Source: a virus | Length of the DNA: 56,517 nucleotides | Virus record (IMG/VR): IMGVR_UViG_3300033150_002389 | Direction: 5' to 3' (one strand) | Shown: positions 1 through 56,517 of the stretch, piece by piece | How the letters are laid out: every line of letters begins with the position of its first letter | How positions within the stretch are numbered: the first letter of the stretch is position 1 | Program-made: the position numbers and the translations under genes | The notes under the pieces: model-generated | What the model saw: the letters and a program-made list of their open reading frames with translations, nothing else | Told to the model about the DNA's origin: nothing | Databases searched by the model: none

Positions 1-70
1 TTCGCAATCTCGTATCGCCCGAATCTCCCCGTCTTGCACTTCGGAGATCCGGGCCGGAAGTCCCCCACGC
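1..70. repeat. terminal direct repeat; bases 1-70 are identical to 56448-56517 (circular or terminally redundant genome, unique length about 56447 bp)
   Basis: exact 70-nt identity between window start and window end, read directly. Confidence 0.9.
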
Positions 71-566
71 CTATCACCAGTCCGGCGCGGTTGATAATAT
101 CTGGCAGGGTATCCTTGATGAAGCTTTCGTTGAACATGTTCTCATCGATCCACATCTCCCACGTTGTCTCCCAGGGGAGGTCTATCCTGGCCCTGGAGCG
201 CAGGACCGCGTTCCCCTGCACTACCACCCTGCGGACATCCACTGCGTATTCGGTGATGCGTTTGCCATCACGCACCAGGATCAGCTCTTCCGGTTTCATC
301 TCCAGGATCGCGCCGCTCAGCACGCTCTTGACCGAGGTGCGACCCTGCTTGTAAGGCCCGGCGGCCTGGACGATGGATGAGCGAAATGCATCACCTGGCA
401 TGTAGAGAAATCCATCCTCGGTCTTGTACGCCGATAGCTCCGCTTCGTCTTCCGAGAGCGGGATTGACTGGCTGCGCGTCCTTACGCTGGCCTGGGCCAT
501 CATCGCTCTTGCGCTGTGCATCAGGATCGGCGTCAAACCTCTTACCGTTACTTCGATTTCATACAT
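1..566 (-). CDS. hypothetical protein, N-terminal 188 codons; frame runs off the window start and resumes across the junction (C-terminus at 56414)
   Basis: ATG at 566-564 preceded by AAGGAGG with 7-nt spacer; translation MYEIEVTVRGLTPILMH... is protein-like; absent from the ORF track because the window edge cuts it. Confidence 0.55.
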   Translation of the reverse strand, partial: MYEIEVTVRGLTPILMHSARAMMAQASVRTRSQSIPLSEDEAELSAYKTEDGFLYMPGDAFRSSIVQAAGPYKQGRTSVKSVLSGAILEMKPEELILVRDGKRITEYAVDVRRVVVQGNAVLRSRARIDLPWETTWEMWIDENMFNESFIKDTLPDIINRAGLVIGVGDFRPGSPKCKTGRFGRYEIA

Positions 567-802
567 CTGCTGTCCTCCTTACTGGTTTTTTGGTTTCCAT
601 GGCATGGCGAGGCTTGGCCCAACGTGGCCCAGCTTGGCAGGGCATGCCGTGGCTTGGCGGGGCGTGGCGGGGTTAGGCTAAACTCAAGCGTGACCAGGCC
701 TCCCTTAAACACCGCGGAGCAGAACTCCCAGCCCTGGCGCCTAAAATCGGCCTTGATGGTTTCGTAGAGATGCTGCTTGACTATGACGATTTTGGTGGTC
801 AT
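548..802 (-). CDS. hypothetical small protein
   Basis: ORF track; N-terminal 40 aa protein-like, C-terminal part is low complexity and runs through the GC-rich repeat block; no clear SD. Confidence 0.3.
   Translation of the reverse strand: MTTKIVIVKQHLYETIKADFRRQGWEFCSAVFKGGLVTLEFSLTPPRPAKPRHALPSWATLGQASPCHGNQKTSKEDSRCMKSK
598..676. repeat. GC-rich degenerate direct repeats (GGCATGGC, GCTTGGC, GGGTTAGGC motifs)
   Basis: repeated words read directly; a related block lies at 56341-56405 on the other side of the junction-spanning gene. Confidence 0.5.
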
Positions 803-965
803 GATTGGGGAAGTATATTAAAAGATTTACAACTTGTCAACTAAAAAAGATATGATTCGGCAATAAAAACCTACACTCAAGTGCCACTGGTGGAGAGATG
901 ATTGGCAAGGGTTAGTTATCTCGGTGGAAAGCTCTAGCGGGTATTATGAGGGAGGAATGAATGGC

Positions 966-1598
966 CTATAATTTGGGAATCTTTGTATCTATGAAATCCA
1001 CGTGTTCTTCCAGCTCCGGTTGAATAGGATTGCGTAGCGGATCAAGGCAAACCTGCATGCCTTCACGTCTCGCAAACTTCAAAGCAGGGACAATATCTGC
1101 ATCCCCGGTGATAATGATCAATAAATCAGCTATTCTTTTTATCGCTATGAGGGCTATATCAAGGCCGATCCTCATATCAACGGCCTTTTGCTCAATAAGG
1201 GGGCGAACATCGTGCTCAGAAAGATCATCAACAGATAGATTTTTGCTTATCAGTGATTTGAGTTTATCTGGAGCCAGTATCCATTCATTGTTTTTCCAAA
1301 CCGCCTTACCAAGGCGAAGGGCAAAGTTAGGCGTGGTTTTTATGGATTCGAATAACTTACTCTGGGCTTTGGCTACGGCGGTCTGACTGAAATCGATGGC
1401 TTTTTTTGATATGGGGTTATGCCCCTTTTTCTCTAAAGGGGCGGTATCATAATAGAAGATACGGTATAGATAATCGTTCTCCCGCAAATGCTTTAAGCAG
1501 TATTTGCGGATCTCAGGGCCTGAATAGTAAAATGTTTTGAGCTTATATATCCTTTTACGCATGAACCAACCATCAATCATGAATACAACTCTCCGCAT
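966..1598 (-). CDS. NYN-domain (PIN-like, LabA family) protein
   Basis: N-terminal VVFMIDGWF and central LLIIITGDADIVPALKFARREGMQV resemble NYN acidic motifs; AT-rich relative to the rest of the genome. Confidence 0.55.
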   Translation of the reverse strand: MRRVVFMIDGWFMRKRIYKLKTFYYSGPEIRKYCLKHLRENDYLYRIFYYDTAPLEKKGHNPISKKAIDFSQTAVAKAQSKLFESIKTTPNFALRLGKAVWKNNEWILAPDKLKSLISKNLSVDDLSEHDVRPLIEQKAVDMRIGLDIALIAIKRIADLLIIITGDADIVPALKFARREGMQVCLDPLRNPIQPELEEHVDFIDTKIPKL

Positions 1599-1723
1599 GA
1601 CTCCTCCACAAAAAGCAAAGCCCCTTGGTCGGCTCCGAGCTATTTCTTAATTTCCCGAAGCGTCACAAGGGGCACTTTTTACTCAAAGCAGCTTTTAACA
1701 CACGTAAATAATATCGTCATTTT

Positions 1724-2101
1724 CTAACAAAAATCAAGAGAAATTTCAGGCTCAGGCTTTGAAGGTATTTTCAATCTTATATCTCTTCCCCCGCTGTTTT
1801 CTGCACTCCAAAACTCTTGCCATACTTCTGCGGGGGCGGGACAGTAAAGGTTCTCAAGATTATCGTTGCTGAATGCGTAGTCGACCTGAGCGCATATGAG
1901 GGCAATTATGTCTTTCTGGGCTTGTTCGACACTCTCCGCGGTGGCAACGATATCGAGCTCCAGACAGTGAGCGACAAACATGCCATCGTCTTCTTTGATC
2001 AGGATATTGAAAATCATTCCGCTTTCATGGTTTTCCATAGCCCCTCCTAGTTTCATCAAGTTTTGCAAGCCAAAATCAATTCTTTCTTCAACTAAATTCA
2101 A
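1724..2101 (-). CDS. HicB-like (UPF0150) antitoxin-fold protein
   Basis: segment IKEDDGMFVAHCLELDIVATAESVEQAQKDIIALI resembles HicB N-terminal domain; no HicA partner seen. Confidence 0.45.
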   Translation of the reverse strand: MNLVEERIDFGLQNLMKLGGAMENHESGMIFNILIKEDDGMFVAHCLELDIVATAESVEQAQKDIIALICAQVDYAFSNDNLENLYCPAPAEVWQEFWSAENSGGRDIRLKIPSKPEPEISLDFC

Positions 2102-2107
2102 AGTATA

Positions 2108-2671
2108 TTACACTCTCTTTTTCTGCGTACCGATGCCATCTGCCTTTCCGGTAGAGGACTCTTGCTGGGGGCCGGCCAACTGCTCCAGATATCGCACTTT
2201 TTTTTCTAGCCTATCTATCTCTTGCTTTAGGTTCGTTTCGGTATGCTTCCATTTCTCTTCGCTCTGTTTCAACCTTGCCTCAGCTCGGACGGCTGCCTTA
2301 AAGGCTGCTATGTTTGCCCGCAAGGCAGCGATGATAATCTCATTTCGCGACTCCATGATTTCTTTTACGTCAGCCATTGCCTGGATAACGGCAAGATCTC
2401 TGGCCTCAATCTCTATTCCATTTTTTGGTGAAGACGGGACGCTATTAAAATAATACTGCAAGACATCCTTTTCGCCTAATGCCTGAAGGAGTTTTTCGCG
2501 GGTGGGTGTTTTGGGATTGCCTTTCAGATTATTATGGACGGCTGACTTTGTTTTCCCCATTCTCTGCGCCAATTCGTTATAAGAGATTTTCTTTGTCTTC
2601 ATGAACGACTTCAAAAGGCAAGTAAACTCCTTACCGGGGAGCAATAAAACCGTTGACGGGTCGTAAATCAT
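2108..2671 (-). CDS. HTH DNA-binding protein with coiled-coil C-terminus; repressor candidate (alternative start at 2602)
   Basis: HTH-like ISYNELAQRMGKTKSAVHNNLKG; divergent from a Cro-like gene; no S24 peptidase domain seen. Confidence 0.5.
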   Translation of the reverse strand: MIYDPSTVLLLPGKEFTCLLKSFMKTKKISYNELAQRMGKTKSAVHNNLKGNPKTPTREKLLQALGEKDVLQYYFNSVPSSPKNGIEIEARDLAVIQAMADVKEIMESRNEIIIAALRANIAAFKAAVRAEARLKQSEEKWKHTETNLKQEIDRLEKKVRYLEQLAGPQQESSTGKADGIGTQKKRV

Positions 2672-2681
2672 TTGATATACA
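2653..2681 (+). promoter_or_regulatory. candidate sigma70-like promoter TTGACG-N17-TATACA giving a near-leaderless transcript for the 2688 gene
   Basis: hexamers and spacing read directly; -10 ends 6 nt before the ATG; overlaps the 2108-2671 ORF unless that gene starts at 2602. Confidence 0.25.
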
Positions 2682-2687
2682 TTTCCT

Positions 2688-2939
2688 ATGCGGATAAAAG
2701 ACTATTTAGAGAAATATAAACTTAGTCAAGCAGGCTTTGCAAAACAGCTATCGATTTCGAAATCTGCTGTTAGCCTCATCCTGCGTGGTGCCCGTCGCCC
2801 CTCTCCTGAGCTTGCCCTTAAGATCCAGGAAGCCACCAATGGCGAGGTGACGGTCATGGAATTACTTTTTCCTGCTCTTGATGAACATGTAGATGAGCAG
2901 AAAGGGGACACCAATAAAAAAAGTGCCGAATGCCCATAA
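2688..2939 (+). CDS. XRE-family HTH regulator (Cro-like)
   Basis: YKLSQAGFAKQLSISKSAVSLILRG is a classic HTH_3-type motif; first gene of the plus-strand block, divergent from the repressor candidate. Confidence 0.6.
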   Translation: MRIKDYLEKYKLSQAGFAKQLSISKSAVSLILRGARRPSPELALKIQEATNGEVTVMELLFPALDEHVDEQKGDTNKKSAECP

Positions 2940-3269
2940 CTCGGAGTCCTCAAGAATCATCAGGGCGTAAAAAGCCCACAGGGCCAATAAAACGCAGGTA
3001 ATAATGGTGACGCGGTTTTCTCTCCATCTTTCAGGCGTTAACGCTGTCATAGCTTTGCTGATGAGAAGTATTGAACCACAACCCAGGAGCCAAACGCCAA
3101 AAACGTATACGGGTATAGAAATCAATGGCCTGAGGGGCAACTGGCGAGAATATACAATGTAGTAGAGGAGGCTGAGGTCTTTTGGTCCCCTTGAAAGGAT
3201 CGTCGCTGACCAGACCAAACTCCAGCAGGCAACAAGGCAAAGATTCAGGTGCGATTTTGTCTCGGACAT
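2862..3269 (-). CDS. integral membrane protein (about four hydrophobic helices)
   Basis: ATG at 3269 with AGGAGG 7 nt upstream; hydrophobic segments throughout. Confidence 0.5.
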   Translation of the reverse strand: MSETKSHLNLCLVACWSLVWSATILSRGPKDLSLLYYIVYSRQLPLRPLISIPVYVFGVWLLGCGSILLISKAMTALTPERWRENRVTIITCVLLALWAFYALMILEDSELWAFGTFFIGVPFLLIYMFIKSRKK

Positions 3270-3310
3270 GGCCATGCCTCCTATTCGGTCATCTATGAAC
3301 GGCATAACAA

Positions 3311-3604
3311 TCATGCGGGGGATTCCTCTGGGGCGAACCCGGGTTGGTTACGGAGGTTCACCGCTTCAAGCACTGCAACAACGAATGAGTGATCTAGAAG
3401 GACACGTCGCGGCTCTCCGCTGGGAGGCTTCGAAACCGTTGCCGAGAAGTAGGTCCCTCCTTCGTGGATTTCAGTGCAGGTCATGTAGTAAACGGGATTG
3501 CCCCTTTCGTCTGTGGCCTTTTCAGCCAGATCACTTGCAAGGTACGGATACCGGGCGATGCGTTCATCAAGAATAACCGTGTATATCTTGAGCTTGTGGC
3601 TCAT
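3311..3604 (-). CDS. hypothetical protein
   Basis: ORF track; AAGGAGGA upstream of ATG at 3604. Confidence 0.5.
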   Translation of the reverse strand: MSHKLKIYTVILDERIARYPYLASDLAEKATDERGNPVYYMTCTEIHEGGTYFSATVSKPPSGEPRRVLLDHSFVVAVLEAVNLRNQPGFAPEESPA

Positions 3605-3646
3605 GACATCCTCCTTCGCTGGCTACGGGCCTGGAGAAGGGTTGCT

Positions 3647-3916
3647 ATGAAACGCCACCTAAGTCCCATGACAGAGAAAAACAGCCAAAACCTCAAGGTT
3701 TTCAGGTTCTTGCGCTCACTGGAGTCGCCTAAAGTTCCACTGGAAACAATTCTTACTCTTATCATCAGGTTCCAATGGAAATCAATAAGAAATTTCGCGT
3801 CAGACCTGGGGTTGAGCCATACCTCGGTGCTTCGCGCACTGAAGGGGAGGCCTGTGTCCGCCCGGGTGAAAGACAAGATTAGAGATGCCCTCGGGTTTAA
3901 CCCCTGGGCAGAATGA
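3647..3916 (+). CDS. small HTH DNA-binding protein
   Basis: internal ATG at 3647 of ORF 3464-3916; HTH-like IRNFASDLGLSHTSVLRALKG. Confidence 0.4.
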   Translation: MKRHLSPMTEKNSQNLKVFRFLRSLESPKVPLETILTLIIRFQWKSIRNFASDLGLSHTSVLRALKGRPVSARVKDKIRDALGFNPWAE

Positions 3917-4042
3917 AGCACGAAATAGGCGGGGGCGCAGCCCCCTGTGTGGTGGCAGAGGAATAGGCAGCGGTAGGCCCCCAACCCCCTATTGCGCTAT
4001 CCTCTGCCTCTCGCACCATGAAAACCCTACAGGAGGCCTTTC

Positions 4043-4249
4043 ATGGCTCACAACAATGAGGCCCGGGAGACGATCTCCGTCAGCATGCCGGGATGGCTGA
4101 TCGAGCAGCTTGATGCTGCCAGGAACAAGGTGTTCAGGTCTCGCAGCGATTTTGTTTGTGAGGCGATCCGCAAACACATCCTGGCCACGATGGACTCCCC
4201 GGACTTTTGGGAAAAAGTATGCCAGGAACCTGAGGATGAGTCTTATTAA
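4043..4249 (+). CDS. ribbon-helix-helix (CopG/Arc-like) DNA-binding protein
   Basis: AGGAGG 6 nt upstream of ATG; ISVSMPGWLIEQLDAARNKVFRSRSDFVCEAIRKHI matches RHH beta-alpha-alpha pattern. Confidence 0.55.
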   Translation: MAHNNEARETISVSMPGWLIEQLDAARNKVFRSRSDFVCEAIRKHILATMDSPDFWEKVCQEPEDESY

Positions 4250-4402
4250 AAAATAATGAAAAAATTATTTTACAGAAAATATCAAGGATAACATGAAGTT
4301 ATTAAAGTTGACCAAAGGGAAATCTGCCAGAAACAGCAACAATGGACTATTCTATGAAACGACAGTGAATGAGTACTACCTTGCAATATAATCTGACGGG
4401 CA

Positions 4403-4723
4403 TCAGCGCCCATAATTACGGTAGCCTGAACCACGCCTCGAACCAGGGAGTCCTAATAAGCTATCATTATATGGGCTCGGGTTTGATGGGAATAGCCTTC
4501 TTGGGTTGTTTGAGTAGGGCGTTACCCGCCCGGTATTCGGGTTGTAGTTCCCTGGGTATGAGTAGTTATTCATCCGAGTTGAGTCAGGGGTAGTCCGCCA
4601 ATGCCCTTGAACATAGGTTCCGTCGCTACGGTAATAGCCTCTGACCCAGGTTTGGCCTGCTCCAGCATACAATGGCCAGAACAGAACAAAAAGTAAAGCA
4701 GCAAAAACAATAAGCTTTTTCAT
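4403..4723 (-). CDS. small secreted Tyr/Asn/Pro-rich protein with signal peptide
   Basis: N-terminal MKKLIVFAALLFVLFWPLYAGAG is signal-peptide-like. Confidence 0.5.
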   Translation of the reverse strand: MKKLIVFAALLFVLFWPLYAGAGQTWVRGYYRSDGTYVQGHWRTTPDSTRMNNYSYPGNYNPNTGRVTPYSNNPRRLFPSNPSPYNDSLLGLPGSRRGSGYRNYGR

Positions 4724-4956
4724 GAGCGGCCTCCTGCTTTTAAAGGTGTTTAAAGGGTTTAAACTCTGAATACCATAATATCGGAACTAAAAACAACAGG
4801 GAAAAACAGGTGGACGTAGTAGGAGAATTTTTGAATAGACGTCAGCATTGAAGCCCCCGTATTGAGGGTTGGCGGGAAGGTTAAGCTCTTGAAGAGTTTA
4901 ATAATATGCCCAGGGCATAAAATGCAAGCGAAAAACCAAGCCGTTAGAGGTTAGGG

Positions 4957-5229
4957 TTGGTATATCAACTGAGAGACGGGATAGAGTTTTTGAAATCACT
5001 TCCTGATAATTCCGTTGACGGAATTTTCACAGACCCACCGTGGAAACGTGGAACCAAAAAAAAGACATCATTGAGGGGTGCTGATATTTATTTTGCCCCT
5101 TTTGGCTCTCCCTGGCCAAAGAAGATAAGAGGTTTCAAGCCACAAGAGTACTTGAAAGCGTCTACCGGTAAAGTCGCTGGAAAGCTAACCGAAGAGGACG
5201 TCCGCAAAGCCTATGAGTTAGTGGGGTAA
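4957..5229 (+). pseudogene. N-terminal fragment of an N6A/N4C DNA methyltransferase (motif IV DPPW only)
   Basis: LKSLPDNSVDGIFTDPPW is a typical methyltransferase N-terminus, but the ORF stops after 90 aa and no FxGxG motif follows. Confidence 0.4.
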
Positions 5230-5232
5230 ACC

Positions 5233-6306
5233 ATGAGAGAATTCGGAAAAATCCACACAAGGTACTGGTCCTGGGCTCAAGCCCACAACCTCACGGACCA
5301 GGTCAAGCTGATAGGAGCATACCTCCTTTCATGTGAGCACGGGAACTCCTTAGGCTGCTTCCGGCTCCCAAGAAGCTACATTGCGGAGGATCTGGGATAT
5401 AGTGTGGACATCGTGTCCACATCATGTCGACACCTTGAAAAATTAGGTTTTTTGGAGTACTGCGAGACCTCAAAATTTGTGCTGATCAAAAAATACCTCA
5501 AATGGAACCCTCCAAAAAACGAAAGTCACGCCCAGGGAATCTTGTCTATGGTCTCACAAATTATTCCCTCATCCTTTACATTGCTGGAATCACTGATGGA
5601 ATCCCTCAGGAGGTACGGAGGGAAGCATCTTAAAAGACAAGATGTGGACACTTTGTATCACACCTTGTCCCCCATGGTGTCAACACAGTGTCCACAAAGT
5701 GTGGAGACAAAAGAGACAGAGACAGAGATAGAGAAGGAGATAGAGATAGAGACAAAGAAGGAGAAGGAGATAGAGAAGGAGAATATGAGGGCCGCACCTG
5801 CGGACCCTCCTCACCCTAAAAATTCAAAAAAATCCGAGGGAGAGAAATTTCACTTCAAAGTCAAGGTGCCACTCCCAAAGAATTTCTATCCCACCAGCGA
5901 GATGAAAGCTTATGCGAAAAGATATCACATGCCCGAAGAGGAGGTCCCCTTTCAATTCGAAAAGTTTAAAGCTCACCACCAAAAGCTCGAAAGTAAATTC
6001 AACGACTGGATCGCTGCGTGGAGGAACTGGGTGCTCAAGTGGGTGGAGTTCAATAAACCGACCAGCGGTCCGCCCCTCCAGGAGCCAGTACAGAGTTCAC
6101 GGTGTAAAGGTTGCGGAGCTACGAACGTGATGATCGATCTGGAAACCGGATTGTGCGCCAAATGCTTCAGGGCAGTGGCCGCCCCGGATCTAGCTGGACT
6201 GGTGGATAAAGCGACCAAAGGCATGGATATGAGCGAGGAGGAGCGATTGCAGCAGCTGAAAAAACAATCCGAACAGCTCAAATCAAAGGAGGTGCCCTAC
6301 GCATGA
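5233..6306 (+). CDS. hypothetical protein with winged-helix-like N-terminus, Glu-rich dipeptide repeat and C-terminal CxxC-x13-CxxC zinc ribbon; replication-initiator candidate
   Basis: ORF track; CKGCGATNVMIDLETGLCAKC zinc ribbon; position in early region. Confidence 0.5.
   Translation: MREFGKIHTRYWSWAQAHNLTDQVKLIGAYLLSCEHGNSLGCFRLPRSYIAEDLGYSVDIVSTSCRHLEKLGFLEYCETSKFVLIKKYLKWNPPKNESHAQGILSMVSQIIPSSFTLLESLMESLRRYGGKHLKRQDVDTLYHTLSPMVSTQCPQSVETKETETEIEKEIEIETKKEKEIEKENMRAAPADPPHPKNSKKSEGEKFHFKVKVPLPKNFYPTSEMKAYAKRYHMPEEEVPFQFEKFKAHHQKLESKFNDWIAAWRNWVLKWVEFNKPTSGPPLQEPVQSSRCKGCGATNVMIDLETGLCAKCFRAVAAPDLAGLVDKATKGMDMSEEERLQQLKKQSEQLKSKEVPYA
5708..5784. repeat. tandem hexanucleotide repeats (A[CTA][AG][GA]AG, about 11 units) inside the 5233-6306 gene
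   Basis: read directly: acagagacagagatagagaaggagatagagatagagacaaagaaggagaaggagatagagaaggag. Confidence 0.6.
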
Positions 6307-6704
6307 GGTTGCGGGCGACAGAGGAGCAGGTAAGCGAGTATATGGCCGAGTACAACCGGAAGATGGGGTTCGCTGAGACGAGAGAAGACCAGGAAGCGGA
6401 ACCCGGACCGGAGGGGCGTCTCCAAGGCAGGATAATGAAGTGGGCGAAGGACCGGGGGTACCCCTGCCAGTGAAACAGGCAGAGCGCTCGGGTCCGGGGG
6501 ATCCTGACACCTGGTTGGCCGGATTGAATGATTGCCATTGGGGGCGGCCGGTGGCTCGCCTTTGAGCTTAAGTCCAAGAGGGGGAGGTTGACCCCCGCAC
6601 AGAAGGCCATGAAGCTGAATTTTTCAAGGCTGGGTCACATCTACCCGGTCGTAAAAAGCTTTAGAGCGTTCTTAAAACTTTACGAGGAGAGGAGGAACAG
6701 GTGA
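6303..6704 (+). pseudogene. VRR-NUC-like nuclease frame with two in-frame TGA codons (6471-6473, 6525-6527); pseudogene or UGA readthrough gene
   Basis: single frame reads MRLRATEEQVSEYMAEY...IMKWAKDRGYPCQ-TGA-NRQSARVRGILTPGWPD-TGA-MIAIGGGRWLAFELKSKRGRLTPAQKAMKLNFSRLGHIYPVVKSF; PD...ELK resembles PD-(D/E)xK; start overlaps upstream stop as ATGA. Confidence 0.5.
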
Positions 6705-7453
6705 TGGAATTTTTATTCCACGAACTAAGTAGCGCTGTACTGGCTAGTAAATTTCGGAAATGGGCGGAGAATTCTATGTCTCATATTAAGGCTCCTCGCC
6801 CACAAGGAGCGGGGCTTTTACCGGGAAGCACAATAGCACTTTCTGAAGGGGGGCAAACTCCTAACTTCAGCCCTGGTACAGCTCTAGCTATTGCGGCAGG
6901 GTGCGTCTATTACCCTGGCCTACCGTCAGAGCGTTCCAAGTTCGTGCACTCACCCTATACGGGGACCAATTGTGCAAGCCCGGTCGTTGCACCTATACCT
7001 CAGAAACCGAAAAGGCCGAACAAACGGCAGCAACTGAAAGCGCAACGGGCTCCGTATAAATCCGAATGTAAGGCACAATTGCTTTTGAGGGATCTCATCG
7101 GATTTGAGCAGTGGAAGGTATACCGGAGGACGAACCGGGTGATTGTCATAGGTAAGCACAGCTGGATTATCGGCAACGTTTTTGGTGATTACCATAGATC
7201 ACAGCCATTCCTCGCTAAACCCGATGTTGTGAGGCTCGATGGAGTCCGGAGGTGGCGTGGCCACTATCCATCAACCAGCTTTTGCTTCCTGGACAGGTGC
7301 AACGAGCCCATACCTTACACCGACAAGGTCTACGCACTGGTCATGAACCTGATCAACGACGAAAAGGAATTCCTGCGCACCGGTAACCGGATCCGCGAGC
7401 AGAAACTTAAAACGGTCCCGGAATCGGCGGTATACAGCGTTGATAAGTGTTGA
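6701..7453 (+). CDS. hypothetical protein
   Basis: ORF track; C-terminal half protein-like. Confidence 0.4.
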   Translation: MMEFLFHELSSAVLASKFRKWAENSMSHIKAPRPQGAGLLPGSTIALSEGGQTPNFSPGTALAIAAGCVYYPGLPSERSKFVHSPYTGTNCASPVVAPIPQKPKRPNKRQQLKAQRAPYKSECKAQLLLRDLIGFEQWKVYRRTNRVIVIGKHSWIIGNVFGDYHRSQPFLAKPDVVRLDGVRRWRGHYPSTSFCFLDRCNEPIPYTDKVYALVMNLINDEKEFLRTGNRIREQKLKTVPESAVYSVDKC

Positions 7454-7472
7454 AGCAGAGGAGGTGGGGTAA

Positions 7473-7577
7473 ATGATGAAATCAGCCCTGATAGGCGCAA
7501 TCATCGGCTTGGGGCTTGCCGCAATCGTGATGATTTTCCAGTGGTTAGCTAGGAAGACCAAGGGAGATCGCAAATGA
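7473..7577 (+). CDS. 34-aa hydrophobic peptide
   Basis: GGAGGTG SD; MMKSALIGAIIGLGLAAIVMIFQWLARKTKGDRK; stop overlaps next start (ATGA). Confidence 0.3.
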   Translation: MMKSALIGAIIGLGLAAIVMIFQWLARKTKGDRK

Positions 7578-7783
7578 GTGCGAACATTATCGTTGGGCTT
7601 GGGGAGATAGCGAAAAAGCTTGGGGTAAGCAAGCGGACCGCGCGGAAGATACTGCGCCGAACAGACACGCCCATCCTCCAGGCTTATAGACCCAGGATTG
7701 CGGTTTTTGAGGAAGACCTCTTGGAGAGAGTGAAAGGCGTCACACTTCAACCTGCCTCAGAACCATGCGTCTCTACCGAATAG
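7574..7783 (+). CDS. HTH_17/excisionase-like DNA-binding protein
   Basis: LGEIAKKLGVSKRTARKILRR HTH-like. Confidence 0.5.
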   Translation: MSANIIVGLGEIAKKLGVSKRTARKILRRTDTPILQAYRPRIAVFEEDLLERVKGVTLQPASEPCVSTE

Positions 7784-7805
7784 GGGGTCAAAATTGACAA
7801 GGCCT

Positions 7806-7866
7806 CGATTTGCCCCGAAAGGGTATCATTCTTCCGCGATTTACCCCGAAAAAGCACCTTTCTTCC
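7806..7866. promoter_or_regulatory. two imperfect 30-bp direct repeats (CGATTTRCCCCGAAARRG...TTCTTCC)
   Basis: 7806-7835 and 7837-7866 read directly; intergenic, upstream of the 7895 gene and the packaging genes. Confidence 0.4.
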
Positions 7867-7894
7867 CCCCTTTTTTAGCTCCCGGACACTTGAC

Positions 7895-8365
7895 ATGGGG
7901 ATAAGAGGTAGGTTAAACTCCGCTAGACTTCGGATTTTTGCGCCAAAATGCACTTTTAACGGGAGTTTCGCATGTAAAGGCCAAGACAAAAAGACGTTTT
8001 TATGCCCAATCCAGGACGCCAGATTCACCGGTCTCCTGGATTTTTATTGTGAAGGGGGTGTGTGGGAGAAAGACGCTCCCCCTGGCGAATTCGACCCTAA
8101 CGCCGTACCCCGCCTAAAATCCATAGAGATCGCCTGCTGGTTCGACAACGACTTCACTGCACTTGATTCCTACTGCGCCTGGAAAGGCTCCGGAAAGCTC
8201 AATATGACCCCCGCTATGTGCCGCCAATTCAAGGTTGCATGGGCGCGGTATTACGTCAGGATGAGGCCCCTTAATCAGAGAAAGCCAAAGTGGCTAAAAG
8301 GGGAGTCGTCCTACCAGGGCGTGAGCCTCCGGTGGGCAAGGGACCATGGATTAGATGACCGGTAA
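7895..8365 (+). CDS. hypothetical Cys-rich protein
   Basis: ORF track. Confidence 0.4.
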   Translation: MGIRGRLNSARLRIFAPKCTFNGSFACKGQDKKTFLCPIQDARFTGLLDFYCEGGVWEKDAPPGEFDPNAVPRLKSIEIACWFDNDFTALDSYCAWKGSGKLNMTPAMCRQFKVAWARYYVRMRPLNQRKPKWLKGESSYQGVSLRWARDHGLDDR

Positions 8366-8549
8366 AAAGGGAAATGACAGGGAAAGGGAGCGCCACAGGA
8401 TAGAAGATAAGATTATTGCGGGCATCGACAAAGAGCGCGGCGAAGCTTGCTCCTGGCCAGAACCGGGACCCCTGCGCGTCCCCATCATTGATCTACTGGT
8501 GTGGAAGGCAACAATTCATAACCGACCAATAAAGGCGTGCTGTTTTTAG

Positions 8550-9110
8550 ATGGCAAAGAAAAAAGCGAGGAACCCAAAGCAAATAGCGTGGCTTAAAGCT
8601 TACCTCGACGAAGGCAGTCACACGTTCCTGAACGCCACCGCCTCGGCAATTGCCGCTGGCTATCGTGCCACCAGTCGACACAGCTTTGGGCAAATCGGGT
8701 ATCGGAACCGAAACCTGCTCGCCACCGAAATTGAGAGCTGGCTCGATGAGCATGGCTTTTCCGATAACCGCCTGAAACTCAAACTCCTCAATCTCATTGA
8801 GGCAAAGCAGACCGTCTTCCATAAACTCAAAGGCGTGATCAATGAGAAGGAACTACCCCAGGGCCACCGCTTAGTGGTCGCCTCAGAAGCGGGCGAGGAT
8901 CCCGGCGATTCGCTTATAGGGATCGACGTCGTTGCACTCGAGACTCAGCGCAGAGCCCTGGATATGGCTTTCAAAATCAAAGGCACATACGCCCCGGACA
9001 GGCACGAACACACCGGTAAAGATGGCAAGCCCATTGAGGTTGACGTAAGAGGTGAAATGAACCTCCAGGCACTCAATGAAGCCATCAAAAAAGACCAGGA
9101 AAACCACTGA
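8550..9110 (+). CDS. terS: terminase small subunit
   Basis: N-terminal NATASAIAAGYRATSRHS matches Terminase_2 signature; immediately upstream of the large subunit. Confidence 0.7.
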   Translation: MAKKKARNPKQIAWLKAYLDEGSHTFLNATASAIAAGYRATSRHSFGQIGYRNRNLLATEIESWLDEHGFSDNRLKLKLLNLIEAKQTVFHKLKGVINEKELPQGHRLVVASEAGEDPGDSLIGIDVVALETQRRALDMAFKIKGTYAPDRHEHTGKDGKPIEVDVRGEMNLQALNEAIKKDQENH

Positions 9111-9225
9111 AAACGCTCCGTTGCTACCAATGCGGTCAACTCCCCGCTGGTCGACGCGACCTCCTAAACCCTGAGCGCCGGGTCTTCAGGGCAATTGGTA
9201 GAAACCCGGCTTCATGTAAACAATC

Positions 9226-10980
9226 ATGGAAAATGCGATAAGAAAACCGAGCAACCTTGAGTACGCAAGGCAGGCCTCCGAGTATCTGCCTTTTGCATCG
9301 TATAGCGGTGCACTCCGGATCTACAGGGAGATGCTCAACGACCCTCATCTCGACGAGCAAGTCCTGGCGATAGTAGGTCTGTATGACCGCTTTTTCCTCA
9401 TCACGCAAGTGCTGCGCTTGCAGTCAGTCATAAATCGCACGTGGCGCCCCGAGTGGCTGTACGAGCGGTGCAGGGAAGTTGAAGCTAATCCCGACGGGCA
9501 CCTGGACTTATGGGCACGGGAGCATTTCAAGACGAGTATCATGACCTTCGCAGGTGCAATCCAGGAAATAGCCAAGGACAGCCCGCTTTACCAGGTCTTC
9601 GACCCACCCGACGCCTACTTCCGGGGTCCAGGGCAAGAGATAACCATCGGCATCTTCAGCCACAATACAAAGATAGCGCGCGACTTCGTGGTGCGCGTGA
9701 AGCGCGAACTGGAAAACAATCCGCTCCTCCCGAGATTCTACCCCACGGTGTTCTGGGATCAGCCCAGGAAGCAAGCCCCGGTCTGGTCGAGAGACGACGG
9801 GCTCATCTGCAAGAGAGTTTCCAACCCGAACGAGGCAACCCTTTCCGGCTGGGGCCTAGTTGACGGCCTTCCCACCTCAAAGCACTTCAAACTCATGATC
9901 TATGACGACGTCGTCACGGAGAAATCGGTGACGACACCCGATATGATCCTCAAGACGACAGAGGCGTGGGAGCTCTCCGACTTCCTGTCGTCCCGTATAG
10001 ACGAGAAGACTCCGCCCAGAAAGTGGTACGTGGGAACGAGGTACAATTTTGCCGATACCTATGGGGTTATGTTGGAGAGGGAAGCTGCAACGCCCCGCAT
10101 TTACCCTGCGACCGATAGCGGGACCCCCGATGGGGCGCCGGTGCTGCTGAGCCCGAAGGAGTGGGAGAAGAAAAAGCGAGACAGCTCGCCACGGACGATC
10201 GCCTGCCAGATGCTCCTCAACCCACTGGCCGGCGAAGAACAGGAACTCAAGCCTGAGTGGATCCGCAGGTGGGAAATCAGGCCTGAAACCCTCAACGTGG
10301 CAATCTGTGTTGACCCGGCGTCCTCGAAGAAGAAAGAGTCTTGCAACTCCGCTTTTGCGGTCATTGGCATTGACGCAGCCTGGAACAAGTATCTGCTGGA
10401 TGGTGCGTGTCACAAGATGGATCTGGCAGCCAGATGGAGGATGCTCAAGTATCTGCGGAACAAGTGGATCAAGCAGCCAGGGGTCCAGACCGTCATGGTA
10501 GCCTATGAAAAGTACGGCATGCAGTCCGACATTGAACACTATGAGCAAATGATGCAAATCGAAAAGGCGGCATTTCCGATCACTGAAGTCTCATGGCCCC
10601 GCGATCGGACCCAGGGCGCAAAGGACGACAGGATTCGCCGCCTCATTCCCGACCACCAGAACTGGAAGTTCTTCTACCCCGAAGTGGAGTATGACCGGGT
10701 TGCAGATCAGTTTAATTTCAAGCCCCGGGCGACCAAGCTCCAGGCCGATGCCATCAAAAGAGGGAAGCCCTATCTTGTAGCAACCAGGATCATGCGTAAG
10801 GACGAGAACGGCGAGCTTTACAACGTGGTTGAGCGCGTCATCAAAAACGAGTATCTGTTTTTTCCCGCAACCACATGGAAAGACTTCCTGGACGCTATGA
10901 GCAGGATTTATGACCTGGATATGCGGCCGCCCCAGGTGGTGAGGGAGCAAGACACTTTACCGGAACCAGAGACCGATTAG
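9226..10980 (+). CDS. terL: terminase large subunit
   Basis: 584 aa; ATPase-like N-terminus and RNase-H-like nuclease motif VAICVDPASS...AFAVIGID; gene order terS-terL-portal. Confidence 0.75.
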   Translation: MENAIRKPSNLEYARQASEYLPFASYSGALRIYREMLNDPHLDEQVLAIVGLYDRFFLITQVLRLQSVINRTWRPEWLYERCREVEANPDGHLDLWAREHFKTSIMTFAGAIQEIAKDSPLYQVFDPPDAYFRGPGQEITIGIFSHNTKIARDFVVRVKRELENNPLLPRFYPTVFWDQPRKQAPVWSRDDGLICKRVSNPNEATLSGWGLVDGLPTSKHFKLMIYDDVVTEKSVTTPDMILKTTEAWELSDFLSSRIDEKTPPRKWYVGTRYNFADTYGVMLEREAATPRIYPATDSGTPDGAPVLLSPKEWEKKKRDSSPRTIACQMLLNPLAGEEQELKPEWIRRWEIRPETLNVAICVDPASSKKKESCNSAFAVIGIDAAWNKYLLDGACHKMDLAARWRMLKYLRNKWIKQPGVQTVMVAYEKYGMQSDIEHYEQMMQIEKAAFPITEVSWPRDRTQGAKDDRIRRLIPDHQNWKFFYPEVEYDRVADQFNFKPRATKLQADAIKRGKPYLVATRIMRKDENGELYNVVERVIKNEYLFFPATTWKDFLDAMSRIYDLDMRPPQVVREQDTLPEPETD

Positions 10981-11000
10981 GCTGGAAGGAGTGCGAGATA

Positions 11001-11294
11001 ATGGCAAAGAAGGGGACATTGTTTGGTAGGCCTCGGGAGGAGGTAATCAAGCGTCCCGGGGCGTTCAGCGCAAAGGCAAAACGTGCCCACATGAGCACGA
11101 GTGAGTATGCAGATAAAGTGCTCAAGAAAGGGAATCGTGCCAGCGCAGAGACGCGAAAACAGGCAGGCTTGGCCAAGGCCTTCGAGACAATGAGGGAGAA
11201 AAAGCTCGCAAAAAAGTCAACCAAGTCAAGCCCGTCGGCCACGGATCGGGATATCGCCCAAGGATACAAGAAAGTGCCTTGGCCAGCGGACTAG
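11001..11294 (+). CDS. hypothetical basic protein
   Basis: ORF track. Confidence 0.4.
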   Translation: MAKKGTLFGRPREEVIKRPGAFSAKAKRAHMSTSEYADKVLKKGNRASAETRKQAGLAKAFETMREKKLAKKSTKSSPSATDRDIAQGYKKVPWPAD

Positions 11295-11453
11295 GGGGCA
11301 CACATGACGACGACATCAGACAAATCCTGGCTTTCTGAGGTTCTTGAGGCGGACCCGGAGCACAACGAGCCCGAGGACGTTTACGAGTTCAGCAACGGCC
11401 GTAAGCTCAAGAGTACCGACAAGACGGACCATGGGATATATGATGGGAGTTAG

Positions 11454-11879
11454 TTGGTGGAATCAAGGAAGCTAACAAGAAGGGGGTTCCTGAAGGTTTC
11501 GGCTGTCGCTATCGGTGCGGGTTCTTTACCCCTGGAGACCATAGAGGCCATTGCCCGGTCAGTTGAAGAAGCCTTCAAAAATGACAAGTTTAATCCAGGC
11601 CATGAATATGGCTCTTTGTTATACACGCCTTGGAACGGTGACAAAACAAAAGAATTAAATAAAACCGTTATTATACAACACCTTCTCCAAAACCTACGAA
11701 AACATGTGCCAGCCAAGTATCTACGCAAAGTTCAAATCAGGAGGAGCATTTCAGATTATTATAGGCCCTCTTCGATAGCTTGGTATTATGCACCTTGGAA
11801 TAAACCAGGATACCTTGGCCTACATGGCAAGTGGGAATATCAGACCAAGGAAGGCGTCTATCTTTGGGTTAAGGCCTAA
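11454..11879 (+). CDS. Tat-signal secreted protein (moron candidate)
   Basis: N-terminal SRKLTRRGFLKVSAVAIGAGS is a twin-arginine motif plus hydrophobic core; body of the gene is AT-rich. Confidence 0.5.
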   Translation: MVESRKLTRRGFLKVSAVAIGAGSLPLETIEAIARSVEEAFKNDKFNPGHEYGSLLYTPWNGDKTKELNKTVIIQHLLQNLRKHVPAKYLRKVQIRRSISDYYRPSSIAWYYAPWNKPGYLGLHGKWEYQTKEGVYLWVKA

Positions 11880-11889
11880 ACTGGGGGAG

Positions 11890-12090
11890 ATGGCCTTTGA
11901 CTTCGAAAAATGGCTCGCTGGTCCAGAGAGAGAGGAGACACGGTTCCAGCACGACCCGCGCTACGACGCACTGCCAGAATCGATCAAGTTCATGTACAGC
12001 CCCGAAGAGTACGCTTGGCTAAGCGACGAGGAGAAGGCACACATTGTCGAAAGAGAATGTATGCCCGACCCGGATGAATTTGGAGGATAA
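11890..12090 (+). CDS. hypothetical protein
   Basis: internal ATG of ORF 11788-12090 after GGGGGAG. Confidence 0.3.
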   Translation: MAFDFEKWLAGPEREETRFQHDPRYDALPESIKFMYSPEEYAWLSDEEKAHIVERECMPDPDEFGG

Positions 12091-12094
12091 AAGC

Positions 12095-12640
12095 ATGAGA
12101 AAAAGTTTTAGGCTGTTTTTGGTCCTTGCCAGCATGCTCCTGCTAGCATGGGCGGGGGCTGGGTGTGTGACGACTAGCGAACAGCCCGCCCCAACTTCCC
12201 AATCTTTCGAGGGATCTCGTTTCCACTACGGCACCATACAGTTTATTCAGCGGACAGTATCAAACGGCATTCTGCGCAAAGGGATTACCGAAAAAACCAT
12301 TCTGCTGCCGGAAGGGGTGCCTGACTTTACTTCCTTTGGTCCTGGCGTAGATCAATATCCCGATGACATAGTTCACCAAATTATGTATCCAACAAAGCCG
12401 GGAGCCAAGTTCAGCAATTATAGCCACTACGCCTTCTTTGCATGGTTCCACCAAGGTGAATTTATCCCCATCGGAATTTATTACACGGACATAGGCGCAG
12501 ATCCAGGCGAAATGTGCTGGATCTATCAACGCAATGTTCCAGGGGAAGCCAGCCCTGAAGACATGCAGGCTCTTGTGAGTTATTACGCTGAGCGCGAAAA
12601 GGCAGTCAAGCAAGATCAGGCGAGTAAACACGGCTTATGA
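12095..12640 (+). CDS. putative lipoprotein
   Basis: GGAGG 8 nt upstream; MRKSFRLFLVLASMLLLAWAGAGC signal peptide with lipobox-like Cys. Confidence 0.5.
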   Translation: MRKSFRLFLVLASMLLLAWAGAGCVTTSEQPAPTSQSFEGSRFHYGTIQFIQRTVSNGILRKGITEKTILLPEGVPDFTSFGPGVDQYPDDIVHQIMYPTKPGAKFSNYSHYAFFAWFHQGEFIPIGIYYTDIGADPGEMCWIYQRNVPGEASPEDMQALVSYYAEREKAVKQDQASKHGL

Positions 12641-12808
12641 CCGCGATCCCCGACAAGACCCTCTGCACAAACAACGAGTGCTGGATCAGGCACGACTGCC
12701 TGAGGTACACCTCCGAGCCACAGAAAGGCTATCGTTATGCATACTTCGTGCCTCGTCGCGTTTTAGGGGCCACCCTTGATTGCAAGCACAAGATCCAGGA
12801 GACGAACA

Positions 12809-13315
12809 ATGGGTAACGTCATCATTGACCCCACAACAAAGAGTACCACCTCAATCAGGGCACGCAAGGACGGCAACGTCTACTCCGTTGATAAGCGAAG
12901 CACGCAGAATGCCATGGCCAAATTCGGCATTATTGTGAAGCCCAAAGAGGAGATAGGAATCGAAGTCAACCCCTACGCACCGGACGGAAACGCGGACTTG
13001 GCCGCCAGGGCGATGAAAGTCCTCGTCGATCACTACCCGGGCTACACATGGATCGTGGAGGTGGACGATAGGCCCAGTGTCGCATGCCTGAATGTCTATA
13101 ACCAGGACGTGAACGCAGCGCTTTTCTCCGGGGCGCCCTACGGCTACAGGATTTTCCTCAGCACGGCCTATGACGACCCGAACCTGAAATGCGTCATGCG
13201 GGCCGGCGGCGAAATCTTGGAGAGGGCGCGTCTTGTGCGAGGGCGAAATCGGGGTGAAGCCCCTATTGCAGTTGACGGGGTTCTCAATAAGCACCAGCCA
13301 CGGAGAGTGAACTGA
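12809..13315 (+). CDS. hypothetical protein
   Basis: AGGAG upstream of internal ATG of ORF 12776-13315; stop overlaps portal start. Confidence 0.45.
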   Translation: MGNVIIDPTTKSTTSIRARKDGNVYSVDKRSTQNAMAKFGIIVKPKEEIGIEVNPYAPDGNADLAARAMKVLVDHYPGYTWIVEVDDRPSVACLNVYNQDVNAALFSGAPYGYRIFLSTAYDDPNLKCVMRAGGEILERARLVRGRNRGEAPIAVDGVLNKHQPRRVN

Positions 13316-15360
13316 TGTTAGAAGCGCAAGCGCACGTATTGCAAGCAAGGGACGACGAGCGGGTGTGGGTGCAGATTGCTCAAGACGCCTACCAAAAGTC
13401 GACGACCTATGTTGACAATAATTACCGAAAACAGTGGGAAAACAATTATCGGCACTTCATGAGCCGGCACCACGCTGGCTCAAAATACTACAAGGCGTCC
13501 TACCTCTACCGCTCGAGGATCTTCCGACCGAAAACCCGTTCTGCTATCCGCAACAATGAGGCGGCTGCCGTTGCAGCGTTCTTCTCAAACCAGGATGTGG
13601 TCTCGATACAAAGCCAGAACACGAATGACCCGATGCAAAGAGCAAGCGCAGACATCGTGGAGGCACTTCTCCAATACAGGTTGACGAAAACTATTCCCTG
13701 GTTTTTGATTTGCATCGGCGCATATCAGGACTCGATGGTTCCCGGAGTGGTCTGTAGCTACCAGAGCTGGGAGTACGAAGAAGCTGAGAGGGTTGACCGA
13801 GTAGCCCTTGTTGACGCTGATAGAAACCCCGTACTGGATGGGGACGGTAAGCCTCAATATACAACTATCAAAGAAAAAAAGGTGATCAAGGACCAACCAG
13901 CAATCAGGCTCATACCCGTGGAAAATTTGCGCATAGACCCCGCAGCTGACTGGACGGACCCTATCAATTCGAGCCCCTACGTAATTGAGCTGATGCCGAT
14001 GTATATCATGGACGTGAAGTTCAGAATGAACGCCTCGGACCCGAAGACAGGCCAGCCCAAATGGCGCGAATTGCCTGACGAGGTCCTGAAGACAGCAAGA
14101 AGCCAAAGGTTTGACATTACCCGCCAGGCCCGTGAGGGGCAGCGGACGGACAGGATGGAGCCACAGGCGTCCAGCAAAGAGCTGGCCCTCTATGACATTG
14201 TGTGGGTCCATCGCAATATCATCAAAATTAAGCACCAGGATTGGGTCTATTACACGCTCGGCACGGAACATCTTCTCTCCGACCCCAAACCTCTGGAGCA
14301 GGTCTATTTCCATGGCGAGAGGCCCTACGTAATGGGCATCTCCGTGATCGAGGCCCACAAAATATATCCAAGCGGGTTGGGTCAGCTGGGAGAAGGTATT
14401 CAGAAGGAGATAAACGAAAACGCCAATCAAAGGCTTGACAATGTAAAGCTCGTGCTAAACAAGCGCTACTTCGTGAAAAGGGGATCCCAGGTGGACCTCA
14501 AGTCCCTCGTGCGAAACGCCGCAGGGTCAATCACGATGGTCAATGATATCAATGGCGACGTAAAGGAGATGGAGTTCAATGATGTAACCCGATCCTCGTA
14601 CCAGGAACAGGATCGGCTGAACGTTGATTTCGACGAAGTGGTGGGCAACTTCTCAGTGTCCACCATCCAGACCAACCGCCGGCTCAATGAGACCGTCGGC
14701 GGAATGAACCTGCTCAAGGGCAACACAAATGCTCTGACCGAATATGCGCTGCGCACATTTTCAGAGACGTGGGTTGAGCCTGTTATGCGACAGCTCGTTA
14801 AGCTCGAACAGAAGTATGAAACGGACACCACCATTTTGGCCATTGCCGCGGAAAAGGCCAACATCTTCCAGAAGTACGGCATTGACGAGGTGACCGACGA
14901 GTTGCTCAATCAGGAGCTAACGACGACCGTGAACGTTGGCATGGGCGCAACTGACCCCCTGATGCGGCTGCGGAACTTTACCTTTGGGCTTAGAATCATC
15001 CTTGAGGTGGTGACAAAGACGCCGCCCGGGTCGCTCAACGTTATGGAGGTAGCGAAAGAAGTATTTGGCTATCTGGGTTTCAAGGACGGGGAGAGATTTT
15101 TTGTCGAGCAGATGGGAGACGATCCAGAGAAGATGCAGATGGGCATGATTATTCAGCAGTTGCAGCTGGCAATCCAACGACTCCAGGAGCAGCTTGATTC
15201 CAAGATGGTTGACAATGAGACGAAGCTTATAGCTGCGAAGATGAAAGAGCAGGGTGAAGACAGACGCAAGCTTGCCGACATCCGAGCAAAGCTCGAAATG
15301 AAAGCCATGGACCTGCTGAACCCGGTCGTTGGCGAGACGGTGCCCGCGAATGCTCACTGA
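13315..15360 (+). CDS. portal protein (putative)
   Basis: 681 aa, position after terminase and before scaffold and capsid. Confidence 0.6.
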   Translation: MLEAQAHVLQARDDERVWVQIAQDAYQKSTTYVDNNYRKQWENNYRHFMSRHHAGSKYYKASYLYRSRIFRPKTRSAIRNNEAAAVAAFFSNQDVVSIQSQNTNDPMQRASADIVEALLQYRLTKTIPWFLICIGAYQDSMVPGVVCSYQSWEYEEAERVDRVALVDADRNPVLDGDGKPQYTTIKEKKVIKDQPAIRLIPVENLRIDPAADWTDPINSSPYVIELMPMYIMDVKFRMNASDPKTGQPKWRELPDEVLKTARSQRFDITRQAREGQRTDRMEPQASSKELALYDIVWVHRNIIKIKHQDWVYYTLGTEHLLSDPKPLEQVYFHGERPYVMGISVIEAHKIYPSGLGQLGEGIQKEINENANQRLDNVKLVLNKRYFVKRGSQVDLKSLVRNAAGSITMVNDINGDVKEMEFNDVTRSSYQEQDRLNVDFDEVVGNFSVSTIQTNRRLNETVGGMNLLKGNTNALTEYALRTFSETWVEPVMRQLVKLEQKYETDTTILAIAAEKANIFQKYGIDEVTDELLNQELTTTVNVGMGATDPLMRLRNFTFGLRIILEVVTKTPPGSLNVMEVAKEVFGYLGFKDGERFFVEQMGDDPEKMQMGMIIQQLQLAIQRLQEQLDSKMVDNETKLIAAKMKEQGEDRRKLADIRAKLEMKAMDLLNPVVGETVPANAH

Positions 15361-15655
15361 TCACGAACTTGGGTATTATCACGCCAAGATCAGCATAGGC
15401 GAAGAGGCGCGCAGGTTCCTTGGCGAACGGGTGGGCAAGTACTTATTGCAGAAAGCACAGCAGGATGTGGACGCGGTTGTGGATGACTTTCAGTCCATTG
15501 ACCCCACAGACACTAAGGCGGTAATCGCATTGCAAATTCGGCTCAAGGCGGCCCTATCGGTACCCCAATGGCTCGAAGAGGCCGTGAGCGAAGGCGCAAA
15601 TGCTCTCAACGAGTATTTGGAGCGTAAAGAACTAGACAAAGAGGAAGGAGGATAA
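15350..15655 (+). CDS. hypothetical protein
   Basis: ORF track, internal start. Confidence 0.35.
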   Translation: MLTDHELGYYHAKISIGEEARRFLGERVGKYLLQKAQQDVDAVVDDFQSIDPTDTKAVIALQIRLKAALSVPQWLEEAVSEGANALNEYLERKELDKEEGG

Positions 15656-15660
15656 ACCCT

Positions 15661-16800
15661 ATGGCAGATCCCGAAAAACAGGACGCTACCCCCAAGGGCG
15701 CGGACAACGAGGATCTCACAGAAGAAGAAAAGCAGCAGCTGGAGAGTCAAGGCCGAGAGAAGGCCGCAGACGTGCGTCTGAGCGCTCTTGACCAGATTGC
15801 AGCCAATGTCGACCGTCAAAGAGTTGAAGAGGACGGAATGAAACTGGACATTGAAGAGCCTGCCCAGGAGGAACCAGAAGGGAACGAAACGGACCAGGCG
15901 GGGGAGGAGACTTCGGGGGAGCACGCGATCGACGAGGCTGAGGCTGCAAAGAAAGAGAAAGAGCAACAGGAGCTAGAGCGGTACGAAGAAGAGGTTACCC
16001 TTGTTATTGACGGGACCGAACAAAAAGTGCCATTGAGCAAGGTGAAGGAGGCCGGGATAAGGACGCTCCAGAAGGAGTCAGCTGCGGATAAACGCCTCGA
16101 AGAGGCATCACGGCTCAAAAAGCAGGCCGAAGAGTTGCTAGAGGAAGCGACGAAAAAAGCCGCCGAGGCACCCACAAAGACGGATGGGTCACCCGACGGC
16201 AAGACCCCGGAAGAGCGCGATGCCGAGTTCAATGAAAAGAAGCGCGCCTGGATACAGGCTATCCAGTACGGAGACGAAGACGAGGCAGCCGCTGCCATAG
16301 ACGAGATCATCGCGGCCGGACGCGGCACTACCCCCGCTATCACGCCCGAGATGATTCAGGAAGAGGTGCAGAAGGCCCTTGAGCAGCGAGAAGAGCAGGC
16401 TAAAGAGCAGGCTGCCGAAGTGATTCGTCAAAAGTTCTTTCAACCCGCGGAAAGTGGAGGCTTCCAGGACCTCGGGGAGAACCCCTACCTGATGGCGGAG
16501 GTTACCCGGATTGTCAATGAGAAACTGGCCGCCGGCGAACCCAATGTATGGGAAACGTACGCCGCAGCGGGCGCAGAGGTCAGAAAAGCCAGGGAAGAGG
16601 CCGTCAAACCCAAGCCCCCCCCTAAACCTAAAGTCGCGGACATGAAAGAAAAAGAAGAGAAGAAGAAGGGCATTGACGAGCCAAAACCCGTCAGTGCAAA
16701 ACAAGAAACCACTACCCCTTCGGACCAGGAGAAAACGGAAGAGCAGGCCCGCGCGGAGGCCGTGCAAGAAATCATGAAGGTCCGAGGGCAAACCAGATAG
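15661..16800 (+). CDS. scaffolding protein (putative)
   Basis: highly acidic Glu/Lys/Ala-rich helical protein between portal and capsid genes. Confidence 0.5.
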   Translation: MADPEKQDATPKGADNEDLTEEEKQQLESQGREKAADVRLSALDQIAANVDRQRVEEDGMKLDIEEPAQEEPEGNETDQAGEETSGEHAIDEAEAAKKEKEQQELERYEEEVTLVIDGTEQKVPLSKVKEAGIRTLQKESAADKRLEEASRLKKQAEELLEEATKKAAEAPTKTDGSPDGKTPEERDAEFNEKKRAWIQAIQYGDEDEAAAAIDEIIAAGRGTTPAITPEMIQEEVQKALEQREEQAKEQAAEVIRQKFFQPAESGGFQDLGENPYLMAEVTRIVNEKLAAGEPNVWETYAAAGAEVRKAREEAVKPKPPPKPKVADMKEKEEKKKGIDEPKPVSAKQETTTPSDQEKTEEQARAEAVQEIMKVRGQTR

Positions 16801-16815
16801 AAAGGAGTAAGAAGT

Positions 16816-16920
16816 ATGCCTGGACAGTTATGGGCGGTGAATACCTTGGGTGGGTACATGTATTCACTCAACCTGAGTAAAAAGCTCAGGATGGCTGTTC
16901 AGCCTCTGATCAAGTTCCGT
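16816..16920 (+). CDS. major capsid protein, exon 1 (35 codons)
   Basis: AAGGAG 9 nt upstream of ATG; MPGQLWAVNTLGGYMYSLNLSKKLRMAVQPLIKFR then TAA at 16921. Confidence 0.6.
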
Positions 16921-17168
16921 TAAGAATGGCGGAAGTAAAACCCGCTCTGATTGACTTGGAAGCCCGGGCGCGGGCGACAAGGCGCAAGCAACGCCACCCT
17001 AAAGGAGGGCGTGTGGGCAGCGTGAACGACTGAGCGAGCGGGCACTGGAGAGAAAATACCAATATCCAGTGATGCGACAGTCTGAACCCCGGCATAACGC
17101 CTCAAGAGAAACCGGGGAGGCTACCCCAACAGGGCGTCCGCCCATGCGGTCATGAAAGTAACAGATTG
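16921..17168 (+). ncRNA. putative group I self-splicing intron (248 nt, no ORF)
   Basis: preceded by U, ends with G, length 2 mod 3; P1, P3, P7, P8 and P9-like helices found by eye in canonical order (details in findings). Confidence 0.6.
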
Positions 17169-18056
17169 CAGTTTTGCGATGTAAAAGATGCAACGCAACA
17201 GGGGCTGAAAAAAGGCGATACGTTCCACTGGAATGTATACAGTGACGTTTCGACACAGGGCACGAAGCTCACTGAAACGAAAACCATGCCCGAAACACAA
17301 TTCACGATCACCCAGGGAACCTTGACCATTGATGAGTATGGCAATAGCGTTCCCTACTCCGGGAAGCTTGATAATCTTTCCGAGCACCCGGTCACGGAGA
17401 TCATCAACAAGGTCCTGAAGAATGACGCAAAGAAGGCCTTTGACATAGCGGCACATGCCCAGTTCAATGCCTGCGTTCTTCGCGTCGTTCCGACGGCTGG
17501 GACGTCTACCACGGCGGTTACTCTGACCACGAACGGAACCGCGACCCTGACCAACGACGTTGCCCTGAAGAAGCAGCACATTGGGCTGGTAGTCGACACC
17601 ATGAAGGAGCGGAACATCCCGCCCTACATTGAGGACGACTACTACGTACTCGCATGGCCGTCCACGTTCCGGCAGCTCAAAACGGACCTTGAGGGCGTCT
17701 ATCAGTATGTGACGCAGGGCTTCCAGCTCATCATGAACGGTGAGATTGGCCGGTACGACAATTGCCGTTTCGTGGAGCAGACCCAGATTCCGAAGGGCGG
17801 AGCGGCGGATTCCACAACCTGGGACGCCGATACGAAAACGGCCGATGCCTGGAACAAGGCCAAGAGCGACTGGGCGTTCTTCTTTGGGGAGGATACGGTC
17901 GCCGAGGCAATTGCGGTTCCCGAGGAGATGCGCGGGAAAATCCCCACAGACTATGGCCGGTCGAAGGGGGTAGCGTGGTATTACCTCGGGGGCTTCGGGA
18001 TCGTCCACACAGCGGCCGCCCAGTGTCGAATCCTCAAATGGGATTCGGCATCATAG
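17169..18056 (+). CDS. major capsid protein, exon 2 (295 codons)
   Basis: ORF track 17166-18056; position after scaffold; splicing would give ...LIKFR-QFCDVKDAT... Confidence 0.6.
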   Translation, partial: QFCDVKDATQQGLKKGDTFHWNVYSDVSTQGTKLTETKTMPETQFTITQGTLTIDEYGNSVPYSGKLDNLSEHPVTEIINKVLKNDAKKAFDIAAHAQFNACVLRVVPTAGTSTTAVTLTTNGTATLTNDVALKKQHIGLVVDTMKERNIPPYIEDDYYVLAWPSTFRQLKTDLEGVYQYVTQGFQLIMNGEIGRYDNCRFVEQTQIPKGGAADSTTWDADTKTADAWNKAKSDWAFFFGEDTVAEAIAVPEEMRGKIPTDYGRSKGVAWYYLGGFGIVHTAAAQCRILKWDSAS

Positions 18057-18074
18057 GAAGGGGGGTGAGGAAAT

Positions 18075-18467
18075 ATGCCAAGTTTCTACGACGACGCACA
18101 ATACGGCGTGAGGGAGAGGCTTTATCTCACCGCACACCAGGCGGAGAAGACGCTGGCCGGGGATAAAACTCTCGTGAAGAGGTTCTACCCCAAGGGTCCG
18201 ATCAAGATCTTGAAGTTTGGGATCCAGCACATCGCGACCCAGGGCGGTACCGAGGTAACAGTTAACCTCAAAAGGAATTCGTCAACGCTGGCTACAGTTG
18301 TTGCCTCCACGGATTCAGCACCGTGGACCATAGCCAGCAAGTCGCTCGACAAGAACTGCGACGCGGGCTCCTATCTCACCGTGGACAGCGCAGGTACCGT
18401 TGCGACAGGATCTATAATCTGTTTCATCGAGTACAGGCGGCGCTACAGCACTAAGTGGGACGTCTAG
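18075..18467 (+). CDS. 130-aa virion-associated protein, paralog 1 (decoration-protein candidate)
   Basis: GGGGGTGAGG SD; about 85 percent aa identity to the next gene. Confidence 0.55.
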   Translation: MPSFYDDAQYGVRERLYLTAHQAEKTLAGDKTLVKRFYPKGPIKILKFGIQHIATQGGTEVTVNLKRNSSTLATVVASTDSAPWTIASKSLDKNCDAGSYLTVDSAGTVATGSIICFIEYRRRYSTKWDV

Positions 18468-18499
18468 CGACGCCATATTCTAAAACTTCGTAAACGAAT

Positions 18500-18526
18500 G
18501 GGGGCTTTCAGGAGCCCCCTTCACTT
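18500..18526 (+). terminator. hairpin GGGGGCT-ttcagg-AGCCCCC followed by T-rich tract; candidate partial terminator
   Basis: perfect 7-bp stem read directly; weak U-tract. Confidence 0.35.
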
Positions 18527-18539
18527 AAAGGGGTGACTT

Positions 18540-18932
18540 ATGCCCTCATTTTATAGTGATGCACAGTATGGCGTTGTTGAGCGCCTTCACTTCCATGCCT
18601 ATCAGGATTCGGTCCTCATAAACGGTGACAACACCCTGGTGAAGAGGTTCTATCCCAAAGGCCCAATCAAGATTTTGAAATTCGGGATCCAGCACCGGGC
18701 AACGCAAGGTGGCACCGAGGTCACGGTCAACTTAAAGCGCAACTCTTCAACGCTCGCAACGGTAGTGGCTTCGACGGACTCGGCGCCCTGGACCATTGCG
18801 AGTAAGTCCATTGACAAGAATGTGGACGCAGGGAGCTATTTGACCATCGACAGCGCCGGTACCGTTGCCAGCGGAAGCATAATTTGCTTCATTGATTACA
18901 GGCGCAGATACAGCTCGAAGTGGGATACCTGA
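18540..18932 (+). CDS. 130-aa virion-associated protein, paralog 2
   Basis: tandem paralog; protein conserved while synonymous sites have diverged. Confidence 0.55.
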   Translation: MPSFYSDAQYGVVERLHFHAYQDSVLINGDNTLVKRFYPKGPIKILKFGIQHRATQGGTEVTVNLKRNSSTLATVVASTDSAPWTIASKSIDKNVDAGSYLTIDSAGTVASGSIICFIDYRRRYSSKWDT

Positions 18933-18955
18933 TCTGAAAGGGAGTTCTCTGTAAT

Positions 18956-19996
18956 ATGAAAATCGTCGAGATCGCGCGGCACTGTTGCATCAGAGTCCAA
19001 AAGCAAGCAATTCCGCTCATGGATAAGGGTTACGAGGTTCATTGCATCGCAAACAAGCCTCCAATGTTTGGCGACCGATATAAGACGCTTACCATCTACC
19101 AGCACAGGGCGCAGATGGAGGAGGCGATCAAGCTTCACGAGGATGCCGACATCTTCCACGCGCATAACGAGCCCTCGTGGTTCGTTACGATCATCAAGTC
19201 AATTTTCCCTGATAAGCCCGTTGTCCTTGATTGCCACGACAGCTTCCTTCTGAGGGTAGACCCGGATGCGCCTTACGACCCCGACAGACCTAAATGGAGC
19301 AAGGATGAGCGCGACAATATGGAGCTTGCGGATGCACTTGTCTTCGTCTCAGAGCCGATGGCGCAGATTGTCCGGGAGACCTACTGGCTAGAGCAACCTT
19401 ATGTAGTCCTCCCTTCGTATGTTCCAGAGGAGTTTTACAGGGTGGACGCCTGGAAGCTGCTCGGAGGAGTCTGCATGGAAGGAAGGGTTGATCTCCCCCA
19501 GGAAATCGAGCAGGGCAGGGAACACTGGTGCTTTTGGTATTGCGAATATACGGAGACCGCGCGGCAATTCCATGAGCGAGGAATCCCGTTCTATCTCTAC
19601 ACGCCTGGAGGGACGAAGGAGATACAGGAAACATACGGCCAGACAGCAACCTGGAAGGGATCGTATCCATTTGATCGGCTAATTCGTCAGATAGGCCGGC
19701 ATGAATACGGGTTGTGCGGGAATATCAGGCCTCACCCTGCCTGGCAGGCCGCTATGCCCAATAAGCTGTTTGAATACCTCGCCGCTGGCATACCCGTCAT
19801 CGCCCTAAATGCGAAGCACCCGGGCCAGTTCATTGAAGAGCACGGTTTCGGTATGGCGGTAGAAAACATGGGCCAGGTGAAAGAGCGCTGGATGGAGCAC
19901 CGGGATTTTAGGAAGAACATCGCTAGGCGCTCCAGAGACTGGGCTATGGAACGCCATATAGACAAACTCGAAGCGCTTTACAGGGAGCTTGTCTAA
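18956..19996 (+). CDS. GT-B fold glycosyltransferase (GT1/GT4-like)
   Basis: C-terminal PNKLFEYLAAGIPVIALNAKHPGQFIEEHGFG matches the E-x7-E family motif. Confidence 0.6.
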   Translation: MKIVEIARHCCIRVQKQAIPLMDKGYEVHCIANKPPMFGDRYKTLTIYQHRAQMEEAIKLHEDADIFHAHNEPSWFVTIIKSIFPDKPVVLDCHDSFLLRVDPDAPYDPDRPKWSKDERDNMELADALVFVSEPMAQIVRETYWLEQPYVVLPSYVPEEFYRVDAWKLLGGVCMEGRVDLPQEIEQGREHWCFWYCEYTETARQFHERGIPFYLYTPGGTKEIQETYGQTATWKGSYPFDRLIRQIGRHEYGLCGNIRPHPAWQAAMPNKLFEYLAAGIPVIALNAKHPGQFIEEHGFGMAVENMGQVKERWMEHRDFRKNIARRSRDWAMERHIDKLEALYRELV

Positions 19997-20619
19997 TGGG
20001 GCAGCATCCCTTGCAGCCAAAACGTACCCCAAGAGATGTCTGTTACTGGGACCTATTCGCGAAGACATGCGTCAATCGAGACACGTCTCATGTCTCATTC
20101 AATTCTCAGAAGGCCCGCACGATTTCGCATTACCTGCTGCGCTACTCTGTGGAAAACCTGAAGATACTGGAAATTGGCCTAGGCCGAGCCCTTATCGCTG
20201 GGACGTTGAAGAACCTCTGCTGGCAGTTCAATTATGTGGGTACGGACCTTTCTCACCGATTTTGTGACTGGGGAAAAAAGGCCTTTGGCCTGACGACCCT
20301 TCAGGCGCGGATAGATCGCCTGCCCTTTAGGGATGGGCTTTTTGATCACATACTTCTCTTCGACGTCCTCGAGCACGTGGACCCTGCAATCAGGAAGGTT
20401 GCCTACAGGGAAATAGGCAGAGTACTCAAGCTTCGTGAAGCCTATGTATTTATCAACAACCCTTGCGGCGGGCACTCCGGGCACCGGTCCTTTGATTGGG
20501 GATTTACCCAAACCGATATTGGCCTTATGGCCGATGCGCTTGGGGCGCTGATAAAGGACCTGCACCTTTACGAGTCCTCCCCTGGGGCGCTGTCTCAATT
20601 CGTGGTGCTTGCGAGGTAA
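19996..20619 (+). CDS. class I SAM-dependent methyltransferase
   Basis: motif I-like ILEIGLGRALIAG and motif II-like FDHILLFDVLEHV. Confidence 0.6.
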   Translation: MGQHPLQPKRTPRDVCYWDLFAKTCVNRDTSHVSFNSQKARTISHYLLRYSVENLKILEIGLGRALIAGTLKNLCWQFNYVGTDLSHRFCDWGKKAFGLTTLQARIDRLPFRDGLFDHILLFDVLEHVDPAIRKVAYREIGRVLKLREAYVFINNPCGGHSGHRSFDWGFTQTDIGLMADALGALIKDLHLYESSPGALSQFVVLAR

Positions 20620-20625
20620 GGGACG

Positions 20626-21546
20626 ATGAAGGCGCTATTACACTACCCTAAATGGGGGAATCGCTGGGCTCCGTACATTGAAACGGAACTCGGGTGCTTC
20701 TACGACCTCACTGTAACGGACTCCCTTGATGGCGAAACTCTCGGCGCCCAATCACAAGATGCGGATCTCCTTATCAGCATGTGGTGCAATGAGGCAACCT
20801 ATTTTTGGAGCCACTACTTCCCGGACAAGAAAATTATCAGCTACCTCCGGCGATATGAGCTCTGGACCCCCAATTTGATAGGCTCGATCAACTTTGATGC
20901 AGTAGATGCCATGATTTTTGTGAGTGAATATTACCGCTCCACATTCAATGATTTGCTGAAGGAAAACGCCCCACGTCGCCAATACGTCATCTACAACGGG
21001 GTTGATGTCAATGCAATTCCTTTCAGGCAAGAGACCCCAAAGAGCAAGAAAATAGCCTTTGTCTGCGCGGTAAGGGACGTGAAGAACTTTCCGCTTGCGT
21101 TCCAGATTCTGCTCAGTTTGCCGGAGGATTACACCATACACAATATTTGCTTCTCCGGTGATCCCCTACTCGTGCCCCAGCTTCTCTCCTATCGGGAGGT
21201 CTTGGGTCTGCAAGAGAGGTTTCGCTTTGAGGGCCGCGTAGAGCCTGACAAGGTGTATGACTGGTTGAGCGACAAAGGTTTTATTCTTTCAACGTCTATC
21301 AACGAAGGCAACCCCAACAACGTCATCGAGGCGATGGCAATGGGGATCAAGCCCGTAATTCATGCGTGGCCTGGGGCTACGGACCAGTTCGCTACGGAGT
21401 GGGTATTCAAAACGGTAGATGACGCGGTTAAGATGATTACCAACTCCGATTACGAGCCGGAACGTTACCGTAAATGGGTGGAAGATCACTACAGCCTCGA
21501 TAATTTCAGGAGAATCCACAAGGTCATAGAGGATGTCTGGCAATAG
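20626..21546 (+). CDS. GT-B fold glycosyltransferase (GT1/GT4-like)
   Basis: STSINEGNPNNVIEAMAMGIKPVI motif. Confidence 0.55.
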   Translation: MKALLHYPKWGNRWAPYIETELGCFYDLTVTDSLDGETLGAQSQDADLLISMWCNEATYFWSHYFPDKKIISYLRRYELWTPNLIGSINFDAVDAMIFVSEYYRSTFNDLLKENAPRRQYVIYNGVDVNAIPFRQETPKSKKIAFVCAVRDVKNFPLAFQILLSLPEDYTIHNICFSGDPLLVPQLLSYREVLGLQERFRFEGRVEPDKVYDWLSDKGFILSTSINEGNPNNVIEAMAMGIKPVIHAWPGATDQFATEWVFKTVDDAVKMITNSDYEPERYRKWVEDHYSLDNFRRIHKVIEDVWQ

Positions 21547-22239
21547 GTGAGGCTCATGCCACATACAATCTCAGTATCTTTAGGCCCGGAGTGGATCAAA
21601 AAGGCCATAGTGGTCAGTCATGAGCGGTCAGGGACACACTTTTTGATGAACACCCTAGCCGACAGTTTTCAATATGTCTCATATCCGTGGATTAACATGG
21701 ACATAGACCAGCCAATAAATTGGTGGGCGGCGGATAATCTGCTCTCGTTTCTGATGTCTATGAAAGGCGAGCCAGTCCTTAACATCGTAAAATCTCACCA
21801 TTCAGTAGAGTTTTTCCTCCCCGTGCTTGAGGAGGTTCTGGAAGAATTTCATCTCTTCTACATATACCGCGAACCTCAGGCCGTGATGGAAAGTTTGTGC
21901 AGGCACCTCAATGCCATCCCGTGGAACGCAGGACCGAAAGTGGAGAGCGGCGCTGCTTTGGCTGCTACTGAGCCCTCTGGTTCCCTTTTGAGATACCAGG
22001 CACGGCAGTACCCGAATATGCGGGAGCGCCTCTTAGCGCATCAAAAAGGCTGGAAAGAGGGTATTCCCGAGCACCTGAGAGGACAGATAATCTATGTGTC
22101 ATTCGAGGACCTGCGGGACCGCTTTGAGGCAACGGTGCGTTTCATCGGGCGACAGTTAAAAAGGGCCGTGCCCAAAGTAATAATCAAGCCAAGCCGGGAG
22201 GACAGGGTCGTTACTCCGGACGGCGTCTGGCTTCAATAA
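21547..22239 (+). CDS. sulfotransferase-fold protein (putative PAPS-dependent)
   Basis: 5'-PSB-like VVSHERSGTHFL and 3'-PB-like YREPQAVMES motifs. Confidence 0.45.
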   Translation: MRLMPHTISVSLGPEWIKKAIVVSHERSGTHFLMNTLADSFQYVSYPWINMDIDQPINWWAADNLLSFLMSMKGEPVLNIVKSHHSVEFFLPVLEEVLEEFHLFYIYREPQAVMESLCRHLNAIPWNAGPKVESGAALAATEPSGSLLRYQARQYPNMRERLLAHQKGWKEGIPEHLRGQIIYVSFEDLRDRFEATVRFIGRQLKRAVPKVIIKPSREDRVVTPDGVWLQ

Positions 22240-22257
22240 GAAGAAAGGAGACGAATC

Positions 22258-22455
22258 ATGGCAGATAAAGACAGCTTCAAGCATGTCGAGAACTCTGGAG
22301 TCAGTCAGCGGGATCTTGACAGAGGGTTCACGGATGCGTTGGTCACAGACGAGGAGCAGGGCCGGCGCGTCTACCCTGGAGGCTATGTCGGGGAGGACCC
22401 GGAAGAAATGCCAGCAGAAGGCTTTTTGGGGAGGGCTAAAGGATGGGAACGTTAA
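22258..22455 (+). CDS. hypothetical small protein
   Basis: ORF track. Confidence 0.3.
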   Translation: MADKDSFKHVENSGVSQRDLDRGFTDALVTDEEQGRRVYPGGYVGEDPEEMPAEGFLGRAKGWER

Positions 22456-22823
22456 ACAAATCAAGGCCATACGCGACGGTTTACGGCCAAGCGGGGCACG
22501 CCTATGAACAGGACGGCAAACTCTTTGACCATCATGGGAACGAAATAGGCGGCCCGACACCGGTTGGATCTCCCGGGCCGGTGGTTGAGCAGCGAGAACC
22601 GGCCAATGAGGCGGTAGCGCCTGCGCCTGAGGAACCACAGCTCAACGAATTGGATGCCGTCATTGAGGAGGCCAATGCTCAGGTGCCGGCACACGAGCTC
22701 ACTCGTAAAGAGATCATGGAAAAGCTTGATGCTCTTGACATCGCTTACGACAGGCGGGCCAGGAGGTCGGTCCTCCTTCGCAAACTACTTGAGGCTGAGG
22801 CAGATCAATTCAAGGAAGCATAG
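22443..22823 (+). CDS. hypothetical protein with Rho_N/SAP-like C-terminus
   Basis: HELTRKEIMEKLDALDIAYDRRARRSVLLRKL. Confidence 0.4.
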   Translation: MGTLNKSRPYATVYGQAGHAYEQDGKLFDHHGNEIGGPTPVGSPGPVVEQREPANEAVAPAPEEPQLNELDAVIEEANAQVPAHELTRKEIMEKLDALDIAYDRRARRSVLLRKLLEAEADQFKEA

Positions 22824-24311
22824 ATGCTTGATATCTTTAAGCCCCAGAACGTAAGAGCCCTTGAGGTCAAGTATGAGCTCGTGCCCTATACCAAAGGCGT
22901 GGTCCTTGACCTTGGCTGCGGCCCCTGGAAGACCTATCCCCACTTCATAGGCATAGACCTATGTCAGAACTGGCCTCCTCATATTCCGTGGAGGCCGGAT
23001 ATTGTGGCCGACTGCAGAAGCCTTTCCATGTTCGCTGGCCAGTCTGTGGATGCAGTTTTTTCGTCTCACCTCCTCAATGAGTTGGATGACCGGGCTGCCG
23101 TGCTCAAGGAGTGGTGGAGGGTGATAAAGCCGGGAGGACATCTCGTTCTCTACTTGCCTTATGGCGACCTCAGCGAGAAGGGCGTTGTCCATAGCATGGA
23201 AGCTATCCCTGGGGGATGGGATCTGGTTGTCAACGAAGTCAAGCCAGACCATAACTCGTTCCTGCAGGTCTACAGGAAGCGAAGCGATAAGGCCAAGCGC
23301 TACCCCTACCGGGATCTAAAGCCCGAGAAAATGTGCGCAGTGGTACGCTACGGTGGCGCCGGGGACATGATCCAGACATCAAGCGTTCTGCCAGAGCTCA
23401 AGAAACAGGGATACCACGTTACACTTTACACCTCAGAGGGGGGATACGAGGTCATAAAAGCGGACCCTCACGTTGACGAGTTCGTGGTCCAGCAAAGGGA
23501 GCAGGTGCCGAATAGGGAGCTTGGCGAATACTGGGGCGTGCTCAAAGGCAAATATACGAAATTCGTAAACCTCAGCGAGTCCGTGGAGGGCTCCCTCCTG
23601 GCTATGGAGGGAAGGACCATATTTGCGTGGCCACACGGAGCCCGGCATAAGGTCCTCAACTTCAACTACCTTGAAATCATGCACGACATTGCTGAAGTGC
23701 CCTTCCAAATTCACACAAGGTTCTACGCAACGAAGCAGGAAATAAAGTGGGCAAAGAGGCAGCGCAAAATGCCCTATAATCTACTGTGGGTTTTATCTGG
23801 CAGCTCGGTTCACAAAGCCTGGCCCTACATGGACCAGATCATTGCAAGGCTCCTGATTGAGCGAAACGACGTGGCCATAGTCCTCTCAGGCGACGAGCTA
23901 TCCCAAATGCTGGAAACTGGCTGGGAAAACGAGCCGAGGGTGATAAAGACCTCTGGCAAATGGTCTATGAGGCAGACTATGGCCTTTGGATGCCACGCCG
24001 CCGATCTGGTCATCGGACCGGAAACCGGAGTGCTCAACGCAGTTAGCATGCTTGACATACCGAAAATCATTTGCCTGAGTCACAGCTCAGTCGAAAACCT
24101 CACGAGAGACTGGGTCAACACGATAAGTTTAACCCCGGAGGGATGTACTTGTTACCCCTGCCACAGAATGCAGCACGGCTTTACCCACTGCTCAAGGGAT
24201 GAGGAGACAGGCGTCGCAGAGTGCCAAGCGAAGATCACCCCGGAAGCCGTGTGGGACGCAATTGAAAGGAGCTTTAAATGGCATCGTCCGGCTCTGCAGA
24301 TTATACGGTAA
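22824..24311 (+). CDS. bifunctional SAM methyltransferase / GT9 (heptosyltransferase-like) glycosyltransferase
   Basis: N-terminal VLDLGCGPWKT and LKPGGHLVL; C-terminal GSSVHKAWP and CHAADLVIGPETGVLNAV GT9-like motifs. Confidence 0.55.
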   Translation: MLDIFKPQNVRALEVKYELVPYTKGVVLDLGCGPWKTYPHFIGIDLCQNWPPHIPWRPDIVADCRSLSMFAGQSVDAVFSSHLLNELDDRAAVLKEWWRVIKPGGHLVLYLPYGDLSEKGVVHSMEAIPGGWDLVVNEVKPDHNSFLQVYRKRSDKAKRYPYRDLKPEKMCAVVRYGGAGDMIQTSSVLPELKKQGYHVTLYTSEGGYEVIKADPHVDEFVVQQREQVPNRELGEYWGVLKGKYTKFVNLSESVEGSLLAMEGRTIFAWPHGARHKVLNFNYLEIMHDIAEVPFQIHTRFYATKQEIKWAKRQRKMPYNLLWVLSGSSVHKAWPYMDQIIARLLIERNDVAIVLSGDELSQMLETGWENEPRVIKTSGKWSMRQTMAFGCHAADLVIGPETGVLNAVSMLDIPKIICLSHSSVENLTRDWVNTISLTPEGCTCYPCHRMQHGFTHCSRDEETGVAECQAKITPEAVWDAIERSFKWHRPALQIIR

Positions 24312-25219
24312 CCGCCAGTCAACTTATCCAAGACGCGCTTGAAGAGCTCGGGGTGGTTGGTGCAGGGCAAACCGTATCGGCGGAAGACTCGGCAACTGCG
24401 TTGCGCGCCCTGAATCTCCTTGTCAAGCAGTGGATGGGTCCCGGGAGCCCTGTCACGCCGGGTCTCAAAATGTGGAAACGGCGGCAACTCACTTTGGACC
24501 TAACATCTACCGACAAGTATGCCCTGCAAATTCGACGCCTAGCCTTCACCTCGGGGGGCACGACGGCCATTGCGGTAGGGGACACCATTGCTGGTGCAAC
24601 CTCCAGCGCAACTGCAAAAGTCATGGCGGTAGAGGTGACATCTGGCAGCTGGGCTGGTGGCGATGCGGCCGGCGAGCTCATAATTGAGGGCCAATCCGGG
24701 ACCTTTCAATCAGAAAATCTGAACGTTGGAGCAAGCTCCAACCTTGCGACAATATCCGGGAACAGCGAACAGTACGGGCCACCAACGGAAATCATGGACC
24801 CCCTAAGGCGTACCTCTGATGGCGAAGATACTCCCATGGATATCATATCCCAAGCTGAATACATGGGAATTGGCGATAAGGACGCAAGCGGCACCCCGAC
24901 TAAGATTTACTACGAAAAAAGGATTGACGAGCTGAGGATCTATCTCAACGCCACTCCGAGCGTCACTACAGACAGCATTGTGTTCGTGGCTCTACTTCCG
25001 ATAGAGGATTTTGATAGCACTAAGGACAATCCTGACTTTACACGTGAATGGCACAGAACGCTGAAGTGGAACCTGGCCAAGGAGCTACTCGCAAAGTTCC
25101 CGAGTAGCAAGGACAGGGCCGCAGTAATCATTGCGCACGCCAACGAATCCTTGGGTATAGCCAATATGTTTGAACCGGAGAACTCGGACGTCTACTTTGA
25201 GCCGGACAAAGACTTATGA
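24278..25219 (+). CDS. virion structural protein (head-tail adaptor or tail tube candidate)
   Basis: position in late operon. Confidence 0.4.
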   Translation: MASSGSADYTVTASQLIQDALEELGVVGAGQTVSAEDSATALRALNLLVKQWMGPGSPVTPGLKMWKRRQLTLDLTSTDKYALQIRRLAFTSGGTTAIAVGDTIAGATSSATAKVMAVEVTSGSWAGGDAAGELIIEGQSGTFQSENLNVGASSNLATISGNSEQYGPPTEIMDPLRRTSDGEDTPMDIISQAEYMGIGDKDASGTPTKIYYEKRIDELRIYLNATPSVTTDSIVFVALLPIEDFDSTKDNPDFTREWHRTLKWNLAKELLAKFPSSKDRAAVIIAHANESLGIANMFEPENSDVYFEPDKDL

Positions 25220-26610
25220 ACTTGCCACTTTTACACGAACTGCCAGGCGAAGGCGTTTATCCCATCAATCTGTTCTGGATGCCAGAACTTGACGACGGAC
25301 GTCCCGGACTGATGGGGACCCCGGGCCTCACGCTCTTTAGAGTGATCGACAGCGGGGGCGGAGAGATCCGCGGCATGTGGGATATGGACGGGTACCTCTA
25401 TATCGTCTGCAAGTCCTCCGTATACCGGTACATAGACGGCACGCTGACAACATGCACCGGGTCGCTGCTAACCTCAAGTGGCCGGGTCTCAATGGTGGAC
25501 AACGGGACACAGCTGATGATCATCGACGGCACCTATGGCTACTATGTTACCGGAACCACAGTTACCCAAATTACAGATGCCGACTTCCCCACACCTTCAT
25601 CCCTTGCCTTCCAGGACGGTTACGGCGTCGTCACGCAGGATGGGACCGGACGAATCTATATATCAGCCCTCAATGACTTTTCCACGTGGGACGCCCTGGA
25701 TTATTCCACCGCAGACGGAGAGCCTGATGATGCATTGGCGGTTATTTCCGATCACCGGGAGCTCTGGGTGTTTGGCGAAGAAAGCATCGAGCCCTACTAC
25801 AATTCCGGTAACGCGGATTTTCCCTTCGAGCGAATTTCCGGCGGCTATCAAACAAAAGGGATTGCTGCCGCAAAATCGTTAACTGCAGGCGACAACACCC
25901 TCTTTTGGCTATCCAATCACCGGCAGGTTTTGAGGTCAACTGGCCTGGGGTCTGCACCCGAGATCGTGTCTACCCGGCAGCTTGACAAGAAATTTGCAGC
26001 TTACAATACCGTCTCCGACGCCTTCGGCTTCTGCCTCGATACGGTCGGCGGCACTTGGTATGTGCTTGCCTTTCCAACCGAAAACGTCACCTGGGCCTAC
26101 AATACTGCCACCAAGCGCTGGCATCAATGGGCAAGCTATCCTATCACCGGAGATACCAATATTCGTCATCGAGCGAACTGTTACTGCTACCATGCGGGAA
26201 ACCACCTCATTGGAGACTATGATAACGGCAGAATCTATGAGGTGGATCCGTCCAGCTACACTGACTATGGAAATGCCATAAAATCCCAGGTGATCTTGCC
26301 CACCGTCACGAGAGATGGTAGGCAGATTTACCACAACCGGCTTGAGGTAGAATTCAAGGCAGGCGTCGGGCTCGCTACCGGGCAAGGCAGTGATCCCAAA
26401 GCTGTGCTGGATTGGTCCGACAATGGCATGAGGTCCTGGTCCAACGAGCTCTGGCGCAGTATCGGAAAGATCGGCGAGTATACCCGGCGCGTCACCTGGC
26501 ACCGCTTGGGTATGGCGAGGCGCAGGAACTACCGCCTCACGATAACAGATCCTGTTGAGAGGGTCATCTATAACCCCGCCGTCTTGGACCTCAATGTTGG
26601 TGGATACTGA
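25216..26610 (+). CDS. virion structural protein (tail hub candidate, similar size to P22 gp10)
   Basis: 464 aa, Gly/Thr/Tyr-rich beta-type composition; position. Confidence 0.4.
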   Translation: MNLPLLHELPGEGVYPINLFWMPELDDGRPGLMGTPGLTLFRVIDSGGGEIRGMWDMDGYLYIVCKSSVYRYIDGTLTTCTGSLLTSSGRVSMVDNGTQLMIIDGTYGYYVTGTTVTQITDADFPTPSSLAFQDGYGVVTQDGTGRIYISALNDFSTWDALDYSTADGEPDDALAVISDHRELWVFGEESIEPYYNSGNADFPFERISGGYQTKGIAAAKSLTAGDNTLFWLSNHRQVLRSTGLGSAPEIVSTRQLDKKFAAYNTVSDAFGFCLDTVGGTWYVLAFPTENVTWAYNTATKRWHQWASYPITGDTNIRHRANCYCYHAGNHLIGDYDNGRIYEVDPSSYTDYGNAIKSQVILPTVTRDGRQIYHNRLEVEFKAGVGLATGQGSDPKAVLDWSDNGMRSWSNELWRSIGKIGEYTRRVTWHRLGMARRRNYRLTITDPVERVIYNPAVLDLNVGGY

Positions 26611-26613
26611 TTC

Positions 26614-27153
26614 ATGGGAGCTAGGCGTCTAACCAAGGCGGTAGAACGAGCCCTCGCGCAACTAGGAAGACCGATTTTCAACTGGGCGCTGGAGCTGGCA
26701 GACAGCGTTGACAAGGTTGACGCAATTTCGGAGGTCGGGGCAACTTATCAGCCCTACAAGGACTACGACAAGAGGCTTAAGGAAGTTGAGCTAAAGTTAG
26801 AGCTGCTTCACGCCAAGGGTTACCAGAAATCTATTAACGAAGCCACACTAGCTGCAGCGCTTGATCTATATAAAGCCTCCGAAAACCCAACCGCAAACAG
26901 AGACTTTCAGGCGGAGATAGACGACGCTAGGCTGGCAGCCGCCCTTGGGTTGTATCAACCCCAAGCCCAGCGGCCGGACCCTTGGCCAGTCGGCTCCGTG
27001 TTTGTCAGTACAGTCAATGCCGACCCGAAAGATAGCCTTGGGTACGGAACTTGGGAGGCCTTTGGTGAAAGCATGGAGCTGGTAACGATTGATGCCACAA
27101 CAAGCGAAATCACTGTCGTAGGCACAATCTATCTATTTAAACGTACCGCATAG
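26614..27153 (+). CDS. virion structural protein (needle or plug candidate)
   Basis: coiled-coil-like N-terminal half; position. Confidence 0.35.
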   Translation: MGARRLTKAVERALAQLGRPIFNWALELADSVDKVDAISEVGATYQPYKDYDKRLKEVELKLELLHAKGYQKSINEATLAAALDLYKASENPTANRDFQAEIDDARLAAALGLYQPQAQRPDPWPVGSVFVSTVNADPKDSLGYGTWEAFGESMELVTIDATTSEITVVGTIYLFKRTA

Positions 27154-27167
27154 AGGAGGACCTAGTC

Positions 27168-27503
27168 ATGTCGCTCGTATTTAAAAACGCCTATGCAGGG
27201 CAGCCCGGGGCGGCCGCAACCGAGCTCTATGCATGCCCAGCAAATACCCAGGCCAGAATCGTCAAGTGCACAGCCTGCAATGACACAACAAGCGCGATCA
27301 CTTTCAAGGCGTACAAGGTGCCGTCCGGGCAAAGCGTAGGTGATGAGTACCTTATCCTTAACGACAAGGCACTGGGGAGCAAAGAGACCTACGAGTGCCC
27401 AGAAGTTACGGGCCAGGTCCTGGATGCAGGAGACAAGATTTACTTCCATCCCTCTGTCGCCGATCAACTGTCCGTAATGCTGGACGTAATGGAAAACGTG
27501 TGA
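27168..27503 (+). CDS. hypothetical protein
   Basis: AGGAGGA SD; ORF track. Confidence 0.4.
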   Translation: MSLVFKNAYAGQPGAAATELYACPANTQARIVKCTACNDTTSAITFKAYKVPSGQSVGDEYLILNDKALGSKETYECPEVTGQVLDAGDKIYFHPSVADQLSVMLDVMENV

Positions 27504-27814
27504 TGGACGCCCAGTCAATTGCAAATGTGTGCGGAGGGCTACTATTGGGAGGTTATGCAGCTTTGCGAGTAATAAATTTCTTTCGGTCGAGGTCGAGTAG
27601 TTCAGGCGCCAATTCAAGGCAGAACACCGCTAACCGCGCTCACTGCCCTGAGGACAGCTGCAAGGCGACGGTCATCAGCACAGCAGAGAGGGTCAGGACC
27701 CACGATGACCAAATCTCGAAGCTCTTTGAAACAACAAAGAAGATCTCAGAAGATGTAGCCTTTATGAGGGGCAAATTGAGCGGCGCGAAAATAGTTCGCT
27801 TCCAAGAGGAGTGA
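27503..27814 (+). CDS. small membrane-anchored protein (holin or spanin candidate)
   Basis: TGATG stop/start overlap; N-terminal hydrophobic helix IANVCGGLLLGGYAALRVINFF. Confidence 0.3.
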   Translation: MDAQSIANVCGGLLLGGYAALRVINFFRSRSSSSGANSRQNTANRAHCPEDSCKATVISTAERVRTHDDQISKLFETTKKISEDVAFMRGKLSGAKIVRFQEE

Positions 27815-28437
27815 CAGCAGTGAATGCTGAAAGCCACGACATCCTCAATGGCACCATGACAATTTATCGCACTTTGAAGGCCTACCGGAGGCAGAGGGCG
27901 ATTGAGGATCAGGATTGGGCTCTCATTCTGGCGTCCCTCAAGCGGATAGAGGGGGCATGTAAAACGTGCTACCGGAATGACTCTGCGAGCAAGGTAATCG
28001 CTTTGCGTCGGGTAGCCCTGCGGGTCGCTTGGAGCTTCCTTGGACGACCATACATTTGGGGCGGTGACGACCCATTGCAGGGATTTGACTGTTCTGGTTT
28101 CGTCATTGAATGTTTGAAATCCGCGGGTGTCCTTCCGCGCGTGGGTGATTGGACAGCGCAGGGGCTCTGGGATCGATTTGAGGATTGCAAAGTCCAGGAC
28201 GTCGAACCAGGCTGCCTCGTATTTTGGAAAAATGAAAAGGGCAGAGTAACCCATGTGGAAATCTGCATCGGCAACGGCCTCACCATCGGATCTAGCGGTG
28301 GCGGAAGTCACACGCTCACGGGTGCGGACGCCATCAAACAGAACGCGTACATCAAGGTACGCCCGATCCGCGATAGCCATAGCCTGAAGGGTTACCTGGA
28401 CCCGTTTCTGAAAGCAAAGGAAGGGGGTTTCAAATGA
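27811..28437 (+). CDS. NlpC/P60-family peptidoglycan endopeptidase
   Basis: GFDCSGFVIECL catalytic Cys motif and downstream VTHVEI His. Confidence 0.6.
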   Translation: MTAVNAESHDILNGTMTIYRTLKAYRRQRAIEDQDWALILASLKRIEGACKTCYRNDSASKVIALRRVALRVAWSFLGRPYIWGGDDPLQGFDCSGFVIECLKSAGVLPRVGDWTAQGLWDRFEDCKVQDVEPGCLVFWKNEKGRVTHVEICIGNGLTIGSSGGGSHTLTGADAIKQNAYIKVRPIRDSHSLKGYLDPFLKAKEGGFK

Positions 28438-29030
28438 CACCATTGATAGCGGCAGGGCTCTCACTCCTGCCCAAGCTGCCAGAGATATGGAGCTCAGTCG
28501 CGAGCCTGTTCGGCAAGAAAGCCCCCGATTCAGTGGAGGAGGCGGGGAAGCTCGCGGGAGACATCTTGGGGGCTATCTCCAAGGGCGCTGTTCCCATAGA
28601 GCGGCAGATACAGCTGAAGACAATCATGTATCAGCACGAGGAGAAGATCAGGGAATACACGCTCAAAGAGAGGGAGCTCGATTACCAGCACGAGCAGAAA
28701 AAATGGGAGACCTATGCCCAGATTGAGGCCCAAGATGCGGCAAGCACCAATAAATTTCGAGCGGAGACCCGACCGAAGATACTGAGAGACCTGTTCAAGC
28801 TCACAGCTGGATACGTGCTTTTTGCCCCACTCGCCCTCCTAGCCGCTAACGTGGCTGGGATGGCGGCGATCGCCGAATTTGCGGGCTTCTTGAAATGGAT
28901 AGGTGGGTTTCTTTTTTCCACCTTTGGTTCCGCATATCTCGGCTACTCGGTCGTGAGGTCCGCGTGGGACAAGAAAGGTGAGAACAGGCCGGATAACCCC
29001 TTGATGAACGCAATCTCCAAACTCATCTAA
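28434..29030 (+). CDS. membrane protein (ejection or lysis candidate)
   Basis: C-terminal hydrophobic helices. Confidence 0.4.
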   Translation: MTPLIAAGLSLLPKLPEIWSSVASLFGKKAPDSVEEAGKLAGDILGAISKGAVPIERQIQLKTIMYQHEEKIREYTLKERELDYQHEQKKWETYAQIEAQDAASTNKFRAETRPKILRDLFKLTAGYVLFAPLALLAANVAGMAAIAEFAGFLKWIGGFLFSTFGSAYLGYSVVRSAWDKKGENRPDNPLMNAISKLI

Positions 29031-29060
29031 CCTGGAGAGACATAGAGAGGAGACGAAAAA

Positions 29061-29702
29061 ATGTTAGGTGCAATTTTAGGAGTAGCTGCGGCCACATTGG
29101 GCGGAGCCTTAATCAGCTCCGGTGGGGCATCTAAGGCTGCCAGTACGGCGGCTGCCGCCACAGACCGCGCCGCAGAAGTACAACGCGAAATGTTTTACAC
29201 CAGCAGGGAGGACCTGGCTCCCTGGCGCGAAGCCGGGAAACGAGCCCTGAGTGCTCTCGAAGGAAGAATTGAGGCTGGCCCGGGTGAATTTGTGCCGGAG
29301 GAGGAACCCGGATTCAAGTTCGGCTACAGGGAGTTCGTCGAAAAGCCGCTTATGAGGCGAGCCTCGGCGCGAGGCGGTGTTGATAGTGGCAGGACCCTCA
29401 AGGAGCTCACTCGTTACGCAGAAGACTACGCCTCCACTCGGTACGACAATTTCCTCAACCGCTGGTACAAAAGCCTTACCCCATATCAGAGCCTTGCTGG
29501 TGTCGGTCAGACATCGGCTGCTCAAATGGGCGAGAACGCTCTAGTCGCTGGCGGGAACATTGGAAACGCCCTGATCACAGGCGGCCAGGCAAGGGCTTCC
29601 GGCTACGCTAATCAAGCCAATATCTGGGGAGGAACCGCAGCTGGCATAGGGCAAAACCTTCTTGATTACGCGATTCTAAAGAAAGCGGGAATACTAAATT
29701 GA
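29061..29702 (+). CDS. internal virion protein (putative)
   Basis: Gly/Ala-rich; position. Confidence 0.4.
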   Translation: MLGAILGVAAATLGGALISSGGASKAASTAAAATDRAAEVQREMFYTSREDLAPWREAGKRALSALEGRIEAGPGEFVPEEEPGFKFGYREFVEKPLMRRASARGGVDSGRTLKELTRYAEDYASTRYDNFLNRWYKSLTPYQSLAGVGQTSAAQMGENALVAGGNIGNALITGGQARASGYANQANIWGGTAAGIGQNLLDYAILKKAGILN

Positions 29703-29709
29703 CGGGGGA

Positions 29710-31242
29710 ATGAAAATGGCTAATTTTTTAGTGAATCCGCCGCCTGTCCCCTCAATAGGCAAGTCAATGCAAAACGCTTTAAGCCTGAAATACCTCCAGA
29801 CGAGGCAGGCATTGGCGGAGCGAGATTTGAGGGACGTAGGCAGAGCAGAGGAATACGAGAAGGCGAAACGAAGTCTGGATGCCTTTAACGCTTACATTGA
29901 CACCTATGAGAAAACCGGGAACAAGGACCTTGCTGACAAGGCCTTCAAGGCTTTGGAGCCAGATTCAGACCCTCCAGCTGAAACGTGGCGTATAGATAAA
30001 AACGACCGCCACTACACCTTTGCTGATGGCACCGAGGTAATTGGGGACCCCCAAGACGTCAAGACCGTGATGGAGGAACTCAGGCAGTATTTGCCCCAAA
30101 TTCACCAGAACCCGGAATACCAAGCCAGATTCTTTGATTTCGCAGCTGCACATAATGTCGGTATCAAGTTCGGTAAAGCTGGGGAAATTGAGCCCTTATA
30201 CGACACGGCTGAGCGGAGGGTTTATAACCTTCCCAAGGCGGAGGCTCGGGCGAAGAAAGCAGAAGATCCGGTGCGGTACCAGACCTATGATGAACGAATT
30301 GGAAAGAGGAAGAAGTGGGAGCCCTCCACCAAGGAAGAGTTGCTTGACCTTGAGGAAGCCAAGCAGAGAATCAGGGCAAAATACGAGCAGCCTGGATTGA
30401 CCCCGGCGCAAAAGAGCAGGCTGAACTTGCTCGAAGAGAAGGCAAAAGCAGAGATTGAAATAATACAGGCGTACCGCATGGGAGAAAAGGATCTTCAGGG
30501 CAACCCTGTTGTGCCTCCAGAACAGGCAGCGGCCGCAACTCGACGCCTCGAAGAAACCATGAAACAGATAGACCAAATCCGCGGCCAAAGACCAACCAAC
30601 GCTTTAGCTCAACCTACAGGAATAGCCCCTCGTGGAGCGCCTATAACGCCATCAGCATTACCGGAGGCTCCAAGAGCAACGGCACCTGCGGCGCCGACCC
30701 AACCGACTGCTGGCTCATTGTTTTCCAAGCTTGTCGCTATCCATGCCGAGCTACTCAAACAGGGCGTTGACCCTATGAGTCTTCCCAAGGTTCGGGCTGC
30801 AACAGAAGCTTACTTCAAGCAGAACCCGGAAGCGCAAGAGCGTTTTAGGGATGCCCTTAATGCCCAGCAGATTGAGGGTCCCCCTCCGGTTTCGCCAGAA
30901 GTCAACGCCATACGCCAGGAACTGCGCAAGGAGGCAACCCAGAACCTGACAATTGCTGAGGCGGCAAAAGAGATTGGGAAACGGCTTGTATCGGGCATGA
31001 GTCCCGAGCGCGCTGGCGCAGTAGCGGCAGAGTACCTCCCACTTTTACCGGAAGATGAAAAGGTGGTGGACTTCGACTCATTCAAGAAGTTCTTCAAGAA
31101 GGTGCGGAAGGCGGATAAGTGGACTGAGCAATACCTCCGGGAGGCCTTCAAGACCTATTGGAAAGGCTTGAATTGGGCTGGCAATGCCCTCTTGGGCATA
31201 AGGATTCCTGGAACAGCCGGACTCAGAAGCGAGGAGAAGTAA
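29710..31242 (+). CDS. internal virion / ejection protein (putative)
   Basis: 510 aa; position before the giant protein. Confidence 0.4.
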   Translation: MKMANFLVNPPPVPSIGKSMQNALSLKYLQTRQALAERDLRDVGRAEEYEKAKRSLDAFNAYIDTYEKTGNKDLADKAFKALEPDSDPPAETWRIDKNDRHYTFADGTEVIGDPQDVKTVMEELRQYLPQIHQNPEYQARFFDFAAAHNVGIKFGKAGEIEPLYDTAERRVYNLPKAEARAKKAEDPVRYQTYDERIGKRKKWEPSTKEELLDLEEAKQRIRAKYEQPGLTPAQKSRLNLLEEKAKAEIEIIQAYRMGEKDLQGNPVVPPEQAAAATRRLEETMKQIDQIRGQRPTNALAQPTGIAPRGAPITPSALPEAPRATAPAAPTQPTAGSLFSKLVAIHAELLKQGVDPMSLPKVRAATEAYFKQNPEAQERFRDALNAQQIEGPPPVSPEVNAIRQELRKEATQNLTIAEAAKEIGKRLVSGMSPERAGAVAAEYLPLLPEDEKVVDFDSFKKFFKKVRKADKWTEQYLREAFKTYWKGLNWAGNALLGIRIPGTAGLRSEEK

Positions 31243-31244
31243 AA

Positions 31245-34200
31245 TTGCCCAACCTCAATGCCCTCATTCAAAGCGCCGAACGGGAAGCACAAGCCGTTAC
31301 GGGCGTAAAAGCCAACGCCCTTACTACTGCAGCTAGCCCCTCAACCGAAGAAAAAGACTACCAAAATTACCTCCTTCAATACGCAGTAACAAACCCTGAA
31401 AATCCTGCCCACCATTACGACTATCGCTCTGCCTACAGGGCTGGCGTGAAACCGATTATGTGGGACGATCTACCCAAAGAGGTTAAAGAGGAGGATATCC
31501 AACAAGCAATTACAGGGGAACGGACTGGCCGCCCCATGTCGAGAGAAGAAGCAATCCAGTTTTACTCTGGTCATTACATGTGGCCCGACCAATTCAAGCT
31601 TCCCGGACACCCTGTACCGCCGAAAAAAGAGGCGATCAATGCCCTCATTGCGCAGGCAGCAGAAGAGGCCCAAGCCACATTGCAAGGCACGGAAACCGAG
31701 TATCATCCGTGGGGTGCCGCCAAGATGACAGTCTATGACGCGCTGTCTGGGCTTTCTGCGCTGCCGCGCACCATAGGCATGGGAGAGACCGCCCGCAATG
31801 TGGCTGAGTTCTACGATAAGCGGGCTGAAGCGGATCCGGATATCCGGGAATTCAAGAAGGCGTCCGAGCAAGGGCGGGAAAGTATATGGACTGAGGCACT
31901 GGGTTCCGCTGGCCCGACAGCCATGGCTCTGGGCATGAGATTCATCCCCTATGTGGGGTTTCCACTCGCAGCCTCTTATTTCTGGCACCTGAATAAAGAC
32001 GAGGTGAAGGACCTTGCGCTAGCAAAGGGTGCCGACGAAAAAACAGCGGAGAGGATTTCCTGGATAGGCGGCACCGTCAACTCTGCACTTGATGTCCTTG
32101 GCCTGGAGGCGATTGCTGGGAAAATGCCATTCCTTCGCGGGCCAGTGAAGAGCGTGAAGCACCGCCTGGTAGGTGCTGCAGTCCGCCTAATGGCCAGTAC
32201 AGGTGGCGAAGGTCTCACAGAGGGAATGCAGGAAGTCGTCGGCGAGCTATCGTCCGAATATGCGGCGAGCAAAGATGTCAGAGAATTTCTCGATCGAGTC
32301 AGCCAAAAGCAGTGGTGGGACAAAGCACTTGCCAAAGCTGAAAAGTCACTGAAAGTCGGCTCCATGATGGGGGCCGTCTTCGGTGGTGCTGCATCGGTGG
32401 CGGAAACCAGGCTTCAAAAGCGCCTTAAACCTGAGAAGGCAACCAAGCCCCTAGAGGCCCCGAAAGACCTGAGCGAGCTCATAGAAGAGGCTGAAAAAGA
32501 GTATACCGAAATCTTGCAACAGGAGGTGCCCCGTGATCGTAAAGAGGAAGAAAGGATATTACGTCGTGAGCGAGCACAAAGGCAAGGACGGAAAGAGGAG
32601 GAGGCTCGGCGGCCCGTACCCCACGAGGGAAGAGGCCGAGGAGAGGCTGGAGCAGGTGGAGTATTTCAAGGCCCGCAGCCGACACGCCCAACGGAAGAAG
32701 CGGTCCGCGTCGAGGAGGAATATCAGAAAGGAGACAGAGTAGAAACGCCGGAGGGCGCCGGCGAGGTCCTCAGGGTCGCGCCAGCGGAAACATCTGGGGA
32801 GGAAAAGCTGACAGTGAAGCTGGACGAGGGAGAAACTGTCGAGGTCTCTCCCGCCGAAGAGAAGGTGGAAAAGCCGTCCCCCCCACCGGAGGAAGTCGAC
32901 GAGGCGGCACAGGAAGCCGAGCCTGCCCCTACCGAGGCGCAGAAGGAAGCTGGCAATTACAAGAAGGGTCATATCAATATACAGGGGATGGATATCTCCA
33001 TTGAGAATCCAAAAGGTTCGATAAGGGAGGGCGTAGACAAGCAAGGGAAAAAGTGGAAATCAAAGGTCGCGGCCCACTATGGCTACATCAGGCGCACAGA
33101 GGGCAAAGACGGCGATCAGGTAGATGTCTTTATCGGCCCGCGCCCTGAAACCAACAGGGTATTCGTGATAGACCAGGTTGACCCAGAGACCGGCCTGTTT
33201 GACGAACACAAAGCGATGGTCGGTTTCCCTACGAAGAAGATGGCCAAGACGGCCTACCTCCGCAGCTACACCAAGGATTGGAAGGGCCTGGGGGCGATCA
33301 CGGAAATGACCGTCAATCAATTCAAAGATTGGATTAGGACGGGAGACTCGTCGGCGCCCCTGGGTCTTAAAGAAAAGCGCAAGGTAGCAAAGGACGCTAC
33401 ACGGGGGGCTGCCGGCAACCTGCTTATAAAGACCTCAGATCAGACGATCTACGAATCCAGGCAACCCGTTCACGCCCTGATGCTCGGCGAATTTGGCGTA
33501 AAGCCAGAAGATGTTATTGACACTGGCTTGATTGATAAAACCGGGAAAGAGATGTGGGCCGGCAGCAAAGAGATCAAGCCGCTAACTGAAGAAGTCGCCG
33601 CAGCTGTCCGAGAGCAGAGGAAGCGGGAGCAGCAGAAAAAGAGGGCGCAGCGCGCAGCTAAAGCCAAGACCTTTCGGCAATGGGTCGCCCTCACAGGGGG
33701 CATTAATCCCCAGGACAAGACCTGGCGTGGCGAAATCCGAGACATGCGCTATACAATGAATGCCGCCGGCAAAAAAGTTCCAGCGCCGGGCTGGCCAGTT
33801 GGCATTTGGAATCGCAAGGCAAGAGGCGTGGATGAGCGGACCCATGACGCTATTGAGGCCGGGTGGCTTCCCACAGCGGCTACAGAAGACGACTTCATGC
33901 AGGCCCTAGAGCAAAACATTACGACCAAAATAACAAAGGCTGGTGCCCAGGAAGATGTTGACACCGTCGTAAAAGAAGAGGAAGATAAGTTAGAGCAAGA
34001 GTACGAGAGGGAGCTGGCCCGCCTTAAGGTTAAAATCAAGGAGGAATGGGATGCCGGAGGACAAGAATACACACCCGCCGATCTCGAAGGAGCTGCGCGA
34101 GAGCTTGAAGCCTACCTTGCGGCGAATGAACGTGACGAGATTAAAGCTGCGAGTATTGAAGAACTTGAGGAAATCTGGCGTCTTTTCGACGAAGCAGTAA

Positions 34201-37200
34201 AGCCAGAACCCCCAGTTGTTGAACAAGCCCTAGACGAAGCATGGAAGGAGATTTCCCAAGAAGACCAGGACTGGCTTGATAAAGAGCTCGGCCTGAAACC
34301 CGCCGAAGAGAAGCAGGCAGAAAGACCCCCCGCCAGAAAGAGCCCTCCTGAGAGCAAATCTATAGACGATGCCATTGGATGGGTTCACGCTGTGCAGCAA
34401 AGCGTGTGGGATCCCACGGAAAAGAAATGGCATTACACCCCGCGTGAAAAGATTATCAGGGCTATTGAAAAAGCCAAGAAAGCCGGGGCTCGGGTCGAAC
34501 GCCTGCCCGGTACGGGAAGGGAAAGCGCTGAGACCTGGAAGCTCTATGACGACGAAAAGGGCCTTGTCTACGTCCTTCAGAGGGAACCAAATGGGCGGAC
34601 CACTTGGACAAGTCGCAGGATTCCCCCATCCGCGTCCAAAAAATCCTATGAAGACATCGTGAAGCAACTTGAAGCCAAAGGTTTTTACGGGACGATTGAT
34701 CGGTTGAAGCGCGGCCTAATAACACTGGATGAAGCGCACAAGGAACTTTTGGGAGCAAGGCTGAAAATTAAGGTAGTACCGCTAAACCCCGAAGAGTTCG
34801 CAGCGGAACTTAAAGCCAAGGGTGTTGGTAGGCAGGAATCCTGGAGCCACTGGATTAGAAAGACTGGCTTAAAGCCGGGCATGGACGCGAAAGACTGGTA
34901 TAAGATATACGATTCCGTTACACTGAGTAAGCTGGAGGCTGCGCAGAAACCCAAAGAAGTCGAGAAAGCACAGCCAAGGGAGAAGGCTGCAAGACCAGCC
35001 CTTGAACTCAAACCGACCGAGCCAACGCCTCAAGAGAGGGTCGAATTACTGAGGGCAAAAGGCGAGATTGAAAAGCCCATCAAGGCATATCGGGAAGGGG
35101 ATCGAGAAATCATTAAACTCCCCGATGGCCGCAAGCTCATAAGAGGCAGGGACAGTGAAGGCCGGATCTACTACGAAGTCGAAGGCTCCTGGGAGGGCCT
35201 CAAAGAACTGGGCTTTGACCCGGAAACCTTTACGATTGACCAGGCAAAGGCCGCCCGAGTCTTTCAGCAATACCTCAAGCCTAAAGCCGCTATCCCCAAA
35301 GAAAAGGTTAAACCCCCTACCACCGGCAAACAGAAGAGTCTGCTTGCCCCGGAGAAGGGGGAAACGCTTGATATTTTTGAGAGAGGTGTTGACAAGATAG
35401 GTGAAAGCGGGGCACAATACATTTATGCACCTACCACGCCCCAAGAGCAATATTCACTATTTGATTTCAAGCCTGCCGAACGGCAAGAGGATCGTAAAGT
35501 ACCTCCCCGTAGACGTGTGCGAGTTTCCACAACCGGACGAATTAGAGCGGCGGGAGAACTCGTATCAGGCCCAGAGGATGTTGCAGCCCTCCTCGCCTTC
35601 CTCAGAAAATCGCCACAAGAATTCCTTTACACGGTAACGACTGATAAAGAAGGTGGAATCCTTGAGATCCACAAGTACGCCAAGGGTCACAGCGCCGGTG
35701 CCATAGCCAACCCCGTTGAACTTGCTGGGCGGATACTGAACATACCTGGGGCATCTGAAGCTTATCTCGTCCACAACCATCCCACAGGTGACCCGAAACC
35801 AGGCAAAGAAGATTACCAGATAACTTCAAGCGTCAGGAGCCTTCTTGAGGCTGGCGATGTGGAACTGACATCACTTATTCTTGGTGGAACCGAATACGTT
35901 GAGATGCGCCCAGGGGAAGTGGCAGAGACAACAAGGAAGATCCGCCCCAGAATTCGCAAAATTAGCCTTCCGGTGAAAGAGCGCAGCCTGCTTCTCGGCG
36001 GCGCCCCACAGACTAGAATCGTCGATTCGGAGGACGCGCTCAAAGCCCTGAAGGAGCAATTCAATAATGACGATGGCGTTATGCTCCTTGACCGCAAAAA
36101 CAGGGTGCTTGCCTTTGTGCCCTTTATCAAAGGCAGAAGCATGAAGCAGACCACCGCCGACGTTCTAAGGATCGCCGAAGCCACCAACGCCAGCGGAATG
36201 ATCGTCAACAACAGCGTGCTAACCCAGGCGCGCTCGGACTACGTCAATGCCCTGTGGAACGGAATTGAAGGTTTGACGATAGTAGACGTATTTTGGGAAG
36301 CCCAATCGTGGGCTTCGCGACAAGGGCGTGGCAAAGGTCCCACAAAATATGCCACGCTTCTTTCCGAAACCAAACTAGCTCTCCGCGGCGAACAACCATA
36401 CCGCCTATCCCCGCGCCAATTCCGAAATATCAAAAGGACCGCCAAGCTGGTTCACTCCTGGCTCGAAAAAGCCGGAGCACCTCCCGAAGTGCTTGAGCGC
36501 ATTGATGTAGAGCTAAAGCCCATAATCTCCTTGAGCGGAAAAAATATTGCCAAGTCAGTGAAGGAGTGGCAGGAACAGGGCATGGGGATACGCCAGATTT
36601 TTGGTGCTACCACCTTTGACGATTATCGCGCGATTATGGAACTTGCCCTGTCGCTTCAGAATTTGAAAGGGCTGGAACGCACCACCTATCACGAATACAT
36701 GCACGTGGCCCAGAGATGGCTACTGACAAAATCCGATGCGGAGCACTTGATAAAATATTTTGGTAGCGAGGAGGCCGCTGCGGATGCCTTTGCGGAATTC
36801 ATGGTGAATCGCTCATCGCTCAAAGATAAGCCCAACATGATCCGCGCAATCATGATGAGGTTGCGCCGCTACCTGCAAATCATTAGGAACGGGCTCAAGG
36901 GACAGGGTTTTACCCGTCCCGAGGATATCTGGGGCAAAATGGTCACCGGGCAGTATGTCCCGCATTTTGGCGCACCAGAGATCGAAGAGACTACGACGGC
37001 TTTCTCTTTGGCGGAGCCCCCGGGGAAAGAAGCAGAAGTCGAGCCCCGCATAGTTCCGACCAAGCATTTCTCAGGCACATTTGATGACTGGAACAGGCAC
37101 GTGATCGAGACCTGGGAAAAATACGGCGGACGCAAAGGCACTTTTCAGGCTGAAGAGAAGAAATACGAACAGGGTTTTTCAAGGGGGTCCTTAGGCCCCC

Positions 37201-40200
37201 TCCGCACGCTTGGGGAAATATGGAAGAACCGCAAAGCTGGGTGGAAAGCTCAAAAGCCAGATACCACGGTCCTCGACCGCCTCATATCAGTGCCGGCACA
37301 TCACTTTGAGAAGGTCCCCGCTTTAAGGAGAATGTACGAGGCGGCTCTTGCCAGGCCCGACACCTACTATGAGTACCTGAATCTCCTAACCAAGAACAGT
37401 AAAGGTGAATACCTTACCAAAAAGCTGGAGGACTTCAGAAAGCGCCACAAACAGGACTACGCTAAGGTCAAGGCGTACCTAGTCAACCGCGACCGCAACC
37501 AAATAGGGTACAGGGTTGAGAAAGACGAGGGTAGCGACCTATGGAAGCTCAGGAAACCAAACGGCCAGTTAGTGGGCAGTTATGACTCTGAGGCCAAGGC
37601 ATGGGGCGCTGCCGTTCAAATGGAGGCTCAGGACCTTAGAAAGCGCGGCTTTCCCGACCAAGCCGTTGACGCGGTGGTGTCCTTCCGGCTAATCATGCAT
37701 AAAGGCTTTAATATCCTGTCAGCTTCGATGCGCGAAATTATCAGCCAATATGAGGAGTCGGGTACGGCACTACCCTCAGTAGCGGTCAGGCTGGACAACA
37801 AAAGGGTAGAAGTTGACCTCAAAACCGCCCTAGCCATGATGGGGGATATGCGAGGTTACTACTTCCCGCGCATAAGAAGGCCCGGGCGATTCGTGCTGTA
37901 CGCCGAAAAGAAGGGCGAAAACCCGATCATGGAATTCTTTGACACCAAAACGCTTCTTGCCAAGCGGCACACAGAACTCCAAAGGAAAGGGTACACCGTC
38001 ACGAAGGATCTCTCCCCCAAGATGCCGGAAGACGTCTTCGAAATGGCAGGCCAGGTCATTGCCATGCAGGCGCAGATCAATCAGGCCCTTGAGCGTATAC
38101 ATGCGCGCGGACTATCTTTAGAGGACTTTAACCTCCAGTGGACCGACAGGATGGTAAGGCCAGGGCTCAGGGACTTCGTTATCACCGGACCGACATCCAA
38201 GAGGATGACACGGGTCTTTAAGGAGCTGGGCGGAAAGTTCTATTCAGCGTATGAAGGGGAGCCGAGGGCCTGGCATTTCTACAACCCTGGCCCGAATTTC
38301 GACAAAAAGGTCGCAAAGGCGCTGGCCAACTCAGTTGGCATAGTTGACCAAGAGGTGCAGGTACTGTTCGCAAAAGCCATGGCCGAGCAAGTGGCCAACA
38401 TCATAAAGGGTCGTGGGCACCGTGCCCACATGATCCAGCGCCAAATGGCCAAGGGCAAGGATGTCTGGATCGGTTATGAGGAGGACCCGGCTATTGCCGC
38501 GGCGAAATATGCGTCGGGGTTGGCCGCAGGGGAGGCTAAAAGGATCGCAGCGCTTGACATGGTTCGAGCGTTCACTGGCACAGACATTACCTGGCAGCAG
38601 TACAAGACCCTTGAGGGCGAGGACGCCACGTATGAGGAGTGGCTCAACATGGTGGAGGACCGGCGGGTCAACCCCACGAAACAGCCCAATGCCTTCAGGG
38701 AAGGCAAAGCGTACCTGCAGGACGTGCTCAGGAACGAAGAGTGGATTGACCGGTTCGTGGGCACAGTCAAGGGCGTGGCGGTGCTGAAATATCTAGGCGG
38801 CCGCATCAGCGCCCCCTTGGTGAACCTCACTGCCATGGTAACGTCAGTCCCGGCAGCTATGGAAGGTATCGCTGGGATCCCGATACACAAGACCTTCCGT
38901 CTCATCGGCAACGCCTCCAGGCTTTACGGCCACTATAAATTCGGTGACAAGGATAAATTACCGCAGCACGTCAAGGACCTTTTTGAGGAGATCGAACAGA
39001 AAGGCTGGCACAAGTCGCAATACAATCGCGAAGCGCTGTCAGTTCTTGAGAGCAAGCTAGGCCGAGGGTGGAACAGGGCAATCGAATGGGCCATGCTCGG
39101 CTTCGGGGCTACCGAGCAACTCAACAGGGTTTCGACAATTGCAGGCACTTACCTTGGATTGAAGCTCCAAACACCCCAAGGGAGCTTTAACCACGACGAA
39201 GCCCTGCGCATTGCAAAGGAGGTCTCAGACAAGGCTCACGGAGTTTACGGAAAGGCGAATATCCCATACCTCGCTAGGGGCGCCAATCCTGCCGCGCAAA
39301 TTGCCAGAATGTTTTACGTATTCCGGACCTTTTCGCACAACTACCTTCTGACCATGAAGCGAGTGTGGGGTCCCGGCTGGAAGCCCGAGCACGCAAAGGC
39401 TTTTTCGTGGATGCTCCTGAGTCCAGCCGTGCTGGCCGGGACTGGGGCGACTGTCTCTACGCCTATCATAACGGCAATCGCTCAAGCCCTGGGCATAGGC
39501 GGAGAAGACCCAGAGGAAAAATTTTACGACTGGTTGAACCGGAATTTTGGCGAATACGCTGAGCGATTCGGCAGGTTCGGCGCTTTCGGTCTCGCAGGCG
39601 TATCCCTTAAGGGTTCGCTTCAGATCGGAATTACCGACATCCCAACGACGATACCCGAAATCCTTGGCGCTCCTGGAAGCGTCATATCTGAAACATTCTA
39701 CCGCGGTCCACAAAGCATTTTGCGTGGCGACGTCCTAAAGGGCATCGAAAATGAACTACCGCTCTTCATGGCCGGAATAGTAAAGGCATATAGAGAGACC
39801 ACAGAGGGGGTGACCACCAGAAACAATGCACCCGTCTTCTGGGGCAATGAACCGCTCCTCCCGGAGACGATTGATGCACTTTACAGAGCTCTCTCCTTTA
39901 ATCCCGCAAGGATCGCGGGGATTAGGGAGAAGCAATGGAAGGAGAGGCGCATTGAACAGAAATATCGAGAAATGAGGACGGATATCTACGCCAAGATCAA
40001 GCGCTTTTACCTGCGTCCCCTATCTGAACGGTCCAAGGCGGATTGGTTGGATATCATCGCTGAAATTCAAGATTACAACGAAGCGGTAAGGGCGCACGGG
40101 CTTGAGCGCCTCGCACCCCTCATCACCCGGAAATCCATACGAAACAATATCAGGCGGGCATTCCGGCCCCCAAAAAGGGAACGCCTAAGGCAGGCGATGC

Positions 40201-40205
40201 CATAA
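31245..40205 (+). CDS. giant polyvalent ejection protein (about 2986 aa) with pyrophosphatase-like, JAB/MPN and zincin HExxH domains
   Basis: TTG start with GAGGAG 8 nt upstream; DGDQVDVFIG (PPase signature-like), LVHNHPTGDPKPGKEDYQIT (JAB), HEYMH (zincin); C-terminal hydrophobic segments. Confidence 0.6.
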   Translation: MPNLNALIQSAEREAQAVTGVKANALTTAASPSTEEKDYQNYLLQYAVTNPENPAHHYDYRSAYRAGVKPIMWDDLPKEVKEEDIQQAITGERTGRPMSREEAIQFYSGHYMWPDQFKLPGHPVPPKKEAINALIAQAAEEAQATLQGTETEYHPWGAAKMTVYDALSGLSALPRTIGMGETARNVAEFYDKRAEADPDIREFKKASEQGRESIWTEALGSAGPTAMALGMRFIPYVGFPLAASYFWHLNKDEVKDLALAKGADEKTAERISWIGGTVNSALDVLGLEAIAGKMPFLRGPVKSVKHRLVGAAVRLMASTGGEGLTEGMQEVVGELSSEYAASKDVREFLDRVSQKQWWDKALAKAEKSLKVGSMMGAVFGGAASVAETRLQKRLKPEKATKPLEAPKDLSELIEEAEKEYTEILQQEVPRDRKEEERILRRERAQRQGRKEEEARRPVPHEGRGRGEAGAGGVFQGPQPTRPTEEAVRVEEEYQKGDRVETPEGAGEVLRVAPAETSGEEKLTVKLDEGETVEVSPAEEKVEKPSPPPEEVDEAAQEAEPAPTEAQKEAGNYKKGHINIQGMDISIENPKGSIREGVDKQGKKWKSKVAAHYGYIRRTEGKDGDQVDVFIGPRPETNRVFVIDQVDPETGLFDEHKAMVGFPTKKMAKTAYLRSYTKDWKGLGAITEMTVNQFKDWIRTGDSSAPLGLKEKRKVAKDATRGAAGNLLIKTSDQTIYESRQPVHALMLGEFGVKPEDVIDTGLIDKTGKEMWAGSKEIKPLTEEVAAAVREQRKREQQKKRAQRAAKAKTFRQWVALTGGINPQDKTWRGEIRDMRYTMNAAGKKVPAPGWPVGIWNRKARGVDERTHDAIEAGWLPTAATEDDFMQALEQNITTKITKAGAQEDVDTVVKEEEDKLEQEYERELARLKVKIKEEWDAGGQEYTPADLEGAARELEAYLAANERDEIKAASIEELEEIWRLFDEAVKPEPPVVEQALDEAWKEISQEDQDWLDKELGLKPAEEKQAERPPARKSPPESKSIDDAIGWVHAVQQSVWDPTEKKWHYTPREKIIRAIEKAKKAGARVERLPGTGRESAETWKLYDDEKGLVYVLQREPNGRTTWTSRRIPPSASKKSYEDIVKQLEAKGFYGTIDRLKRGLITLDEAHKELLGARLKIKVVPLNPEEFAAELKAKGVGRQESWSHWIRKTGLKPGMDAKDWYKIYDSVTLSKLEAAQKPKEVEKAQPREKAARPALELKPTEPTPQERVELLRAKGEIEKPIKAYREGDREIIKLPDGRKLIRGRDSEGRIYYEVEGSWEGLKELGFDPETFTIDQAKAARVFQQYLKPKAAIPKEKVKPPTTGKQKSLLAPEKGETLDIFERGVDKIGESGAQYIYAPTTPQEQYSLFDFKPAERQEDRKVPPRRRVRVSTTGRIRAAGELVSGPEDVAALLAFLRKSPQEFLYTVTTDKEGGILEIHKYAKGHSAGAIANPVELAGRILNIPGASEAYLVHNHPTGDPKPGKEDYQITSSVRSLLEAGDVELTSLILGGTEYVEMRPGEVAETTRKIRPRIRKISLPVKERSLLLGGAPQTRIVDSEDALKALKEQFNNDDGVMLLDRKNRVLAFVPFIKGRSMKQTTADVLRIAEATNASGMIVNNSVLTQARSDYVNALWNGIEGLTIVDVFWEAQSWASRQGRGKGPTKYATLLSETKLALRGEQPYRLSPRQFRNIKRTAKLVHSWLEKAGAPPEVLERIDVELKPIISLSGKNIAKSVKEWQEQGMGIRQIFGATTFDDYRAIMELALSLQNLKGLERTTYHEYMHVAQRWLLTKSDAEHLIKYFGSEEAAADAFAEFMVNRSSLKDKPNMIRAIMMRLRRYLQIIRNGLKGQGFTRPEDIWGKMVTGQYVPHFGAPEIEETTTAFSLAEPPGKEAEVEPRIVPTKHFSGTFDDWNRHVIETWEKYGGRKGTFQAEEKKYEQGFSRGSLGPLRTLGEIWKNRKAGWKAQKPDTTVLDRLISVPAHHFEKVPALRRMYEAALARPDTYYEYLNLLTKNSKGEYLTKKLEDFRKRHKQDYAKVKAYLVNRDRNQIGYRVEKDEGSDLWKLRKPNGQLVGSYDSEAKAWGAAVQMEAQDLRKRGFPDQAVDAVVSFRLIMHKGFNILSASMREIISQYEESGTALPSVAVRLDNKRVEVDLKTALAMMGDMRGYYFPRIRRPGRFVLYAEKKGENPIMEFFDTKTLLAKRHTELQRKGYTVTKDLSPKMPEDVFEMAGQVIAMQAQINQALERIHARGLSLEDFNLQWTDRMVRPGLRDFVITGPTSKRMTRVFKELGGKFYSAYEGEPRAWHFYNPGPNFDKKVAKALANSVGIVDQEVQVLFAKAMAEQVANIIKGRGHRAHMIQRQMAKGKDVWIGYEEDPAIAAAKYASGLAAGEAKRIAALDMVRAFTGTDITWQQYKTLEGEDATYEEWLNMVEDRRVNPTKQPNAFREGKAYLQDVLRNEEWIDRFVGTVKGVAVLKYLGGRISAPLVNLTAMVTSVPAAMEGIAGIPIHKTFRLIGNASRLYGHYKFGDKDKLPQHVKDLFEEIEQKGWHKSQYNREALSVLESKLGRGWNRAIEWAMLGFGATEQLNRVSTIAGTYLGLKLQTPQGSFNHDEALRIAKEVSDKAHGVYGKANIPYLARGANPAAQIARMFYVFRTFSHNYLLTMKRVWGPGWKPEHAKAFSWMLLSPAVLAGTGATVSTPIITAIAQALGIGGEDPEEKFYDWLNRNFGEYAERFGRFGAFGLAGVSLKGSLQIGITDIPTTIPEILGAPGSVISETFYRGPQSILRGDVLKGIENELPLFMAGIVKAYRETTEGVTTRNNAPVFWGNEPLLPETIDALYRALSFNPARIAGIREKQWKERRIEQKYREMRTDIYAKIKRFYLRPLSERSKADWLDIIAEIQDYNEAVRAHGLERLAPLITRKSIRNNIRRAFRPPKRERLRQAMP
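32533..32742 (+). CDS. embedded +1-frame ORF, 69-aa basic protein
   Basis: GTG with AGGAGG 6 nt upstream; GC3-rich codons in this frame while the host frame is low complexity with A-ending codons. Confidence 0.4.
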   Translation: MIVKRKKGYYVVSEHKGKDGKRRRLGGPYPTREEAEERLEQVEYFKARSRHAQRKKRSASRRNIRKETE

Positions 40206-40248
40206 GATGCCATAAAACGCCATAAACTGCCACGACTTGCCATACTTT
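40199..40248. repeat. five tandem 10-bp repeats (consensus GCCATAAnnT) overlapping the stop codon of the giant gene
   Basis: gccataagat gccataaaac gccataaact gccacgactt gccatacttt read directly. Confidence 0.55.
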
Positions 40249-40259
40249 GCGATGACCGA

Positions 40260-40288
40260 GGCGGCGCTTCAGCGCCGCCTGTTTTTTT
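40260..40288 (+). terminator. rho-independent terminator
   Basis: GGCGGCGC-ttca-GCGCCGCC stem followed by seven T. Confidence 0.7.
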
Positions 40289-40307
40289 ACCAAAAAGGAG
40301 ATTTGTC

Positions 40308-42875
40308 ATGAAATCCAGGCACTTAAAAATCGTTTTTCAGGCGCTTCTGATTATCTTTATGCTTCTCGCCCACCTTTCTTGGGCGGGAACCCTCATGTCC
40401 AATCCCAAGTTTCAAGCGTTCGACTCTTCCGGTGTACCCCTTGCCGGAGGAAAGCTCTACAGCTATCTCCCGGGTACCACGACAAGCAAGGCTACATACT
40501 CTGACCGCAACCTTTCGACGCCCAACACCAATCCTGTCATTTTGGATAGTCGCGGTGAGGCGACGATCTATGGGTCCGGGCTTTACAAGCTTGTCCTTAA
40601 AGATTCGTCCGATGTCACTATCTGGACCATGGATAACGTGGAATTCGTGGGGGGAGGGGGATCTTACAATCTCTATCCTAACCCCTCGGAAAGTGACCAT
40701 GGCGCTGCTGGAAACGGATCGTCACTTTACGACCTCCTTACGGCACTAGGCACCAGCAAAAAAGCGACCGTGGCGTTCACCCATAACGGCTCCTCGAACA
40801 CCACCACCTACACGGTCAACACCACCTACGACATTTCTTCCTACACCAACGTAACGTTTCAATTCGAAAACGGTGCCCTCCTCTCTCCTGCTGCTGGAGT
40901 GACGGTAACGATTTATTCGCCGGAGAATATTAATGCGCCGGCAACACAACAGATTTTTGATGGTGATGGATCAATCGCCTATTCTGTTCCAGGGCACATA
41001 TATACCGGCTGGTACGGGTCTGACACTGATGCTTATCAAGATGCTTTTGGCAACGCAAATTGCCATATCACCTGCACTCATGATGTCAGCCTTACAGATA
41101 AAATTACAATACAAGATGGTCAGTGGATTGACTTTCTCCCAGGTGTGGTACTAACTCAGACCGGCACAGATAAAAATACTTTTTATGCTTCTTCAAAAAA
41201 TAATATCACCATTGATGGCCGAGGCGGAAAACTGGTTGGCAGATTGGTTACAGAGCAGCTTACAGACAGAGGATTAATCCATTTTGATGGTTGCACAGAT
41301 GTCAGAGTAACTGATCTTGAGGTAATGACCGGCTTTGATTTGGTTTGGATTGCTAATTCGGATCGTGTATGGGTAGAGAGAAACGAGCTGCATAACTACC
41401 AGCGTGTTGCACTGAATGGCACGAGCAATACAAAATTTCATTTTGATAAAAATACTATTTACGACAATCAGGAAACAGGGAAGCAGAATTGTTATGCTAT
41501 CCAAGCAACAGGTGATAATGATGGCGGCAGCCCGCTTGAATATTCCTCAATCAATTTTAACAAGATAACAGGTCCTCGGGCCTGGGATGGCATTATGTCT
41601 CATGACTGTGACGATCTTGAGATTATAGGCAATGTCATAAAAGATGTTCGCCAGGGGATTGATGTTGGGCTGGCAGGCAGCACAAATATAGTTAAGAATG
41701 TAAGGATCATTGGAAATTATCTTGAAGGCACCTCAACGGATACTTGGTCTGGCACAGGTGCTAATAATTCCGGCATTCAAATCTCTGGTCAACCTGTGGC
41801 AGGCGATTGGACAGATTTTGATGCTATTTCAGATGTAGTAGTGTCAGACAATATCATTACTGGCTTCAATAAGCACACAACATCCGCTGGAAATGCAGGG
41901 ATTTTTGCTCAATATATCAGAAATTTCTCGCTTACAGGAAATGTGATTTACGGCTTGGAAGATAATTGGACTCATGGTGCTGGGATTGTATTAGTTGGTG
42001 CGACGGTTTCTGGGACAATTTCAGGAAACACTATCACAGCTAAATCAGGCGAAACAGGTCCTATGAATCAGGGAATTCGTCTGTATAACCTTGATCTATG
42101 TTACGGTGTTACAGTTGTTGGCAATACAATTGCCGATGAATCAGGCAATATGGATTATGCTATTCGGGTAACAGGTTCAAATTTTATAGATGCAGTAGTT
42201 GAAAAGAATAACTTTTACGGTTTTACCACACCTTACAATTTTGGAGCCACTGGAAACAAAGGCCCTCTGCCATTTTGTGATGTAGGCTATTGGAATGGTA
42301 ATGCTTGGGCTAATCCCGTTACCTATTTAGGCGCGAAGATGCGTTATTATACTGCTACTGATAAAGTTGACACTGGGGGGTTGGTTCTTAGAAAGCGTAT
42401 AGAAGATACAATTGCCTCAGTGGACGACACTGATACGATTACTATAAATGGATCAACATCTAATATGGCAGTTGGAGACGTAATTCACATTTTCAAAGAT
42501 ACAGATGAGTCTAGTCCTTATGTTCATAGTACTACAATCGCAACGATTGTCGATGCTGATACTATAGACATTACAGGTGCACTTGGAGCAACAACGGAGG
42601 TCTCAGCGGGGAATAAAATCTACGTTGTAGAATGGGAAAAGCCGTATGCATCAGGGACGGGGACAATTGCCAGTGGAACAACAAGCAAGGTTATTACTCA
42701 TGGATTAGGATTTACCCCCGACCCACAAGATATAACCATTACTCTAATAGAAAATCCTACAAATACCCCAGGGGCAATCTGGGTAGATAGTATTGGCGAT
42801 ACAACTTTTACGGTAAACTGTGAGAATGACCCTGGTGCATCAAATCTGGATTTTGCTTGGAAATATAGGAAATAA
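40308..42875 (+). CDS. tailspike / tail fiber with right-handed beta-helix (pectate-lyase-like) domain
   Basis: AAGGAG SD; conserved tail-fiber N-terminal motif ...GVPLAGGKLYSYLPGTTTSKATYSD...NTNPVILDSRGEA; beta-helix repeat motifs; AT-rich C-terminal two-thirds. Confidence 0.65.
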   Translation: MKSRHLKIVFQALLIIFMLLAHLSWAGTLMSNPKFQAFDSSGVPLAGGKLYSYLPGTTTSKATYSDRNLSTPNTNPVILDSRGEATIYGSGLYKLVLKDSSDVTIWTMDNVEFVGGGGSYNLYPNPSESDHGAAGNGSSLYDLLTALGTSKKATVAFTHNGSSNTTTYTVNTTYDISSYTNVTFQFENGALLSPAAGVTVTIYSPENINAPATQQIFDGDGSIAYSVPGHIYTGWYGSDTDAYQDAFGNANCHITCTHDVSLTDKITIQDGQWIDFLPGVVLTQTGTDKNTFYASSKNNITIDGRGGKLVGRLVTEQLTDRGLIHFDGCTDVRVTDLEVMTGFDLVWIANSDRVWVERNELHNYQRVALNGTSNTKFHFDKNTIYDNQETGKQNCYAIQATGDNDGGSPLEYSSINFNKITGPRAWDGIMSHDCDDLEIIGNVIKDVRQGIDVGLAGSTNIVKNVRIIGNYLEGTSTDTWSGTGANNSGIQISGQPVAGDWTDFDAISDVVVSDNIITGFNKHTTSAGNAGIFAQYIRNFSLTGNVIYGLEDNWTHGAGIVLVGATVSGTISGNTITAKSGETGPMNQGIRLYNLDLCYGVTVVGNTIADESGNMDYAIRVTGSNFIDAVVEKNNFYGFTTPYNFGATGNKGPLPFCDVGYWNGNAWANPVTYLGAKMRYYTATDKVDTGGLVLRKRIEDTIASVDDTDTITINGSTSNMAVGDVIHIFKDTDESSPYVHSTTIATIVDADTIDITGALGATTEVSAGNKIYVVEWEKPYASGTGTIASGTTSKVITHGLGFTPDPQDITITLIENPTNTPGAIWVDSIGDTTFTVNCENDPGASNLDFAWKYRK

Positions 42876-43127
42876 ACCGATTACCGTACTCAAACAAGAC
42901 AGTTATGGAAGCGGATGAGCATACCCAATGGATGGTGTAACTGAACAAATTCTATCATCATGTTCTATTAGTACGGAGATGGTAGCAAAGACATTCTTCC
43001 CAGAGCGCTTTCGTCTACCATTCGCCAAAGAGATTCATGGGAAGATTTTTAACCTCATTAAGTTGGGCTATGTTTTACCATCTTTTTGCCGCTAGGTGGG
43101 TAAGGTCCTGAAAGTATTACTCAGTCC

Positions 43128-43155
43128 GCTGGTTCAAATCCAGTCGTCCCGACCA
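43128..43155 (+). other. tRNA 3'-end-like sequence (T-arm GCTGG-TTCAAAT-CCAGT, acceptor 3' strand, CCA); attP core candidate
   Basis: T-loop and acceptor read directly; no matching 5' acceptor strand or anticodon arm upstream; 20 nt from the integrase stop. Confidence 0.45.
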
Positions 43156-43175
43156 GCGATTTGCAATAATATCGG

Positions 43176-44396
43176 TTAGTTATCGCTTTCGGAGTGCCTA
43201 AATTTCTTTGCCACTTTTTTGCCACCCCTAGCATCGGAATAGATGGCCCTGAGGTCGTCTCCTTCCTCCCAGTAGTAGCGGTCAAATGCCTTGGTAGTGC
43301 TCCTCATCGAGCCATAGCGGATCTCCTCCGGGGTGCGGTATTTTCTGAGAGCCCTGGTGGTTGAGTGGGTAGTGCCCCCGTAGAGGTCCACTCCCTGGAT
43401 TCCGAGCTTGGCACAGGCCCGCTTCCACCACTTGTAAAAATGTTTCTCGCCGAATTGCCTCCCATTCTTATGGCGGAAGAAATAGGCGTCAGGATCTATG
43501 CAAGGGGGTAGGGCCCCCAAGATCTCCACGTCTTCGTCAATGAGATACACGATTTTGGACCTATTCTCCTTGGGGTGCCGTATCAGGATCTCTCTTGCCT
43601 TCAGGTTGATGTCCCCTTCCCGGATATTGCGCCATTCCTCGGGCCGCACGTTAAAGTAGGTGGTCATCCATTTGATGCCCAGCCAGGTCTTGTAGGGGGC
43701 CCACCCCTTCAGCGTATCCAAGATACCGAATTGGTCTGCCTTCGTAACAGTCTTTCGCCGGCGAAGCTCAAACTGGACCTTCGGGAACTTGGGCATTACC
43801 GAGATCTCATCATTATCGTAAAGCCACTTGAAGAACTGCTTAAGTGTCTGAATATAATTGAATTTGCTCTTATTGCTGACGTTATACTGGGTGAGAAAAA
43901 ACTGGAAGTCTTTCAGGCGCAGGCGTTTTACGCTGACAGGGCCAAAAACTCGAATCGCCTTCCAAATATGGTCTTCAAGGGCCCGATAGGTGTTTGGGCT
44001 GATGCCGTCCGGCCTGATCTCCGCCTCTCGGAGGCGGAGCCACTCATTGGCTAGATTTTCAAACCCAAGGGGATTATCAGCCCGATATTCCCTGGGGTCG
44101 AACGTTCCCTCATCCTCCTTGAACCTGAGGCCAGTGAGGCATTTTTGAGCGGCCTCGTAGCTCCTGAAACGCCGTGTGACCCCCCTGAAGTAGATCCGAA
44201 ACCGCCTGCTGGCCCTTTGCTCTGGATGGTTCGGGCAGAAGAGTCCCCTCCGACCATCATCTTTAAACCTGCCCCCGCATAAGGGGCACTTTTCATCAGA
44301 ATAGATTCCCCCTTTCATGCAATCGCCCCCAACCCCAGATTTGGCTGATACGGGGCCGATCTTACGTTGGTAAGGGGTAGATGTCAAGGAGGCCAT
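43176..44396 (-). CDS. int: tyrosine recombinase / phage integrase
   Basis: C-terminal HSTTRAL (HxxR) and AFDRYY catalytic Tyr region; adjacent to tRNA-like att sequence. Confidence 0.7.
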   Translation of the reverse strand: MASLTSTPYQRKIGPVSAKSGVGGDCMKGGIYSDEKCPLCGGRFKDDGRRGLFCPNHPEQRASRRFRIYFRGVTRRFRSYEAAQKCLTGLRFKEDEGTFDPREYRADNPLGFENLANEWLRLREAEIRPDGISPNTYRALEDHIWKAIRVFGPVSVKRLRLKDFQFFLTQYNVSNKSKFNYIQTLKQFFKWLYDNDEISVMPKFPKVQFELRRRKTVTKADQFGILDTLKGWAPYKTWLGIKWMTTYFNVRPEEWRNIREGDINLKAREILIRHPKENRSKIVYLIDEDVEILGALPPCIDPDAYFFRHKNGRQFGEKHFYKWWKRACAKLGIQGVDLYGGTTHSTTRALRKYRTPEEIRYGSMRSTTKAFDRYYWEEGDDLRAIYSDARGGKKVAKKFRHSESDN

Positions 44397-44617
44397 AGAA
44401 AATCAAGTCTCGTTCAAAAATTGCCAACTGAGTTGGGGTAATTTTGGCCTACCTAAGATAGGCCGAGACGGAATCCTGAATTACTTTCGGGTTGCCACCC
44501 TTTTTCTTTCGACCAGGGTCTTTCCCAATGCGATATCGGTGCAAGGGACAACTTGTGCTTGGGCATTCAGTGACCGCCTTATAGGGCTTCCGGCCCTTGC
44601 CCGCTCCAATGCCCCGA

Positions 44618-44860
44618 TTATCGTTCGTCAGCGAACGACATGAATATCCACCGCTGACCACCGCATAGGAGAATCGAGGCGGAGGTCAAATTGCCATCCG
44701 GATCTGTGCCAATCTCCGGCTCACTAAACAGCGGGCACCAGTCTCCACATGGGACCAATTGCTCTGTTTGGTGGGGGCATAGTTGCTCCATCGCACGGGA
44801 ACCGTGCTTGGATGGCCTGTAAATAACAAGATGCCCTTGCTCATTAATCTCGCCGTTCAT
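44618..44860 (-). CDS. hypothetical small Cys-containing protein
   Basis: GGGAGAAAGGA SD upstream of ATG at 44860. Confidence 0.35.
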   Translation of the reverse strand: MNGEINEQGHLVIYRPSKHGSRAMEQLCPHQTEQLVPCGDWCPLFSEPEIGTDPDGNLTSASILLCGGQRWIFMSFADER

Positions 44861-44928
44861 TCCTTTCTCCCTTCTAAGCTCAACCGTCTAAGTATTTTTG
44901 GGCTGCCCTCACGAGGTCATATCTCAGC

Positions 44929-46587
44929 TCAATCCATGCCCCATAATCTTACCTGTGTCGGCACCCTGCGCTTTTTGCCCCTCGGCGGGCTGGTAGCAGA
45001 GCGCCCCTCCCTGCCGTTTAGGGGATAGGCGTATTGAACGAATTTCAAGCACTCCTCAAGTTCACGCAGCGTCATATTCCGTCTGGCCTTACGGAAATGC
45101 GCCTTGACCTCGGCGTTTATCCTCTGGGGCTTGTACCGATTCTCGAAGCTGAACCTGGCAATGTGGCGGCTTATCCGGGCAAGGAGCTCCTCCTCCATAT
45201 CTTTTACCGTAATCGTTTGCGAGGGCCTCCCTGCATCCGAGGCTGCCCCATACATGGAGATCTCGCGCGACCCGGTAATTTCTCCGCCCAAAGGAGTAAT
45301 CCAGGGCTCTCTTTCTGGCTCCCGACTATCTCCTGCAGCCTTGTTGGGCGCCCTTTCTACGTCACCGACTATGGGCACCTGCTCTTGACGAATAGCCTCA
45401 ACCACCTCGGAAAATAGGGGGTCGTCCGGCGCGAAAACGTAGGCAACCTGGCTTTCATAGGGTCCAGCGCTGGGATCAATGCGGACCGCCCTGGAGATCA
45501 TCTGCTCTATCCAGGGGAGCGTCCGGATGTGCGTGAGGCATATAATGTGCGAGATCTGCGGGACATCGAGCCCCTCATAGGCCATTGCTATGGTCACCAA
45601 AATATCCAGCCCCCCGAATCTAAACTCCTTTATGTTCTTCAGGGCCACCGGGCTGTCATGAGACGTTGCTATTTTCGCCTTATAGCCCATCGCCTTGAGC
45701 AACCCAGCAAAGTGCTTGGCATGCGAGTAGTTGGCTGTGACGACAAGAAGCTTTGATATTGTGCTGCGTTCTTTATGGCGGGACCAATGTTCGAGGCCTC
45801 TTTTCAGGATTTGCTCTGCAAATTGGGTGCTCAAGGCGGTAAAAAGGGCTGCCGAGGCCTCCTCGTTCATCTTGGACAGTTTCCCGGACCGCCGCACGCC
45901 CTGTTTCGTTTCCCATTCCACGTAACCGTCCGATAGGTAAAAGCGCAAAGGAATGATTGCTTGCTCCATCAATGCGGCGCTCCGGGAATATCGAATAAAG
46001 GCGGACTCCTCTCCCTGGGCAGGGGCGGGTCGAAATATTCCTGGCTCTTCTTCAATGTAGGGGATAAATGCAATGCGGGCATTATCTCCACGCTCAAGGG
46101 TACCAGACATAAGGATTCGGTATTCGGCAAGTCGCACAATATCACGTAGGCAGCCAGCCCAAGCACCGCCGTACTCGCAGTGGTGGAACTCATCGAGAAT
46201 GAGGATATATCGCCTTCGGAGAAACTCTCGGTATACCGTCCGATCATGGTCTACCCCCAATGCTTGGTATGTGGTGATAAAGCCGCTCTGCCCTCGGCAC
46301 GGATCCGTTTCATTCGTAGACGATCGGATGGTCAACTGGTGGTCAAACATACGGCGAAAGAACGGATCAAGGAAATTGCGTTCTCCCTGGTCCTGGAGCG
46401 ATTTGCGCGGCACCACCCAGCAGAGCCGATCGGCCAACCCTGCGGTGATCAGCCGACCGGCAATGATTGGAATGGCCGACTTCCCTCCCCCAGGGACCAC
46501 ATGAAGCGTAATCGTGTGAATGGGATCCCCGCTAATAATGCGCTCCATCACGCAATCAAACTCTGCTTGGTGCTTTCGCTTCTGCAT
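44929..46587 (-). CDS. superfamily 2 helicase (DEAD/DEAH-like)
   Basis: Walker A VVPGGGKSAIP, motif II LDEFHH, motif III MSGT. Confidence 0.6.
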   Translation of the reverse strand: MQKRKHQAEFDCVMERIISGDPIHTITLHVVPGGGKSAIPIIAGRLITAGLADRLCWVVPRKSLQDQGERNFLDPFFRRMFDHQLTIRSSTNETDPCRGQSGFITTYQALGVDHDRTVYREFLRRRYILILDEFHHCEYGGAWAGCLRDIVRLAEYRILMSGTLERGDNARIAFIPYIEEEPGIFRPAPAQGEESAFIRYSRSAALMEQAIIPLRFYLSDGYVEWETKQGVRRSGKLSKMNEEASAALFTALSTQFAEQILKRGLEHWSRHKERSTISKLLVVTANYSHAKHFAGLLKAMGYKAKIATSHDSPVALKNIKEFRFGGLDILVTIAMAYEGLDVPQISHIICLTHIRTLPWIEQMISRAVRIDPSAGPYESQVAYVFAPDDPLFSEVVEAIRQEQVPIVGDVERAPNKAAGDSREPEREPWITPLGGEITGSREISMYGAASDAGRPSQTITVKDMEEELLARISRHIARFSFENRYKPQRINAEVKAHFRKARRNMTLRELEECLKFVQYAYPLNGREGRSATSPPRGKKRRVPTQVRLWGMD

Positions 46588-46741
46588 CCTCAGTCAGTTT
46601 CTCCAGGTATTCGTACAATTCAATGCCTATGGCCTCTATCAGCTCACGTTCTTGGTCTTTAGCCAAGTCATAGCTATTCTTGGGAGGCTCCGCCAGGATC
46701 TCATAGGGATCCCTGTCATCGTTGGATGAATAGGGTGCCAT
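46556..46741 (-). CDS. hypothetical small acidic protein
   Basis: ORF track. Confidence 0.3.
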   Translation of the reverse strand: MAPYSSNDDRDPYEILAEPPKNSYDLAKDQERELIEAIGIELYEYLEKLTEDAEAKAPSRV

Positions 46742-46765
46742 AAGCTTATTGCTTTCATTGGTTGG

Positions 46766-47140
46766 TTAACCTCTTAAAGCAGTTATTATCTTTTTCTTTA
46801 TAAACTGGAGTAATGTCATATTTTCCAGTTCTCTGATCTTCTTTCTTAATCGAGCATTCTCGCGATAATCACTTTCACGCCTCTTCTCTTGGGCTTCGAA
46901 AACTGCAAAGGGCAAGCCAAGCGCTGTCTGGGTAGCTTGATCCCACCCTATTACCACATCAAGGCCATAGAAATTACGGAACCTTTTCCCCTTAACCATT
47001 TCTCTGGTTATTACAATCTCTTTATTCGGTTCAAATAAACCGTGTGCCAACAAATATTCTGGGCCATAGCGAGCAATAGGCTGGAAATCATTAGGTTTTA
47101 CCTTTTCAATTTTTACGTCCCTTACAAGTATCATCTCCAA
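46766..47140 (-). CDS. hypothetical protein
   Basis: ORF track. Confidence 0.4.
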   Translation of the reverse strand: MEMILVRDVKIEKVKPNDFQPIARYGPEYLLAHGLFEPNKEIVITREMVKGKRFRNFYGLDVVIGWDQATQTALGLPFAVFEAQEKRRESDYRENARLRKKIRELENMTLLQFIKKKIITALRG

Positions 47141-47342
47141 ACCTACTTCTTCTTAGACACGAGACCTTGGAGATCTCTCCACCGTTCTCTAGCCATTTTG
47201 CTAGGGCCTTACCGGAAATCAGATGTTTGCCGCCCAACCTCCGCGATGGAAGGGCAGCCCTATGGATCAGCGCATATACCGTGAGCTCATGTACCCGGAG
47301 GAACTTTGCTACCTCTTTGACACTATAGATCTCATCTTCCAT
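47106..47342 (-). CDS. HTH_17 (excisionase/MerR-like) DNA-binding protein
   Basis: internal ATG at 47342 of ORF 47106-47537; YSVKEVAKFLRVHELTVYALIHRAALPSRRLGGKHLI. Confidence 0.45.
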   Translation of the reverse strand: MEDEIYSVKEVAKFLRVHELTVYALIHRAALPSRRLGGKHLISGKALAKWLENGGEISKVSCLRRSRFGDDTCKGRKN

Positions 47343-47361
47343 TCGCTTCCACCTACCTAAC

Positions 47362-47553
47362 TTATTTCGCATATCCCTCCAGTCCCTTCTCAATGACGAG
47401 CCATTCTGGTAACAGCAACTCGTTCGCTGTCCGATCCTCCCAGAGTATTTGGCTTTCGGGGATCCATGCTTCGTCATCACCAAACCTAAAGAGCCGCGCC
47501 CTGCCGGTATCACAGAGCTGACCATCATAAATGACAATCATCTCCTTGGGCAT
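47362..47553 (-). CDS. hypothetical small protein
   Basis: GGAGG SD; ORF track. Confidence 0.4.
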   Translation of the reverse strand: MPKEMIVIYDGQLCDTGRARLFRFGDDEAWIPESQILWEDRTANELLLPEWLVIEKGLEGYAK

Positions 47554-47562
47554 ACCCCCTCC

Positions 47563-48465
47563 CTACTTCAGCGGAAAGGGTAATTCCTGACAGACAAAAC
47601 CAGCAGCAGCCTTGTGTCCGCCGCCTCCATATTCTTTTGCTATCTCGGAAACATCAACCTCCGGCTTGGCGCTGTACAGGTAAACTACCCATTTATCCTT
47701 TTGGTATGCAAACGCGATCATGGCATCATATTGGCCTGTATCTACTGAGTTGAAAAGCTTGGTATTGCCGAATGCCCGATTAATCGCAATGCACTTTAGG
47801 TTGTTGAAATAAACAGGGAACCACGTAGCTTGGGCATACTTCTTGTTGTCCCGTTCAATGTATTTGAGCACCACCTCGCCCTCATTGATAATTCTTTCGC
47901 ATATGCTTTGGTAGAAAAGGCTACGCCAGAAGTCCTGATTTTCAGGTGCTGTGTCATGCAGGCGAACCCCATATTGGAAAGGCAGGGTTCGCGGGTCGAA
48001 GTGATCCCAAACGTCGTATTCTGCAAGCAACCGAACGAAAAGGGGCGGTCCTTCCGGTAAGCCCTGAAGGAGAGGATGAAGGCGCTTCCTCAAATATCTC
48101 CAAACAAGCTCGCATGCACCAGCACCAACCTCCCTGATGCCACAAATGGAAAGATATGCGGGATGCCTGTTGTTCCATTCCTTATGGGCCTCTATCGCTG
48201 ACTTGTGGTGATCTATCCAAATGAGCTTGTTATCCGTTAATTGCTGCAGCTTGACCATCTCTTCAAAAGGCTGAAGGGAGAAATCCACCATGAAAATTCT
48301 GCCTATCTCGGCCAGTGAATCAAGCCTTACAAGGTCCCAGGGGAATTTGTCACCATAGTCAATAGGGTGCAATTCACATTCAGGATATGCCATCTTGACG
48401 AGAGCACCTGAACAATGCCCGTCAAGATCTGCGGAGTGATAAAAGCACAATATTCTATTTGACAT
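47563..48465 (-). CDS. DHH-family phosphoesterase (NrnA/RecJ-like)
   Basis: CFYHSADLDGHCSG (DHH motif I), IWIDHHKS, GGGGHKAAAGF (DHHA1); AAGGAGG upstream of ATG at 48465. Confidence 0.6.
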   Translation of the reverse strand: MSNRILCFYHSADLDGHCSGALVKMAYPECELHPIDYGDKFPWDLVRLDSLAEIGRIFMVDFSLQPFEEMVKLQQLTDNKLIWIDHHKSAIEAHKEWNNRHPAYLSICGIREVGAGACELVWRYLRKRLHPLLQGLPEGPPLFVRLLAEYDVWDHFDPRTLPFQYGVRLHDTAPENQDFWRSLFYQSICERIINEGEVVLKYIERDNKKYAQATWFPVYFNNLKCIAINRAFGNTKLFNSVDTGQYDAMIAFAYQKDKWVVYLYSAKPEVDVSEIAKEYGGGGHKAAAGFVCQELPFPLK

Positions 48466-48850
48466 GAGTTCCTCCTTCCCACACAACATTTTCAAGTGTT
48501 CTAATTATCATGTGAGTGGCTTCTGTAATATCGTCTACCCCAAGAGCAAACCTTTGCTCGATCATTCCCACCAAAGGGGCAAGAAATAGTTCCATGACTT
48601 CGTGAAAAGCTGTTCGCTCAATTAATGCCTTGTCTATTGAAATGTCTTCATATTCCCGAAATTCTGTGTTCAACGCAAATATTGCCTGTCGATGAATGAG
48701 GTTATATCTTATTTGCGCTCGCTCGTTGGCGAGCGTCTCTGTGGTAAAGTGGAGTTGCCAGCATTTGAGCCCAAAAACATCAACCCACTTTCCGACATGC
48801 TTCTTAAATAACTCAAAATCAGCCTTGCTTGTTTTATAGGTCCTTGCCAC
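48455..48850 (-). CDS. hypothetical protein
   Basis: ORF track. Confidence 0.4.
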   Translation of the reverse strand: MARTYKTSKADFELFKKHVGKWVDVFGLKCWQLHFTTETLANERAQIRYNLIHRQAIFALNTEFREYEDISIDKALIERTAFHEVMELFLAPLVGMIEQRFALGVDDITEATHMIIRTLENVVWEGGTHVK

Positions 48851-48877
48851 CCGTGTATATACTCCCTGTCGTGCCTC

Positions 48878-51181
48878 CTATGCGCCTGCGTTCACCTCAA
48901 CTCCGCCGCTCTGAAACAGCACCTGGTGATCCGCCATGGCCACGCACTCTGGCTTATGGCTGATGAAAAAGCATGATTCAAACCCGCCAGAGACCATGAA
49001 CGCTCTATACAGGCGAATGAAGTTCAAGGCGTTTTCTACGTCCAGCGCCCCATCTTCCTCGTCGGCCAAACACGTGAGGAAATTGTGGCCGCTCTTTTCT
49101 TTGCTGATCAGCGTCATTGCCAGGCGCAGAGCCTTTAGTATCCATATTTTCTCCCCGCCTGAGAGGTTCTCAAGCAGCGGCTCGCTGCCGTCCTCCCGCA
49201 TGACGAGGACTTGCAGAACTTCCCTGCCCTCCTCGTCCTGGGTCCGGAGGCGCACCGTGAACAGAGGGCCAAAAGCCTGGCTGAGCAATTCGTTCGCGTA
49301 TGCGCTGATGGCCGGCGCGACGCTATCAATCTCCAGCGCCCTGAGGCCATTCGCCCCGCACGCCGTCTGTAGGTATGCCCACTCAGACACCTCGTTCTTC
49401 ACCCTCCCAATTTCTCCTTGTAGCGCAGCAAGCTTTTCTTTCTCCCGTTCCGCCTGTTGAAGCTGATTTTCAAGCACCGCGATGTTCCTGGAGGTTTCGG
49501 CGCACGCCTTTTCACCCTGGGCGAACTCCCCTTGCAGAGCCTCAATCTTCCCTTTCAGCTCCGCGACCCTTGACTCCGCTTTCTCGTCTATCCCCGCTTT
49601 GACCTCCTCTTTCATCTTTGCGAGTACCCTGATTTCCTCCTGCTTGGCGCGTACCTTCTTATCCCATTTCTCCTTGGCCAGATGGCGATCCTTCACCAGA
49701 GCGAACAGCCGGTCGTCTGTAGAGGAAACTGCTGCACGCGCCGTCTCAAGTTGGGATGCCTTATCCCCGAATGCCTTGTTCCGGCTGATTATCTGTTGCT
49801 GCTCTGTGATCGCTTTTTTGACCCGCGCGATGCTCTCACCGAGTTTACCCTGCTCACCCTCAAGGGAGCGCAACCTTTCGGTAGCGGAGCGGATGTCTTT
49901 TTCCACCGCCTCAAGCCGCTTTTCCTGCTCGGCTTTTAATTCTCCTATCTGGCGTTCGAGGCCCGGAATCGCTTTTTGGGATTCTATGGACCTGGCGATA
50001 AATGAGCAGGTAGTGGACCGGCAGGCAGGGTCGCGGAGATTTAAAGTCTTCAAATCCTCCTTCGCTGCCTTGAGCCTGGCCTCAAGGACTGCGAGGTCCT
50101 TAGCTTCGCTCAAGCTCGCTTTTTCAGCCTTCGCTTTGGCGAGCTCCTCCTTTACTCTGCCAATAGAACCTTGGGCTTCATCATTTTTTGCCCTCGTATC
50201 CTCCAGATCCTTTAGGAGACCTGCTAGCCTCGCAGCGGCCTCCTCTGATTCCCTCACCGCACTGGTGATCCTGTCGCCTTCCTCAAGGATGCCCTTATAG
50301 CGCGCAATTTCCCCCTCAAGCTTAGCTATTTCCCGGCCAAACCTTTCAATCTCCTCCCGGGCATCCCCCTCAATGGCTGCAAGGTCCCTCCGGGCGGCCT
50401 CATGGCTTTCGCTGTAGGCATCGAGCTTAGCGCGCAGGACCCTGTTCTTGCTCTCAGTCTCGCTGGCAATGTCAAGCTCATTCTTTACGCGCTCCAACTC
50501 ACCTGCCAGCCCCTGGGTTCGCTTATTCTGTTGCTCATACCGCTGCCTTTCCGTGATCAGCTTTATCCTCAGCCCTTCGATCTCGCCCACTATGCGTTCA
50601 AGGTGCTGGACCTCTTTTTGCAACTGGTTTGCCTTTCCACTCAGGACCTGGCCAATTTGCTTCGCGGTCTGCTCCCATTCAACGTAGCGGTCCAGGCGGA
50701 GGAATTCGGTAAACAACGATTTAAGCTGCCCCGGGGTCATGTCCGTGATTTTTTCTGCGCCCTGGGCGCAGAACACGCTGTTGAAAAAGAGCCGAGAACT
50801 ACCGAAGAGCCCCTCAATATAGCGATCGTAGTCCCGCACCTTGCCGTTCACCTGGGGATCCCCGTTCTTCCAGATAAACCCTTCCTGGCGCTCGCTGTCA
50901 CAATCAATCTTCAGGAGGGTCCGGTAGACATCGCCATTCCACCTGAAGGAAAGCTCCCTGTAGCTATCCCTCAAGAACACGTGGTGCTGCAGCGCCCTCT
51001 TGCGTGATGCGAAGGCGCGAAACGGTTGGAGGTTCTCAAGGAGTGAGGTCTTCCCCCTGCCGTTTTGCCCGGCAATAGCAACCAGACCGGAAAGACTGGA
51101 CAGATCAAGGGCGAGGTCGTCGAGCCCCAGCCCTTTCTTGATGCCGATGAATCCGCGCAGTTTGATCGACTCAATTTTCAT
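48878..51181 (-). CDS. sbcC: SbcC/Rad50-like ATPase
   Basis: Walker A GQNGRGKTSLLE, long coiled coil with central Cys hook-like CRSTTC, signature LSGGEKIW, Walker B/D-loop ADEEDGALD. Confidence 0.7.
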   Translation of the reverse strand: MKIESIKLRGFIGIKKGLGLDDLALDLSSLSGLVAIAGQNGRGKTSLLENLQPFRAFASRKRALQHHVFLRDSYRELSFRWNGDVYRTLLKIDCDSERQEGFIWKNGDPQVNGKVRDYDRYIEGLFGSSRLFFNSVFCAQGAEKITDMTPGQLKSLFTEFLRLDRYVEWEQTAKQIGQVLSGKANQLQKEVQHLERIVGEIEGLRIKLITERQRYEQQNKRTQGLAGELERVKNELDIASETESKNRVLRAKLDAYSESHEAARRDLAAIEGDAREEIERFGREIAKLEGEIARYKGILEEGDRITSAVRESEEAAARLAGLLKDLEDTRAKNDEAQGSIGRVKEELAKAKAEKASLSEAKDLAVLEARLKAAKEDLKTLNLRDPACRSTTCSFIARSIESQKAIPGLERQIGELKAEQEKRLEAVEKDIRSATERLRSLEGEQGKLGESIARVKKAITEQQQIISRNKAFGDKASQLETARAAVSSTDDRLFALVKDRHLAKEKWDKKVRAKQEEIRVLAKMKEEVKAGIDEKAESRVAELKGKIEALQGEFAQGEKACAETSRNIAVLENQLQQAEREKEKLAALQGEIGRVKNEVSEWAYLQTACGANGLRALEIDSVAPAISAYANELLSQAFGPLFTVRLRTQDEEGREVLQVLVMREDGSEPLLENLSGGEKIWILKALRLAMTLISKEKSGHNFLTCLADEEDGALDVENALNFIRLYRAFMVSGGFESCFFISHKPECVAMADHQVLFQSGGVEVNAGA

Positions 51182-51404
51182 TTATTCCTCCGTCCCAGCC
51201 GTTGGCCTTGCGGCCATGCTTCGTCAACGCATCGCCCAGTTCTATCGCTTGATCTCCAGTCATGGCGAGCCACAACACGGGCACGCCGAAACTGACCACG
51301 ACCTTTTCCCCATCGGTCGGGATGCCGATCCGGAGCTCGCCCTCATCATGCTCGTTAATCTTGCCCTCCGGAAATCTGCCGGTAGGGCCTATCTTCTTCT
51401 CCAT
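51171..51404 (-). CDS. hypothetical small protein between sbcD and sbcC
   Basis: AAGGAGG 4 nt upstream of ATG at 51404. Confidence 0.4.
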   Translation of the reverse strand: MEKKIGPTGRFPEGKINEHDEGELRIGIPTDGEKVVVSFGVPVLWLAMTGDQAIELGDALTKHGRKANGWDGGINEN

Positions 51405-51445
51405 TACGCCTCCTTTCAAAGCTATTAACCCCTGGGGTTAATCTT

Positions 51446-52681
51446 TTAGCGTGATACCCGCTCGACAAGCTCCTGTGCTGGCAGGGCTTCGAGGCTATCG
51501 GCCTTTTCCAGAATGCTCTCCGGCACCCCGTTTTCTCCGGACACCCGGGCTCGCTCAAGAATTTTCTCTCTCAGCTTTTGCGCTTTCAGGATAGTTTCGC
51601 ACCTCACATTCTCCCTGGGTACTCGCACGATCCGCACCTCAACCGAGCTTGCCCTGTAAACGCTAAAGTCGCCGTCAAGGTAGAATTTCTTGATTCCCTC
51701 AGGGTCCAACTGTTCCGCTTCATCCTGCCACACCCTCAGCTCCACGCGCAGGGCAGCCCCCTGGACCTCTTCAGGGGCCAGGCTATACAGCACGATGTCT
51801 AGGTCGTGCAGCGTATCCTCCTCATGGCGGGTGAAGTCATATATGAGCCTTGTGAGTTTGCGGTGGGGTGTTTTGATGAATTGGGACAGCGTTGCGGTCC
51901 CATCAATTGTCTGTATGTAATAGCCCTTATCTTCCTTCTCGCCATAATTGAGAGGGTAAAGGGACCCGGAATAGAAGATGTTGGGTTCGATACTCTGGCG
52001 CTTGTGTATGTGCCCGAGGAGAACCAGGTGGGCGTTGGCCAGTGAAAGCTGGTCTTTGCCAATCTCAATCTCGCGCCCGACCATGACCTGGCTTTCAGAT
52101 ATCTCTGCGCCCCGGACAGAGAAGTGGCCCACTAAAATGTGGGGGCAGCTAAACTGCGAAGCGATGTCCCCGAACCCTGCGAAGATGCCGCTCATGGTCT
52201 GAGAGATTTCCTGGTCCGTCTCGAGGATCCCGCCGCGGCTGTCCCAGAACTGCTTTGTCGGCGCGGGAACAAGACTTACGATCAAGTCGCAATCGCTTAT
52301 GTCAGGGGATGCGGTGTCCCAGAAATCCTGCATTGTCCAGATTTCCCCCTTCGCGACTACGATCTGCTCCGGCACCGCAGATACCCAGATGCCCGGGTTA
52401 TTGATGTGTGCCAGTATTTCGGGCGCTTTGCCGTCGTGCGACGGCGTTCCCGTTACACATATCACCGGCGCAATAGCTGCTATCTGGGAGAACCAGCCCA
52501 CCGCGAGCCTTGCCGAATCCGACCCGAGCTTGACCGCCTGGTTGTCGAAAATATCTCCCGCCACGACCACGAGGTCGGGCCGCTCCACCTGCGCCTTTTC
52601 TGTTACAGCATGCAGGCAACGCCAGCACTGATCTATATCGTGGTCACGAATATGCAGGTCTGCCAAGTGGAATATCTTCAC
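51446..52681 (-). CDS. sbcD: SbcD/Mre11-like metallophosphoesterase nuclease
   Basis: calcineurin-like motifs HLADLHI, GDIFD, LVGHFS, LLGHIH. Confidence 0.7.
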   Translation of the reverse strand: MKIFHLADLHIRDHDIDQCWRCLHAVTEKAQVERPDLVVVAGDIFDNQAVKLGSDSARLAVGWFSQIAAIAPVICVTGTPSHDGKAPEILAHINNPGIWVSAVPEQIVVAKGEIWTMQDFWDTASPDISDCDLIVSLVPAPTKQFWDSRGGILETDQEISQTMSGIFAGFGDIASQFSCPHILVGHFSVRGAEISESQVMVGREIEIGKDQLSLANAHLVLLGHIHKRQSIEPNIFYSGSLYPLNYGEKEDKGYYIQTIDGTATLSQFIKTPHRKLTRLIYDFTRHEEDTLHDLDIVLYSLAPEEVQGAALRVELRVWQDEAEQLDPEGIKKFYLDGDFSVYRASSVEVRIVRVPRENVRCETILKAQKLREKILERARVSGENGVPESILEKADSLEALPAQELVERVSR

Positions 52682-52953
52682 GAGCCTGCCTCCGAGTTTT
52701 TGAAGTTGAATGAGACTTGCTCGGCATCGACATAGTCGATGGTCGAGTCCTTGACCTTATCCTTCACGAAGCTGATCGAGGTCTCTACTTTGAAGCGGCC
52801 GTTGTCGGTCTCCTCAATCTTTGTTCCCAGCGCTATGGAGAATTTCCTCTCGTCGCATTTGAGATAGGCTTCATTCAGTTCATCCTTGTATTCCGACAAG
52901 AGCCTGCTTACGCTCTCCTCAATCGTTTGAATCACCTCTTGGTTCAATCTCAT
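52678..52953 (-). CDS. hypothetical protein
   Basis: ORF track; overlapping stop/start chain. Confidence 0.4.
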   Translation of the reverse strand: MRLNQEVIQTIEESVSRLLSEYKDELNEAYLKCDERKFSIALGTKIEETDNGRFKVETSISFVKDKVKDSTIDYVDAEQVSFNFKNSEAGS

Positions 52954-53156
52954 GGCGTTGCCTCCTCGCTTTCCACTTCGACCGCGAACACGGTCTTCGT
53001 GTCCGCGCCGTCCGCCCGCTCAAGCTGGCTGAAGCACTCCGCCGGGGTCTCGCCCACGCAGAGGACCTTCGAGAGCGGACCCTTCTGCTCCACGCCGACC
53101 CAGCGCCGCACGGCCATGGAGTATTGGATCTCATAGGTTTTGCCCATCTCCCTCAT
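52950..53156 (-). CDS. hypothetical protein
   Basis: ORF track. Confidence 0.35.
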   Translation of the reverse strand: MREMGKTYEIQYSMAVRRWVGVEQKGPLSKVLCVGETPAECFSQLERADGADTKTVFAVEVESEEATP

Positions 53157-53449
53157 CTCCTTATTTTCTCGATCTCAAAGGGACCTTCCGCCACCTTGCT
53201 GAGGGCCTCCACGACGTAGGCGGCAAAGGACGCGCTGTGGAAACGCCTTGCCCTGCGCTTCGAGCCGAGCTCGTACCGACCGCCATCTGCATGACCTACA
53301 AAATACAGCCCCATCTTCCTGTCCTTTATTACGTACTCCTTCGTCATCTCCCTCTCCCATCGTTTGAGCACCCAGCCTGCAAACAGCCCCAAAACCAGTA
53401 CAGCGGTGATCACGCCCAACAGAAAGAATATGCTTGCAAACAACCGCAT
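53153..53449 (-). CDS. membrane protein with N-terminal TM helix
   Basis: MRLFASIFFLLGVITAVLVLGLFAGWVL. Confidence 0.45.
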   Translation of the reverse strand: MRLFASIFFLLGVITAVLVLGLFAGWVLKRWEREMTKEYVIKDRKMGLYFVGHADGGRYELGSKRRARRFHSASFAAYVVEALSKVAEGPFEIEKIRR

Positions 53450-53581
53450 TTATCGCCTCATCAGCCTCAGCATGCCAAGCATTAACAGAAATCCAAGCAG
53501 GTTCGCCCAGGGGAAATAGTCGCCCTCGTTCATGGCCAGAGACATGCCCAGCACGAAAACTATCCCTATTATCCAGTTCAT
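53450..53581 (-). CDS. 43-aa hydrophobic membrane peptide
   Basis: MNWIIGIVFVLGMSLAMNEGDYFPWANLLGFLLMLGMLRLMRR; TAAATG junction with next gene; below ORF-track length cutoff. Confidence 0.35.
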   Translation of the reverse strand: MNWIIGIVFVLGMSLAMNEGDYFPWANLLGFLLMLGMLRLMRR

Positions 53582-53585
53582 CAGC

Positions 53586-54707
53586 CTAGTACGGGTTCTC
53601 CTCTTTGTCGGGCATGGAATTAAGCTTCCGGAAGAAGCCTATGCGGTGTTCAGGCTCCCACTGTAGTATGGGCCTCTTGAGCTGCGTCATGTCATAGCCC
53701 TTACGCGCTGCAAGCAGAGTCAGGGTCTTTATCTGGTCATCCACGCCGCTGTTGATGAAATCAACTTCCCTGCTGTCCCCCTCGGGCGGTCCTCCCTCTG
53801 CCTCTCCGTTTTCAGGGTCCGGGGGTTCCTCGGGTTCTACGTCGATGATGGTGTGAGACCCAGGGGGCCGTTGTTGATCCGGCGGCTTCCCAGGACCAGG
53901 GTCAGAGCCCGGCGCCGGCGCCCCCGCTTTGTATGCGCCCCTGGGGGGGCCGTAGATGCTCGTCATAGCGTCTATGGACGCCTCGGTGAGCTGCCGCCTA
54001 ACCTCCGGGTCCGAGTAATCGGGACGGAATACAACCCGGGCCACAACAAAGGGCTGTTCCAGCTCCTTTTTGGTGTAGGTGCTTTTCATCCCGAGGACGG
54101 CGCGGATCACCCTGTTCATTGCGCCGGATTCGGCCAGTTTCAGTTTATGCTTCCGCTTCTGGAGCAGGTCCCTCCGGATGCAGCGCTGAATGTAAGCTTC
54201 CTTTTCATCCTCAGTCTTCTTCTGCCACCAGGTGGCGTCCTCGTCGGCCTCGTATTTCTCGGCCTTGTTGCGGTACTGCTCCTCCAGCTCCATCTCGATG
54301 ACCTCAAAGTCGAGGTCGTACTCCCCCTTCCAGAACACCCAGGTGCCGTCGGACTTGCGCACCCCGCCGACTGCTTGATAGCTCACATAATTCTTATCGC
54401 TTCTGTCATCCGTGCGCCTTGTCTCGGCAGGGTGCCACATGATGCCAGCGCAAAGGCTCAGCTTCATGAGTGCCTGCTTAGTAAGCGCGTATTTGGTGGG
54501 CTTCCTTTGATTCCCCTGCTCCTGGACGTACACGTCGCCGTCGTCCGGGTTGGGTGATAGGAACACCTGCTCAAGGACGGGCTCGTGCATGTCGGAATAG
54601 GTCCTGAGGGTTTGGGTGGGGACTAACACGTTGAACGACCTTGCCCTGTATTCCTCCAGGGAAAACTCCTTTTGTTCCTGTGCTGATGCGCTATCGTGTT
54701 TGCTCAT
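53586..54707 (-). CDS. hypothetical protein (recombination or replication candidate)
   Basis: 373 aa; Pro/Gly-rich linker; position. Confidence 0.4.
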   Translation of the reverse strand: MSKHDSASAQEQKEFSLEEYRARSFNVLVPTQTLRTYSDMHEPVLEQVFLSPNPDDGDVYVQEQGNQRKPTKYALTKQALMKLSLCAGIMWHPAETRRTDDRSDKNYVSYQAVGGVRKSDGTWVFWKGEYDLDFEVIEMELEEQYRNKAEKYEADEDATWWQKKTEDEKEAYIQRCIRRDLLQKRKHKLKLAESGAMNRVIRAVLGMKSTYTKKELEQPFVVARVVFRPDYSDPEVRRQLTEASIDAMTSIYGPPRGAYKAGAPAPGSDPGPGKPPDQQRPPGSHTIIDVEPEEPPDPENGEAEGGPPEGDSREVDFINSGVDDQIKTLTLLAARKGYDMTQLKRPILQWEPEHRIGFFRKLNSMPDKEENPY

Positions 54708-54912
54708 TTTTCCTCCTCGGTAAGTTATATTTCAGAACCTTCACGATAAGCCCCAACGTCCTCCTGAGTCGCCTGTTTTCCGCAAGGACACTGCCGAGCC
54801 TCTGCCGCAATTCCAGGTTCTGCTGGTAGAGGCGGTCAAGTTCACTATAGATTGGGTTATCAATCATTGAGCTGCACCTCCGTATGCCATCCGCAATCTC
54901 TGCAATAGACAA
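54691..54912 (-). CDS. hypothetical small coiled-coil protein
   Basis: ORF track. Confidence 0.35.
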   Translation of the reverse strand: MSIAEIADGIRRCSSMIDNPIYSELDRLYQQNLELRQRLGSVLAENRRLRRTLGLIVKVLKYNLPRRKNEQTR

Positions 54913-55132
54913 TCGCCTTCGACTTGGAGTTCAAGTAATTCCAGTGGAAGTAGAGCGGTTTTCCGCATTCGATACAGTTCTCACCTTCGACCCGCTGGAG
55001 GCCTCCGTACCATTGCTTCGCAAGGGAATCCAAAACCATTATGCGCATGTCGGCAGCTTCGCGCTCTTCTGAGAATGCACGGCCAAGAGGAGTGAAAAGC
55101 GGTAGCTGCTGCCTTGTGTCCTTTCGGGGCAC
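54860..55132 (-). CDS. zinc-ribbon protein
   Basis: CIECGKPL...YCRDCGWH (CxxC-x18-CxxC). Confidence 0.4.
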   Translation of the reverse strand: MPRKDTRQQLPLFTPLGRAFSEEREAADMRIMVLDSLAKQWYGGLQRVEGENCIECGKPLYFHWNYLNSKSKAIVYCRDCGWHTEVQLND

Positions 55133-55287
55133 GAACCTCTCCCTTCTGGGGCGGGGCCATGGGCCTGGCGGAGACCCCGGCTTTGGCTCCGCAGGCCACT
55201 AGGTCCCGCCCGGGCTCAAAAGGTTATGCTGTTAGGTTGCCCGGTTACGCGCCCCTGCCTAACCTCCTACGCTTTATTTTCTTGGCC

Positions 55288-55515
55288 CTACCTGTCACCG
55301 TCGCGCTTGCGGTCCCAACCCCACCCTTGTTGGGGCGACCGGGCGCTAAACGGATTCCCAGACGAATCCGGGGTAGGGTCCCACATGCGTCCCAGAGCTT
55401 TCTGGATCGGGAAGAAGGCCTCAGGCCCCATGCGCGAGATGATCTCCTCGCTCACAATGGCGACCTTCTTGCGTCTTCCCTCATGAATTTCGAAAAGCTC
55501 CAGGTCCGACATCAT
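55288..55515 (-). CDS. hypothetical small protein
   Basis: ORF track. Confidence 0.3.
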   Translation of the reverse strand: MMSDLELFEIHEGRRKKVAIVSEEIISRMGPEAFFPIQKALGRMWDPTPDSSGNPFSARSPQQGWGWDRKRDGDR

Positions 55516-55527
55516 CAGTGCCTCCCT

Positions 55528-56313
55528 TTAGAGCACGGCGTCCTCCGCCTCGTCGGGGACGAATTCAGGCTCATCGGGGTTGATTTCCCGGCTGAGGCGA
55601 AACACTGTCTCCTTCAGTCGTCTTACCTGCTCCTTCAGCTTCTCGTTCTCCTTCTCGAGGGCGAGCCTGATCTCCAGCTCCCTCTCGTAGCGCTCGCGCC
55701 AGTCTATCACTGGCTCATCGGGTTTTCTTTCCGCCCCCTGCCTGGTGGGGCTCTCGAAGATCCTGTTGACCTTCTTTTGCTCCTCATCTTCCTTGATTTT
55801 GGGCTGGACAAGGTCACTGCGGGATGGCTTCTTGAATATTGCTGAGTCTGCGTGCGTTATTGCGCGTCTGAGCTTGGGATCCGCGACGCCTTTCTGCCTC
55901 GCGTGCTTTAGCTTGGTAATTTTCACACTCAGGGCTTCGGCTATCAGCTCCGGCTTCATTCCGGCCTTTGTGCCGATCAGGTAGCATCTGGCGTAGTCAA
56001 CCTCTGACAGGTTCTGGCCGTGCGTGGAATTCCAGGCCATTGCCCAGAACAGGAGATCCTTATCATCCTCAAATTCGTAGAGCTCTGCTTTGATGGTATC
56101 GGATTTATTCCTGGTGCAGGCGGCGACGCGGTGAAATCCGTCCACCACCCGCATTGACCTGGCCTCCACCCTCACGGGAGGGAACTCGGCCCCCAGGCTG
56201 TAGGCCTCCTGATACTTCCTGGCGGTGCTGTCGCTTATCGTGTGCCGGGGGTAGATGTTGAAGTCCAGCACCAGCTCTGCGATGTTGACTTCTTTACTCT
56301 CCAGATGCTTCAT
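55528..56313 (-). CDS. ParB N-terminal domain (ParB/Srx-like) protein
   Basis: VVDGFHRVAA resembles the ParB DGxHR box; AAGGGAG SD. Confidence 0.55.
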   Translation of the reverse strand: MKHLESKEVNIAELVLDFNIYPRHTISDSTARKYQEAYSLGAEFPPVRVEARSMRVVDGFHRVAACTRNKSDTIKAELYEFEDDKDLLFWAMAWNSTHGQNLSEVDYARCYLIGTKAGMKPELIAEALSVKITKLKHARQKGVADPKLRRAITHADSAIFKKPSRSDLVQPKIKEDEEQKKVNRIFESPTRQGAERKPDEPVIDWRERYERELEIRLALEKENEKLKEQVRRLKETVFRLSREINPDEPEFVPDEAEDAVL

Positions 56314-56340
56314 GCTGTGTCGCTCCCTTGATCATAATAA

Positions 56341-56405
56341 GCTTGGCTTGGCTTGGCGCGGCCGGACCCGGCTCGGCCGGGCTCGGCATGGCCGGGCTAG
56401 GCGTG
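56341..56405. repeat. GC-rich degenerate direct repeats (GCTTGGC x3, GGCTCGGCCGGGCTCGGCATGGCCGGGCTAGGC)
   Basis: read directly; related to the 598-676 block. Confidence 0.5.
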
Positions 56406-56413
56406 TAAAAGCA

Positions 56414-56517
56414 TTACTTGCCCCCCTTCTTAACCGGGAACTCATACTTCGCAATCTCGTATCGCCCGAATCTCCCCGTCTTGCACTTCGGAGATCCGGG
56501 CCGGAAGTCCCCCACGC
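56414..56517 (-). CDS. C-terminal end of the junction-spanning hypothetical gene (stop TAA at 56416-56414)
   Basis: frame continues from window position 1 through 56447 and reads ...RYEIAKYEFPVKKGGK-stop. Confidence 0.5.
   Translation of the reverse strand, partial: VGDFRPGSPKCKTGRFGRYEIAKYEFPVKKGGK
56448..56517. repeat. terminal direct repeat, second copy (identical to 1-70)
   Basis: exact identity. Confidence 0.9.

What the first reader, a model, noticed from the sequence alone, without database searches (positions are those of the whole stretch)
1..676. Junction-spanning gene flanked on both sides by related GC-rich repeat blocks, next to a ParB-like gene
Repeat block A (598-676) lies just upstream of the gene that starts at 566. 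Block B (56341-56405) lies between that gene's stop (56414) and the ParB-like gene start (56313). Both blocks share the words GGCATGGC, GCTTGGC and GGGYTAGGC. Their placement around a ParB-fold gene suggests centromere-like or origin-like binding-site arrays, or boundaries of a small cassette.
Basis: partly seen in the sequence, partly recalled or inferred. Interest (0 to 1): 0.5.

Follow-up and report, generated by a model that had tools for sequence, protein, structure and literature searches.

The report
Phage VIPR guide-RNA locus, variant repeat
The two GC-rich repeat blocks are most likely guide-RNA arrays of a recently described phage RNA-guided DNA-silencing system (VIPR), not ParB centromere sites; they use an unusual GCC version of the repeat, and one guide matches the terminase gene of rival phages.

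Summary
Both blocks exist where stated, but they are arrays of a 5-nt unit, not loose shared words: 16 units at 678→599 and 12 units at 56402→56343.

The gene they flank is a Vipr protein, the RAMP-fold protein of VIPR systems. A family profile hits PDB 36pp "SUSP1 Vipr" at E=1.6e-16. The ParB-fold gene downstream is the conserved accessory gene of this clade. So the ParB-centromere/origin reading is not supported.

The unusual part is the repeat. In 77 of 99 related loci, canonical GGY-NN arrays lie near vipr and always on vipr's strand. Here vipr's strand reads GCC-NN. The nearest relatives (40–42% identity) carry GTC-NN arrays with about 5% GCC units, and their Vipr G-loop changes from D-F/Y/W-R to D-Q-R. 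I therefore read the window as a G-Y-Y variant on the sense strand. An antisense canonical reading is not excluded.

Under the published 1-nt-skip rule, array B matches 10 of 12 units, in frame with skips at wobble positions. The match is to the YRMERDGRA(N/K) motif in the large terminase of six diverged phages or prophages, one in a Desulfobacterales MAG. There is no self-target. No target was found for array A.

The parts
812..840 (-). Sigma-70-like promoter (TTGACA-17-TATACT, 11 of 12 matches) upstream of array A and vipr. It would start a minus-strand transcript near 805.
   Evidence: No comparable site lies on the plus strand upstream of either array. This is a consensus match only, not shown to function.
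681..802 (-). Leader region or small ORF between the promoter and array A. The mechanical ORF 802→548 has no stop before the array and reads through it.
   Evidence: No Pfam or PHROG hit. Whether it is a real peptide or an RNA leader is undecided.
599..678 (-). vrRNA array A: 16 pentamer units read 678→599 on vipr's strand. Trinucleotides are GCC x12, plus ACC, GGC, GCT and GTT once each. NN = TA CC AC CC AA AC AT CT AA GG AC GG AA TC AT AT. It is followed by GG and an A-rich stretch, then the vipr RBS.
   Evidence: No target found.
1..566 (-). vipr, 5' part (codons 1 to about 189). It encodes a RAMP/RRM-fold protein with G-loop GVGDFRPGSPKCKTGRFGRY.
   Evidence: phrog_4652; PDB 36pp SUSP1 Vipr, E=1.6e-16; 6034 relatives; fold matches Csm3/Cas7 RAMPs.
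56414..56447 (-). vipr, 3' end and stop codon. Bases 56448-56517 duplicate bases 1-70 (assembly overlap).
56343..56402 (-). vrRNA array B: 12 pentamer units read 56402→56343. Trinucleotides are GCC x11 and GTC x1. NN = TA CG AT GA CG GA GG CG GC AA AA AA. Units 1-10 decode in frame to YRMERDGRA(N/K) of a foreign large terminase.
   Evidence: Target evidence.
55528..56313 (-). ParB-fold accessory gene (vap-like), 261 aa. It has an N-terminal ParB/Srx domain with VVDGFHR in place of the GERR box, then an HTH region, then a divergent coiled-coil and acidic C-terminus.
   Evidence: (phrog_1033). Homologs sit directly downstream of vipr in L015, L017-L021 and L023. ParB_N/RepB-type genes sit downstream in L103, L106 and L107.

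Best explanation
**What it is.** The locus is a VIPR (Viral Interference Programmable Repeat) system on a complete ~56.4-kb tailed-phage genome.

**Inferred steps.**
- A minus-strand operon transcript, probably starting at the promoter at 840→812, carries array A, vipr, array B and the ParB-fold accessory gene.
- The two arrays are the guide RNAs (vrRNAs).
- One Vipr protomer binds each 5-nt unit through the conserved trinucleotide.
- The two variable bases are presented for pairing with double-stranded DNA under the published rule of two paired bases then one skipped base.
- Binding represses the target gene. The ParB-fold protein assists at the DNA level.

**Shown here.**
- Vipr homology and fold.
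- The array structure.
- The conserved vipr-array-ParB-like synteny.
- A codon-phased match of array B to the large-terminase gene of other phages.
- No self-target.

**What is specific to this locus (inferred).** The conserved trinucleotide on vipr's strand is GCC (G-Y-Y), not the canonical GGY. It is a sister to the GTC repeats of its nearest relatives.
For: **1. Vipr identity.**
- A profile of the gene and six homologs hits PDB 36pp 'SUSP1 Vipr protein' at E=1.6e-16 over residues 38-187.
- The AF2 model matches Csm3/Cas7 RAMPs.
- The family has 6034 cluster representatives at E<=1e-3.

**2. Array structure.** There are 28 units: G at position 1 in 27, C at position 2 in 25, C at position 3 in 26, and positions 4-5 variable. 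This is far beyond shuffles and unique in the window.

**3. Match to the published definition.** Preprint 10.64898/2026.04.26.720920 describes:
- vrRNAs of 9-16 pentamer units flanking vipr;
- a minimal two-gene locus with a DNA-interacting vap gene;
- natural targets in competing phages, with the skipped base at the wobble position;
- no self-targets.

**4. Strand.**
- 77 of 99 related loci have arrays within 1.5 kb of vipr (2778 units). All are on vipr's strand and none on the opposite strand.
- The window's array positions match those of the closest ParB-associated loci: about 10 nt after the vipr stop, and 25-30 nt before the next ATG.
- The nearest relatives (L103, L101/L102, L107; 40-42% identity) have sense-strand GTC-NN arrays.
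- In those arrays the trinucleotides are GTC 167, GCC 9 and GTT 3 of 182 units, with no GGC. The window's deviant units are GTC, GCT and GTT.
- GTC-type Viprs replace the G-loop aromatic that stacks on G2 in SUSP1 (W178) with Q (preprint 10.64898/2026.04.26.720927). The middle-base pocket therefore does vary in this clade.
- A strong promoter-like site lies on the minus strand only.
- Minus-strand array RNA folds far less stably than plus-strand RNA: -26 and -31 against -41 and -44 kcal/mol.

**5. Target.**
- TANCGNATNGANCGNGANGGNCGNGCNAA has 5 exact hits in viral contigs and 1 in a Desulfobacterales MAG.
- All start at codon position 1 in YRMERDGRA(N/K) of a phrog_2 large terminase.
- The six genes are 69-78% identical in protein and 65-72% in DNA around the site, with different wobble bases.
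- A control with the same units in reversed order gave 0 hits.
- The deviant GTC unit lies inside the matched part.

**6. Not self.** The window has no homolog of the target and no self-match above shuffle level.
Against: - No RNA data exist. Transcription, processing and Vipr binding of either strand are inferred.
- The reverse complement of GCC-NN is a canonical C-NN-GG array, so sequence alone cannot exclude antisense vrRNAs.
- The window's Vipr keeps the canonical D-F-R G-loop and the thumb arginine. It lacks the Q seen in the GTC-type proteins.
- GCC as the majority unit was seen in this one locus only, among about 105 examined. No close relative of this Vipr was found, so GCC itself has no comparative support.
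- Array A has no identified target.
- The six terminase hits are homologs, so they count as one family-level event. By my rough estimate, one random exact hit per 20-base pattern is not rare in collections this size. L115 looks like such a chance hit.
- The last two AA units of array B do not match the target.
- The ParB-fold protein's role is unknown.
Confidence: 0.68

Rival explanations
1. It is a VIPR system with canonical GGY-NN vrRNAs transcribed from the plus strand, antisense to vipr and to the whole operon. Array A would be divergent from the vipr start, and array B would converge on the vipr 3' end.
For: - The plus strand reads C-NN-GG in 24 of 28 units, which is a perfect canonical consensus.
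- The window's Vipr retains the residues that read G-G-Y in SUSP1: thumb Arg and G-loop D-aromatic-R.
- The predicted double-stranded DNA target is identical under this reading.
- In SUSP1, unwinding proceeds from the 3' end and the 5' units are flexible. That would fit the two unmatched units lying at the 5' end in this orientation.
Against: - None of 77 array-bearing related loci has opposite-strand arrays.
- No promoter-like site lies upstream of either array on the plus strand.
- Plus-strand array B would fold into a near-perfect hairpin of -44 kcal/mol, z=-2.9.
- Only 1 of 28 units has T at the Y position, against about 22-31% T in canonical relatives.
- The deviations at the 'GG' positions are mostly G→A, which reads as pyrimidine-for-pyrimidine changes on the other strand.
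- The nearest relatives prove that non-GGY sense-strand repeats exist in this clade.
Confidence: 0.22
2. One reading: the blocks are DNA binding-site arrays (centromere-like parS, or iteron/origin-like) for the adjacent ParB-like protein, serving partition or replication of the element.
For: - The neighbouring protein does have a ParB N-domain plus HTH fold.
- It is always found next to such arrays in this clade.
- ParB-family proteins such as KorB and Noc act as DNA-bound silencers.
- DNA binding by this protein to the arrays was not tested.
Against: - The arrays are direct 5-nt repeats with hypervariable dinucleotides, not palindromes or repeated identical sites.
- Their NN content differs completely between loci while the conserved trinucleotide stays.
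- In most Vipr loci, arrays flank vipr without any ParB-like gene.
- Array B decodes in frame to a foreign terminase motif, which a centromere would not do.
- The protein has DGFHR where CTP-dependent ParBs have the GERR box.
- No ParA-type partner was found among the neighbouring genes tested.
Confidence: 0.05
3. The blocks have no function of their own. They would be either low-complexity GC-rich spacers, or coding sequence such as the C-terminal tail of the small ORF 802→548.
For: - An ORF without a stop runs through array A.
- Gene callers elsewhere translate such arrays. For example, the N-terminus of P0141 is MARLGEAGQGVARPG.
Against: - The strict 5-nt phase is incompatible with codon periodicity and far exceeds shuffles.
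- Array B lies in a short intergenic gap with no ORF of its own apart from a 40-aa mechanical one.
- Both arrays share the family-wide placement next to vipr.
- Array B has a codon-phased foreign target.
Confidence: 0.03

Closest known systems
VIPR systems (Vipr protein + vrRNA), as described for Escherichia phage SUSP1 and a Pseudomonas fulva prophage (type II); bioRxiv 10.64898/2026.04.26.720920 and 10.64898/2026.04.26.720927
   Same: - A single small RAMP protein homologous to SUSP1 Vipr.
- Arrays of 12-16 pentamer units, each a conserved trinucleotide plus a variable dinucleotide, directly upstream and downstream of vipr.
- A minimal locus with one DNA-interacting accessory gene, carried on a phage.
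- A guide that matches a coding sequence of other phages under the 1-nt-skip rule, with skips at wobble positions.
- No self-target.
   Different: - The conserved trinucleotide on vipr's strand is GCC (G-Y-Y), not GGY.
- No conserved 3' tail or pseudoknot is shared by the two arrays. Rfam finds nothing.
- The accessory gene has a ParB fold, which the held text of the preprints does not mention.
- The target is a terminase gene, not a satellite or a lysis-lysogeny regulator.
- The preprint lists alternative repeats NNNGG, YNNNG and NNNNG. Whether 'YNNNG' is this G-Y-Y class written in another register cannot be told without its figure S17.
GTC-NN VIPR loci found here: L103, L107, L101/L102 (metagenomic contigs; Vipr proteins P0178, P0249, P0173)
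   Same: - They are the nearest Vipr relatives (40-42% identity).
- Their arrays lie on vipr's strand.
- The middle base of the trinucleotide is a pyrimidine, with GCC as the minority unit.
- A ParB_N-type gene lies downstream in L103 and L107.
- They share the G-loop insertion (PGAPKTPG against PGSPKCKTG) and the RSRAR thumb.
   Different: - They use T, not C, as the majority middle base.
- They have Q in place of the G-loop aromatic, whereas the window keeps F.
- Their arrays are much longer, about 220-440 nt, staggered and punctuated by ...GTCAGGTCAGGTG....
Class 1 CRISPR-Cas effector backbones (Cas7/Csm3 RAMPs on crRNA)
   Same: - RRM/RAMP fold with a glycine-rich loop and thumb.
- One protomer per fixed RNA step.
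- RNA-guided recognition of foreign DNA.
   Different: - No CRISPR repeat-spacer array and no other cas genes.
- The step is 5 nt with only 2 nt read per unit, not 6 nt with 5 read.
- The system is phage-encoded.
- There is no sequence-level match to any Cas family.
ParB/Noc/KorB family of DNA-binding clamps and silencers
   Same: The accessory protein has the ParB N-domain plus HTH fold and weak ParB_N/RepB profile matches within its family.
   Different: - It has DGFHR where the CTP-binding GERR motif would be.
- No parS-like palindrome and no ParA partner were seen.
- It is genetically tied to vipr and vrRNA arrays, not to a partition locus.

Membership tests
VIPR system | Vipr protein: a small RAMP/RRM-fold protein homologous to characterised Vipr | tested here: met
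   - The family profile hits PDB 36pp SUSP1 Vipr at E=1.6e-16.
- The single sequence alone gives only E=0.34.
- The AF2 model (pLDDT 75) matches Csm3/Cas7.
- PHROG phrog_4652, E=1e-14.
VIPR system | Residues that hold the conserved trinucleotide in SUSP1 Vipr (thumb R138; G-loop D177-W178-R179; H17) | tested here: inconclusive
   - R125 and D169-F170-R171 align to R138 and D177-W178-R179.
- H17 exists at the same number in the window protein, but the N-terminus is outside the HMM alignment.
- Conservation fits a GGY reader, yet the GTC-type relatives keep all of these residues except the aromatic.
VIPR system | Tandem pentanucleotide arrays (at least 4 units, typically 9-16) in the intergenic regions flanking vipr | tested here: met
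   16 and 12 units, 32 nt upstream and 11 nt downstream of vipr.
VIPR system | Repeat consensus YNNGG (GGY/NN) on the transcribed vrRNA strand, which is vipr's strand in all relatives examined | tested here: not met
   - Vipr's strand reads GCC-NN.
- YNNGG appears only on the opposite strand, an arrangement seen in 0 of 77 array-bearing related loci.
- For this reason the locus is filed as a variant, not a canonical member.
VIPR system | Adjacent accessory (vap) gene with a predicted DNA-interacting function | tested here: met
   The ParB-fold gene lies 29 nt after array B. Homologs are in the same position in at least 7 loci, and ParB_N/RepB-type genes in 3 more.
VIPR system | Guides match foreign mobile elements under the 1-nt-skip rule (at least 80% NN match), with skips at wobble positions and no self-target | tested here: met
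   - Array B: 10 of 12 units (83%) match, in frame, in six diverged terminase genes. The control gave 0 hits.
- No self-target was found.
- Array A: no target found.
VIPR system | Conserved structured 3' tail (a pseudoknot in the type II SUSP1 clade) | tested here: not met
   - The sequences after the two arrays are unrelated on either strand.
- There is no Rfam match.
- The closest canonical relatives also lack a long tail and end in CAAGG CAAGG.
- This feature is type-specific, not family-wide.
VIPR system | vrRNAs expressed as ~100-nt RNAs that co-purify with Vipr, and Vipr-dependent repression of a matching target | not testable with these tools
   This needs sRNA-seq, a pull-down and a reporter assay.
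ParABS partition / ParB-parS centromere | ParB N-terminal domain plus HTH DNA-binding fold | tested here: met
   Foldseek gives ParB, Noc, KorB and pNOB8 ParB-N at E 4e-6 to 1e-4. The profile hits Spo0J 1vz0 at E=0.003.
ParABS partition / ParB-parS centromere | CTP-binding GERRxR box in the N-domain | tested here: not met
   The window protein and its homologs have (V/I)DGFHR at that position.
ParABS partition / ParB-parS centromere | Palindromic parS sites or identical iterated binding sites | tested here: not met
   The blocks are direct 5-nt repeats with variable dinucleotides.
ParABS partition / ParB-parS centromere | Adjacent ParA-type ATPase partner | tested here: not met
   None of the nine neighbouring ORFs tested has a ParA-like hit. 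The rest of the window was not scanned for ParA.
CRISPR-Cas | Repeat-spacer array (repeats of about 23-50 nt with unique spacers) and a cas gene set | tested here: not met
   There is no such array in the tandem-repeat scan of the whole window. No Cas family hits were found for the locus proteins in PADLOC or Pfam.

The most novel reading that the evidence does not exclude
The Vipr family contains lineages whose RNA 'handle' has been recoded at its middle base: G-G-Y becomes G-T-C, with a matching G-loop aromatic-to-Gln change, and here G-C-C, with the aromatic kept. These would be naturally orthogonal Vipr/vrRNA pairs. Such pairs could coexist with, or evade, canonical VIPRs. They would also give a direct genetic handle on how the protein reads its repeat. 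In this phage the recoded system, together with a ParB-fold clamp-like partner, is aimed at the packaging terminase of rival Desulfobacterales-type phages.
Probability: 0.5. Interest if true: 0.72.

Novelty: new variant of a known kind. Interest (0 to 1): 0.6.

Why it matters
VIPR was described only in 2026 as an RNA-guided DNA-recognition system that reads two bases and skips one. It has been proposed as older than CRISPR.

This locus adds three testable things:
- **A new repeat code.** Together with its GTC relatives, it gives a natural repeat code that differs at the base the protein holds most tightly. In the GTC branch this comes with a co-varying G-loop residue. That is the kind of contrast needed to map specificity and to build orthogonal programmable binders.
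- **A ParB-fold accessory gene.** It is tied to VIPR across many contigs, which hints at a clamp or spreading type of silencing partner.
- **A concrete natural target.** The guide matches a conserved terminase motif and tolerates every wobble variant across phages only 65-72% identical in DNA. This shows how the skip rule gives broad anti-phage coverage.

For annotation, it also shows that GC-rich 'repeat blocks' next to small unannotated genes in phages can be guide arrays, and that scans for the YNNGG motif on the gene's strand will miss this class.

Tried and rejected
**Family and RNA library searches**
- Pfam and PADLOC on the junction protein gave no hit. The single-sequence PDB search was not significant.
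- Rfam on both ends of the window returned only sub-threshold snoRNA noise.

**Search for close relatives**
- Exact-word searches for close relatives of this Vipr in viral, metagenome and genome collections found none.
- Alignment A2 was too diverse for locus finding.
- The nearest cluster representatives are only about 40% identical.
- The G-loop insertion does not mark repeat type. L109, which has a similar insertion, is canonical. L108 showed no clear array.

**Deciding the strand**
- Base composition, the conserved array ends and the polarity of the unmatched target units each fit both strands. I did not count them as decisive.
- No sigma-70-like promoter was found for a plus-strand vrRNA.

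**Target searches**
- Self-targeting under skip rules 0-2 stayed at shuffle level.
- Three 10-unit blocks of array A gave 0 hits. Array A also does not match the terminase-bearing contigs.
- The L115 hit for array B units 3-12 lies in an AT-rich 417-aa ORF that does not look like a terminase. I treated it as probable chance.

**Other**
- The sample of origin could not be retrieved.
Full report
**Observation**

The window is a circular element written with a 70-bp overlap. The junction-spanning gene is a 199-aa ORF on the minus strand: 566→1, then 56447→56414.

The blocks are more regular than 'shared words' suggests. Each is a phased array of a 5-nt unit. In any run of ten consecutive pentamers, 7-9 carry GGC in phase on the plus strand. 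The maximum is 3-4 in 50 shuffles of the genome, and no other place in the window reaches this.

Read on the gene's own (minus) strand:
- Array A is 16 units, 678→599.
- Array B is 12 units, 56402→56343.
- The trinucleotides are GCC x23, and GTC, GCT, GTT, GGC and ACC once each.
- Each trinucleotide is followed by two variable bases.

GC is 71% and 78% in the arrays, against 53% for the window.

**What the flanked gene is**

Pfam and PADLOC find nothing for it, and PHROGs places it in an unannotated family. A profile of the protein with six ~35%-identical homologs matches one solved structure, PDB 36pp 'SUSP1 Vipr protein', at E=1.6e-16 over residues 38-187. The AlphaFold model (pLDDT 75) matches Csm3/Cas7 RAMP subunits of type III and type VII CRISPR effectors. 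An exhaustive profile search finds 6034 cluster representatives at E<=1e-3.

Two 2026 preprints describe this family:
- VIPR systems consist of a Vipr protein and vrRNAs built of 9-16 YNNGG units. The conserved GGY is held by the protein, and the NN pair is presented to the target.
- The complex binds double-stranded DNA by pairing two bases and skipping one.
- Natural targets lie in competing phages, mostly in coding sequence with the skipped base at the wobble position.
- No self-targets were found.
- Loci are minimal: vipr plus one accessory 'vap' gene.

The window's blocks fit this anatomy.

**The neighbouring gene**

The 261-aa protein has only a PHROG 'ParB-like' hit. Its homologs sit immediately downstream of vipr, on the same strand, in L015, L017-L021 and L023. 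ParB_N- or RepB-annotated genes hold the same position in L103, L106 and L107. In L100 a ParB-like gene lies upstream of vipr instead.

A family profile weakly matches Spo0J/ParB. The AF2 model, confident over residues 1-155, matches ParB, Noc, KorB and pNOB8 ParB-N at E down to 4e-6. The protein has DGFHR where CTP-binding ParBs have GERR.

It is therefore the conserved accessory gene of this VIPR clade. The arrays are not its centromere:
- They are direct 5-nt repeats with hypervariable dinucleotides.
- Their NN content differs completely between loci.
- Most Vipr loci have arrays without any ParB-like gene.

**The strand problem**

On the plus strand the arrays read as canonical C-NN-GG, but vipr and all its neighbours are on the minus strand.

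In 99 related loci, 77 have YNNGG arrays within 1.5 kb of vipr (2778 units). All are on vipr's strand and none on the opposite strand. In vipr orientation the window has exactly the geometry of its ParB-associated relatives, but reads GCC-NN where they read GGC-NN.

The nearest relatives resolve most of this:
- L103, L101/L102 and L107 (Vipr 40-42% identical) carry long arrays on vipr's strand whose trinucleotide is GTC. These cannot be canonical on either strand.
- In them the only common alternative is GCC: GTC 167, GCC 9 and GTT 3 of 182 units, with no GGC. The middle position therefore reads a pyrimidine.
- A motif-agnostic scan of all loci gives GGC in 40, GGT in 17, GTC in 3, and GCC in the window only.
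- All three GTC-type Viprs have GVGD-Q-RP where the others have D-F/Y/W-R. This is the aromatic that stacks on G2 in SUSP1.
- The window's Vipr keeps F170 but shares their G-loop insertion and the RSRAR thumb.

Further points favour the minus strand:
- An 11-of-12 sigma-70-like promoter lies at 840→812 on the minus strand. Nothing comparable lies upstream of either array on the plus strand.
- Array RNA folds much less stably from the minus strand: -26 and -31 kcal/mol against -41 and -44. Plus-strand B would form a near-perfect hairpin.
- The window's deviant units are pyrimidine-for-pyrimidine changes on the minus strand.

I conclude, at about 70%, that the vrRNAs are sense-strand G-Y-Y/NN repeats. 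Antisense canonical vrRNAs remain possible, at about 20%. The retained canonical contact residues are the main argument for that reading.

**Target**

Converting array B to the published 1-nt-skip pattern gives TANCGNATNGANCGNGANGGNCGNGCNAANAANAA. Its first ten units (20 specified bases) have five exact matches in the viral contig collection and one in a Desulfobacterales MAG.

- All six start at codon position 1, so every skipped base is a wobble base.
- All six lie in the motif GE(V/A)-YRMERDGRA(N/K)-VV..SAFNHPNV of a ~541-aa protein.
- That protein is a large terminase subunit: phrog_2, E=7e-25, with Walker A and Walker B motifs upstream.
- The six genes are 69-78% identical in protein and 65-72% in DNA around the site, and they differ at the wobble positions.
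- Ten of twelve units match (83%), which passes the preprint's 80% criterion. The one GTC unit lies inside the matched part.
- A control with the same units in reversed order gave no hit.

The hits are homologs, so this is one family-level event, not six. By my rough estimate, a single chance hit per pattern is not rare in collections this size, and L115 is probably one. What makes the terminase match convincing is its codon phase and its persistence across diverged homologs.

The window has no homolog of this terminase. Its own TerL is phrog_38. There is no self-match above shuffle level. No target was found for array A. The predicted double-stranded target is the same for either strand of the array, so this result supports guide function but does not settle the strand.

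**Context and novelty**

The window is a complete tailed-phage genome, with terminase, portal, head-closure protein, helicase and SbcCD. VIPR itself is already described.

The following are not in the held text of the two preprints:
- the G-Y-Y repeat class;
- its GCC form here;
- the co-varying G-loop residue in the GTC branch;
- the ParB-fold accessory gene;
- a terminase target.

The first preprint does list alternative consensuses NNNGG, YNNNG and NNNNG. One of them may be this class written in another register, and its figures are not available to me. I therefore rate the locus a new variant of a known kind.

Noticed in passing
window 40190-40290: Five to six 10-nt-period repeats of (Y)GCCATAA (GATGCCATAA GATGCCATAA AACGCCATAA ACTGCCACGA CTTGCCATAC). 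They lie at and just past the stop (40205) of the 3015-aa ORF. A strong GC hairpin plus T-run terminator follows (GAGGCGGCGCTTCAGCGCCGCCTGTTTTTTT). This is not a VIPR-type array, because the period is 10 and there is no variable dinucleotide pattern.
   Followed up: partly
window 1-70 = 56448-56517: An exact 70-bp terminal overlap shows that the record is a circular or circularly permuted assembly. ORF lists miss the junction gene for this reason.
   Followed up: yes
L103 2772-2989 and 3561-4001; L107 1190-1530; L101 3574-3646: These metagenomic VIPR loci have long sense-strand GTC-NN arrays, staggered and punctuated by ...GTCAGGTCAGGTG.... Their Vipr proteins carry Gln in place of the G-loop aromatic (GVGDQRPGAPKTPG).
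   Followed up: partly
window 966-1598 (-): A NYN-domain protein (Pfam NYN E=2e-6; phrog_5783 E=2e-58; weak PADLOC HEC-09 and NYN hits) is encoded just upstream of the VIPR promoter, on the same strand. A possible RNase link to vrRNA processing or defence was not examined.
   Followed up: no
window 17-28 / 43-54 (also 56464-56475 / 56490-56501): A 12-nt inverted repeat, 92% complementary, lies inside the 3' end of vipr. Its loop encodes the G-loop insertion (PGSPKCKTG) that distinguishes this Vipr from most relatives.
   Followed up: no
window 548-802 (-); P0141 N-terminus: Mechanical ORFs and public gene calls read straight through vrRNA arrays, for example P0141, which starts MARLGEAGQGVARPGMARRG. 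Such Gly/Ala/Arg/Pro-rich N- or C-terminal extensions in Vipr-neighbourhood proteins are likely annotation artefacts.
   Followed up: partly
L115 12771-12799: Array B units 3-12 match exactly an AT-rich contig at ..IIERDGRANNK.. in a 417-aa ORF that does not look like a terminase. It shares the ERDGRAN peptide with the real target and is probably a chance match.
   Followed up: partly
L100 2398-2901: In this 42%-identical relative the ParB-like gene lies upstream of vipr, with canonical arrays on both sides of it. A DnaB-type helicase gene follows vipr. Gene order in the module is therefore not fixed.
   Followed up: no
window 5710-5783 and 7806-7866: There is an AAAGAG-type purine repeat (about 12 copies, with nested 18- and 30-nt periods) and a 31-nt tandem duplication. 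Neither is related to the finding.
   Followed up: no

Follow-up and report, generated by a model that had tools for sequence, protein, structure and literature searches.

A putative lambda/SPP1-type replication origin inside a phage initiator gene, with helically phased boxes followed by a linker-coding hexamer tract

The replication-initiator gene of a virus (IMG/VR record IMGVR_UViG_3300033150_002389) rather probably contains a lambda/SPP1-type origin of replication, in which a slippage-prone hexamer tract may serve both as linker-coding stretch and as strand-opening or entry element. We analysed the whole 56,517-nucleotide stretch of this DNA, which is called the window here, and the features on which our reading is based are listed below. 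An origin of the lambda-type arrangement inside the initiator gene had been suggested in an earlier note on this DNA, and it remains the best reading. As we picture it, the origin would consist of two parts within the initiator gene, with the hexamer tract as its second, 3' element. The N-domain of the initiator would bind the 11-bp-phased boxes and assemble into a multimeric complex. The duplex would then open at the adjoining tract, which has a lower stability and a purine strand, and the host helicase and primase would enter there. The tract would play the role of the AT-rich segment of lambda, and its short repeated motif may be contacted by the initiator as single strand or provide the primase with start sites. 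Owing to its microsatellite nature the tract would grow and shrink by whole hexamers, which alters the length of the linker and keeps the reading frame.

5233..6306, plus strand: replication-initiator gene (357 aa) with a winged-helix N-domain, a disordered linker and a C-terminal module
5403..5432, no strand: iteron-like cluster A, three 8-bp boxes at 11-bp spacing (TGTGGACA at 5403, TGTCCACA at 5414 and the palindromic TGTCGACA at 5425)
5643..5707, no strand: iteron-like cluster B, with TGTGGACA at 5643 and, at 11-bp spacing, TGTCAACA at 5678, TGTCCACA at 5689 and TGTGGAGA at 5700
5677..5865, plus strand: predicted disordered-linker coding region (aa 149-211, pLDDT <50)
5710..5783, plus strand: hexamer tract of 12 A-N-R-R-A-G units with a purine-rich coding strand, translated within the disordered interdomain linker
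5815..5835, no strand: A-rich run CCTAAAAATTCAAAAAAATCC, second local duplex-stability minimum, about 30 bp past the 3' end of the tract
5863..6306, plus strand: C-terminal module, with aa 211-284 similar to the 'replication initiation O-like' protein of Vibrio phage X29
6103-6165, plus strand: zinc-ribbon-like CxxC...CxxC (aa 291-311) inside the C-terminal module of the initiator

By homology, the product of the gene at 5233-6306 is a phage replication initiator, in which a DNA-binding domain at the N-terminus is separate from a C-terminal module. Its best match was PHROG 1701 (phrog_1701, 4e-28), a family labelled 'DnaD-like helicase loader'; O-like and replisome-organizer families matched more weakly, and a match to Pfam HTH_36 was below threshold. 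The family phrog_5968 matched solely over the tract region. Pfam Phage_rep_O gave no match and phrog_345 (4e-4) was the sole O-like one, so that the window initiator, unlike lambda O, has no significant O-family membership. In the AlphaFold2 model, pLDDT values exceeded 90 over aa 6-145 and were below 50 over aa 149-179 and 181-211. When this model was used for a Foldseek search, MarR/DtxR-type winged-helix proteins were retrieved with weak scores (best E 1.6e-3), which show only the general winged-helix class. A profile search against PDB sequences yielded nothing relevant, only spurious matches to a proteasome activator. Homologs also occur in cultured phages. A Klebsiella phage homolog is located between ParB-like and DnaC-like genes, that of an Acinetobacter phage is annotated as 'DNA replication protein O' and followed by a 'replication protein' gene, and that of Geobacillus virus E2 is annotated as 'replisome organizer' and followed by a DnaB-like helicase gene. 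These helicase and loader neighbours, together with the match to PHROG 1701, support the gene's earlier designation as a replication-initiator candidate.

A repeat of about 11 hexamers had been claimed at 5708-5784, and this was essentially right. We counted 12 consecutive hexamers at 5710-5781 in the frame of the open reading frame, and all of them (12/12) fit A-N-R-R-A-G. They read, in order, AAAGAG ACAGAG ACAGAG ATAGAG AAGGAG ATAGAG ATAGAG ACAAAG AAGGAG AAGGAG ATAGAG AAGGAG, and the encoded peptide is KETETEIEKEIEIETKKEKEIEKE (aa 160-183). Tandem Repeats Finder reported period 6 at 5710-5783 with 12.3 copies and 77% matches, and the array also scored at periods 18 and 30. The tract is the only run of at least four A-N-R-R-A-G hexamers in the 56.5-kb window, and none of 200 shuffles gave one. 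Its composition is 58% A+T and 90% purine, and no other 72-mer of the window has a higher purine skew. All 11 Glu codons within the tract are GAG, compared with 16 GAG and 10 GAA in the remainder of the gene, and this uniformity is consistent with duplication of DNA units rather than with independent codon choice.

The suggestion that these hexamers are the iterons is not supported. Their period of 6 bp is off helical phase and does not equal about one or two helical turns, as the definition of iterons demands, whereas the TGTCCACA/TGTGGACA/TGTCGACA boxes, which adjoin the tract and are spaced 11 bp apart, fit this spacing. Thus, the hexamers are probably not the iterons, and the upstream TGTSSACA boxes appear to be the better candidates. 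Exact copies of TGTSSACA (TGTCCACA/TGTGGACA) occur four times in the window and all four are inside the initiator gene. When up to one mismatch was allowed, 7 distinct sites were found within 305 bp, compared with 0.18 expected (Poisson P about 1e-9). Autocorrelation of the cluster B region peaked at lag 11 (0.41) and lag 22 (0.43). Cluster A is located within the coding region of the recognition helix (aa 57-67, SVDIVSTSCRH). Cluster B abuts the hexamer tract, with its last box ending 3 bp ahead of it, and we consider this cluster the most likely candidate set of initiator-binding sites. Helically phased repeats within the initiator gene and near a domain boundary, as expected for an origin of the lambda/SPP1 type, are therefore present (5678/5689/5700 and 5643; 5403/5414/5425).

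For comparison we surveyed about 90 related loci, and 84 non-identical open reading frames were scanned for all periods. The N-domain family of the initiator comprises 3150 cluster representatives at E<=1e-3, and a word-indexed search gave 14 protein homologs, the closest of which shares 58% identity over the N-domain. Relatives were found in Desulfobacteraceae and in Deltaproteobacteria MAGs, which points to the likely host lineage. At the DNA level, comparison of 4700-6700 with 50,697 phage records gave no similarity match, and the Klebsiella homolog had no match among all complete E. coli genomes. Most of the roughly 90 loci, including those of the cultured Klebsiella, Acinetobacter and Geobacillus phages, share the same order, in which 11-12-bp iterons are followed by a short-period tract at about residue 155. 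The counts given here are not independent events, since the loci share phylogeny. A period-6 tract with a score of at least 10 was present in 61 of 90 loci, and roughly a third had no clear tract. Among the 84 non-identical reading frames, period-6 arrays start at residue 155 (median). The best tandem array, evaluated in 80 reading frames, had period 6 in 46 cases, period 3 in one case and period 9 or 15 in none. Arrays with periods that are not multiples of 3 were observed at the same position, namely period 7 (TATCAGA, L074/L078) and period 8 (AGAGAATA, L027/L043). In the 90 nt upstream of the tract of 56 non-identical relatives, autocorrelation peaked at lags 11, 12 and 22 (0.40, 0.38, 0.35), and these peaks were absent from the N-terminal and downstream control regions of the same relatives. 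One relative (L091) carries boxes of the GTGTCGACAC type, as the window does, and across relatives no clean covariation of iteron type with recognition-helix residues was seen. An independent exhaustive protein search detected runs of 6 or more residues with a perfect period of 2 in 62 of 137 representatives (mutually at most 50% identical), and in 58 of these 62 the run starts at aa 125-230. One protein (P0012) carries a DRDRDRD...TETETETE run, in which a single unit might be read in two frames of the same gene. The C-termini of the family fall into at least 20 unrelated clusters, and the tract marks the junction with an exchangeable C-terminal module.

These relatives also bear on the idea that the hexamers are additional initiator-binding sites, a dense array of iteron half-sites that would extend the complex from the 11-bp boxes. 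We regard this as improbable. At several loci the unit does hold the 5-nt iteron half-site of its own locus, such as GAAAC in GAAACA (L050), GGAAC in CAGGAAC (L015, L044, L090), GATAC in GATACA (L064, L092) and GTATC in GTATCA (L076), and GAGACA shares GACA with GGACA/TCGACA (window, L091). Sharing of 5-mers between unit and iterons amounted to 1.18, compared with 0.87±0.11 after permutation, but this weak signal, which was reached in 9 of 2000 permutations, is driven by few loci, and at many loci unit and iterons share none. There is no resemblance in Geobacillus E2 (AAAGAA vs GATAC iterons) or in several PE-type tracts. Moreover, 6-bp spacing would place successive sites on near-opposite faces of the helix and leave too little room on duplex DNA for each site to bind a winged-helix domain of its own. 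Very short repeats are known from the origins of SaPIs, whose penta- or hexanucleotide iterons are recognised by the winged-helix domain of the initiator (PMC9371898). Unlike the situation in the window, SaPI iterons are found downstream of rep, where they are oppositely oriented on the two sides of an AT-rich centre. In addition, the SaPI initiator is a self-loading helicase, whereas the window has an additional set of 11-bp-phased boxes.

The arrangement of phased boxes and adjoining tract recalls that of lambda, where iterons and an AT-rich tract halfway along O make up the origin and the O protein binds AT-rich single-stranded DNA (PMC7466680). In NC_001416, the annotated lambda iterons span O aa 117-145 and are followed by ACAAAAGACACTATTACAAAAGAAAAAAGAAAAGAT, aa 145-163, 'DTKDTITKEKRKD'; in the window the boxes correspond to aa 137-159 and the tract to aa 160-183. 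As in oriλ, the candidate origin is situated in the middle of the initiator gene, in its interdomain-coding part, and the iterons come first, with a purine-biased, less stable segment directly 3' on the coding strand in the same polarity. The peptides encoded by the lambda AT-rich segment and by the window tract are both rich in T, K, E and D. However, the window boxes are 8 bp long at 11-bp spacing, whereas the lambda iterons are 18-19-bp dyads at about 20-24 bp, and the window segment is a period-6 microsatellite, whereas that of lambda is non-repetitive with 73% A+T. A similar comparison applies to SPP1 oriL, which is located inside gene 38 and combines AB boxes bound by G38P with an adjacent AT-rich DUE (PMC5737612). 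Here too, the candidate origin lies within a candidate replisome-organizer gene and would combine binding repeats with an adjacent unwinding element, but the putative unwinding element of the window is a hexamer repeat translated as linker.

The tract is less stable as duplex than the window average (z=+2.3), and the 40-mer from 5820 (70% A+T) has a similar value (z=+2.2). In the family, the tract was less stable per bp than the remainder of the reading frame at 47 of 56 loci; the size of this effect did not exceed 1 SD, and the mean stability profile has its minimum at the 3' end of the tract. The purine content of the coding strand averages 0.69 in the tracts and 0.53 in the remainder of the reading frame. 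With 58% A+T in the window and a family mean of 50% G+C, the tract is not a classical AT-rich DUE. The stability minimum of the window is not the tract, it is the segment 4223-4318, which is intergenic and AT-rich and adjoins a gene on the minus strand, the small product of which begins like a signal peptide. This segment was considered as an alternative origin and set aside; the search for TGTSSACA boxes and the window-wide tandem-repeat scan gave neither box nor array there. A promoter and terminator scan of 4000-7000 gave nothing above chance, and GC skew across the window tracks gene orientation and located no origin.

Dipeptide-repeat linkers are common in bacterial proteins, and a period-6 tract at a domain boundary by itself needs no DNA-level role. 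It is conceivable, though in our opinion rather unlikely, that the tract is linker only, that is, a slippage-made dipeptide-repeat spacer between the DNA-binding and the C-terminal domain, which is tolerated because linker composition is unconstrained and which has no function as DNA. Such linkers are well known, for instance the (EP)n/(KP)n segments of TonB, and like these the in-frame tandem repeat of the window encodes a spacer predicted to be unstructured, the length of which varies by slippage at the family level. The location of the tract in a region of pLDDT <50 between two folded parts, its position at a junction of modules, where at least 20 unrelated C-termini follow, the drift of copy number among close relatives and the great diversity of encoded dipeptides among loci (QE, PE, TE, KE, GT, VA, NQ, poly-S) all agree with a linker-only role. 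However, such a role leaves unexplained the dominance of period 6 over periods 3, 9 and 15, the period 7 and period 8 arrays at the same position, and the 6-nt DNA period of poly-Ser tracts, in which AGC and AGT codons alternate. It also does not account for the constant position of the tract, which abuts the iterons on their 3' side, for perfect repeats across N-domains of 25-40% identity, and for the recurrence of CAG-containing units across frames. The identical cyclic unit CAGGAA is read as QE or as GT/TG at different loci, CCAGAA as PE/EP in some loci and as NQ in others, and CAGTAG as SS in some loci and as AV/VA in others. In 37 of 63 loci each unit contains one CAG, which is 6.6 times its frequency in the remainder of the reading frame; in the degenerate tract of the window only 2 of 12 units contain it. 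Judged from these comparisons, what recurs across the family is the DNA unit of the tract and not the peptide. Unlike in TonB-type linkers, the family unit recurs across frames, has a fixed position relative to the iterons and shows a period that is occasionally not a multiple of 3. A unit shared across frames could nevertheless be a tolerated microsatellite inherited via frameshifts and module swaps, and not the result of DNA-level selection. If the tract were only a linker, the finding would be an ordinary one, and the boxes next to it would remain good candidates for an origin.

Beyond the lambda/SPP1-type origin that we favour, it is possible, and we offer this tentatively, that the 6/7/8-nt tract is a distinct and undescribed origin element, conserved beside the iterons in a family of winged-helix phage initiator genes that numbers several thousand and extends from Proteobacteria to Firmicutes. 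In phages it would then correspond to the DnaA-trios/DUE repeats and form a single-strand contact or priming array overprinted on the linker-coding sequence, with its DNA motif kept across frames. We found no account of a hexamer tract next to the iterons of an initiator gene in the literature covered, which excludes most subscription journals. As in DnaA-trios/DUE repeats, a short motif of one strand is repeated directly beside the candidate duplex sites of the initiator (PMC4980987). This class comprises DnaA at oriC as well as TrfA and RepE on the 13-mers of RK2 and F, which are bound as single strands. Unlike DnaA-trios and 13-mers, the tract has a period of 6 (sometimes 7 or 8) and not of 3 or 13, and the window initiator has no AAA+ domain.

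The frequent CAG also raises the question of priming. In Proteobacteria, DnaG starts primers on d(CTG) and, somewhat less well, on d(CTA) (PMC2978363). The primase of the likely host lineage may have another specificity. CAG and TAG on the coding strand correspond to 5'-CTG and 5'-CTA on the complement, the preferred initiation trinucleotides of the proteobacterial enzyme, and in this way the complement could act as primer template. The tract might then be an array of primase start sites which, once opened, templates primers for synthesis away from the iterons, an explanation to which we give little credence. CAG is indeed the commonest tract trinucleotide (the 37 of 63 loci and 6.6-fold enrichment given above), and within the 74 nt of the window tract the complement has two CTG and four CTA sites. 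However, these 6 sites represent a small excess over the about 2.3 expected, many tracts have no CAG, e.g. AAGGAG, GAGAAA, CACGAA and AAAGAA (Firmicute phage), and in 7 loci the coding strand carries CTG instead.

An effect at the level of RNA or translation, in which Shine-Dalgarno-like AGGAG repeats would pause ribosomes between the domains or drive a start at M186 that yields a C-terminal fragment, is highly improbable. At the end of the tract, GAGAAGGAGAATATGAGG is a canonical ribosome-binding site with an in-frame ATG behind it, and the putative internal start M186 reads AAGGAG-N5-ATG (5775-5787). Nested initiator isoforms are known elsewhere, for example TrfA-44/33 of RK2. Yet this arrangement is not conserved. 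In most relatives the tract is not followed by an ATG, and many of the units (CCAGAA, CAGTAG, GTAGCC) do not resemble a Shine-Dalgarno sequence.

If an origin with the tract as its second element is indeed present, sequence by itself would suffice to locate the origins of many uncultured temperate phages, by a signature that consists of a winged-helix initiator gene, 11-bp-phased boxes and a short-period tract in this order. The tract would then be a clear case of dual coding, with one microsatellite serving as protein linker and as origin DNA, and it would point to repeats as an alternative to the AT-rich segment that classically serves for unwinding. As the join of at least 20 unrelated C-terminal modules to one N-domain family, it also bears on the shuffling of phage replication modules.

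The other option considered in the earlier note, a slippage-prone tract that gives rise to length variation, holds at the family level, where near-identical loci differ by whole hexamers. Tracts of 27 and 33 nt are embedded in flanks that are 98% and 96% identical (L038/L059), and a second pair has tracts of 42 and 48 nt (L071/L072). In a third pair (L035/L039), tract lengths of 23 and 69 nt were observed. For the window tract itself a lower rate of slippage is to be expected, since its repeat is imperfect (77% matches).

Tandem Repeats Finder detected a period-6 array of 12.3 copies at 5710-5783, inside the initiator gene (5233-6306, plus strand, 357 aa). In the frame of this gene, 12 hexamers were counted (5710-5781) and all 12 follow A-N-R-R-A-G, which confirms the tract described in the earlier note. 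No other run of at least four such hexamers was found in the window and none of 200 shuffles gave one. The tract is translated as aa 160-183 (KETETEIEKEIEIETKKEKEIEKE). It is 58% A+T and 90% purine, and its purine skew is the highest among the 72-mers of the 56.5-kb window. All 11 Glu codons of the tract are GAG, compared with 16 GAG and 10 GAA in the rest of the gene, and this uniformity points to tract growth through duplication of DNA units. With 74 nt, it is the joint longest of the tracts compared (range 16-74, median 32) and among the most degenerate. At its end (5775-5787), AAGGAG-N5-ATG combines a canonical ribosome-binding site with an in-frame ATG (M186), which could give rise to a C-terminal-only isoform of 172 aa; this arrangement is not conserved in relatives.

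The earlier note had interpreted the hexamers as iterons. Here, we found that the expected iteron traits reside instead in adjoining 8-bp boxes of the form TGTSSACA. Exact copies (TGTCCACA/TGTGGACA) occur four times in the window, all within the initiator gene. When one-mismatch variants were included, two box clusters became apparent:

5403, 5414 and 5425: boxes with 11-bp spacing
5678, 5689 and 5700: boxes with 11-bp spacing, plus an extra box at 5643; the cluster ends 3 bp before the tract

Seven distinct box sites fall into 305 bp, compared with 0.18 expected (Poisson P ~1e-9). Because of their dyad-like sequence, their helical phasing and their restriction to the initiator gene, the boxes rather than the hexamers fit the properties of iterons, and we consider them candidate binding sites. 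The two clusters are located about 250 bp apart and DNA looping between them could be possible. The cluster at 5399-5433 (three TGTSSACA boxes) lies within the coding sequence of the predicted recognition helix (aa 57-67, SVDIVSTSCRH). At this helix, the family-conserved peptide [ID]TVS is encoded by GACACnGTGTC-like DNA, which is the palindrome type of many family iterons.

We regard it as fairly probable that the gene harbors an origin of the lambda/SPP1 type, in which the boxes would act as iterons and the hexamer tract would serve as an adjoining strand-opening or entry element, which would also encode a disordered linker and evolve by slippage. Of the earlier interpretation, a lambda-type origin within the gene and slippage (at the family level) are retained, but the role of the hexamers as iterons is not. 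In lambda (NC_001416), the annotated iterons (39034-39118) correspond to O aa 117-145 and the segment directly following them (ACAAAAGACACTATTACAAAAGAAAAAAGAAAAGAT) to O aa 145-163 ('DTKDTITKEKRKD'). This segment is 73% A+T over 56 nt and its coding strand is purine-rich. Lambda and the window parallel each other in the order and polarity of the elements, in residue position and strand bias, and even in the composition of the peptide. However, the window protein is by sequence outside the O family, its candidate iterons consist of 8-bp boxes with 11-bp spacing, and the element flanking them is a microsatellite, which is translated and lacks strong AT-richness. Oriλ is located centrally within O and combines iterons with an AT-rich tract; unwinding requires the AT-rich part, and single strands of AT-rich DNA are bound by O (PMC7466680). 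Similarly, SPP1 oriL is embedded in a gene (gene 38) and combines AB boxes with an unwinding element (PMC5737612). Repeats of unwinding elements are bound in single-stranded form by the initiators DnaA (13-mers, DnaA-trios), TrfA and RepE (PMC4980987). Proteobacterial DnaG starts primers at d(CTG) and d(CTA) (PMC2978363). These are the complements of CAG and TAG, which are frequent in the tracts, and the window tract has six CTG/CTA-type sites in 74 nt, a small excess.

The 357-aa product matched PHROG 1701 ('DnaD-like helicase loader', 4e-28) and, more weakly, replisome-organizer and O-like initiator families; Pfam yielded HTH_36 alone (aa 19-74, sub-threshold). Homologs in cultured phages occupy positions where an initiator is expected. 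The homolog of Klebsiella phage ST13-OXA48phi12.4 is flanked by a ParB-like and a DnaC-like gene, that of Acinetobacter phage A3926.3 is annotated 'DNA replication protein O' and followed by a 'replication protein', and that of Geobacillus virus E2 is annotated 'replisome organizer' and followed by a DnaB-like helicase. The PHROG match and these positions uphold the earlier proposal of a replication initiator. In an AlphaFold2 model (input alignment of 14 homologs), the pLDDT was >90 at aa 6-145, <50 at aa 149-211 and moderate beyond. Since the tract is located inside aa 149-211, it is therefore part of a predicted disordered interdomain linker. Foldseek matches of the N-domain were MarR/DtxR-type winged-helix DNA-binding proteins, although these matches were weak (best E 1.6e-3). 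Residues 211-284 are similar to a Vibrio phage X29 protein described as 'replication initiation O-like', and the N-domains of the two proteins differ. The C-terminal part carries a zinc-ribbon-like CxxC-N13-CxxC motif (CKGCGATNVMIDLETGLCAKC, aa 291-311, nt 6103-6165).

For comparison, we used 89 loci with N-domain relatives (79 viral contigs, 10 bacterial genomes/MAGs), supplemented by three loci of the closest homologs and a further three of cultured phages. A period-6 tract with a score of at least 10 was present in 61 of 90 loci, and in an all-period scan of 84 non-identical ORFs, period-6 arrays had their median start at residue 155. In almost all period-6 loci, 11-12-bp repeats reach up to the tract (e.g. 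CCTTTCGAAAC, GGAACGGTTTC, GATACCCTATC, GGGTGTCCGACACCC). Among 56 non-identical loci, autocorrelation of the 90 nt preceding the tract peaked at lags 11, 12 and 22 (0.40, 0.38 and 0.35), but was flat in N-terminal and downstream control regions. L091 (such handles denote individual related loci) carries the window's box type (GTGTCGACAC) followed by five copies of GACAGA. An exhaustive profile-free search yielded 3150 cluster representatives of the N-domain family at E<=1e-3. Among the 137 best matches of at least 230 aa, 62 have six or more residues in a perfect period-2 run, and 58 of these 62 runs begin at aa 125-230. The literature searched did not describe a short-period tract paired with iterons throughout a family.

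As main rival explanation, the tract may be a slippage-generated linker that plays no role as DNA, which we consider rather unlikely. Near-identical loci differ in tract length by whole units, and at the family level the earlier suggestion of slippage and length variation was right. Tract lengths were 27 vs 33 nt for L038/L059 (flank identity 98% and 96%), 42 vs 48 nt for L071/L072 and 23 vs 69 nt for L035/L039; the unit type varies among L019, L022 and L024. The encoded dipeptides are very varied (QE, PE/EP, TE, KE, HE/HD, GT/TG, VA/AV, TV, NQ, KD, TD, PD, poly-S), whereas the DNA units are far more similar across the family. In 37 of 63 loci, each unit contains one CAG (6.6-fold enrichment vs the remainder of the ORF), and each of four cyclic unit classes is translated in two frames, one or the other depending on the locus:

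CAGGAA: QE or GT/TG
CCAGAA: PE/EP or NQ
CAGTAG: SS or AV/VA
CAGGAG: QE or GA

In poly-Ser tracts, AGC and AGT codons alternate. The best tandem array per ORF had a primitive period of 6 in 46 of 80 ORFs; the others mostly had periods of 11, 12 or 22-24 (iterons or doubled hexamers), period 3 was seen in a single ORF, and neither period 9 nor period 15 occurred. At the tract position, L074/L078 (ORF nt 436-485) carry about seven copies of the period-7 unit TATCAGA, read as SDISNQI, their relative L076 carries GTATCA (period 6), and L027/L043 (ORF nt ~480-550) have period 8 (AGAGAATA). Since 7 and 8 are not multiples of 3, selection for a repeated peptide cannot be the source of these periods. 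The purine content of the coding strand was 0.69 in tracts vs 0.53 in the remainder of the ORF, stability per bp was lower in the tract than in the remainder in 47 of 56 loci, and the mean stability profile peaked at the tract 3' end (~1 SD). These sequence data favor a DNA-level constraint but do not prove it, since the loci are kin, Glu-rich coding skews to purine and microsatellite inheritance is possible; a tolerated microsatellite may be passed on via frameshifts and module swaps.

The tract might also constitute an array of iteron half-sites, which we keep as minor rival or refinement. In SaPIs, a winged-helix domain binds iterons of five or six nucleotides (PMC9371898). The hexamer unit contains a 5-nt half-site of the iterons of its own locus in L050 (GAAAC), in L015, L044 and the Klebsiella phage (GGAAC), in L064 and L092 (GATAC) and in L076 (GTATC), and GAGACA of the window and L091 has GACA in common with the boxes. 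In a permutation test, unit-iteron sharing was 1.18 vs 0.87±0.11, a value reached by 9 of 2000 permutations. The signal is weak and absent in many loci.

Post-tract sequences of the related loci form at least 20 unrelated clusters, and the CAGGAA unit class is present with at least seven C-terminal clusters. N-domain, iterons and tract behave as one module that is joined to exchangeable C-terminal modules. The junction with these modules is always located at the tract, which may be a site of module exchange via shared short repeats.

The surroundings of the initiator gene look like a temperate-phage early region, with a Cro/CI-type regulator and terminase subunits. These and other features of this part of the window are:

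966-1598, minus strand: 210-aa protein with NYN (nuclease) domain near the left end; PHROG 5783 (function unknown), 2e-58
2108-2671, minus strand: Cro/CI-type regulator
4223-4318: AT-rich intergenic stretch with the window's least stable 40-mers
4403-4723, minus strand: 106-aa ORF among plus-strand early genes, beside 4223-4318; strong ribosome-binding site, signal-peptide-like start (MKKLIVFAALLFVLFWPLYAGA)
4957-5229: 90-aa ORF (TTG start) directly upstream of the initiator gene; match covers only part of DNA-methyltransferase PHROGs 6025 and 67
8550-10980: terminase subunits

The minus-strand 106-aa ORF may be a moron-type insert, and the 90-aa ORF is probably a fragment or a small domain protein. 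Tandem Repeats Finder also reported the following arrays:

7806-7866: period 31, two copies
40197-40232: period 10 (ATGCCATAAA), 3.6 copies
56350-56402: period 15, 3.5 copies, at the window's right end

The period-10 array lies within a low-GC stretch (~40-43 kb), where the cumulative GC skew turns.

What the first reader, a model, noticed from the sequence alone, without database searches (positions are those of the whole stretch)
6303..6704. VRR-NUC-like nuclease gene with two in-frame TGA codons
A single frame from ATG 6303 to TGA 6702 gives a continuous VRR-NUC-like sequence, interrupted only by TGA at 6471 and 6525. Both internal TGAs are followed by A and sit where homologs usually have a hydrophobic or aromatic residue, often Trp, so each is one G-to-A change from TGG. 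Other genes in this genome end naturally at TGA (terS, portal), so this is not genome-wide recoding. The options are a recent pseudogene, a nuclease kept at very low level by UGA readthrough, or suppressor-dependent expression.
Basis: partly seen in the sequence, partly recalled or inferred. Interest (0 to 1): 0.7.

Follow-up and report, generated by a model that had tools for sequence, protein, structure and literature searches.

The report
Phage nuclease gene with conserved UGAs
A phage DNA-junction-cutting nuclease gene carries two in-frame UGA "stop" codons that dozens of distant relatives share at the same positions, so they are decoded on purpose, most likely as selenocysteine, and the gene is not broken.

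Summary
In detail: ATG 6303, in-frame TGA at 6471 and 6525, final TGA 6702, in a small VRR-Nuc (PD-(D/E)xK) nuclease of a complete temperate phage genome. It is not a recent pseudogene. TGA directly after the catalytic Asp (site 2) was confirmed at DNA level in 11 distinct genes. It is also implied for 53 truncated database proteins that end exactly at that Asp. In one subfamily 52 of 58 members have the stop. TGA at site 1 occurs in 4 genes. All 15 verified in-frame stops are TGA. Synonymous sites between lineages are saturated, yet the frame and the catalytic residues downstream are kept. UGA sites are followed by SECIS-like hairpins far more often than sense-coded sites (11/15 vs 6/42). No suppressor tRNA exists in the phage, and TGA ends other genes normally. 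Best reading: programmed UGA recoding, most likely selenocysteine insertion (about 0.55). The main rival is leaky Trp readthrough that throttles a toxic nuclease (about 0.25). I found no published precedent.

The parts
6285..6294 (+). Shine-Dalgarno sequence AAAGGAGGTG for the nuclease gene
   Evidence: Read directly from the sequence. It lies 8 nt upstream of ATG 6303.
6303..6704 (+). VRR-Nuc (PD-(D/E)xK) nuclease gene, 133 codons including two in-frame UGAs. The start overlaps the stop of the DnaD-like gene 5233-6306.
6465..6467 (+). Cys55 codon (TGC) of the P-C-Q-[C/UGA] motif, two residues before site 1
   Evidence: This Cys is conserved in the subfamily.
6471..6473 (+). In-frame UGA, site 1 (end of strand beta1). 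It aligns with Cys/Ser/His in homologs. The same TGA is present in L014, L071 and L072.
6485..6500 (+). Short hairpin with a GGUC tetraloop (6491-6494) starting 11 nt after UGA site 1. It is weak here (-4.1 kcal/mol) and strong in L014 (-9.3). An alternative larger hairpin spans 6492-6524 (-10.8).
6522..6524 (+). Catalytic Asp74 codon (GAT) of the invariant (G)WPD motif
   Evidence: Asp in 164/165 homologs.
6525..6527 (+). In-frame UGA, site 2 (first residue of strand beta2, directly after the catalytic Asp). TGA was confirmed at this codon in 11 distinct genes.
6538..6565 (+). Stable hairpin downstream of UGA site 2 (-13.5 kcal/mol) with a GGU apical loop at 6550-6552, 22 nt after the UGA. 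This is the SECIS-like candidate.
6564..6572 (+). E88-L-K90 catalytic motif (GAG CTT AAG), downstream of both UGAs
6600..6602 (+). Gln100, the VRR-Nuc-specific conserved Gln that hydrogen-bonds the catalytic Lys in solved structures
   Evidence: Gln in 159/165 homologs. PMC4103454.

Best explanation
The gene encodes a functional stand-alone VRR-Nuc nuclease. By homology it is a dimeric Holliday-junction or branched-DNA resolvase, placed between the replication and packaging modules of a temperate phage. Its two in-frame UGAs are conserved recoding sites, not lesions. Ribosomes must decode both to join the catalytic Asp74 (before UGA 2) with the E88-x-K90 and Gln100 residues (after it). The most likely decoder is the host selenocysteine machinery (tRNA-Sec and SelB), recruited by hairpins 16-22 nt downstream of each UGA. 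This would place Sec at two positions, the end of beta1 and the start of beta2. Relatives have Cys at those positions, next to the conserved Cys55, giving a Cys/Sec cluster beside the active site. Shown: conservation of the UGAs, purifying selection through and after them, UGA/Cys alternation, and excess downstream RNA structure specific to UGA-bearing genes. Inferred: Sec as the inserted residue, spatial adjacency of the two sites, and any redox or metal role. Because Sec decoding is inefficient, the arrangement would also keep the nuclease scarce.
For: (1) Recurrence. TGA directly after the catalytic Asp occurs in 11 distinct genes at DNA level. 53 of 57 truncated database proteins end exactly at that Asp and 4 end at 'PCQ'. 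In the PCQ-C-F subfamily site 2 is a stop in 52, Cys in 3 and Val in 3. (2) Selection. Between the five first-found lineages pS is 0.7-1.1 (saturated), while pN is 0.03-0.42 between the sites and 0.30-0.52 downstream. Window vs L014 have 16/17 identical residues between the UGAs with 10 synonymous differences. D, E-x-K and Q are retained. (3) UGA-specific. All 15 in-frame stops are TGA, whereas the natural terminators of the same genes are TGA 6, TAA 3, TAG 2. (4) Cys alternation. The nearest relatives read GAC TGT ACC (P0020) and TGT (L071) at site 2 and TGC/TGT at site 1. Site 1 {Cys/UGA} co-occurs with site 2 {Cys/UGA} in a 60/3/4/69 table (not corrected for phylogeny). (5) RNA. Nt +12..+42 after UGA are more structured than synonymous recodings: site 2 Stouffer Z -4.1 (n=11) and site 1 Z -2.7 (n=4). 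Sense-coded controls give Z -0.9 (n=31) and -1.15 (n=9); Mann-Whitney p about 5e-4 to 8e-4. A SECIS-like criterion taken from PMC10778597 and PMC1088965 is met at 11/15 UGA sites vs 6/42 sense sites (Fisher p 5e-5). GGUC tetraloops follow 3 of 4 site-1 UGAs, including the independently arisen one in L072, where amino-acid changes (AVA for AKG) create the stem. (6) No suppressor tRNA is present in the complete phage genome or in any related contig. (7) Two contigs are labelled Deltaproteobacteria and Dehalococcoidia MAGs; from general knowledge, Deltaproteobacteria include many selenoprotein-rich species.
Against: No nuclease selenoprotein is known. In the wider family both columns are variable (Cys only 9/165 and 13/165), unlike the conserved catalytic Cys/Sec of typical selenoproteins. 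4 of 11 site-2 UGAs lack a hairpin of -7 kcal/mol or better, notably in the AT-rich L016 and L025. The window's own GGUC hairpin is weak (-4.1 kcal/mol, z 0.1). A 5-sequence consensus fold after site 2 is poor (-1.24 kcal/mol). No Rfam SECIS family matches. The two Cys-at-site-2 relatives also have the hairpin. The sense-coded controls are dominated by one other subfamily. Contig GC ranges from 39 to 60%, implying diverse hosts, while only about 20% of bacteria decode Sec (PMC10778597). Host Sec machinery could not be checked.
Confidence: 0.55

Rival explanations
1. Programmed leaky termination. Each UGA is read at a few percent by near-cognate Trp-tRNA (or Cys-tRNA) in competition with RF2. 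Full-length nuclease is then made at roughly 1e-3 to 1e-4 of initiations, a built-in throttle on a potentially toxic junction-cutting enzyme. The two sites were tolerated because both columns accept many residues.
For: UGA is the leakiest bacterial stop: 1e-2 to 1e-3 (PMC4989110) and about 2-4% in an E. coli reporter via Trp-tRNA vs RF2 (PMC10570021). All 10 unbiased site-2 UGAs are followed by A, against 0.55 expected (p 0.0026). Both columns are substitution-tolerant, and site 2 accepts bulky Phe in 25/165. VRR-Nuc catalytic activity can be toxic in E. coli (PMC9635880). This works in any host, which fits the 39-60% GC spread. It needs no hairpin, which fits L016 and L025.
Against: It does not predict the excess downstream RNA structure specific to UGA-bearing genes. 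It does not predict the GGUC hairpin created by amino-acid changes in L072, or the tight Cys/UGA association at both sites. No sense-coded homolog has Trp at site 2 and only 2/165 have it at site 1. My literature searches found no bacterial or dsDNA-phage precedent for a conserved readthrough stop inside a catalytic core.
Confidence: 0.25
2. Dependence on a host-encoded UGA decoder other than the Sec system or ordinary tRNA-Trp. Examples are a suppressor tRNA(UCA), a 4-bp-anticodon-stem tRNA-Trp, or a tRNA-Cys(UCA). Expression of the nuclease would then be restricted to particular hosts.
For: UGA-reading tRNA-Trp variants are reported to be widespread in bacteria (PMC13092985). UGA aligned with Cys would also fit a Cys-inserting decoder. 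No decoder is carried by the phage itself.
Against: TGA terminates many other genes in the same phages. An efficient general suppressor would damage those genes. This model gives no explanation for the site-specific downstream hairpins. Hosts are unknown.
Confidence: 0.1
3. Non-functional remnant (pseudogene), or a split gene whose fragments are made separately by termination and reinitiation.
For: Gene callers split it. In the window an ATG directly follows UGA 2 (TGA ATG). The window's C-terminal part is somewhat more diverged than that of its relatives (pN/pS 0.57-0.73).
Against: The same codons are hit in 11 and 4 diverged genes, with no frameshifts or other stops. Synonymous saturation is combined with retained catalytic residues. 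The 17 codons between the UGAs have no start codon, yet 16/17 residues are conserved. In relatives the conserved beta2 residues lie between the UGA and the next possible start, so reinitiation would delete a core strand. Asp74 and E-x-K must sit in one PD-(D/E)xK fold.
Confidence: 0.05

Closest known systems
Bacterial selenoprotein genes with an in-ORF SECIS (e.g. E. coli fdhF)
   Same: An in-frame UGA is conserved with its flanks. Cys codons occupy the same position in close homologs. A hairpin with a small G-containing apical loop lies 16-37 nt after the UGA (criteria from PMC1088965 and PMC10778597), and several here have GGUC tetraloops. No dedicated tRNA is needed in the element itself.
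   Different: The protein is a metal-dependent nuclease, not a redox enzyme. The UGA columns are variable across the wider family. There are two UGAs 54 nt apart. Some members lack a convincing hairpin. No Rfam SECIS model matches. The gene is phage-borne. Sec incorporation is untested.
Programmed UGA readthrough, as in RNA phage Q-beta coat/A1 protein (from my own knowledge) and viral readthrough generally (PMC7026636)
   Same: A UGA in a leak-prone context (A at +4) is conserved, and translation continues in the same frame.
   Different: Known cases append a C-terminal extension to a functional short protein. Here the stop(s) interrupt the catalytic core, so only the read-through product can be active. 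Up to two stops must be passed. This is a dsDNA temperate phage.
Stand-alone viral/bacterial VRR-Nuc proteins (stNUC, saNUC, psNUC; PDB 4QBN, 4QBL, 4QBO; PMC4103454)
   Same: The homolog model shares the fold (Foldseek top hits, probability 1.0, TM up to 0.76-0.79). It has the D...E-x-K...Q catalytic signature, a similar size of about 130 aa, and a phage context.
   Different: This subfamily has an extra N-terminal helix and a long beta1-beta2 loop. It has a P-C-Q-C motif and UGA codons. The window sequence itself is below the Pfam gathering score.
Stop-codon-recoded phages (TAG or TGA reassigned genome-wide, with phage suppressor tRNAs; from my own knowledge of Ivanova 2014 and Borges 2022)
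   Same: In-frame stop codons occur in a phage gene that must be translated.
   Different: Only one gene is affected. TGA ends 16 of 50 large ORFs. There is no tRNA gene in the complete genome.

Membership tests
VRR-Nuc / PD-(D/E)xK nuclease (Pfam PF08774) | Match to the Pfam VRR_NUC model above its gathering score | tested here: not met
   The window's conceptual translation scores 13.5 bits vs 23.8. However, 12 of 18 close homologs match at E<=0.01 (best 1.8e-8), and PHROG 93 'endonuclease' gives E 3e-13 over aa 5-130.
VRR-Nuc / PD-(D/E)xK nuclease (Pfam PF08774) | Catalytic signature: Asp, then E-x-K, plus the VRR-Nuc-specific Gln | tested here: met
   D74, E88, K90 and Q100 are present. 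These columns are conserved in 164/165, 161/165, 162/165 and 159/165 homologs. The role of the Gln is from PMC4103454.
VRR-Nuc / PD-(D/E)xK nuclease (Pfam PF08774) | [quoted passage not shown] | tested here: met
   The AlphaFold model of homolog P0001 (45% identical) has pLDDT 82. Foldseek top hits are 4qbn, 4qbl and 4qbo, then FAN1, Hjc and RecU. The window protein itself could not be submitted because of its stops.
VRR-Nuc / PD-(D/E)xK nuclease (Pfam PF08774) | Dimeric enzyme that cleaves four-way junctions | not testable with these tools
   This is a biochemical property of stNUC, saNUC and psNUC (PMC4103454). It is inferred here by homology only.
Bacterial selenoprotein gene | In-frame UGA with conserved coding sequence on both sides | tested here: met
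Bacterial selenoprotein gene | At least two Cys-containing homologs, and TGA/Cys pairs in more than 50% of homologs at that column (PMC1088965) | tested here: inconclusive
   Met within the PCQ-C-F subfamily: site 1 is Cys in essentially all members, and site 2 is stop 52 plus Cys 3 of 58. Not met across the wider family: Cys 9/165 and 13/165.
Bacterial selenoprotein gene | Stable hairpin just downstream, with a small apical loop containing G, 16-37 nt from the UGA (PMC1088965, PMC10778597) | tested here: inconclusive
   11/15 UGA sites pass vs 6/42 sense sites (Fisher p 5e-5). There is excess structure over synonymous recodings. In the window, site 2 passes (-13.5 kcal/mol). Site 1 passes only through a larger hairpin, and its GGUC hairpin is weak. 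4 of 11 site-2 cases fail. There are no Rfam SECIS hits.
Bacterial selenoprotein gene | Host carries selA/selB/selC/selD, and selenium is incorporated | not testable with these tools
   Hosts are unknown. There are only two MAG labels, Deltaproteobacteria and Dehalococcoidia, and the genome scans were exhausted.
Programmed stop-codon readthrough | Leak-prone stop codon and context, conserved | tested here: met
   15/15 in-frame stops are UGA. A at +4 in 10/10 unbiased site-2 cases. UGA leakiness is from PMC4989110 and PMC10570021.
Programmed stop-codon readthrough | Near-cognate tRNA inserts an ordinary amino acid; short and long products are both made | not testable with these tools
   This needs a reporter assay or mass spectrometry. 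Trp is absent from these columns in sense-coded homologs.
Stop-codon-recoded phage (alternative genetic code) | Many genes with in-frame recoded stops, and the stop codon not used as a terminator | tested here: not met
   Only this gene is affected. TGA ends 16/50 large ORFs. Related contigs are gene-dense under the standard code.
Stop-codon-recoded phage (alternative genetic code) | Phage-encoded suppressor tRNA | tested here: not met
   ARAGORN finds no tRNA in the complete genome or in 14 related contigs.

The most novel reading that the evidence does not exclude
These phages encode the first selenoprotein nuclease family. Selenocysteine sits directly after the catalytic Asp and, in some members, also at the end of beta1. 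With the conserved Cys55/Cys57 it forms a selenylsulfide, diselenide or metal-binding cluster beside the active site. This cluster would make Holliday-junction resolution redox- or selenium-dependent in anaerobic hosts. It would also be the first example of a bacteriophage exploiting the host SelB/tRNA-Sec system.
Probability: 0.35. Interest if true: 0.9.

Novelty: new variant of a known kind. Interest (0 to 1): 0.8.

Why it matters
Automatic annotation splits these genes into fragments. At least 57 truncated entries were seen here, so a whole subfamily of phage resolvases is being miscalled as broken. If the UGAs encode selenocysteine, this would extend selenoproteins to nucleases and to bacteriophages. 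It would also show that phages tap the host Sec machinery. If the UGAs are instead leaky stops, this is a rare prokaryotic case of conserved readthrough used to dose a dangerous enzyme, placed inside the catalytic core and not at a C-terminus. Either way it gives a compact, testable recoding cassette: a UGA plus about 45 nt. It also argues that conserved in-frame UGAs in viral metagenomes should not be discarded as pseudogenes.

Tried and rejected
1. A single-sequence search of the 5.8-billion-protein database with the conceptual translation found nothing. A two-sequence profile was needed.
2. Exact-protein look-ups of the two flanking genes gave no record.
3. Twelve TerL-related IMG/VR loci share only packaging and head genes and have no nuclease homolog.
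4. GTDB genome scans with TerL and with the nuclease profile found nothing.
5. IMG/VR scans for the exact 'GILTPGWPD' and 'CQxNRQ' peptides found nothing.
6. Metagenome hit L015 was a chance match in an ABC-transporter intergenic region.
7. A PDB sequence search gave only spurious HECT-domain hits.
8. Whole-region RNA folding around the UGAs was no better than dinucleotide shuffles. The signal only appeared with a synonymous-recoding null and sense-codon controls.
9. The apparent conservation of synonymous sites just after UGA 1 is significant only against the flanking codons (p 0.002), not against the whole gene (p 0.085), so I do not rely on it.
10. Covariation in the four-sequence hairpin alignment is suggestive but not significant (72/500 shuffles).
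11. Other candidate in-frame-TGA genes in the window (3464-4249 and 12044-13315) contain several mixed stops and are simply separate ORFs.
12. Genome-wide recoding, a phage suppressor tRNA, split-gene reinitiation and a recent pseudogene were considered and rejected, as set out under the rival explanations.
13. Literature searches found no report of in-frame UGAs in VRR-Nuc genes or of phage-encoded bacterial selenoproteins. This shows absence from that library only.
Full report
**1. What is in the window**

ATG 6303 opens a frame that runs to TGA 6702-6704. It is interrupted only by TGA 6471-6473 and TGA 6525-6527, each followed by A. The ATG overlaps the stop of the upstream DnaD-like replication gene (ATGA) and is preceded by a strong Shine-Dalgarno, AAAGGAGGTG at 6285-6294.

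The window's first and last 70 nt are identical, so it is a complete, circularly closed phage genome of about 56.4 kb. Its gene content is:

- integrase, 43176-44396 on the minus strand
- an HTH regulator
- the DnaD-like gene, 5233-6306
- small terminase, 8550-9110
- large terminase, 9226-10980
- portal, 13315-15360
- major head protein, 17166-18056

It has no tRNA gene. TGA ends 16 of its 50 large ORFs. A scan for other ORFs bridged by in-frame TGA found none. The anomaly is therefore confined to this one gene.

**2. Family**

The conceptual translation is below the Pfam VRR_NUC threshold (13.5 vs 23.8 bits). It does match PHROG 93 'endonuclease' in a single stretch, aa 5-130, across both TGAs (E 3e-13).

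A profile search recovered 16 full-length homologs at 33-47% identity, and 12 of the 18 aligned sequences hit VRR_NUC. An exhaustive HMMER search found 5,783 cluster representatives at E<=1e-3.

Asp74, Glu88, Lys90 and Gln100 are near-invariant across the family. [quoted passage not shown] Its best structural matches are the stand-alone VRR-Nuc proteins 4QBN, 4QBL and 4QBO, followed by FAN1, Hjc and RecU.

Those stand-alone proteins are dimeric Holliday-junction resolvases (PMC4103454). In the model, site 1 is the last residue of beta1. Site 2 is the first residue of beta2, immediately after the catalytic Asp.

**3. The TGAs are conserved, not accidental**

A metagenome contig, L014, is about 50% identical at protein level and has TGA at both positions. 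Between the two TGAs, 16 of 17 residues are identical despite 10 synonymous differences.

L016, L017 and L025 have TGA at site 2 and TGC (Cys) at site 1. Among these five lineages synonymous sites are saturated (pS 0.7-1.1). Non-synonymous divergence is 0.03-0.42 between the sites and 0.30-0.52 downstream, and all catalytic residues are kept.

A profile of the N-terminal parts then recovered 94 proteins, of which 57 are truncated. 53 of those end exactly at the catalytic Asp ('...PCQCFRQSxKAxGFLVPGWPD'). The other 4 end at '...PCQ', and one of them is the window's own 56-aa fragment.

I sampled the DNA of seven of these proteins; their contigs gave six further distinct genes with a site-2 stop and two further genes with a site-1 stop (L072 has both). 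Every stop was TGA, and the frame always continued through E-x-K and Gln to a normal end. The totals are 11 distinct genes with TGA at site 2 and 4 with TGA at site 1.

All 15 in-frame stops are TGA. The natural terminators of the same genes are TGA 6, TAA 3 and TAG 2. In the PCQ-C-F subfamily site 2 is a stop in 52 members, Cys in 3 and Val in 3.

A recent pseudogene is therefore excluded. Split-gene reinitiation is also excluded. Conserved beta2 residues lie between the UGA and the next possible start, and the inter-UGA segment has no start codon.

**4. What the UGAs replace**

Across 165 sense-coded homologs the residue counts are:

| Site | Residues |
|---|---|
| Site 1 | His 67, Ser 41, Ile 14, Cys 9, Trp 2 |
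| Site 2 | Leu 56, Ile 26, Phe 25, Val 20, Cys 13, Met 10, Trp 0 |

The nearest relatives have Cys:

- P0020 reads GAC TGT ACC where L014 reads GAC TGA ACC.
- L071, the window's closest relative, has TGA at site 1 and TGT at site 2.
- L072 has TGA at site 1 inside a subfamily where that position is an almost invariant Cys.

Cys/UGA at site 1 co-occurs with Cys/UGA at site 2, in a 60/3/4/69 table. That table is not corrected for phylogeny.

**5. RNA structure**

Bulk folding was unremarkable, and a five-sequence consensus fold after site 2 was weak. I then compared each sequence with synonymous recodings of its own protein, for nt +12..+42 after the codon:

| Set | n | Stouffer Z |
|---|---|---|
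| UGA at site 2 | 11 | -4.1 |
| UGA at site 1 | 4 | -2.7 |
| Ile-coded family members (site 2) | 31 | -0.9 |
| Sense-coded site 1 | 9 | -1.15 |

The Mann-Whitney test of UGA site 2 against the Ile controls gives p of about 5e-4 to 8e-4.

I also applied an explicit SECIS-like rule: a single hairpin of -7 kcal/mol or better, an apical loop of 3-8 nt with G in its first two positions, and 16-37 nt between the codon and the loop. The criteria come from PMC10778597 and PMC1088965. The rule is met at 11 of 15 UGA sites and at 6 of 42 sense sites (Fisher p 5e-5).

Three of the four site-1 UGAs are followed by a GGUC tetraloop hairpin. In L072 the stem exists only because the protein reads AVA where its relatives read AKG. 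In one subgroup an 8-bp stem is 94% paired, with one CG/AU/GU pair, but four sequences are too few for significance.

Caveats:

- 4 of 11 site-2 cases fail the rule, namely L016, L025, L072 and L076.
- The window's own GGUC hairpin is weak (-4.1 kcal/mol), although its site-2 hairpin is strong (-13.5).
- Both Cys-at-site-2 relatives also carry the hairpin.
- No Rfam SECIS family matches.
- Many of the Ile controls belong to a single other subfamily.

**6. Mechanism**

That the UGAs are decoded, and are kept by selection, is well supported. I rate this at about 0.9. Which decoder acts is an inference.

Selenocysteine best explains four things together:

- the stops are UGA only
- UGA alternates with Cys at both sites
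- both sites sit in a Cys-rich local context (Cys55, site 1, site 2)
- downstream hairpins appear specifically where UGA appears

Sec decoding needs no phage tRNA, which fits the absence of tRNA genes. Two contigs carry Deltaproteobacteria and Dehalococcoidia MAG labels.

The main rival is leaky readthrough by Trp-tRNA. This runs at about 2-4% per UGA in E. coli (PMC10570021), and UGA is the leakiest bacterial stop (PMC4989110). Readthrough would throttle a potentially toxic nuclease (PMC9635880). It fits the A at +4 (10/10 vs 0.55 expected, p 0.0026), the tolerance of both columns to substitution, and the wide GC range of the contigs (39-60%). It does not predict the hairpins or the Cys pattern.

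The two readings are not exclusive in effect, because inefficient Sec decoding would also keep the enzyme scarce. My estimates are:

| Explanation | Probability |
|---|---|
| Selenocysteine insertion | 0.55 |
| Near-cognate (Trp) readthrough | 0.25 |
| Another host UGA decoder | 0.10 |
| Non-functional or split gene | 0.05 |

**7. Novelty**

I found no report of in-frame UGAs in VRR-Nuc genes, of conserved readthrough inside a catalytic core in a dsDNA phage, or of a bacteriophage-encoded selenoprotein. The components are known: UGA recoding and VRR-Nuc resolvases. The combination, and its prevalence in a whole subfamily, appears new, so I rate it a new variant of a known kind and of high interest.

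Noticed in passing
window 1-70 and 56448-56517: The first 70 nt are repeated exactly at the end of the window. The window is therefore a complete, circularly closed (or terminally redundant) phage genome of about 56.4 kb. A 56-aa database protein identical to the nuclease N-fragment (P0192) comes from a JGI contig of 56,561 nt, probably the same or a near-identical phage.
   Followed up: partly
window 4957-5229 (+): A 90-aa ORF carries the DPPW motif of a DNA methyltransferase but covers only positions 18-84 of a 192-position PHROG profile, and it ends at TAA. It looks like a genuinely truncated methyltransferase, in contrast to the nuclease.
   Followed up: no
L001 4694-7421 vs window 9257-10952: The closest TerL relative (83% identity) has about 1 kb of extra DNA inside its terminase gene relative to the window. 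This could be an intron, an intein or a homing-endonuclease insertion.
   Followed up: no
window 31158-40205 (+): A single ORF of 3,015 aa lies in the tail region, followed by an 855-aa ORF. It is unusually large for a 56-kb phage.
   Followed up: no
L076 9779-9997, L077 4546-4764, L078 9779-9997: In one related phage the gene immediately upstream of the UGA-containing nuclease hits Pfam Acb2_Tad1_hairpin, an anti-CBASS/anti-Thoeris sponge family.
   Followed up: no
window 44929-52681 (-): The minus-strand early region encodes a helicase (ResIII/Helicase_C), a DHH/DHHA1 (RecJ-like) protein, an SMC_N/SbcC-like ATPase of 767 aa and a calcineurin-like phosphoesterase (SbcD/Mre11-like). The phage therefore carries an extensive recombination toolkit alongside the resolvase.
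   Followed up: no
L071 729-731 and L068 5265-5267: The two relatives with a Cys codon (TGT) at site 2 still have a strong SECIS-like hairpin downstream (-14.8 and -15.7 kcal/mol). This could be a relic of a recent UGA-to-Cys switch, or a sign that the hairpin is not tied to UGA decoding.
   Followed up: partly

What the first reader, a model, noticed from the sequence alone, without database searches (positions are those of the whole stretch)
11454..12640. Exported-protein moron between terminase and portal: Tat-signal protein plus lipoprotein
A protein with an RRGFLK twin-arginine signal and a protein with a lipobox signal peptide are inserted between terL and the portal gene. Part of the segment is AT-rich. 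Exported proteins here cannot be virion assembly factors and are more likely lysogenic-conversion or superinfection-exclusion functions. The Tat signal also implies a host with a Tat pathway.
Basis: partly seen in the sequence, partly recalled or inferred. Interest (0 to 1): 0.5.

Follow-up and report, generated by a model that had tools for sequence, protein, structure and literature searches.

The report
Two exported-protein cargo genes in phage
A complete temperate phage genome carries two separately inserted accessory genes between its terminase and portal genes. One encodes a protein with a twin-arginine export signal and no known relatives. The other encodes a lipoprotein from a rare phage family that elsewhere sits inside lysis gene clusters. 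This is an ordinary kind of phage cargo whose function is still unknown.

Summary
ORF 11454-11879 begins with TRRGFLK, a 13-residue uncharged stretch and AIA. It passes NCBIfam's Tat-signal cutoff and just misses Pfam's. ORF 12095-12640 begins with a lipoprotein signal (lipobox GAGC). GC falls to 0.39 inside the first gene.

It is not one moron. Among 97 loci with a related portal, terL-g49-g66-g168-portal is the conserved order. The Tat gene sits between g49 and g66. The lipoprotein gene and a small Cys-rich gene sit between g66 and g168. None has a match in any related locus, and the closest relative (portal 76% identical) has no insertion.

Both genes have low GC3. Neither has its own promoter or terminator signal, and both are packed against late genes.

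The Tat protein has no detectable homologue. The lipoprotein has five relatives among 1.84 billion representative proteins. All five keep the lipobox cysteine. In at least two of their five contexts the gene directly follows an M15 endolysin gene; a third (L098) is adjacent to a holin-like gene. None has a second membrane segment or an adjacent i-spanin, so they are not canonical spanins.

Best reading: envelope-targeted accessory genes expressed late. The lipoprotein is probably lysis-associated; superinfection exclusion remains a live rival. Interest is modest.

The parts
9226..10980 (+). terL, large terminase subunit (left anchor of the interval)
   Evidence: phrog_38 7.2e-29. Found by tblastn in 61 related loci.
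11001..11294 (+). g97, small basic accessory protein, not in relatives
   Evidence: phrog_20603 3.5e-12. No tblastn hit in 97 related loci. Called identically by the source pipeline.
11304..11453 (+). g49, conserved core small gene of the terL-portal block
   Evidence: tblastn hits in 29 related loci. The C-terminus ...YDGS is conserved.
11454..11879 (+). Tat141, ORFan with an N-terminal twin-arginine signal. Predicted mature protein is residues 35-141, pI 9.75, no Cys, 10 Tyr and 5 Trp.
   Evidence: TIGR01409 scores 19.9 against a cutoff of 16.7. The codon log-likelihood is positive only in this frame, and GC3 is 0.447. There are no homologues anywhere.
11454..11555 (+). Predicted Tat signal peptide (residues 1-34). 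RR codons are at 11478-11483, the h-region is VSAVAIGAGSLPL, and AIA is at residues 32-34.
   Evidence: Sequence. It aligns with the Tat signal region (residues 5-34) of the Desulfovibrio [FeFe]-hydrogenase small subunit 1hfe_S: TRRGFLKV is identical and AxA falls at the same position.
11890..12090 (+). g66, conserved core small gene that separates the two insertions
   Evidence: tblastn hits in 42 related loci. It is 62% identical in the closest relative L018.
12095..12640 (+). Lpp181, predicted lipoprotein and member of a six-member phage family
   Evidence: P0001 is the identical source call. The family is P0004, P0005, P0006, P0008 and P0009, with E from 7e-42 to 1.5e-6. The lipobox Cys is invariant. 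GC3 is 0.519.
12095..12166 (+). Lipoprotein signal peptide and lipobox GAGC. The Cys24 codon is 12164-12166, and the +2 residue is Val.
   Evidence: Sequence. The family profile hits only the lipoprotein signals of CsgG and FlgP in the PDB.
12637..12816 (+). g59, small Cys-rich accessory protein. Its start overlaps the Lpp181 stop (ATGA).
   Evidence: phrog_20586 9e-4. No hit in related loci. Called identically by the source pipeline.
12809..13315 (+). g168, conserved core gene immediately upstream of portal
   Evidence: tblastn hits in 81 related loci.
13315..15360 (+). Portal protein (right anchor of the interval)
   Evidence: PF23899 SU10_portal 1.9e-31.
27811..29030 (+). Context: an NlpC/P60 peptidoglycan hydrolase (27811-28437) and a holin-like membrane protein (28434-29030). 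The homologue of the latter lies directly next to the Lpp181 homologue in L098.
   Evidence: PF00877 6.5e-13. phrog_3427 5.4e-5 and phrog_1544 3.5e-6. 58% identity to L098 3157-3741.
43176..44396 (-). Context: tyrosine integrase, so the phage is temperate
   Evidence: phrog_1 6e-19. PF00589 scores 23 bits, below its cutoff.

Best explanation
The segment is two independent accessory-gene insertions in a complete, roughly 56.4-kb temperate phage genome. They sit at two hypervariable gene junctions of an otherwise conserved block: terL-g49-g66-g168-portal.

Shown:
- The insertions exist.
- Their composition is foreign to the surrounding genes.
- They are packed tightly against late genes.
- The lipoprotein belongs to a small family, and that family lives in lysis gene clusters.

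Inferred for Tat141:
- It is made with the late packaging and head genes.
- It folds in the cytoplasm and is exported by the host Tat translocon.
- Its signal is cut after AIA (residue 34), releasing a basic, aromatic-rich protein of about 12.8 kDa into the periplasm.

Inferred for Lpp181:
[quoted passage not shown] This sorting follows from the E. coli rule for lipoproteins without Asp at +2.
- Because its relatives are translationally coupled to lysis-cluster genes (in L099 to the endolysin gene itself), it most likely acts at the peptidoglycan or outer-membrane step of late infection. It would be an accessory lysis factor, not a canonical spanin.

My split for Lpp181 is about 45% lysis-associated, about 25-30% exclusion or anti-readsorption, and the rest other roles.

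The periplasmic target of Tat141 cannot be named from sequence.
For: Synteny:
- g49, g66 and g168 are found in 29, 42 and 81 of 97 portal-related loci. Tat141, Lpp181, g97 and g59 are found in none at E <= 0.1.
- The closest relative L018 has g49, 45 nt, g66, then g168 directly, then portal.
- The terL-to-portal distance has a median of 833 nt in 61 loci and is 2334 nt here.

Composition: GC3 is 0.447 and 0.519 against 0.55-0.72 for 18 of the 19 late-region genes scored; the beta-helix gene (0.393) is itself an outlier.

Signals:
- TIGR01409 is above its cutoff.
- The Tat signal resembles that of HydB in sequence, length and AxA position.
- The lipobox Cys is invariant in six family members.
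- The family profile hits the lipoprotein signals of CsgG and FlgP.

Late co-expression:
- Intergenic gaps are 0, 10 and 4 nt, plus an ATGA overlap.
- Promoter-like and terminator-like sites are at chance level.

Lysis-cluster residence of the family:
- L099: M15 endolysin (phrog_1768, 1.3e-7), then Lpp with a 4-nt overlap, then a 2-TM protein.
- L103: a TM protein, then M15 endolysin (phrog_894, 1e-5), then Lpp.
- L098: Lpp is adjacent to a holin-like protein that is 58% identical to window 28434-29030.

No other lipobox ORF that looks like a separate gene was found in the window; the one other match is an internal TTG start inside the 2862-3314(-) membrane-protein ORF.
Against: Against Tat141:
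- It has no homologue.
- The source pipeline did not call it.
- Its codon score (0.126) is reached by 4 of 57 spurious ORFs.
- Pfam's Tat model is just below threshold.
- Its c-region is acidic rather than basic.

Against a lysis role for Lpp181:
- In this window the gene is 15 kb from the hydrolase and holin-like genes.
- No family member was found anywhere in IMG/VR, which holds the full contigs of relatives L001-L007. It is therefore dispensable for this phage lineage.
- No member has a C-terminal TMD or an adjacent i-spanin.
- Three of the five homologue contexts are contigs under 2 kb.

Other limits:
- The promoter scan covers only a sigma-70 consensus, and the host is unknown.
- No structure could be obtained: pLDDT was 40 and 46.
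Confidence: 0.5

Rival explanations
1. This is the first reader's idea: classical morons giving lysogenic conversion or superinfection exclusion. Both proteins would be expressed from the prophage, or early in infection. They would alter or occupy envelope components, so that other phages or the phage's own progeny cannot adsorb or inject. Known examples are the outer-membrane lipoproteins T5 Llp and phi80 Cor, which block a receptor.
For: - The phage is temperate.
- Both genes are insertions relative to relatives and have deviant GC.
- Both products go to the envelope.
- In L098 and L099 the Lpp gene lies 2-4 genes downstream of a tailspike or tail-fibre gene, as llp and cor lie near receptor-binding genes.
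- The gene is patchy and absent from relatives, as cargo usually is.
- Other exported or surface-modifying cargo occurs in the same interval in relatives. L024 has a hexapeptide acetyltransferase plus a second Tat-signal ORF. L008 and L010 have proteins bearing signal peptides.
- There is a noise-level PHROG hit to Cor (E 0.065).
Against: - No own promoter or terminator was detected.
- In all six contexts the Lpp gene is packed against or overlaps neighbouring late or lysis genes.
- There is no significant similarity to Llp, Cor or any PADLOC or PHROG exclusion family.
- The mature protein (158 aa) is much larger than Llp or Cor.
Confidence: 0.27
2. Tat141 is not a functional exported protein. 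Either the ORF is not a real gene and the region is a decaying or non-coding insert, or the N-terminus resembles a Tat signal without being used as one.
For: - There is no homologue in 5.8 billion clustered proteins, the related loci, IMG/VR, INPHARED or PLSDB.
- The source pipeline did not call it.
- It starts at TTG or GTG.
- Its codon score is weak.
- Pfam TAT_signal is below its gathering score.
- The AF2 model has pLDDT 40.
Against: - The ORF exactly fills the g49-g66 gap in a tightly packed operon and is preceded by GGGAG.
- An open run this long appears in only 13 of 5000 shuffles.
- It is the only frame with a positive codon score.
- A full n/h/c Tat signal with AxA sits at the very N-terminus and passes TIGR01409.
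- The strict pattern is found in only 4 of 4737 ORFs.
Confidence: 0.15
3. Lpp181 is a canonical spanin component. It would be either an o-spanin that pairs with an i-spanin, or a unimolecular spanin. In that case it would be an essential outer-membrane disruption protein rather than cargo.
For: - It has a lipoprotein signal.
- Two family members occupy the post-endolysin position usually held by spanins, and a third lies beside a holin-like gene.
- The predicted periplasmic domain is beta-rich, as described for T1 gp11 (low confidence; PMC6139136).
- No other lipobox ORF that looks like a separate gene was found in the window.
- There is a noise-level PHROG hit to an Rz-like spanin (E 0.093).
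Against: - No member has a C-terminal TMD. The maximum 19-residue hydropathy outside the signal is at most 1.42.
- No type-II membrane, coiled-coil i-spanin gene is adjacent or overlapping in the window, L098, L099 or L103.
- The family is absent from IMG/VR, which holds the full contigs of relatives L001-L007.
- In the window the gene is 15 kb from the hydrolase and holin-like genes.
Confidence: 0.05
4. The two proteins are virion or assembly components, and the signal-like N-termini serve another purpose.
For: They lie inside the packaging and head operon and are co-oriented with it.
Against: - They are absent from every related phage that has the same terL, portal, scaffold and capsid genes.
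- The family members elsewhere lie in lysis gene clusters, not head modules.
- Lipidation or Tat export would remove them from the cytoplasm where heads assemble. This follows from established knowledge of these pathways.
Confidence: 0.03

Closest known systems
Phage morons (HK97 gp15, lambda bor and lom), as defined by Juhala et al. 2000 and reviewed in PMC3594210
   Same: - They are extra genes between genes that are adjacent in related phages.
- Their GC content differs from that of their neighbours.
- Their products go to the cell envelope.
- The phage is temperate.
   Different: - No own promoter or terminator was detected, and the genes are packed against late genes with 0-10 nt gaps or overlaps.
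- There are two separate insertions flanking a core gene, not one element.
- There is no sequence similarity to any named moron product.
Receptor-blocking outer-membrane lipoproteins T5 Llp and phi80/N15/T1 Cor (PHROG 1119)
   Same: - They are phage-encoded lipoproteins of diderm hosts.
- Their distribution is patchy, like cargo.
- Family members in L098 and L099 lie a few genes downstream of a tail-fibre or tailspike gene.
   Different: - There is no significant sequence match (best E 0.065, which is noise level).
- The mature protein is about 130-160 aa, against about 60-80 aa.
- The genes sit inside lysis gene clusters or a head operon, not next to a receptor-binding gene.
- Function has not been tested.
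Spanins: o-spanin Rz1 and unimolecular spanin T1 gp11 (Kongari et al. 2018, PMC6139136)
   Same: - It has an outer-membrane lipoprotein signal.
- Two family members directly follow the endolysin gene in lysis gene clusters.
- The predicted periplasmic domain is beta-rich, as for gp11.
   Different: - It has no C-terminal transmembrane domain, which is required for a u-spanin.
- No i-spanin gene is adjacent or overlapping.
- It is not short, proline-rich or unstructured like Rz1.
- It is dispensable in related phages.
Tat signal peptide of the periplasmic [FeFe]-hydrogenase small subunit of Desulfovibrio (PDB 1hfe chain S)
   Same: - TRRGFLKV is identical.
- The signal is about 34 residues in both.
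- An A-x-A motif sits at residues 32-34 in both.
   Different: - Only the signal aligns.
- The mature parts are not significantly similar.
- Pfam does not detect an Fe-hydrogenase small-subunit domain.

Membership tests
Moron (independent transcription unit added to a phage genome) | Present between genes that are adjacent in related phages | tested here: met
   There are 0 hits in 97 related loci. L018 has g49-g66-g168-portal with no insert.
Moron (independent transcription unit added to a phage genome) | Nucleotide composition differs from surrounding genes | tested here: met
   GC is 0.444 and 0.497, and GC3 is 0.447 and 0.519. Neighbours have GC 0.52-0.57, and 18 of the 19 late-region genes scored have GC3 0.55-0.72.
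Moron (independent transcription unit added to a phage genome) | Own promoter and terminator | tested here: not met
   There are 2 promoter-like and 3 terminator-like sites, against 2.1 and 3.1 expected by chance. There is no intergenic room. Caveat: the scan uses only a sigma-70 consensus and the host is unknown. One weak site at 11416-11444 lies just upstream of Tat141.
Moron (independent transcription unit added to a phage genome) | Expressed from the repressed prophage | not testable with these tools
   This needs a lysogen transcriptome.
Tat (twin-arginine) substrate | S/T-R-R-x-F-L-K motif, followed by a moderately hydrophobic h-region and an A-x-A c-region, at the N-terminus | tested here: met
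   The sequence is TRRGFLK + VSAVAIGAGSLPL + AIA at residues 32-34.
Tat (twin-arginine) substrate | Curated HMM for the Tat signal scores above threshold | tested here: inconclusive
   TIGR01409 scores 19.9 and passes its cutoff of 16.7. PF10518 scores 20.5 and fails its cutoff of 22.7.
Tat (twin-arginine) substrate | Tat-dependent export, and a host with TatABC | not testable with these tools
   The host is unknown. Related prophages are in Proteobacteria and a Syntrophobacter MAG.
Bacterial lipoprotein | Signal peptide ending in a lipobox with an invariant Cys | tested here: met
   The lipobox is GAGC at residues 21-24, which fits the PROSITE PS51257-type rule recalled from memory. Gly at -3 is atypical. 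Cys and the Gly at -1 are invariant in 6 of 6 family members, whose lipoboxes are LGGC, LVGC, ILGC, MMGC and VLGC.
Bacterial lipoprotein | Lgt/LspA processing and acylation | not testable with these tools
   This needs globomycin or labelling experiments.
Unimolecular spanin (T1 gp11 type) | N-terminal lipoprotein signal plus a C-terminal transmembrane domain | tested here: not met
   No hydrophobic segment lies outside the signal in any of the 6 members. The maximum KD over 19 residues is at most 1.42, and the C-termini are charged helices.
Two-component spanin (o-spanin) | Gene embedded in, overlapping or adjacent to an i-spanin gene (N-terminal TMD plus a coiled-coil periplasmic domain) | tested here: not met
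   The upstream genes are g66 in the window, an M15 endolysin in L099 and L103, and a soluble 118-aa protein in L098. Only L107 has an i-spanin-like ORF, and it lies two genes upstream.
Two-component spanin (o-spanin) | Located in the lysis cassette | tested here: inconclusive
   Met for the homologues in L098, L099 and L103. Not met for the window copy, which lies between terL and portal.
Llp/Cor-type superinfection-exclusion lipoproteins | Sequence membership in the family | tested here: not met
   There is no PHROG hit at E <= 0.1 for Lpp181. Two family members hit phrog_1119 only at E >= 0.065. PADLOC gives nothing.
Llp/Cor-type superinfection-exclusion lipoproteins | Blocks the phage receptor or reduces adsorption | not testable with these tools
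   This needs adsorption and efficiency-of-plating assays.

The most novel reading that the evidence does not exclude
The Lpp181 family may be an undescribed class of lysis-cluster outer-membrane lipoprotein. It has six members. It is absent from Pfam, NCBIfam, PADLOC, the PDB and the INPHARED, PLSDB and IMG/VR collections, and it has only noise-level PHROGs hits. It is encoded directly after the endolysin gene (two contexts) or beside a holin-like gene (one), and it lacks both the membrane anchor and the i-spanin partner that define spanins. It could therefore be a new way for phages to handle the outer-membrane or peptidoglycan step of lysis, or to control their endolysin. In this phage the gene has been relocated into the head operon. 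It sits beside an unrelated protein with a Tat signal, and a related phage (L024) carries a second, non-homologous Tat-signal ORF in the same interval. That hints at recurrent use of the host Tat pathway by phage late-operon cargo.
Probability: 0.25. Interest if true: 0.6.

Novelty: new member of a known kind. Interest (0 to 1): 0.33.

Why it matters
The result shows that the terL-portal block of this widespread group of podophage-like phages has two or three defined junctions where cargo accumulates. The cargo includes exported proteins, an acetyltransferase and beta-helix proteins.

It also defines a small, uncharacterised phage lipoprotein family linked to lysis gene clusters. About 15% of phages of Gram-negative hosts lack recognisable spanins (bioRxiv 10.1101/515445, abstract listed). 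A new lysis-linked lipoprotein family is therefore a reasonable candidate to test.

Phage proteins with Tat signals turned up rarely in the literature searches run here. A verified case would show a phage relying on export of a folded protein.

None of this overturns current views. It is a well-delimited lead rather than a surprise.

Tried and rejected
1. DNA similarity of 9226-15360 to cultured phages gave no match.
2. Word-indexed protein searches gave nothing for Tat141 and only the self-hit for Lpp181.
3. Pfam, PHROGs, NCBIfam and PADLOC gave no hit to either mature domain.
4. AF2 without an alignment gave pLDDT 40 and 46. A Foldseek search of BFVD with the Lpp181 model gave only noise, with TM at most 0.23. 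Further fold searches were not run because the models are unreliable.
5. The 178-aa ORF in L001 that occupies the same slot as Tat141 shares the motif IAWYY-P. hhalign gives only 13% probability over 12 columns, so homology was rejected.
6. Homology of Tat141 to the [FeFe]-hydrogenase small subunit was rejected. Only the signal aligns.
7. Tat141 plus Lpp181 as a separated i-spanin/o-spanin pair was rejected. The 13-residue h-region is too short for a stable anchor, and no Lpp family context contains a Tat141 relative.
8. The second lipoproteins in L099 and L106 are not homologous to each other.
9. IMG/VR scans with the Lpp family profile, with Tat141 and with the L024 Tat ORF found nothing. 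tblastn against INPHARED and PLSDB found nothing.
10. The codon-usage score proved a weak discriminator: 4 of 57 spurious ORFs reach Tat141's value.
11. A literature search found no described phage moron with a Tat signal.
Full report
**What is in the sequence**

The window is a complete phage genome. Its first 70 bases are identical to its last 70. It encodes an integrase (43176-44396, minus strand; phrog_1, 6e-19), so the phage is temperate.

terL lies at 9226-10980 and a portal gene of the SU10 type at 13315-15360. Seven co-oriented, tightly packed ORFs lie between them:

| Gene | Coordinates |
|---|---|
| g97 | 11001-11294 |
| g49 | 11304-11453 |
| Tat141 | 11454-11879 |
| g66 | 11890-12090 |
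| Lpp181 | 12095-12640 |
| g59 | 12637-12816 |
| g168 | 12809-13315 |

Gaps between these genes are 0-10 nt or overlaps.

**The Tat signal**

Tat141 starts at TTG 11454 or GTG 11457, 4-7 nt after GGGAG. It reads MVESRKL-TRRGFLK-VSAVAIGAGSLPL-ETIEAIA|RS.

- This is a consensus twin-arginine motif, then a 13-residue uncharged h-region, then A-x-A at residues 32-34.
- NCBIfam TIGR01409 scores 19.9 bits against a cutoff of 16.7.
- Pfam PF10518 scores 20.5 bits against 22.7 and so narrowly fails.
- The best PDB sequence matches are Tat signals. They are the Desulfovibrio [FeFe]-hydrogenase small subunit and NapA. In the hydrogenase subunit, TRRGFLKV is identical and AxA falls at the same residues.
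- Only the signal aligns.
- A strict Tat-like N-terminal pattern occurs in 4 of 4737 six-frame ORFs in 1.02 Mb of related phage sequence.

**Is Tat141 a real gene?**

It has no homologue anywhere I could search. The source pipeline did not call it, although it called g49, g59, g97 and Lpp181 exactly as I do.

In favour:
- The ORF exactly fills the g49-g66 gap.
- An open run of that length arises in 13 of 5000 shuffles.
- It is the only one of six frames with a positive codon score.
- A complete signal sits at its very N-terminus.

Against:
- The codon score alone is weak, because 4 of 57 spurious ORFs reach it.

I put the chance that it is a real, exported protein at about 0.65-0.7.

The predicted mature protein has 107 residues and pI 9.75. 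It has no Cys, 10 Tyr and 5 Trp. It contains an internal repeat, LLYTPWNG and WYYAPWNK.

**The lipoprotein**

Lpp181 starts at ATG 12095, after GGAGGA. It reads MRKSFRLFLVLASMLLLAWAGAGC|VTTSEQ.

The word-indexed search found only the protein itself. An exhaustive HMMER search of 1.84 billion representative proteins with the mature part found five true relatives:

| Protein | E-value | Identity |
|---|---|---|
| P0004 | 7e-42 | 48% |
| P0005 | 1e-23 | 44% |
| P0006 | 4e-11 | 31% |
| P0008 | 9e-10 | 29% |
| P0009 | 1.5e-6 | 26% |

- Three further hits were repeat proteins, which I discard.
- All five true relatives are 153-181 aa and start with a lipoprotein signal. Their lipoboxes are LGGC, LVGC, ILGC, MMGC and VLGC.
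- The Cys and the preceding Gly are invariant in the alignment.
- A family profile hits only the lipoprotein signals of CsgG and FlgP in the PDB.
- The family has no significant match in Pfam or PHROGs and none in IMG/VR, INPHARED or PLSDB. NCBIfam and PADLOC were searched with the window protein only and gave nothing.

This comparative evidence makes the lipoprotein assignment firm, at about 0.9.

**Are they insertions?**

I collected 97 loci by portal similarity from IMG/VR, GTDB genomes and metagenomes.

- tblastn finds g49 in 29 loci, g66 in 42 and g168 in 81.
- Tat141, Lpp181, g97 and g59 are found in none at E <= 0.1.
- In the closest relative, L018 (portal 76% identical), g49 is followed after 45 nt by g66. 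g66 abuts g168, and g168 abuts portal.
- L003 and the cultured Vibrio phage 1.232.O are equally compact.
- The terL-to-portal distance has a median of 833 nt (IQR 706-1180) in 61 loci. It is 2334 nt here.
- GC3 is 0.447 for Tat141 and 0.519 for Lpp181. 18 of the 19 late-region genes scored are at 0.55-0.72; the exception is the beta-helix gene 40308-42875 at 0.393.
- GC falls to 0.39 at 11600-11800.

The genes are therefore genuine additions of foreign composition. They are two separate additions, because the core gene g66 lies between them.

Other relatives carry different cargo at the same junctions:
- L008 and L034 have 700-aa and 571-aa beta-helix-like proteins between g49 and g66.
- L010 has a 302-aa signal-peptide protein before portal.
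- L024 has a hexapeptide acetyltransferase and a second Tat-signal ORF. That ORF reads KTTRRGFLKALAAIVPAVAAG and scores 20.4 bits with TIGR01409. Its mature part is unrelated to Tat141.

**Expression signals**

Promoter-like and terminator-like sites in 10800-13500 are at chance level: 2 against 2.1 expected, and 3 against 3.1. There is no intergenic room for them.

One weak promoter-like site (11416-11444) lies just upstream of Tat141. By the definition in PMC3594210, the insertion and GC criteria of a moron are met. The own-promoter-and-terminator criterion is not.

Co-transcription with late genes is the default inference. The scan covers only a sigma-70 consensus and the host is unknown.

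**Where the Lpp181 family lives elsewhere**

| Locus | Family member | Gene order around it |
|---|---|---|
| L099 | P0005 | tail fibre (790 aa), three small genes (one with a TMD), a 110-aa M15 peptidase endolysin (phrog_1768, 1.3e-7), Lpp (4-nt overlap), a 55-aa two-TMD protein, a second lipoprotein |
| L103 | P0006 | a small TMD protein, a 141-aa M15 endolysin (phrog_894, 1e-5), Lpp |
| L098 | P0004 | a beta-helix tailspike, two small genes, Lpp, a 201-aa holin-like protein, then the repressor region |
| L106, L107 | P0008, P0009 | short contigs, less informative |

- The holin-like protein in L098 matches phrog_3427. It is 58% identical to window 28434-29030.
- In the window that gene is adjacent to an NlpC/P60 hydrolase.

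So in at least three of five independent contexts the gene lies among lysis-type genes. Two of these (L099, L103) are clear lysis gene clusters in which it takes the position after the endolysin, which spanins usually occupy.

The family fails the spanin definitions in PMC6139136:
- No member has a second hydrophobic segment.
- No i-spanin gene is adjacent.

No family member exists in IMG/VR, which holds the full contigs of relatives L001-L007. The gene is therefore dispensable in this lineage.

**Mechanism**

Shown:
- There are two cargo insertions at defined junctions.
- Both have credible Tat and lipoprotein signals.
- Both are packed into a late operon.
- The lipoprotein family is linked to lysis gene clusters.

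Inferred from established knowledge of the Tat, Sec-Lgt-LspA and Lol pathways:
- Tat141 is exported folded to the periplasm and cleaved after Ala34.
- Lpp181 is acylated on Cys24 and sent to the outer membrane, because residue +2 is Val and not Asp.

Function is inferred only by association. I favour a late-acting, accessory, lysis-associated role for Lpp181 (about 45%) over receptor masking or exclusion (about 25-30%). No specific target can be named for Tat141.

It is weakened by the lack of independent transcription signals and by the family's lysis-cluster context.

**Novelty and verdict**

Accessory envelope genes inserted into late operons are a well-known feature of temperate phages. 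New here are:
- the exact junctions where the cargo sits;
- an uncharacterised six-member lipoprotein family tied to endolysin genes;
- two unrelated Tat-signal ORFs in the same interval of two related phages.

I rate this a new member of a known kind, with modest interest (0.33). There is a 0.25 chance that the lipoprotein family is a new kind of lysis factor.

Noticed in passing
window 1-70 and 56448-56517: The first 70 bases are identical to the last 70. The window is a complete circular or terminally redundant phage genome of about 56.4 kb.
   Followed up: partly
window 40308-42875 (+): An 855-aa right-handed beta-helix protein (PF13229, 6e-11) begins with a Sec-type signal, MKSRHLKIVFQALLIIFMLLAHLSWA. 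It has the lowest GC3 of the 19 late-region genes scored (0.393) and lies next to the integrase. It may be a secreted depolymerase-like cargo rather than a tailspike.
   Followed up: partly
L008 4075-6177 and L034 204-1919: In a Syntrophobacter MAG prophage and a metagenome relative, the g49|g66 junction holds 700-aa and 571-aa beta-helix-like proteins. That is the same slot as Tat141. The L008 protein has a signal-like N-terminus. Neither has a Pfam hit.
   Followed up: partly
L024 596-1183 and 1406-1708: A related phage (portal 52% identical) carries two cargo genes between terL and g49. One is a hexapeptide-repeat acetyltransferase (PF00132, 6.6e-19). The other is a second Tat-signal ORF (KTTRRGFLK; TIGR01409 20.4 bits). 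Its mature part is unrelated to Tat141.
   Followed up: partly
window 11304-11879: g49 and Tat141 are in the same reading frame and are separated only by TAG 11451-11453. The g49 C-terminus ...YDGS is conserved in relatives, so this looks coincidental. Readthrough would bury the Tat signal inside a fusion protein.
   Followed up: partly
window 11614-11635 and 11779-11800: Tat141 has an internal repeat, LLYTPWNG and WYYAPWNK, which is also visible as a 22-nt direct DNA repeat. A similar IAWYYIPY motif occurs in the unrelated L001 ORF in the same slot.
   Followed up: partly
window 31158-40205 (+): A single 3015-aa ORF lies downstream of a DNA-ejection protein gene (29061-29702; phrog_598, 7e-33). 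It is probably a giant internal or ejection protein.
   Followed up: no
window 18075-18467 and 18540-18932 (+): Two tandem 130-aa paralogues (MPSFYDDAQYGV... and MPSFYSDAQYGV...) lie just after the major-capsid-like gene.
   Followed up: no
window 4403-4723 (-): A 106-aa protein has a Sec-type signal (MKKLIVFAALLFVLFWPLYAGA) and matches phrog_29674 (1.9e-10). It is another exported accessory protein.
   Followed up: no
window 11890-12090: The source pipeline's protein set contains neither the 66-aa nor the 100-aa form of g66. Yet g66 is conserved in 42 related loci. Gene calls in 11454-12090 therefore differ from mine.
   Followed up: partly
L099 4634-5023 and L106 876-1346: Two of the lysis-cluster contexts of the Lpp181 family also encode a second, unrelated lipoprotein (129 aa and 156 aa) a gene or two downstream. 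The two are not homologous to each other.
   Followed up: partly
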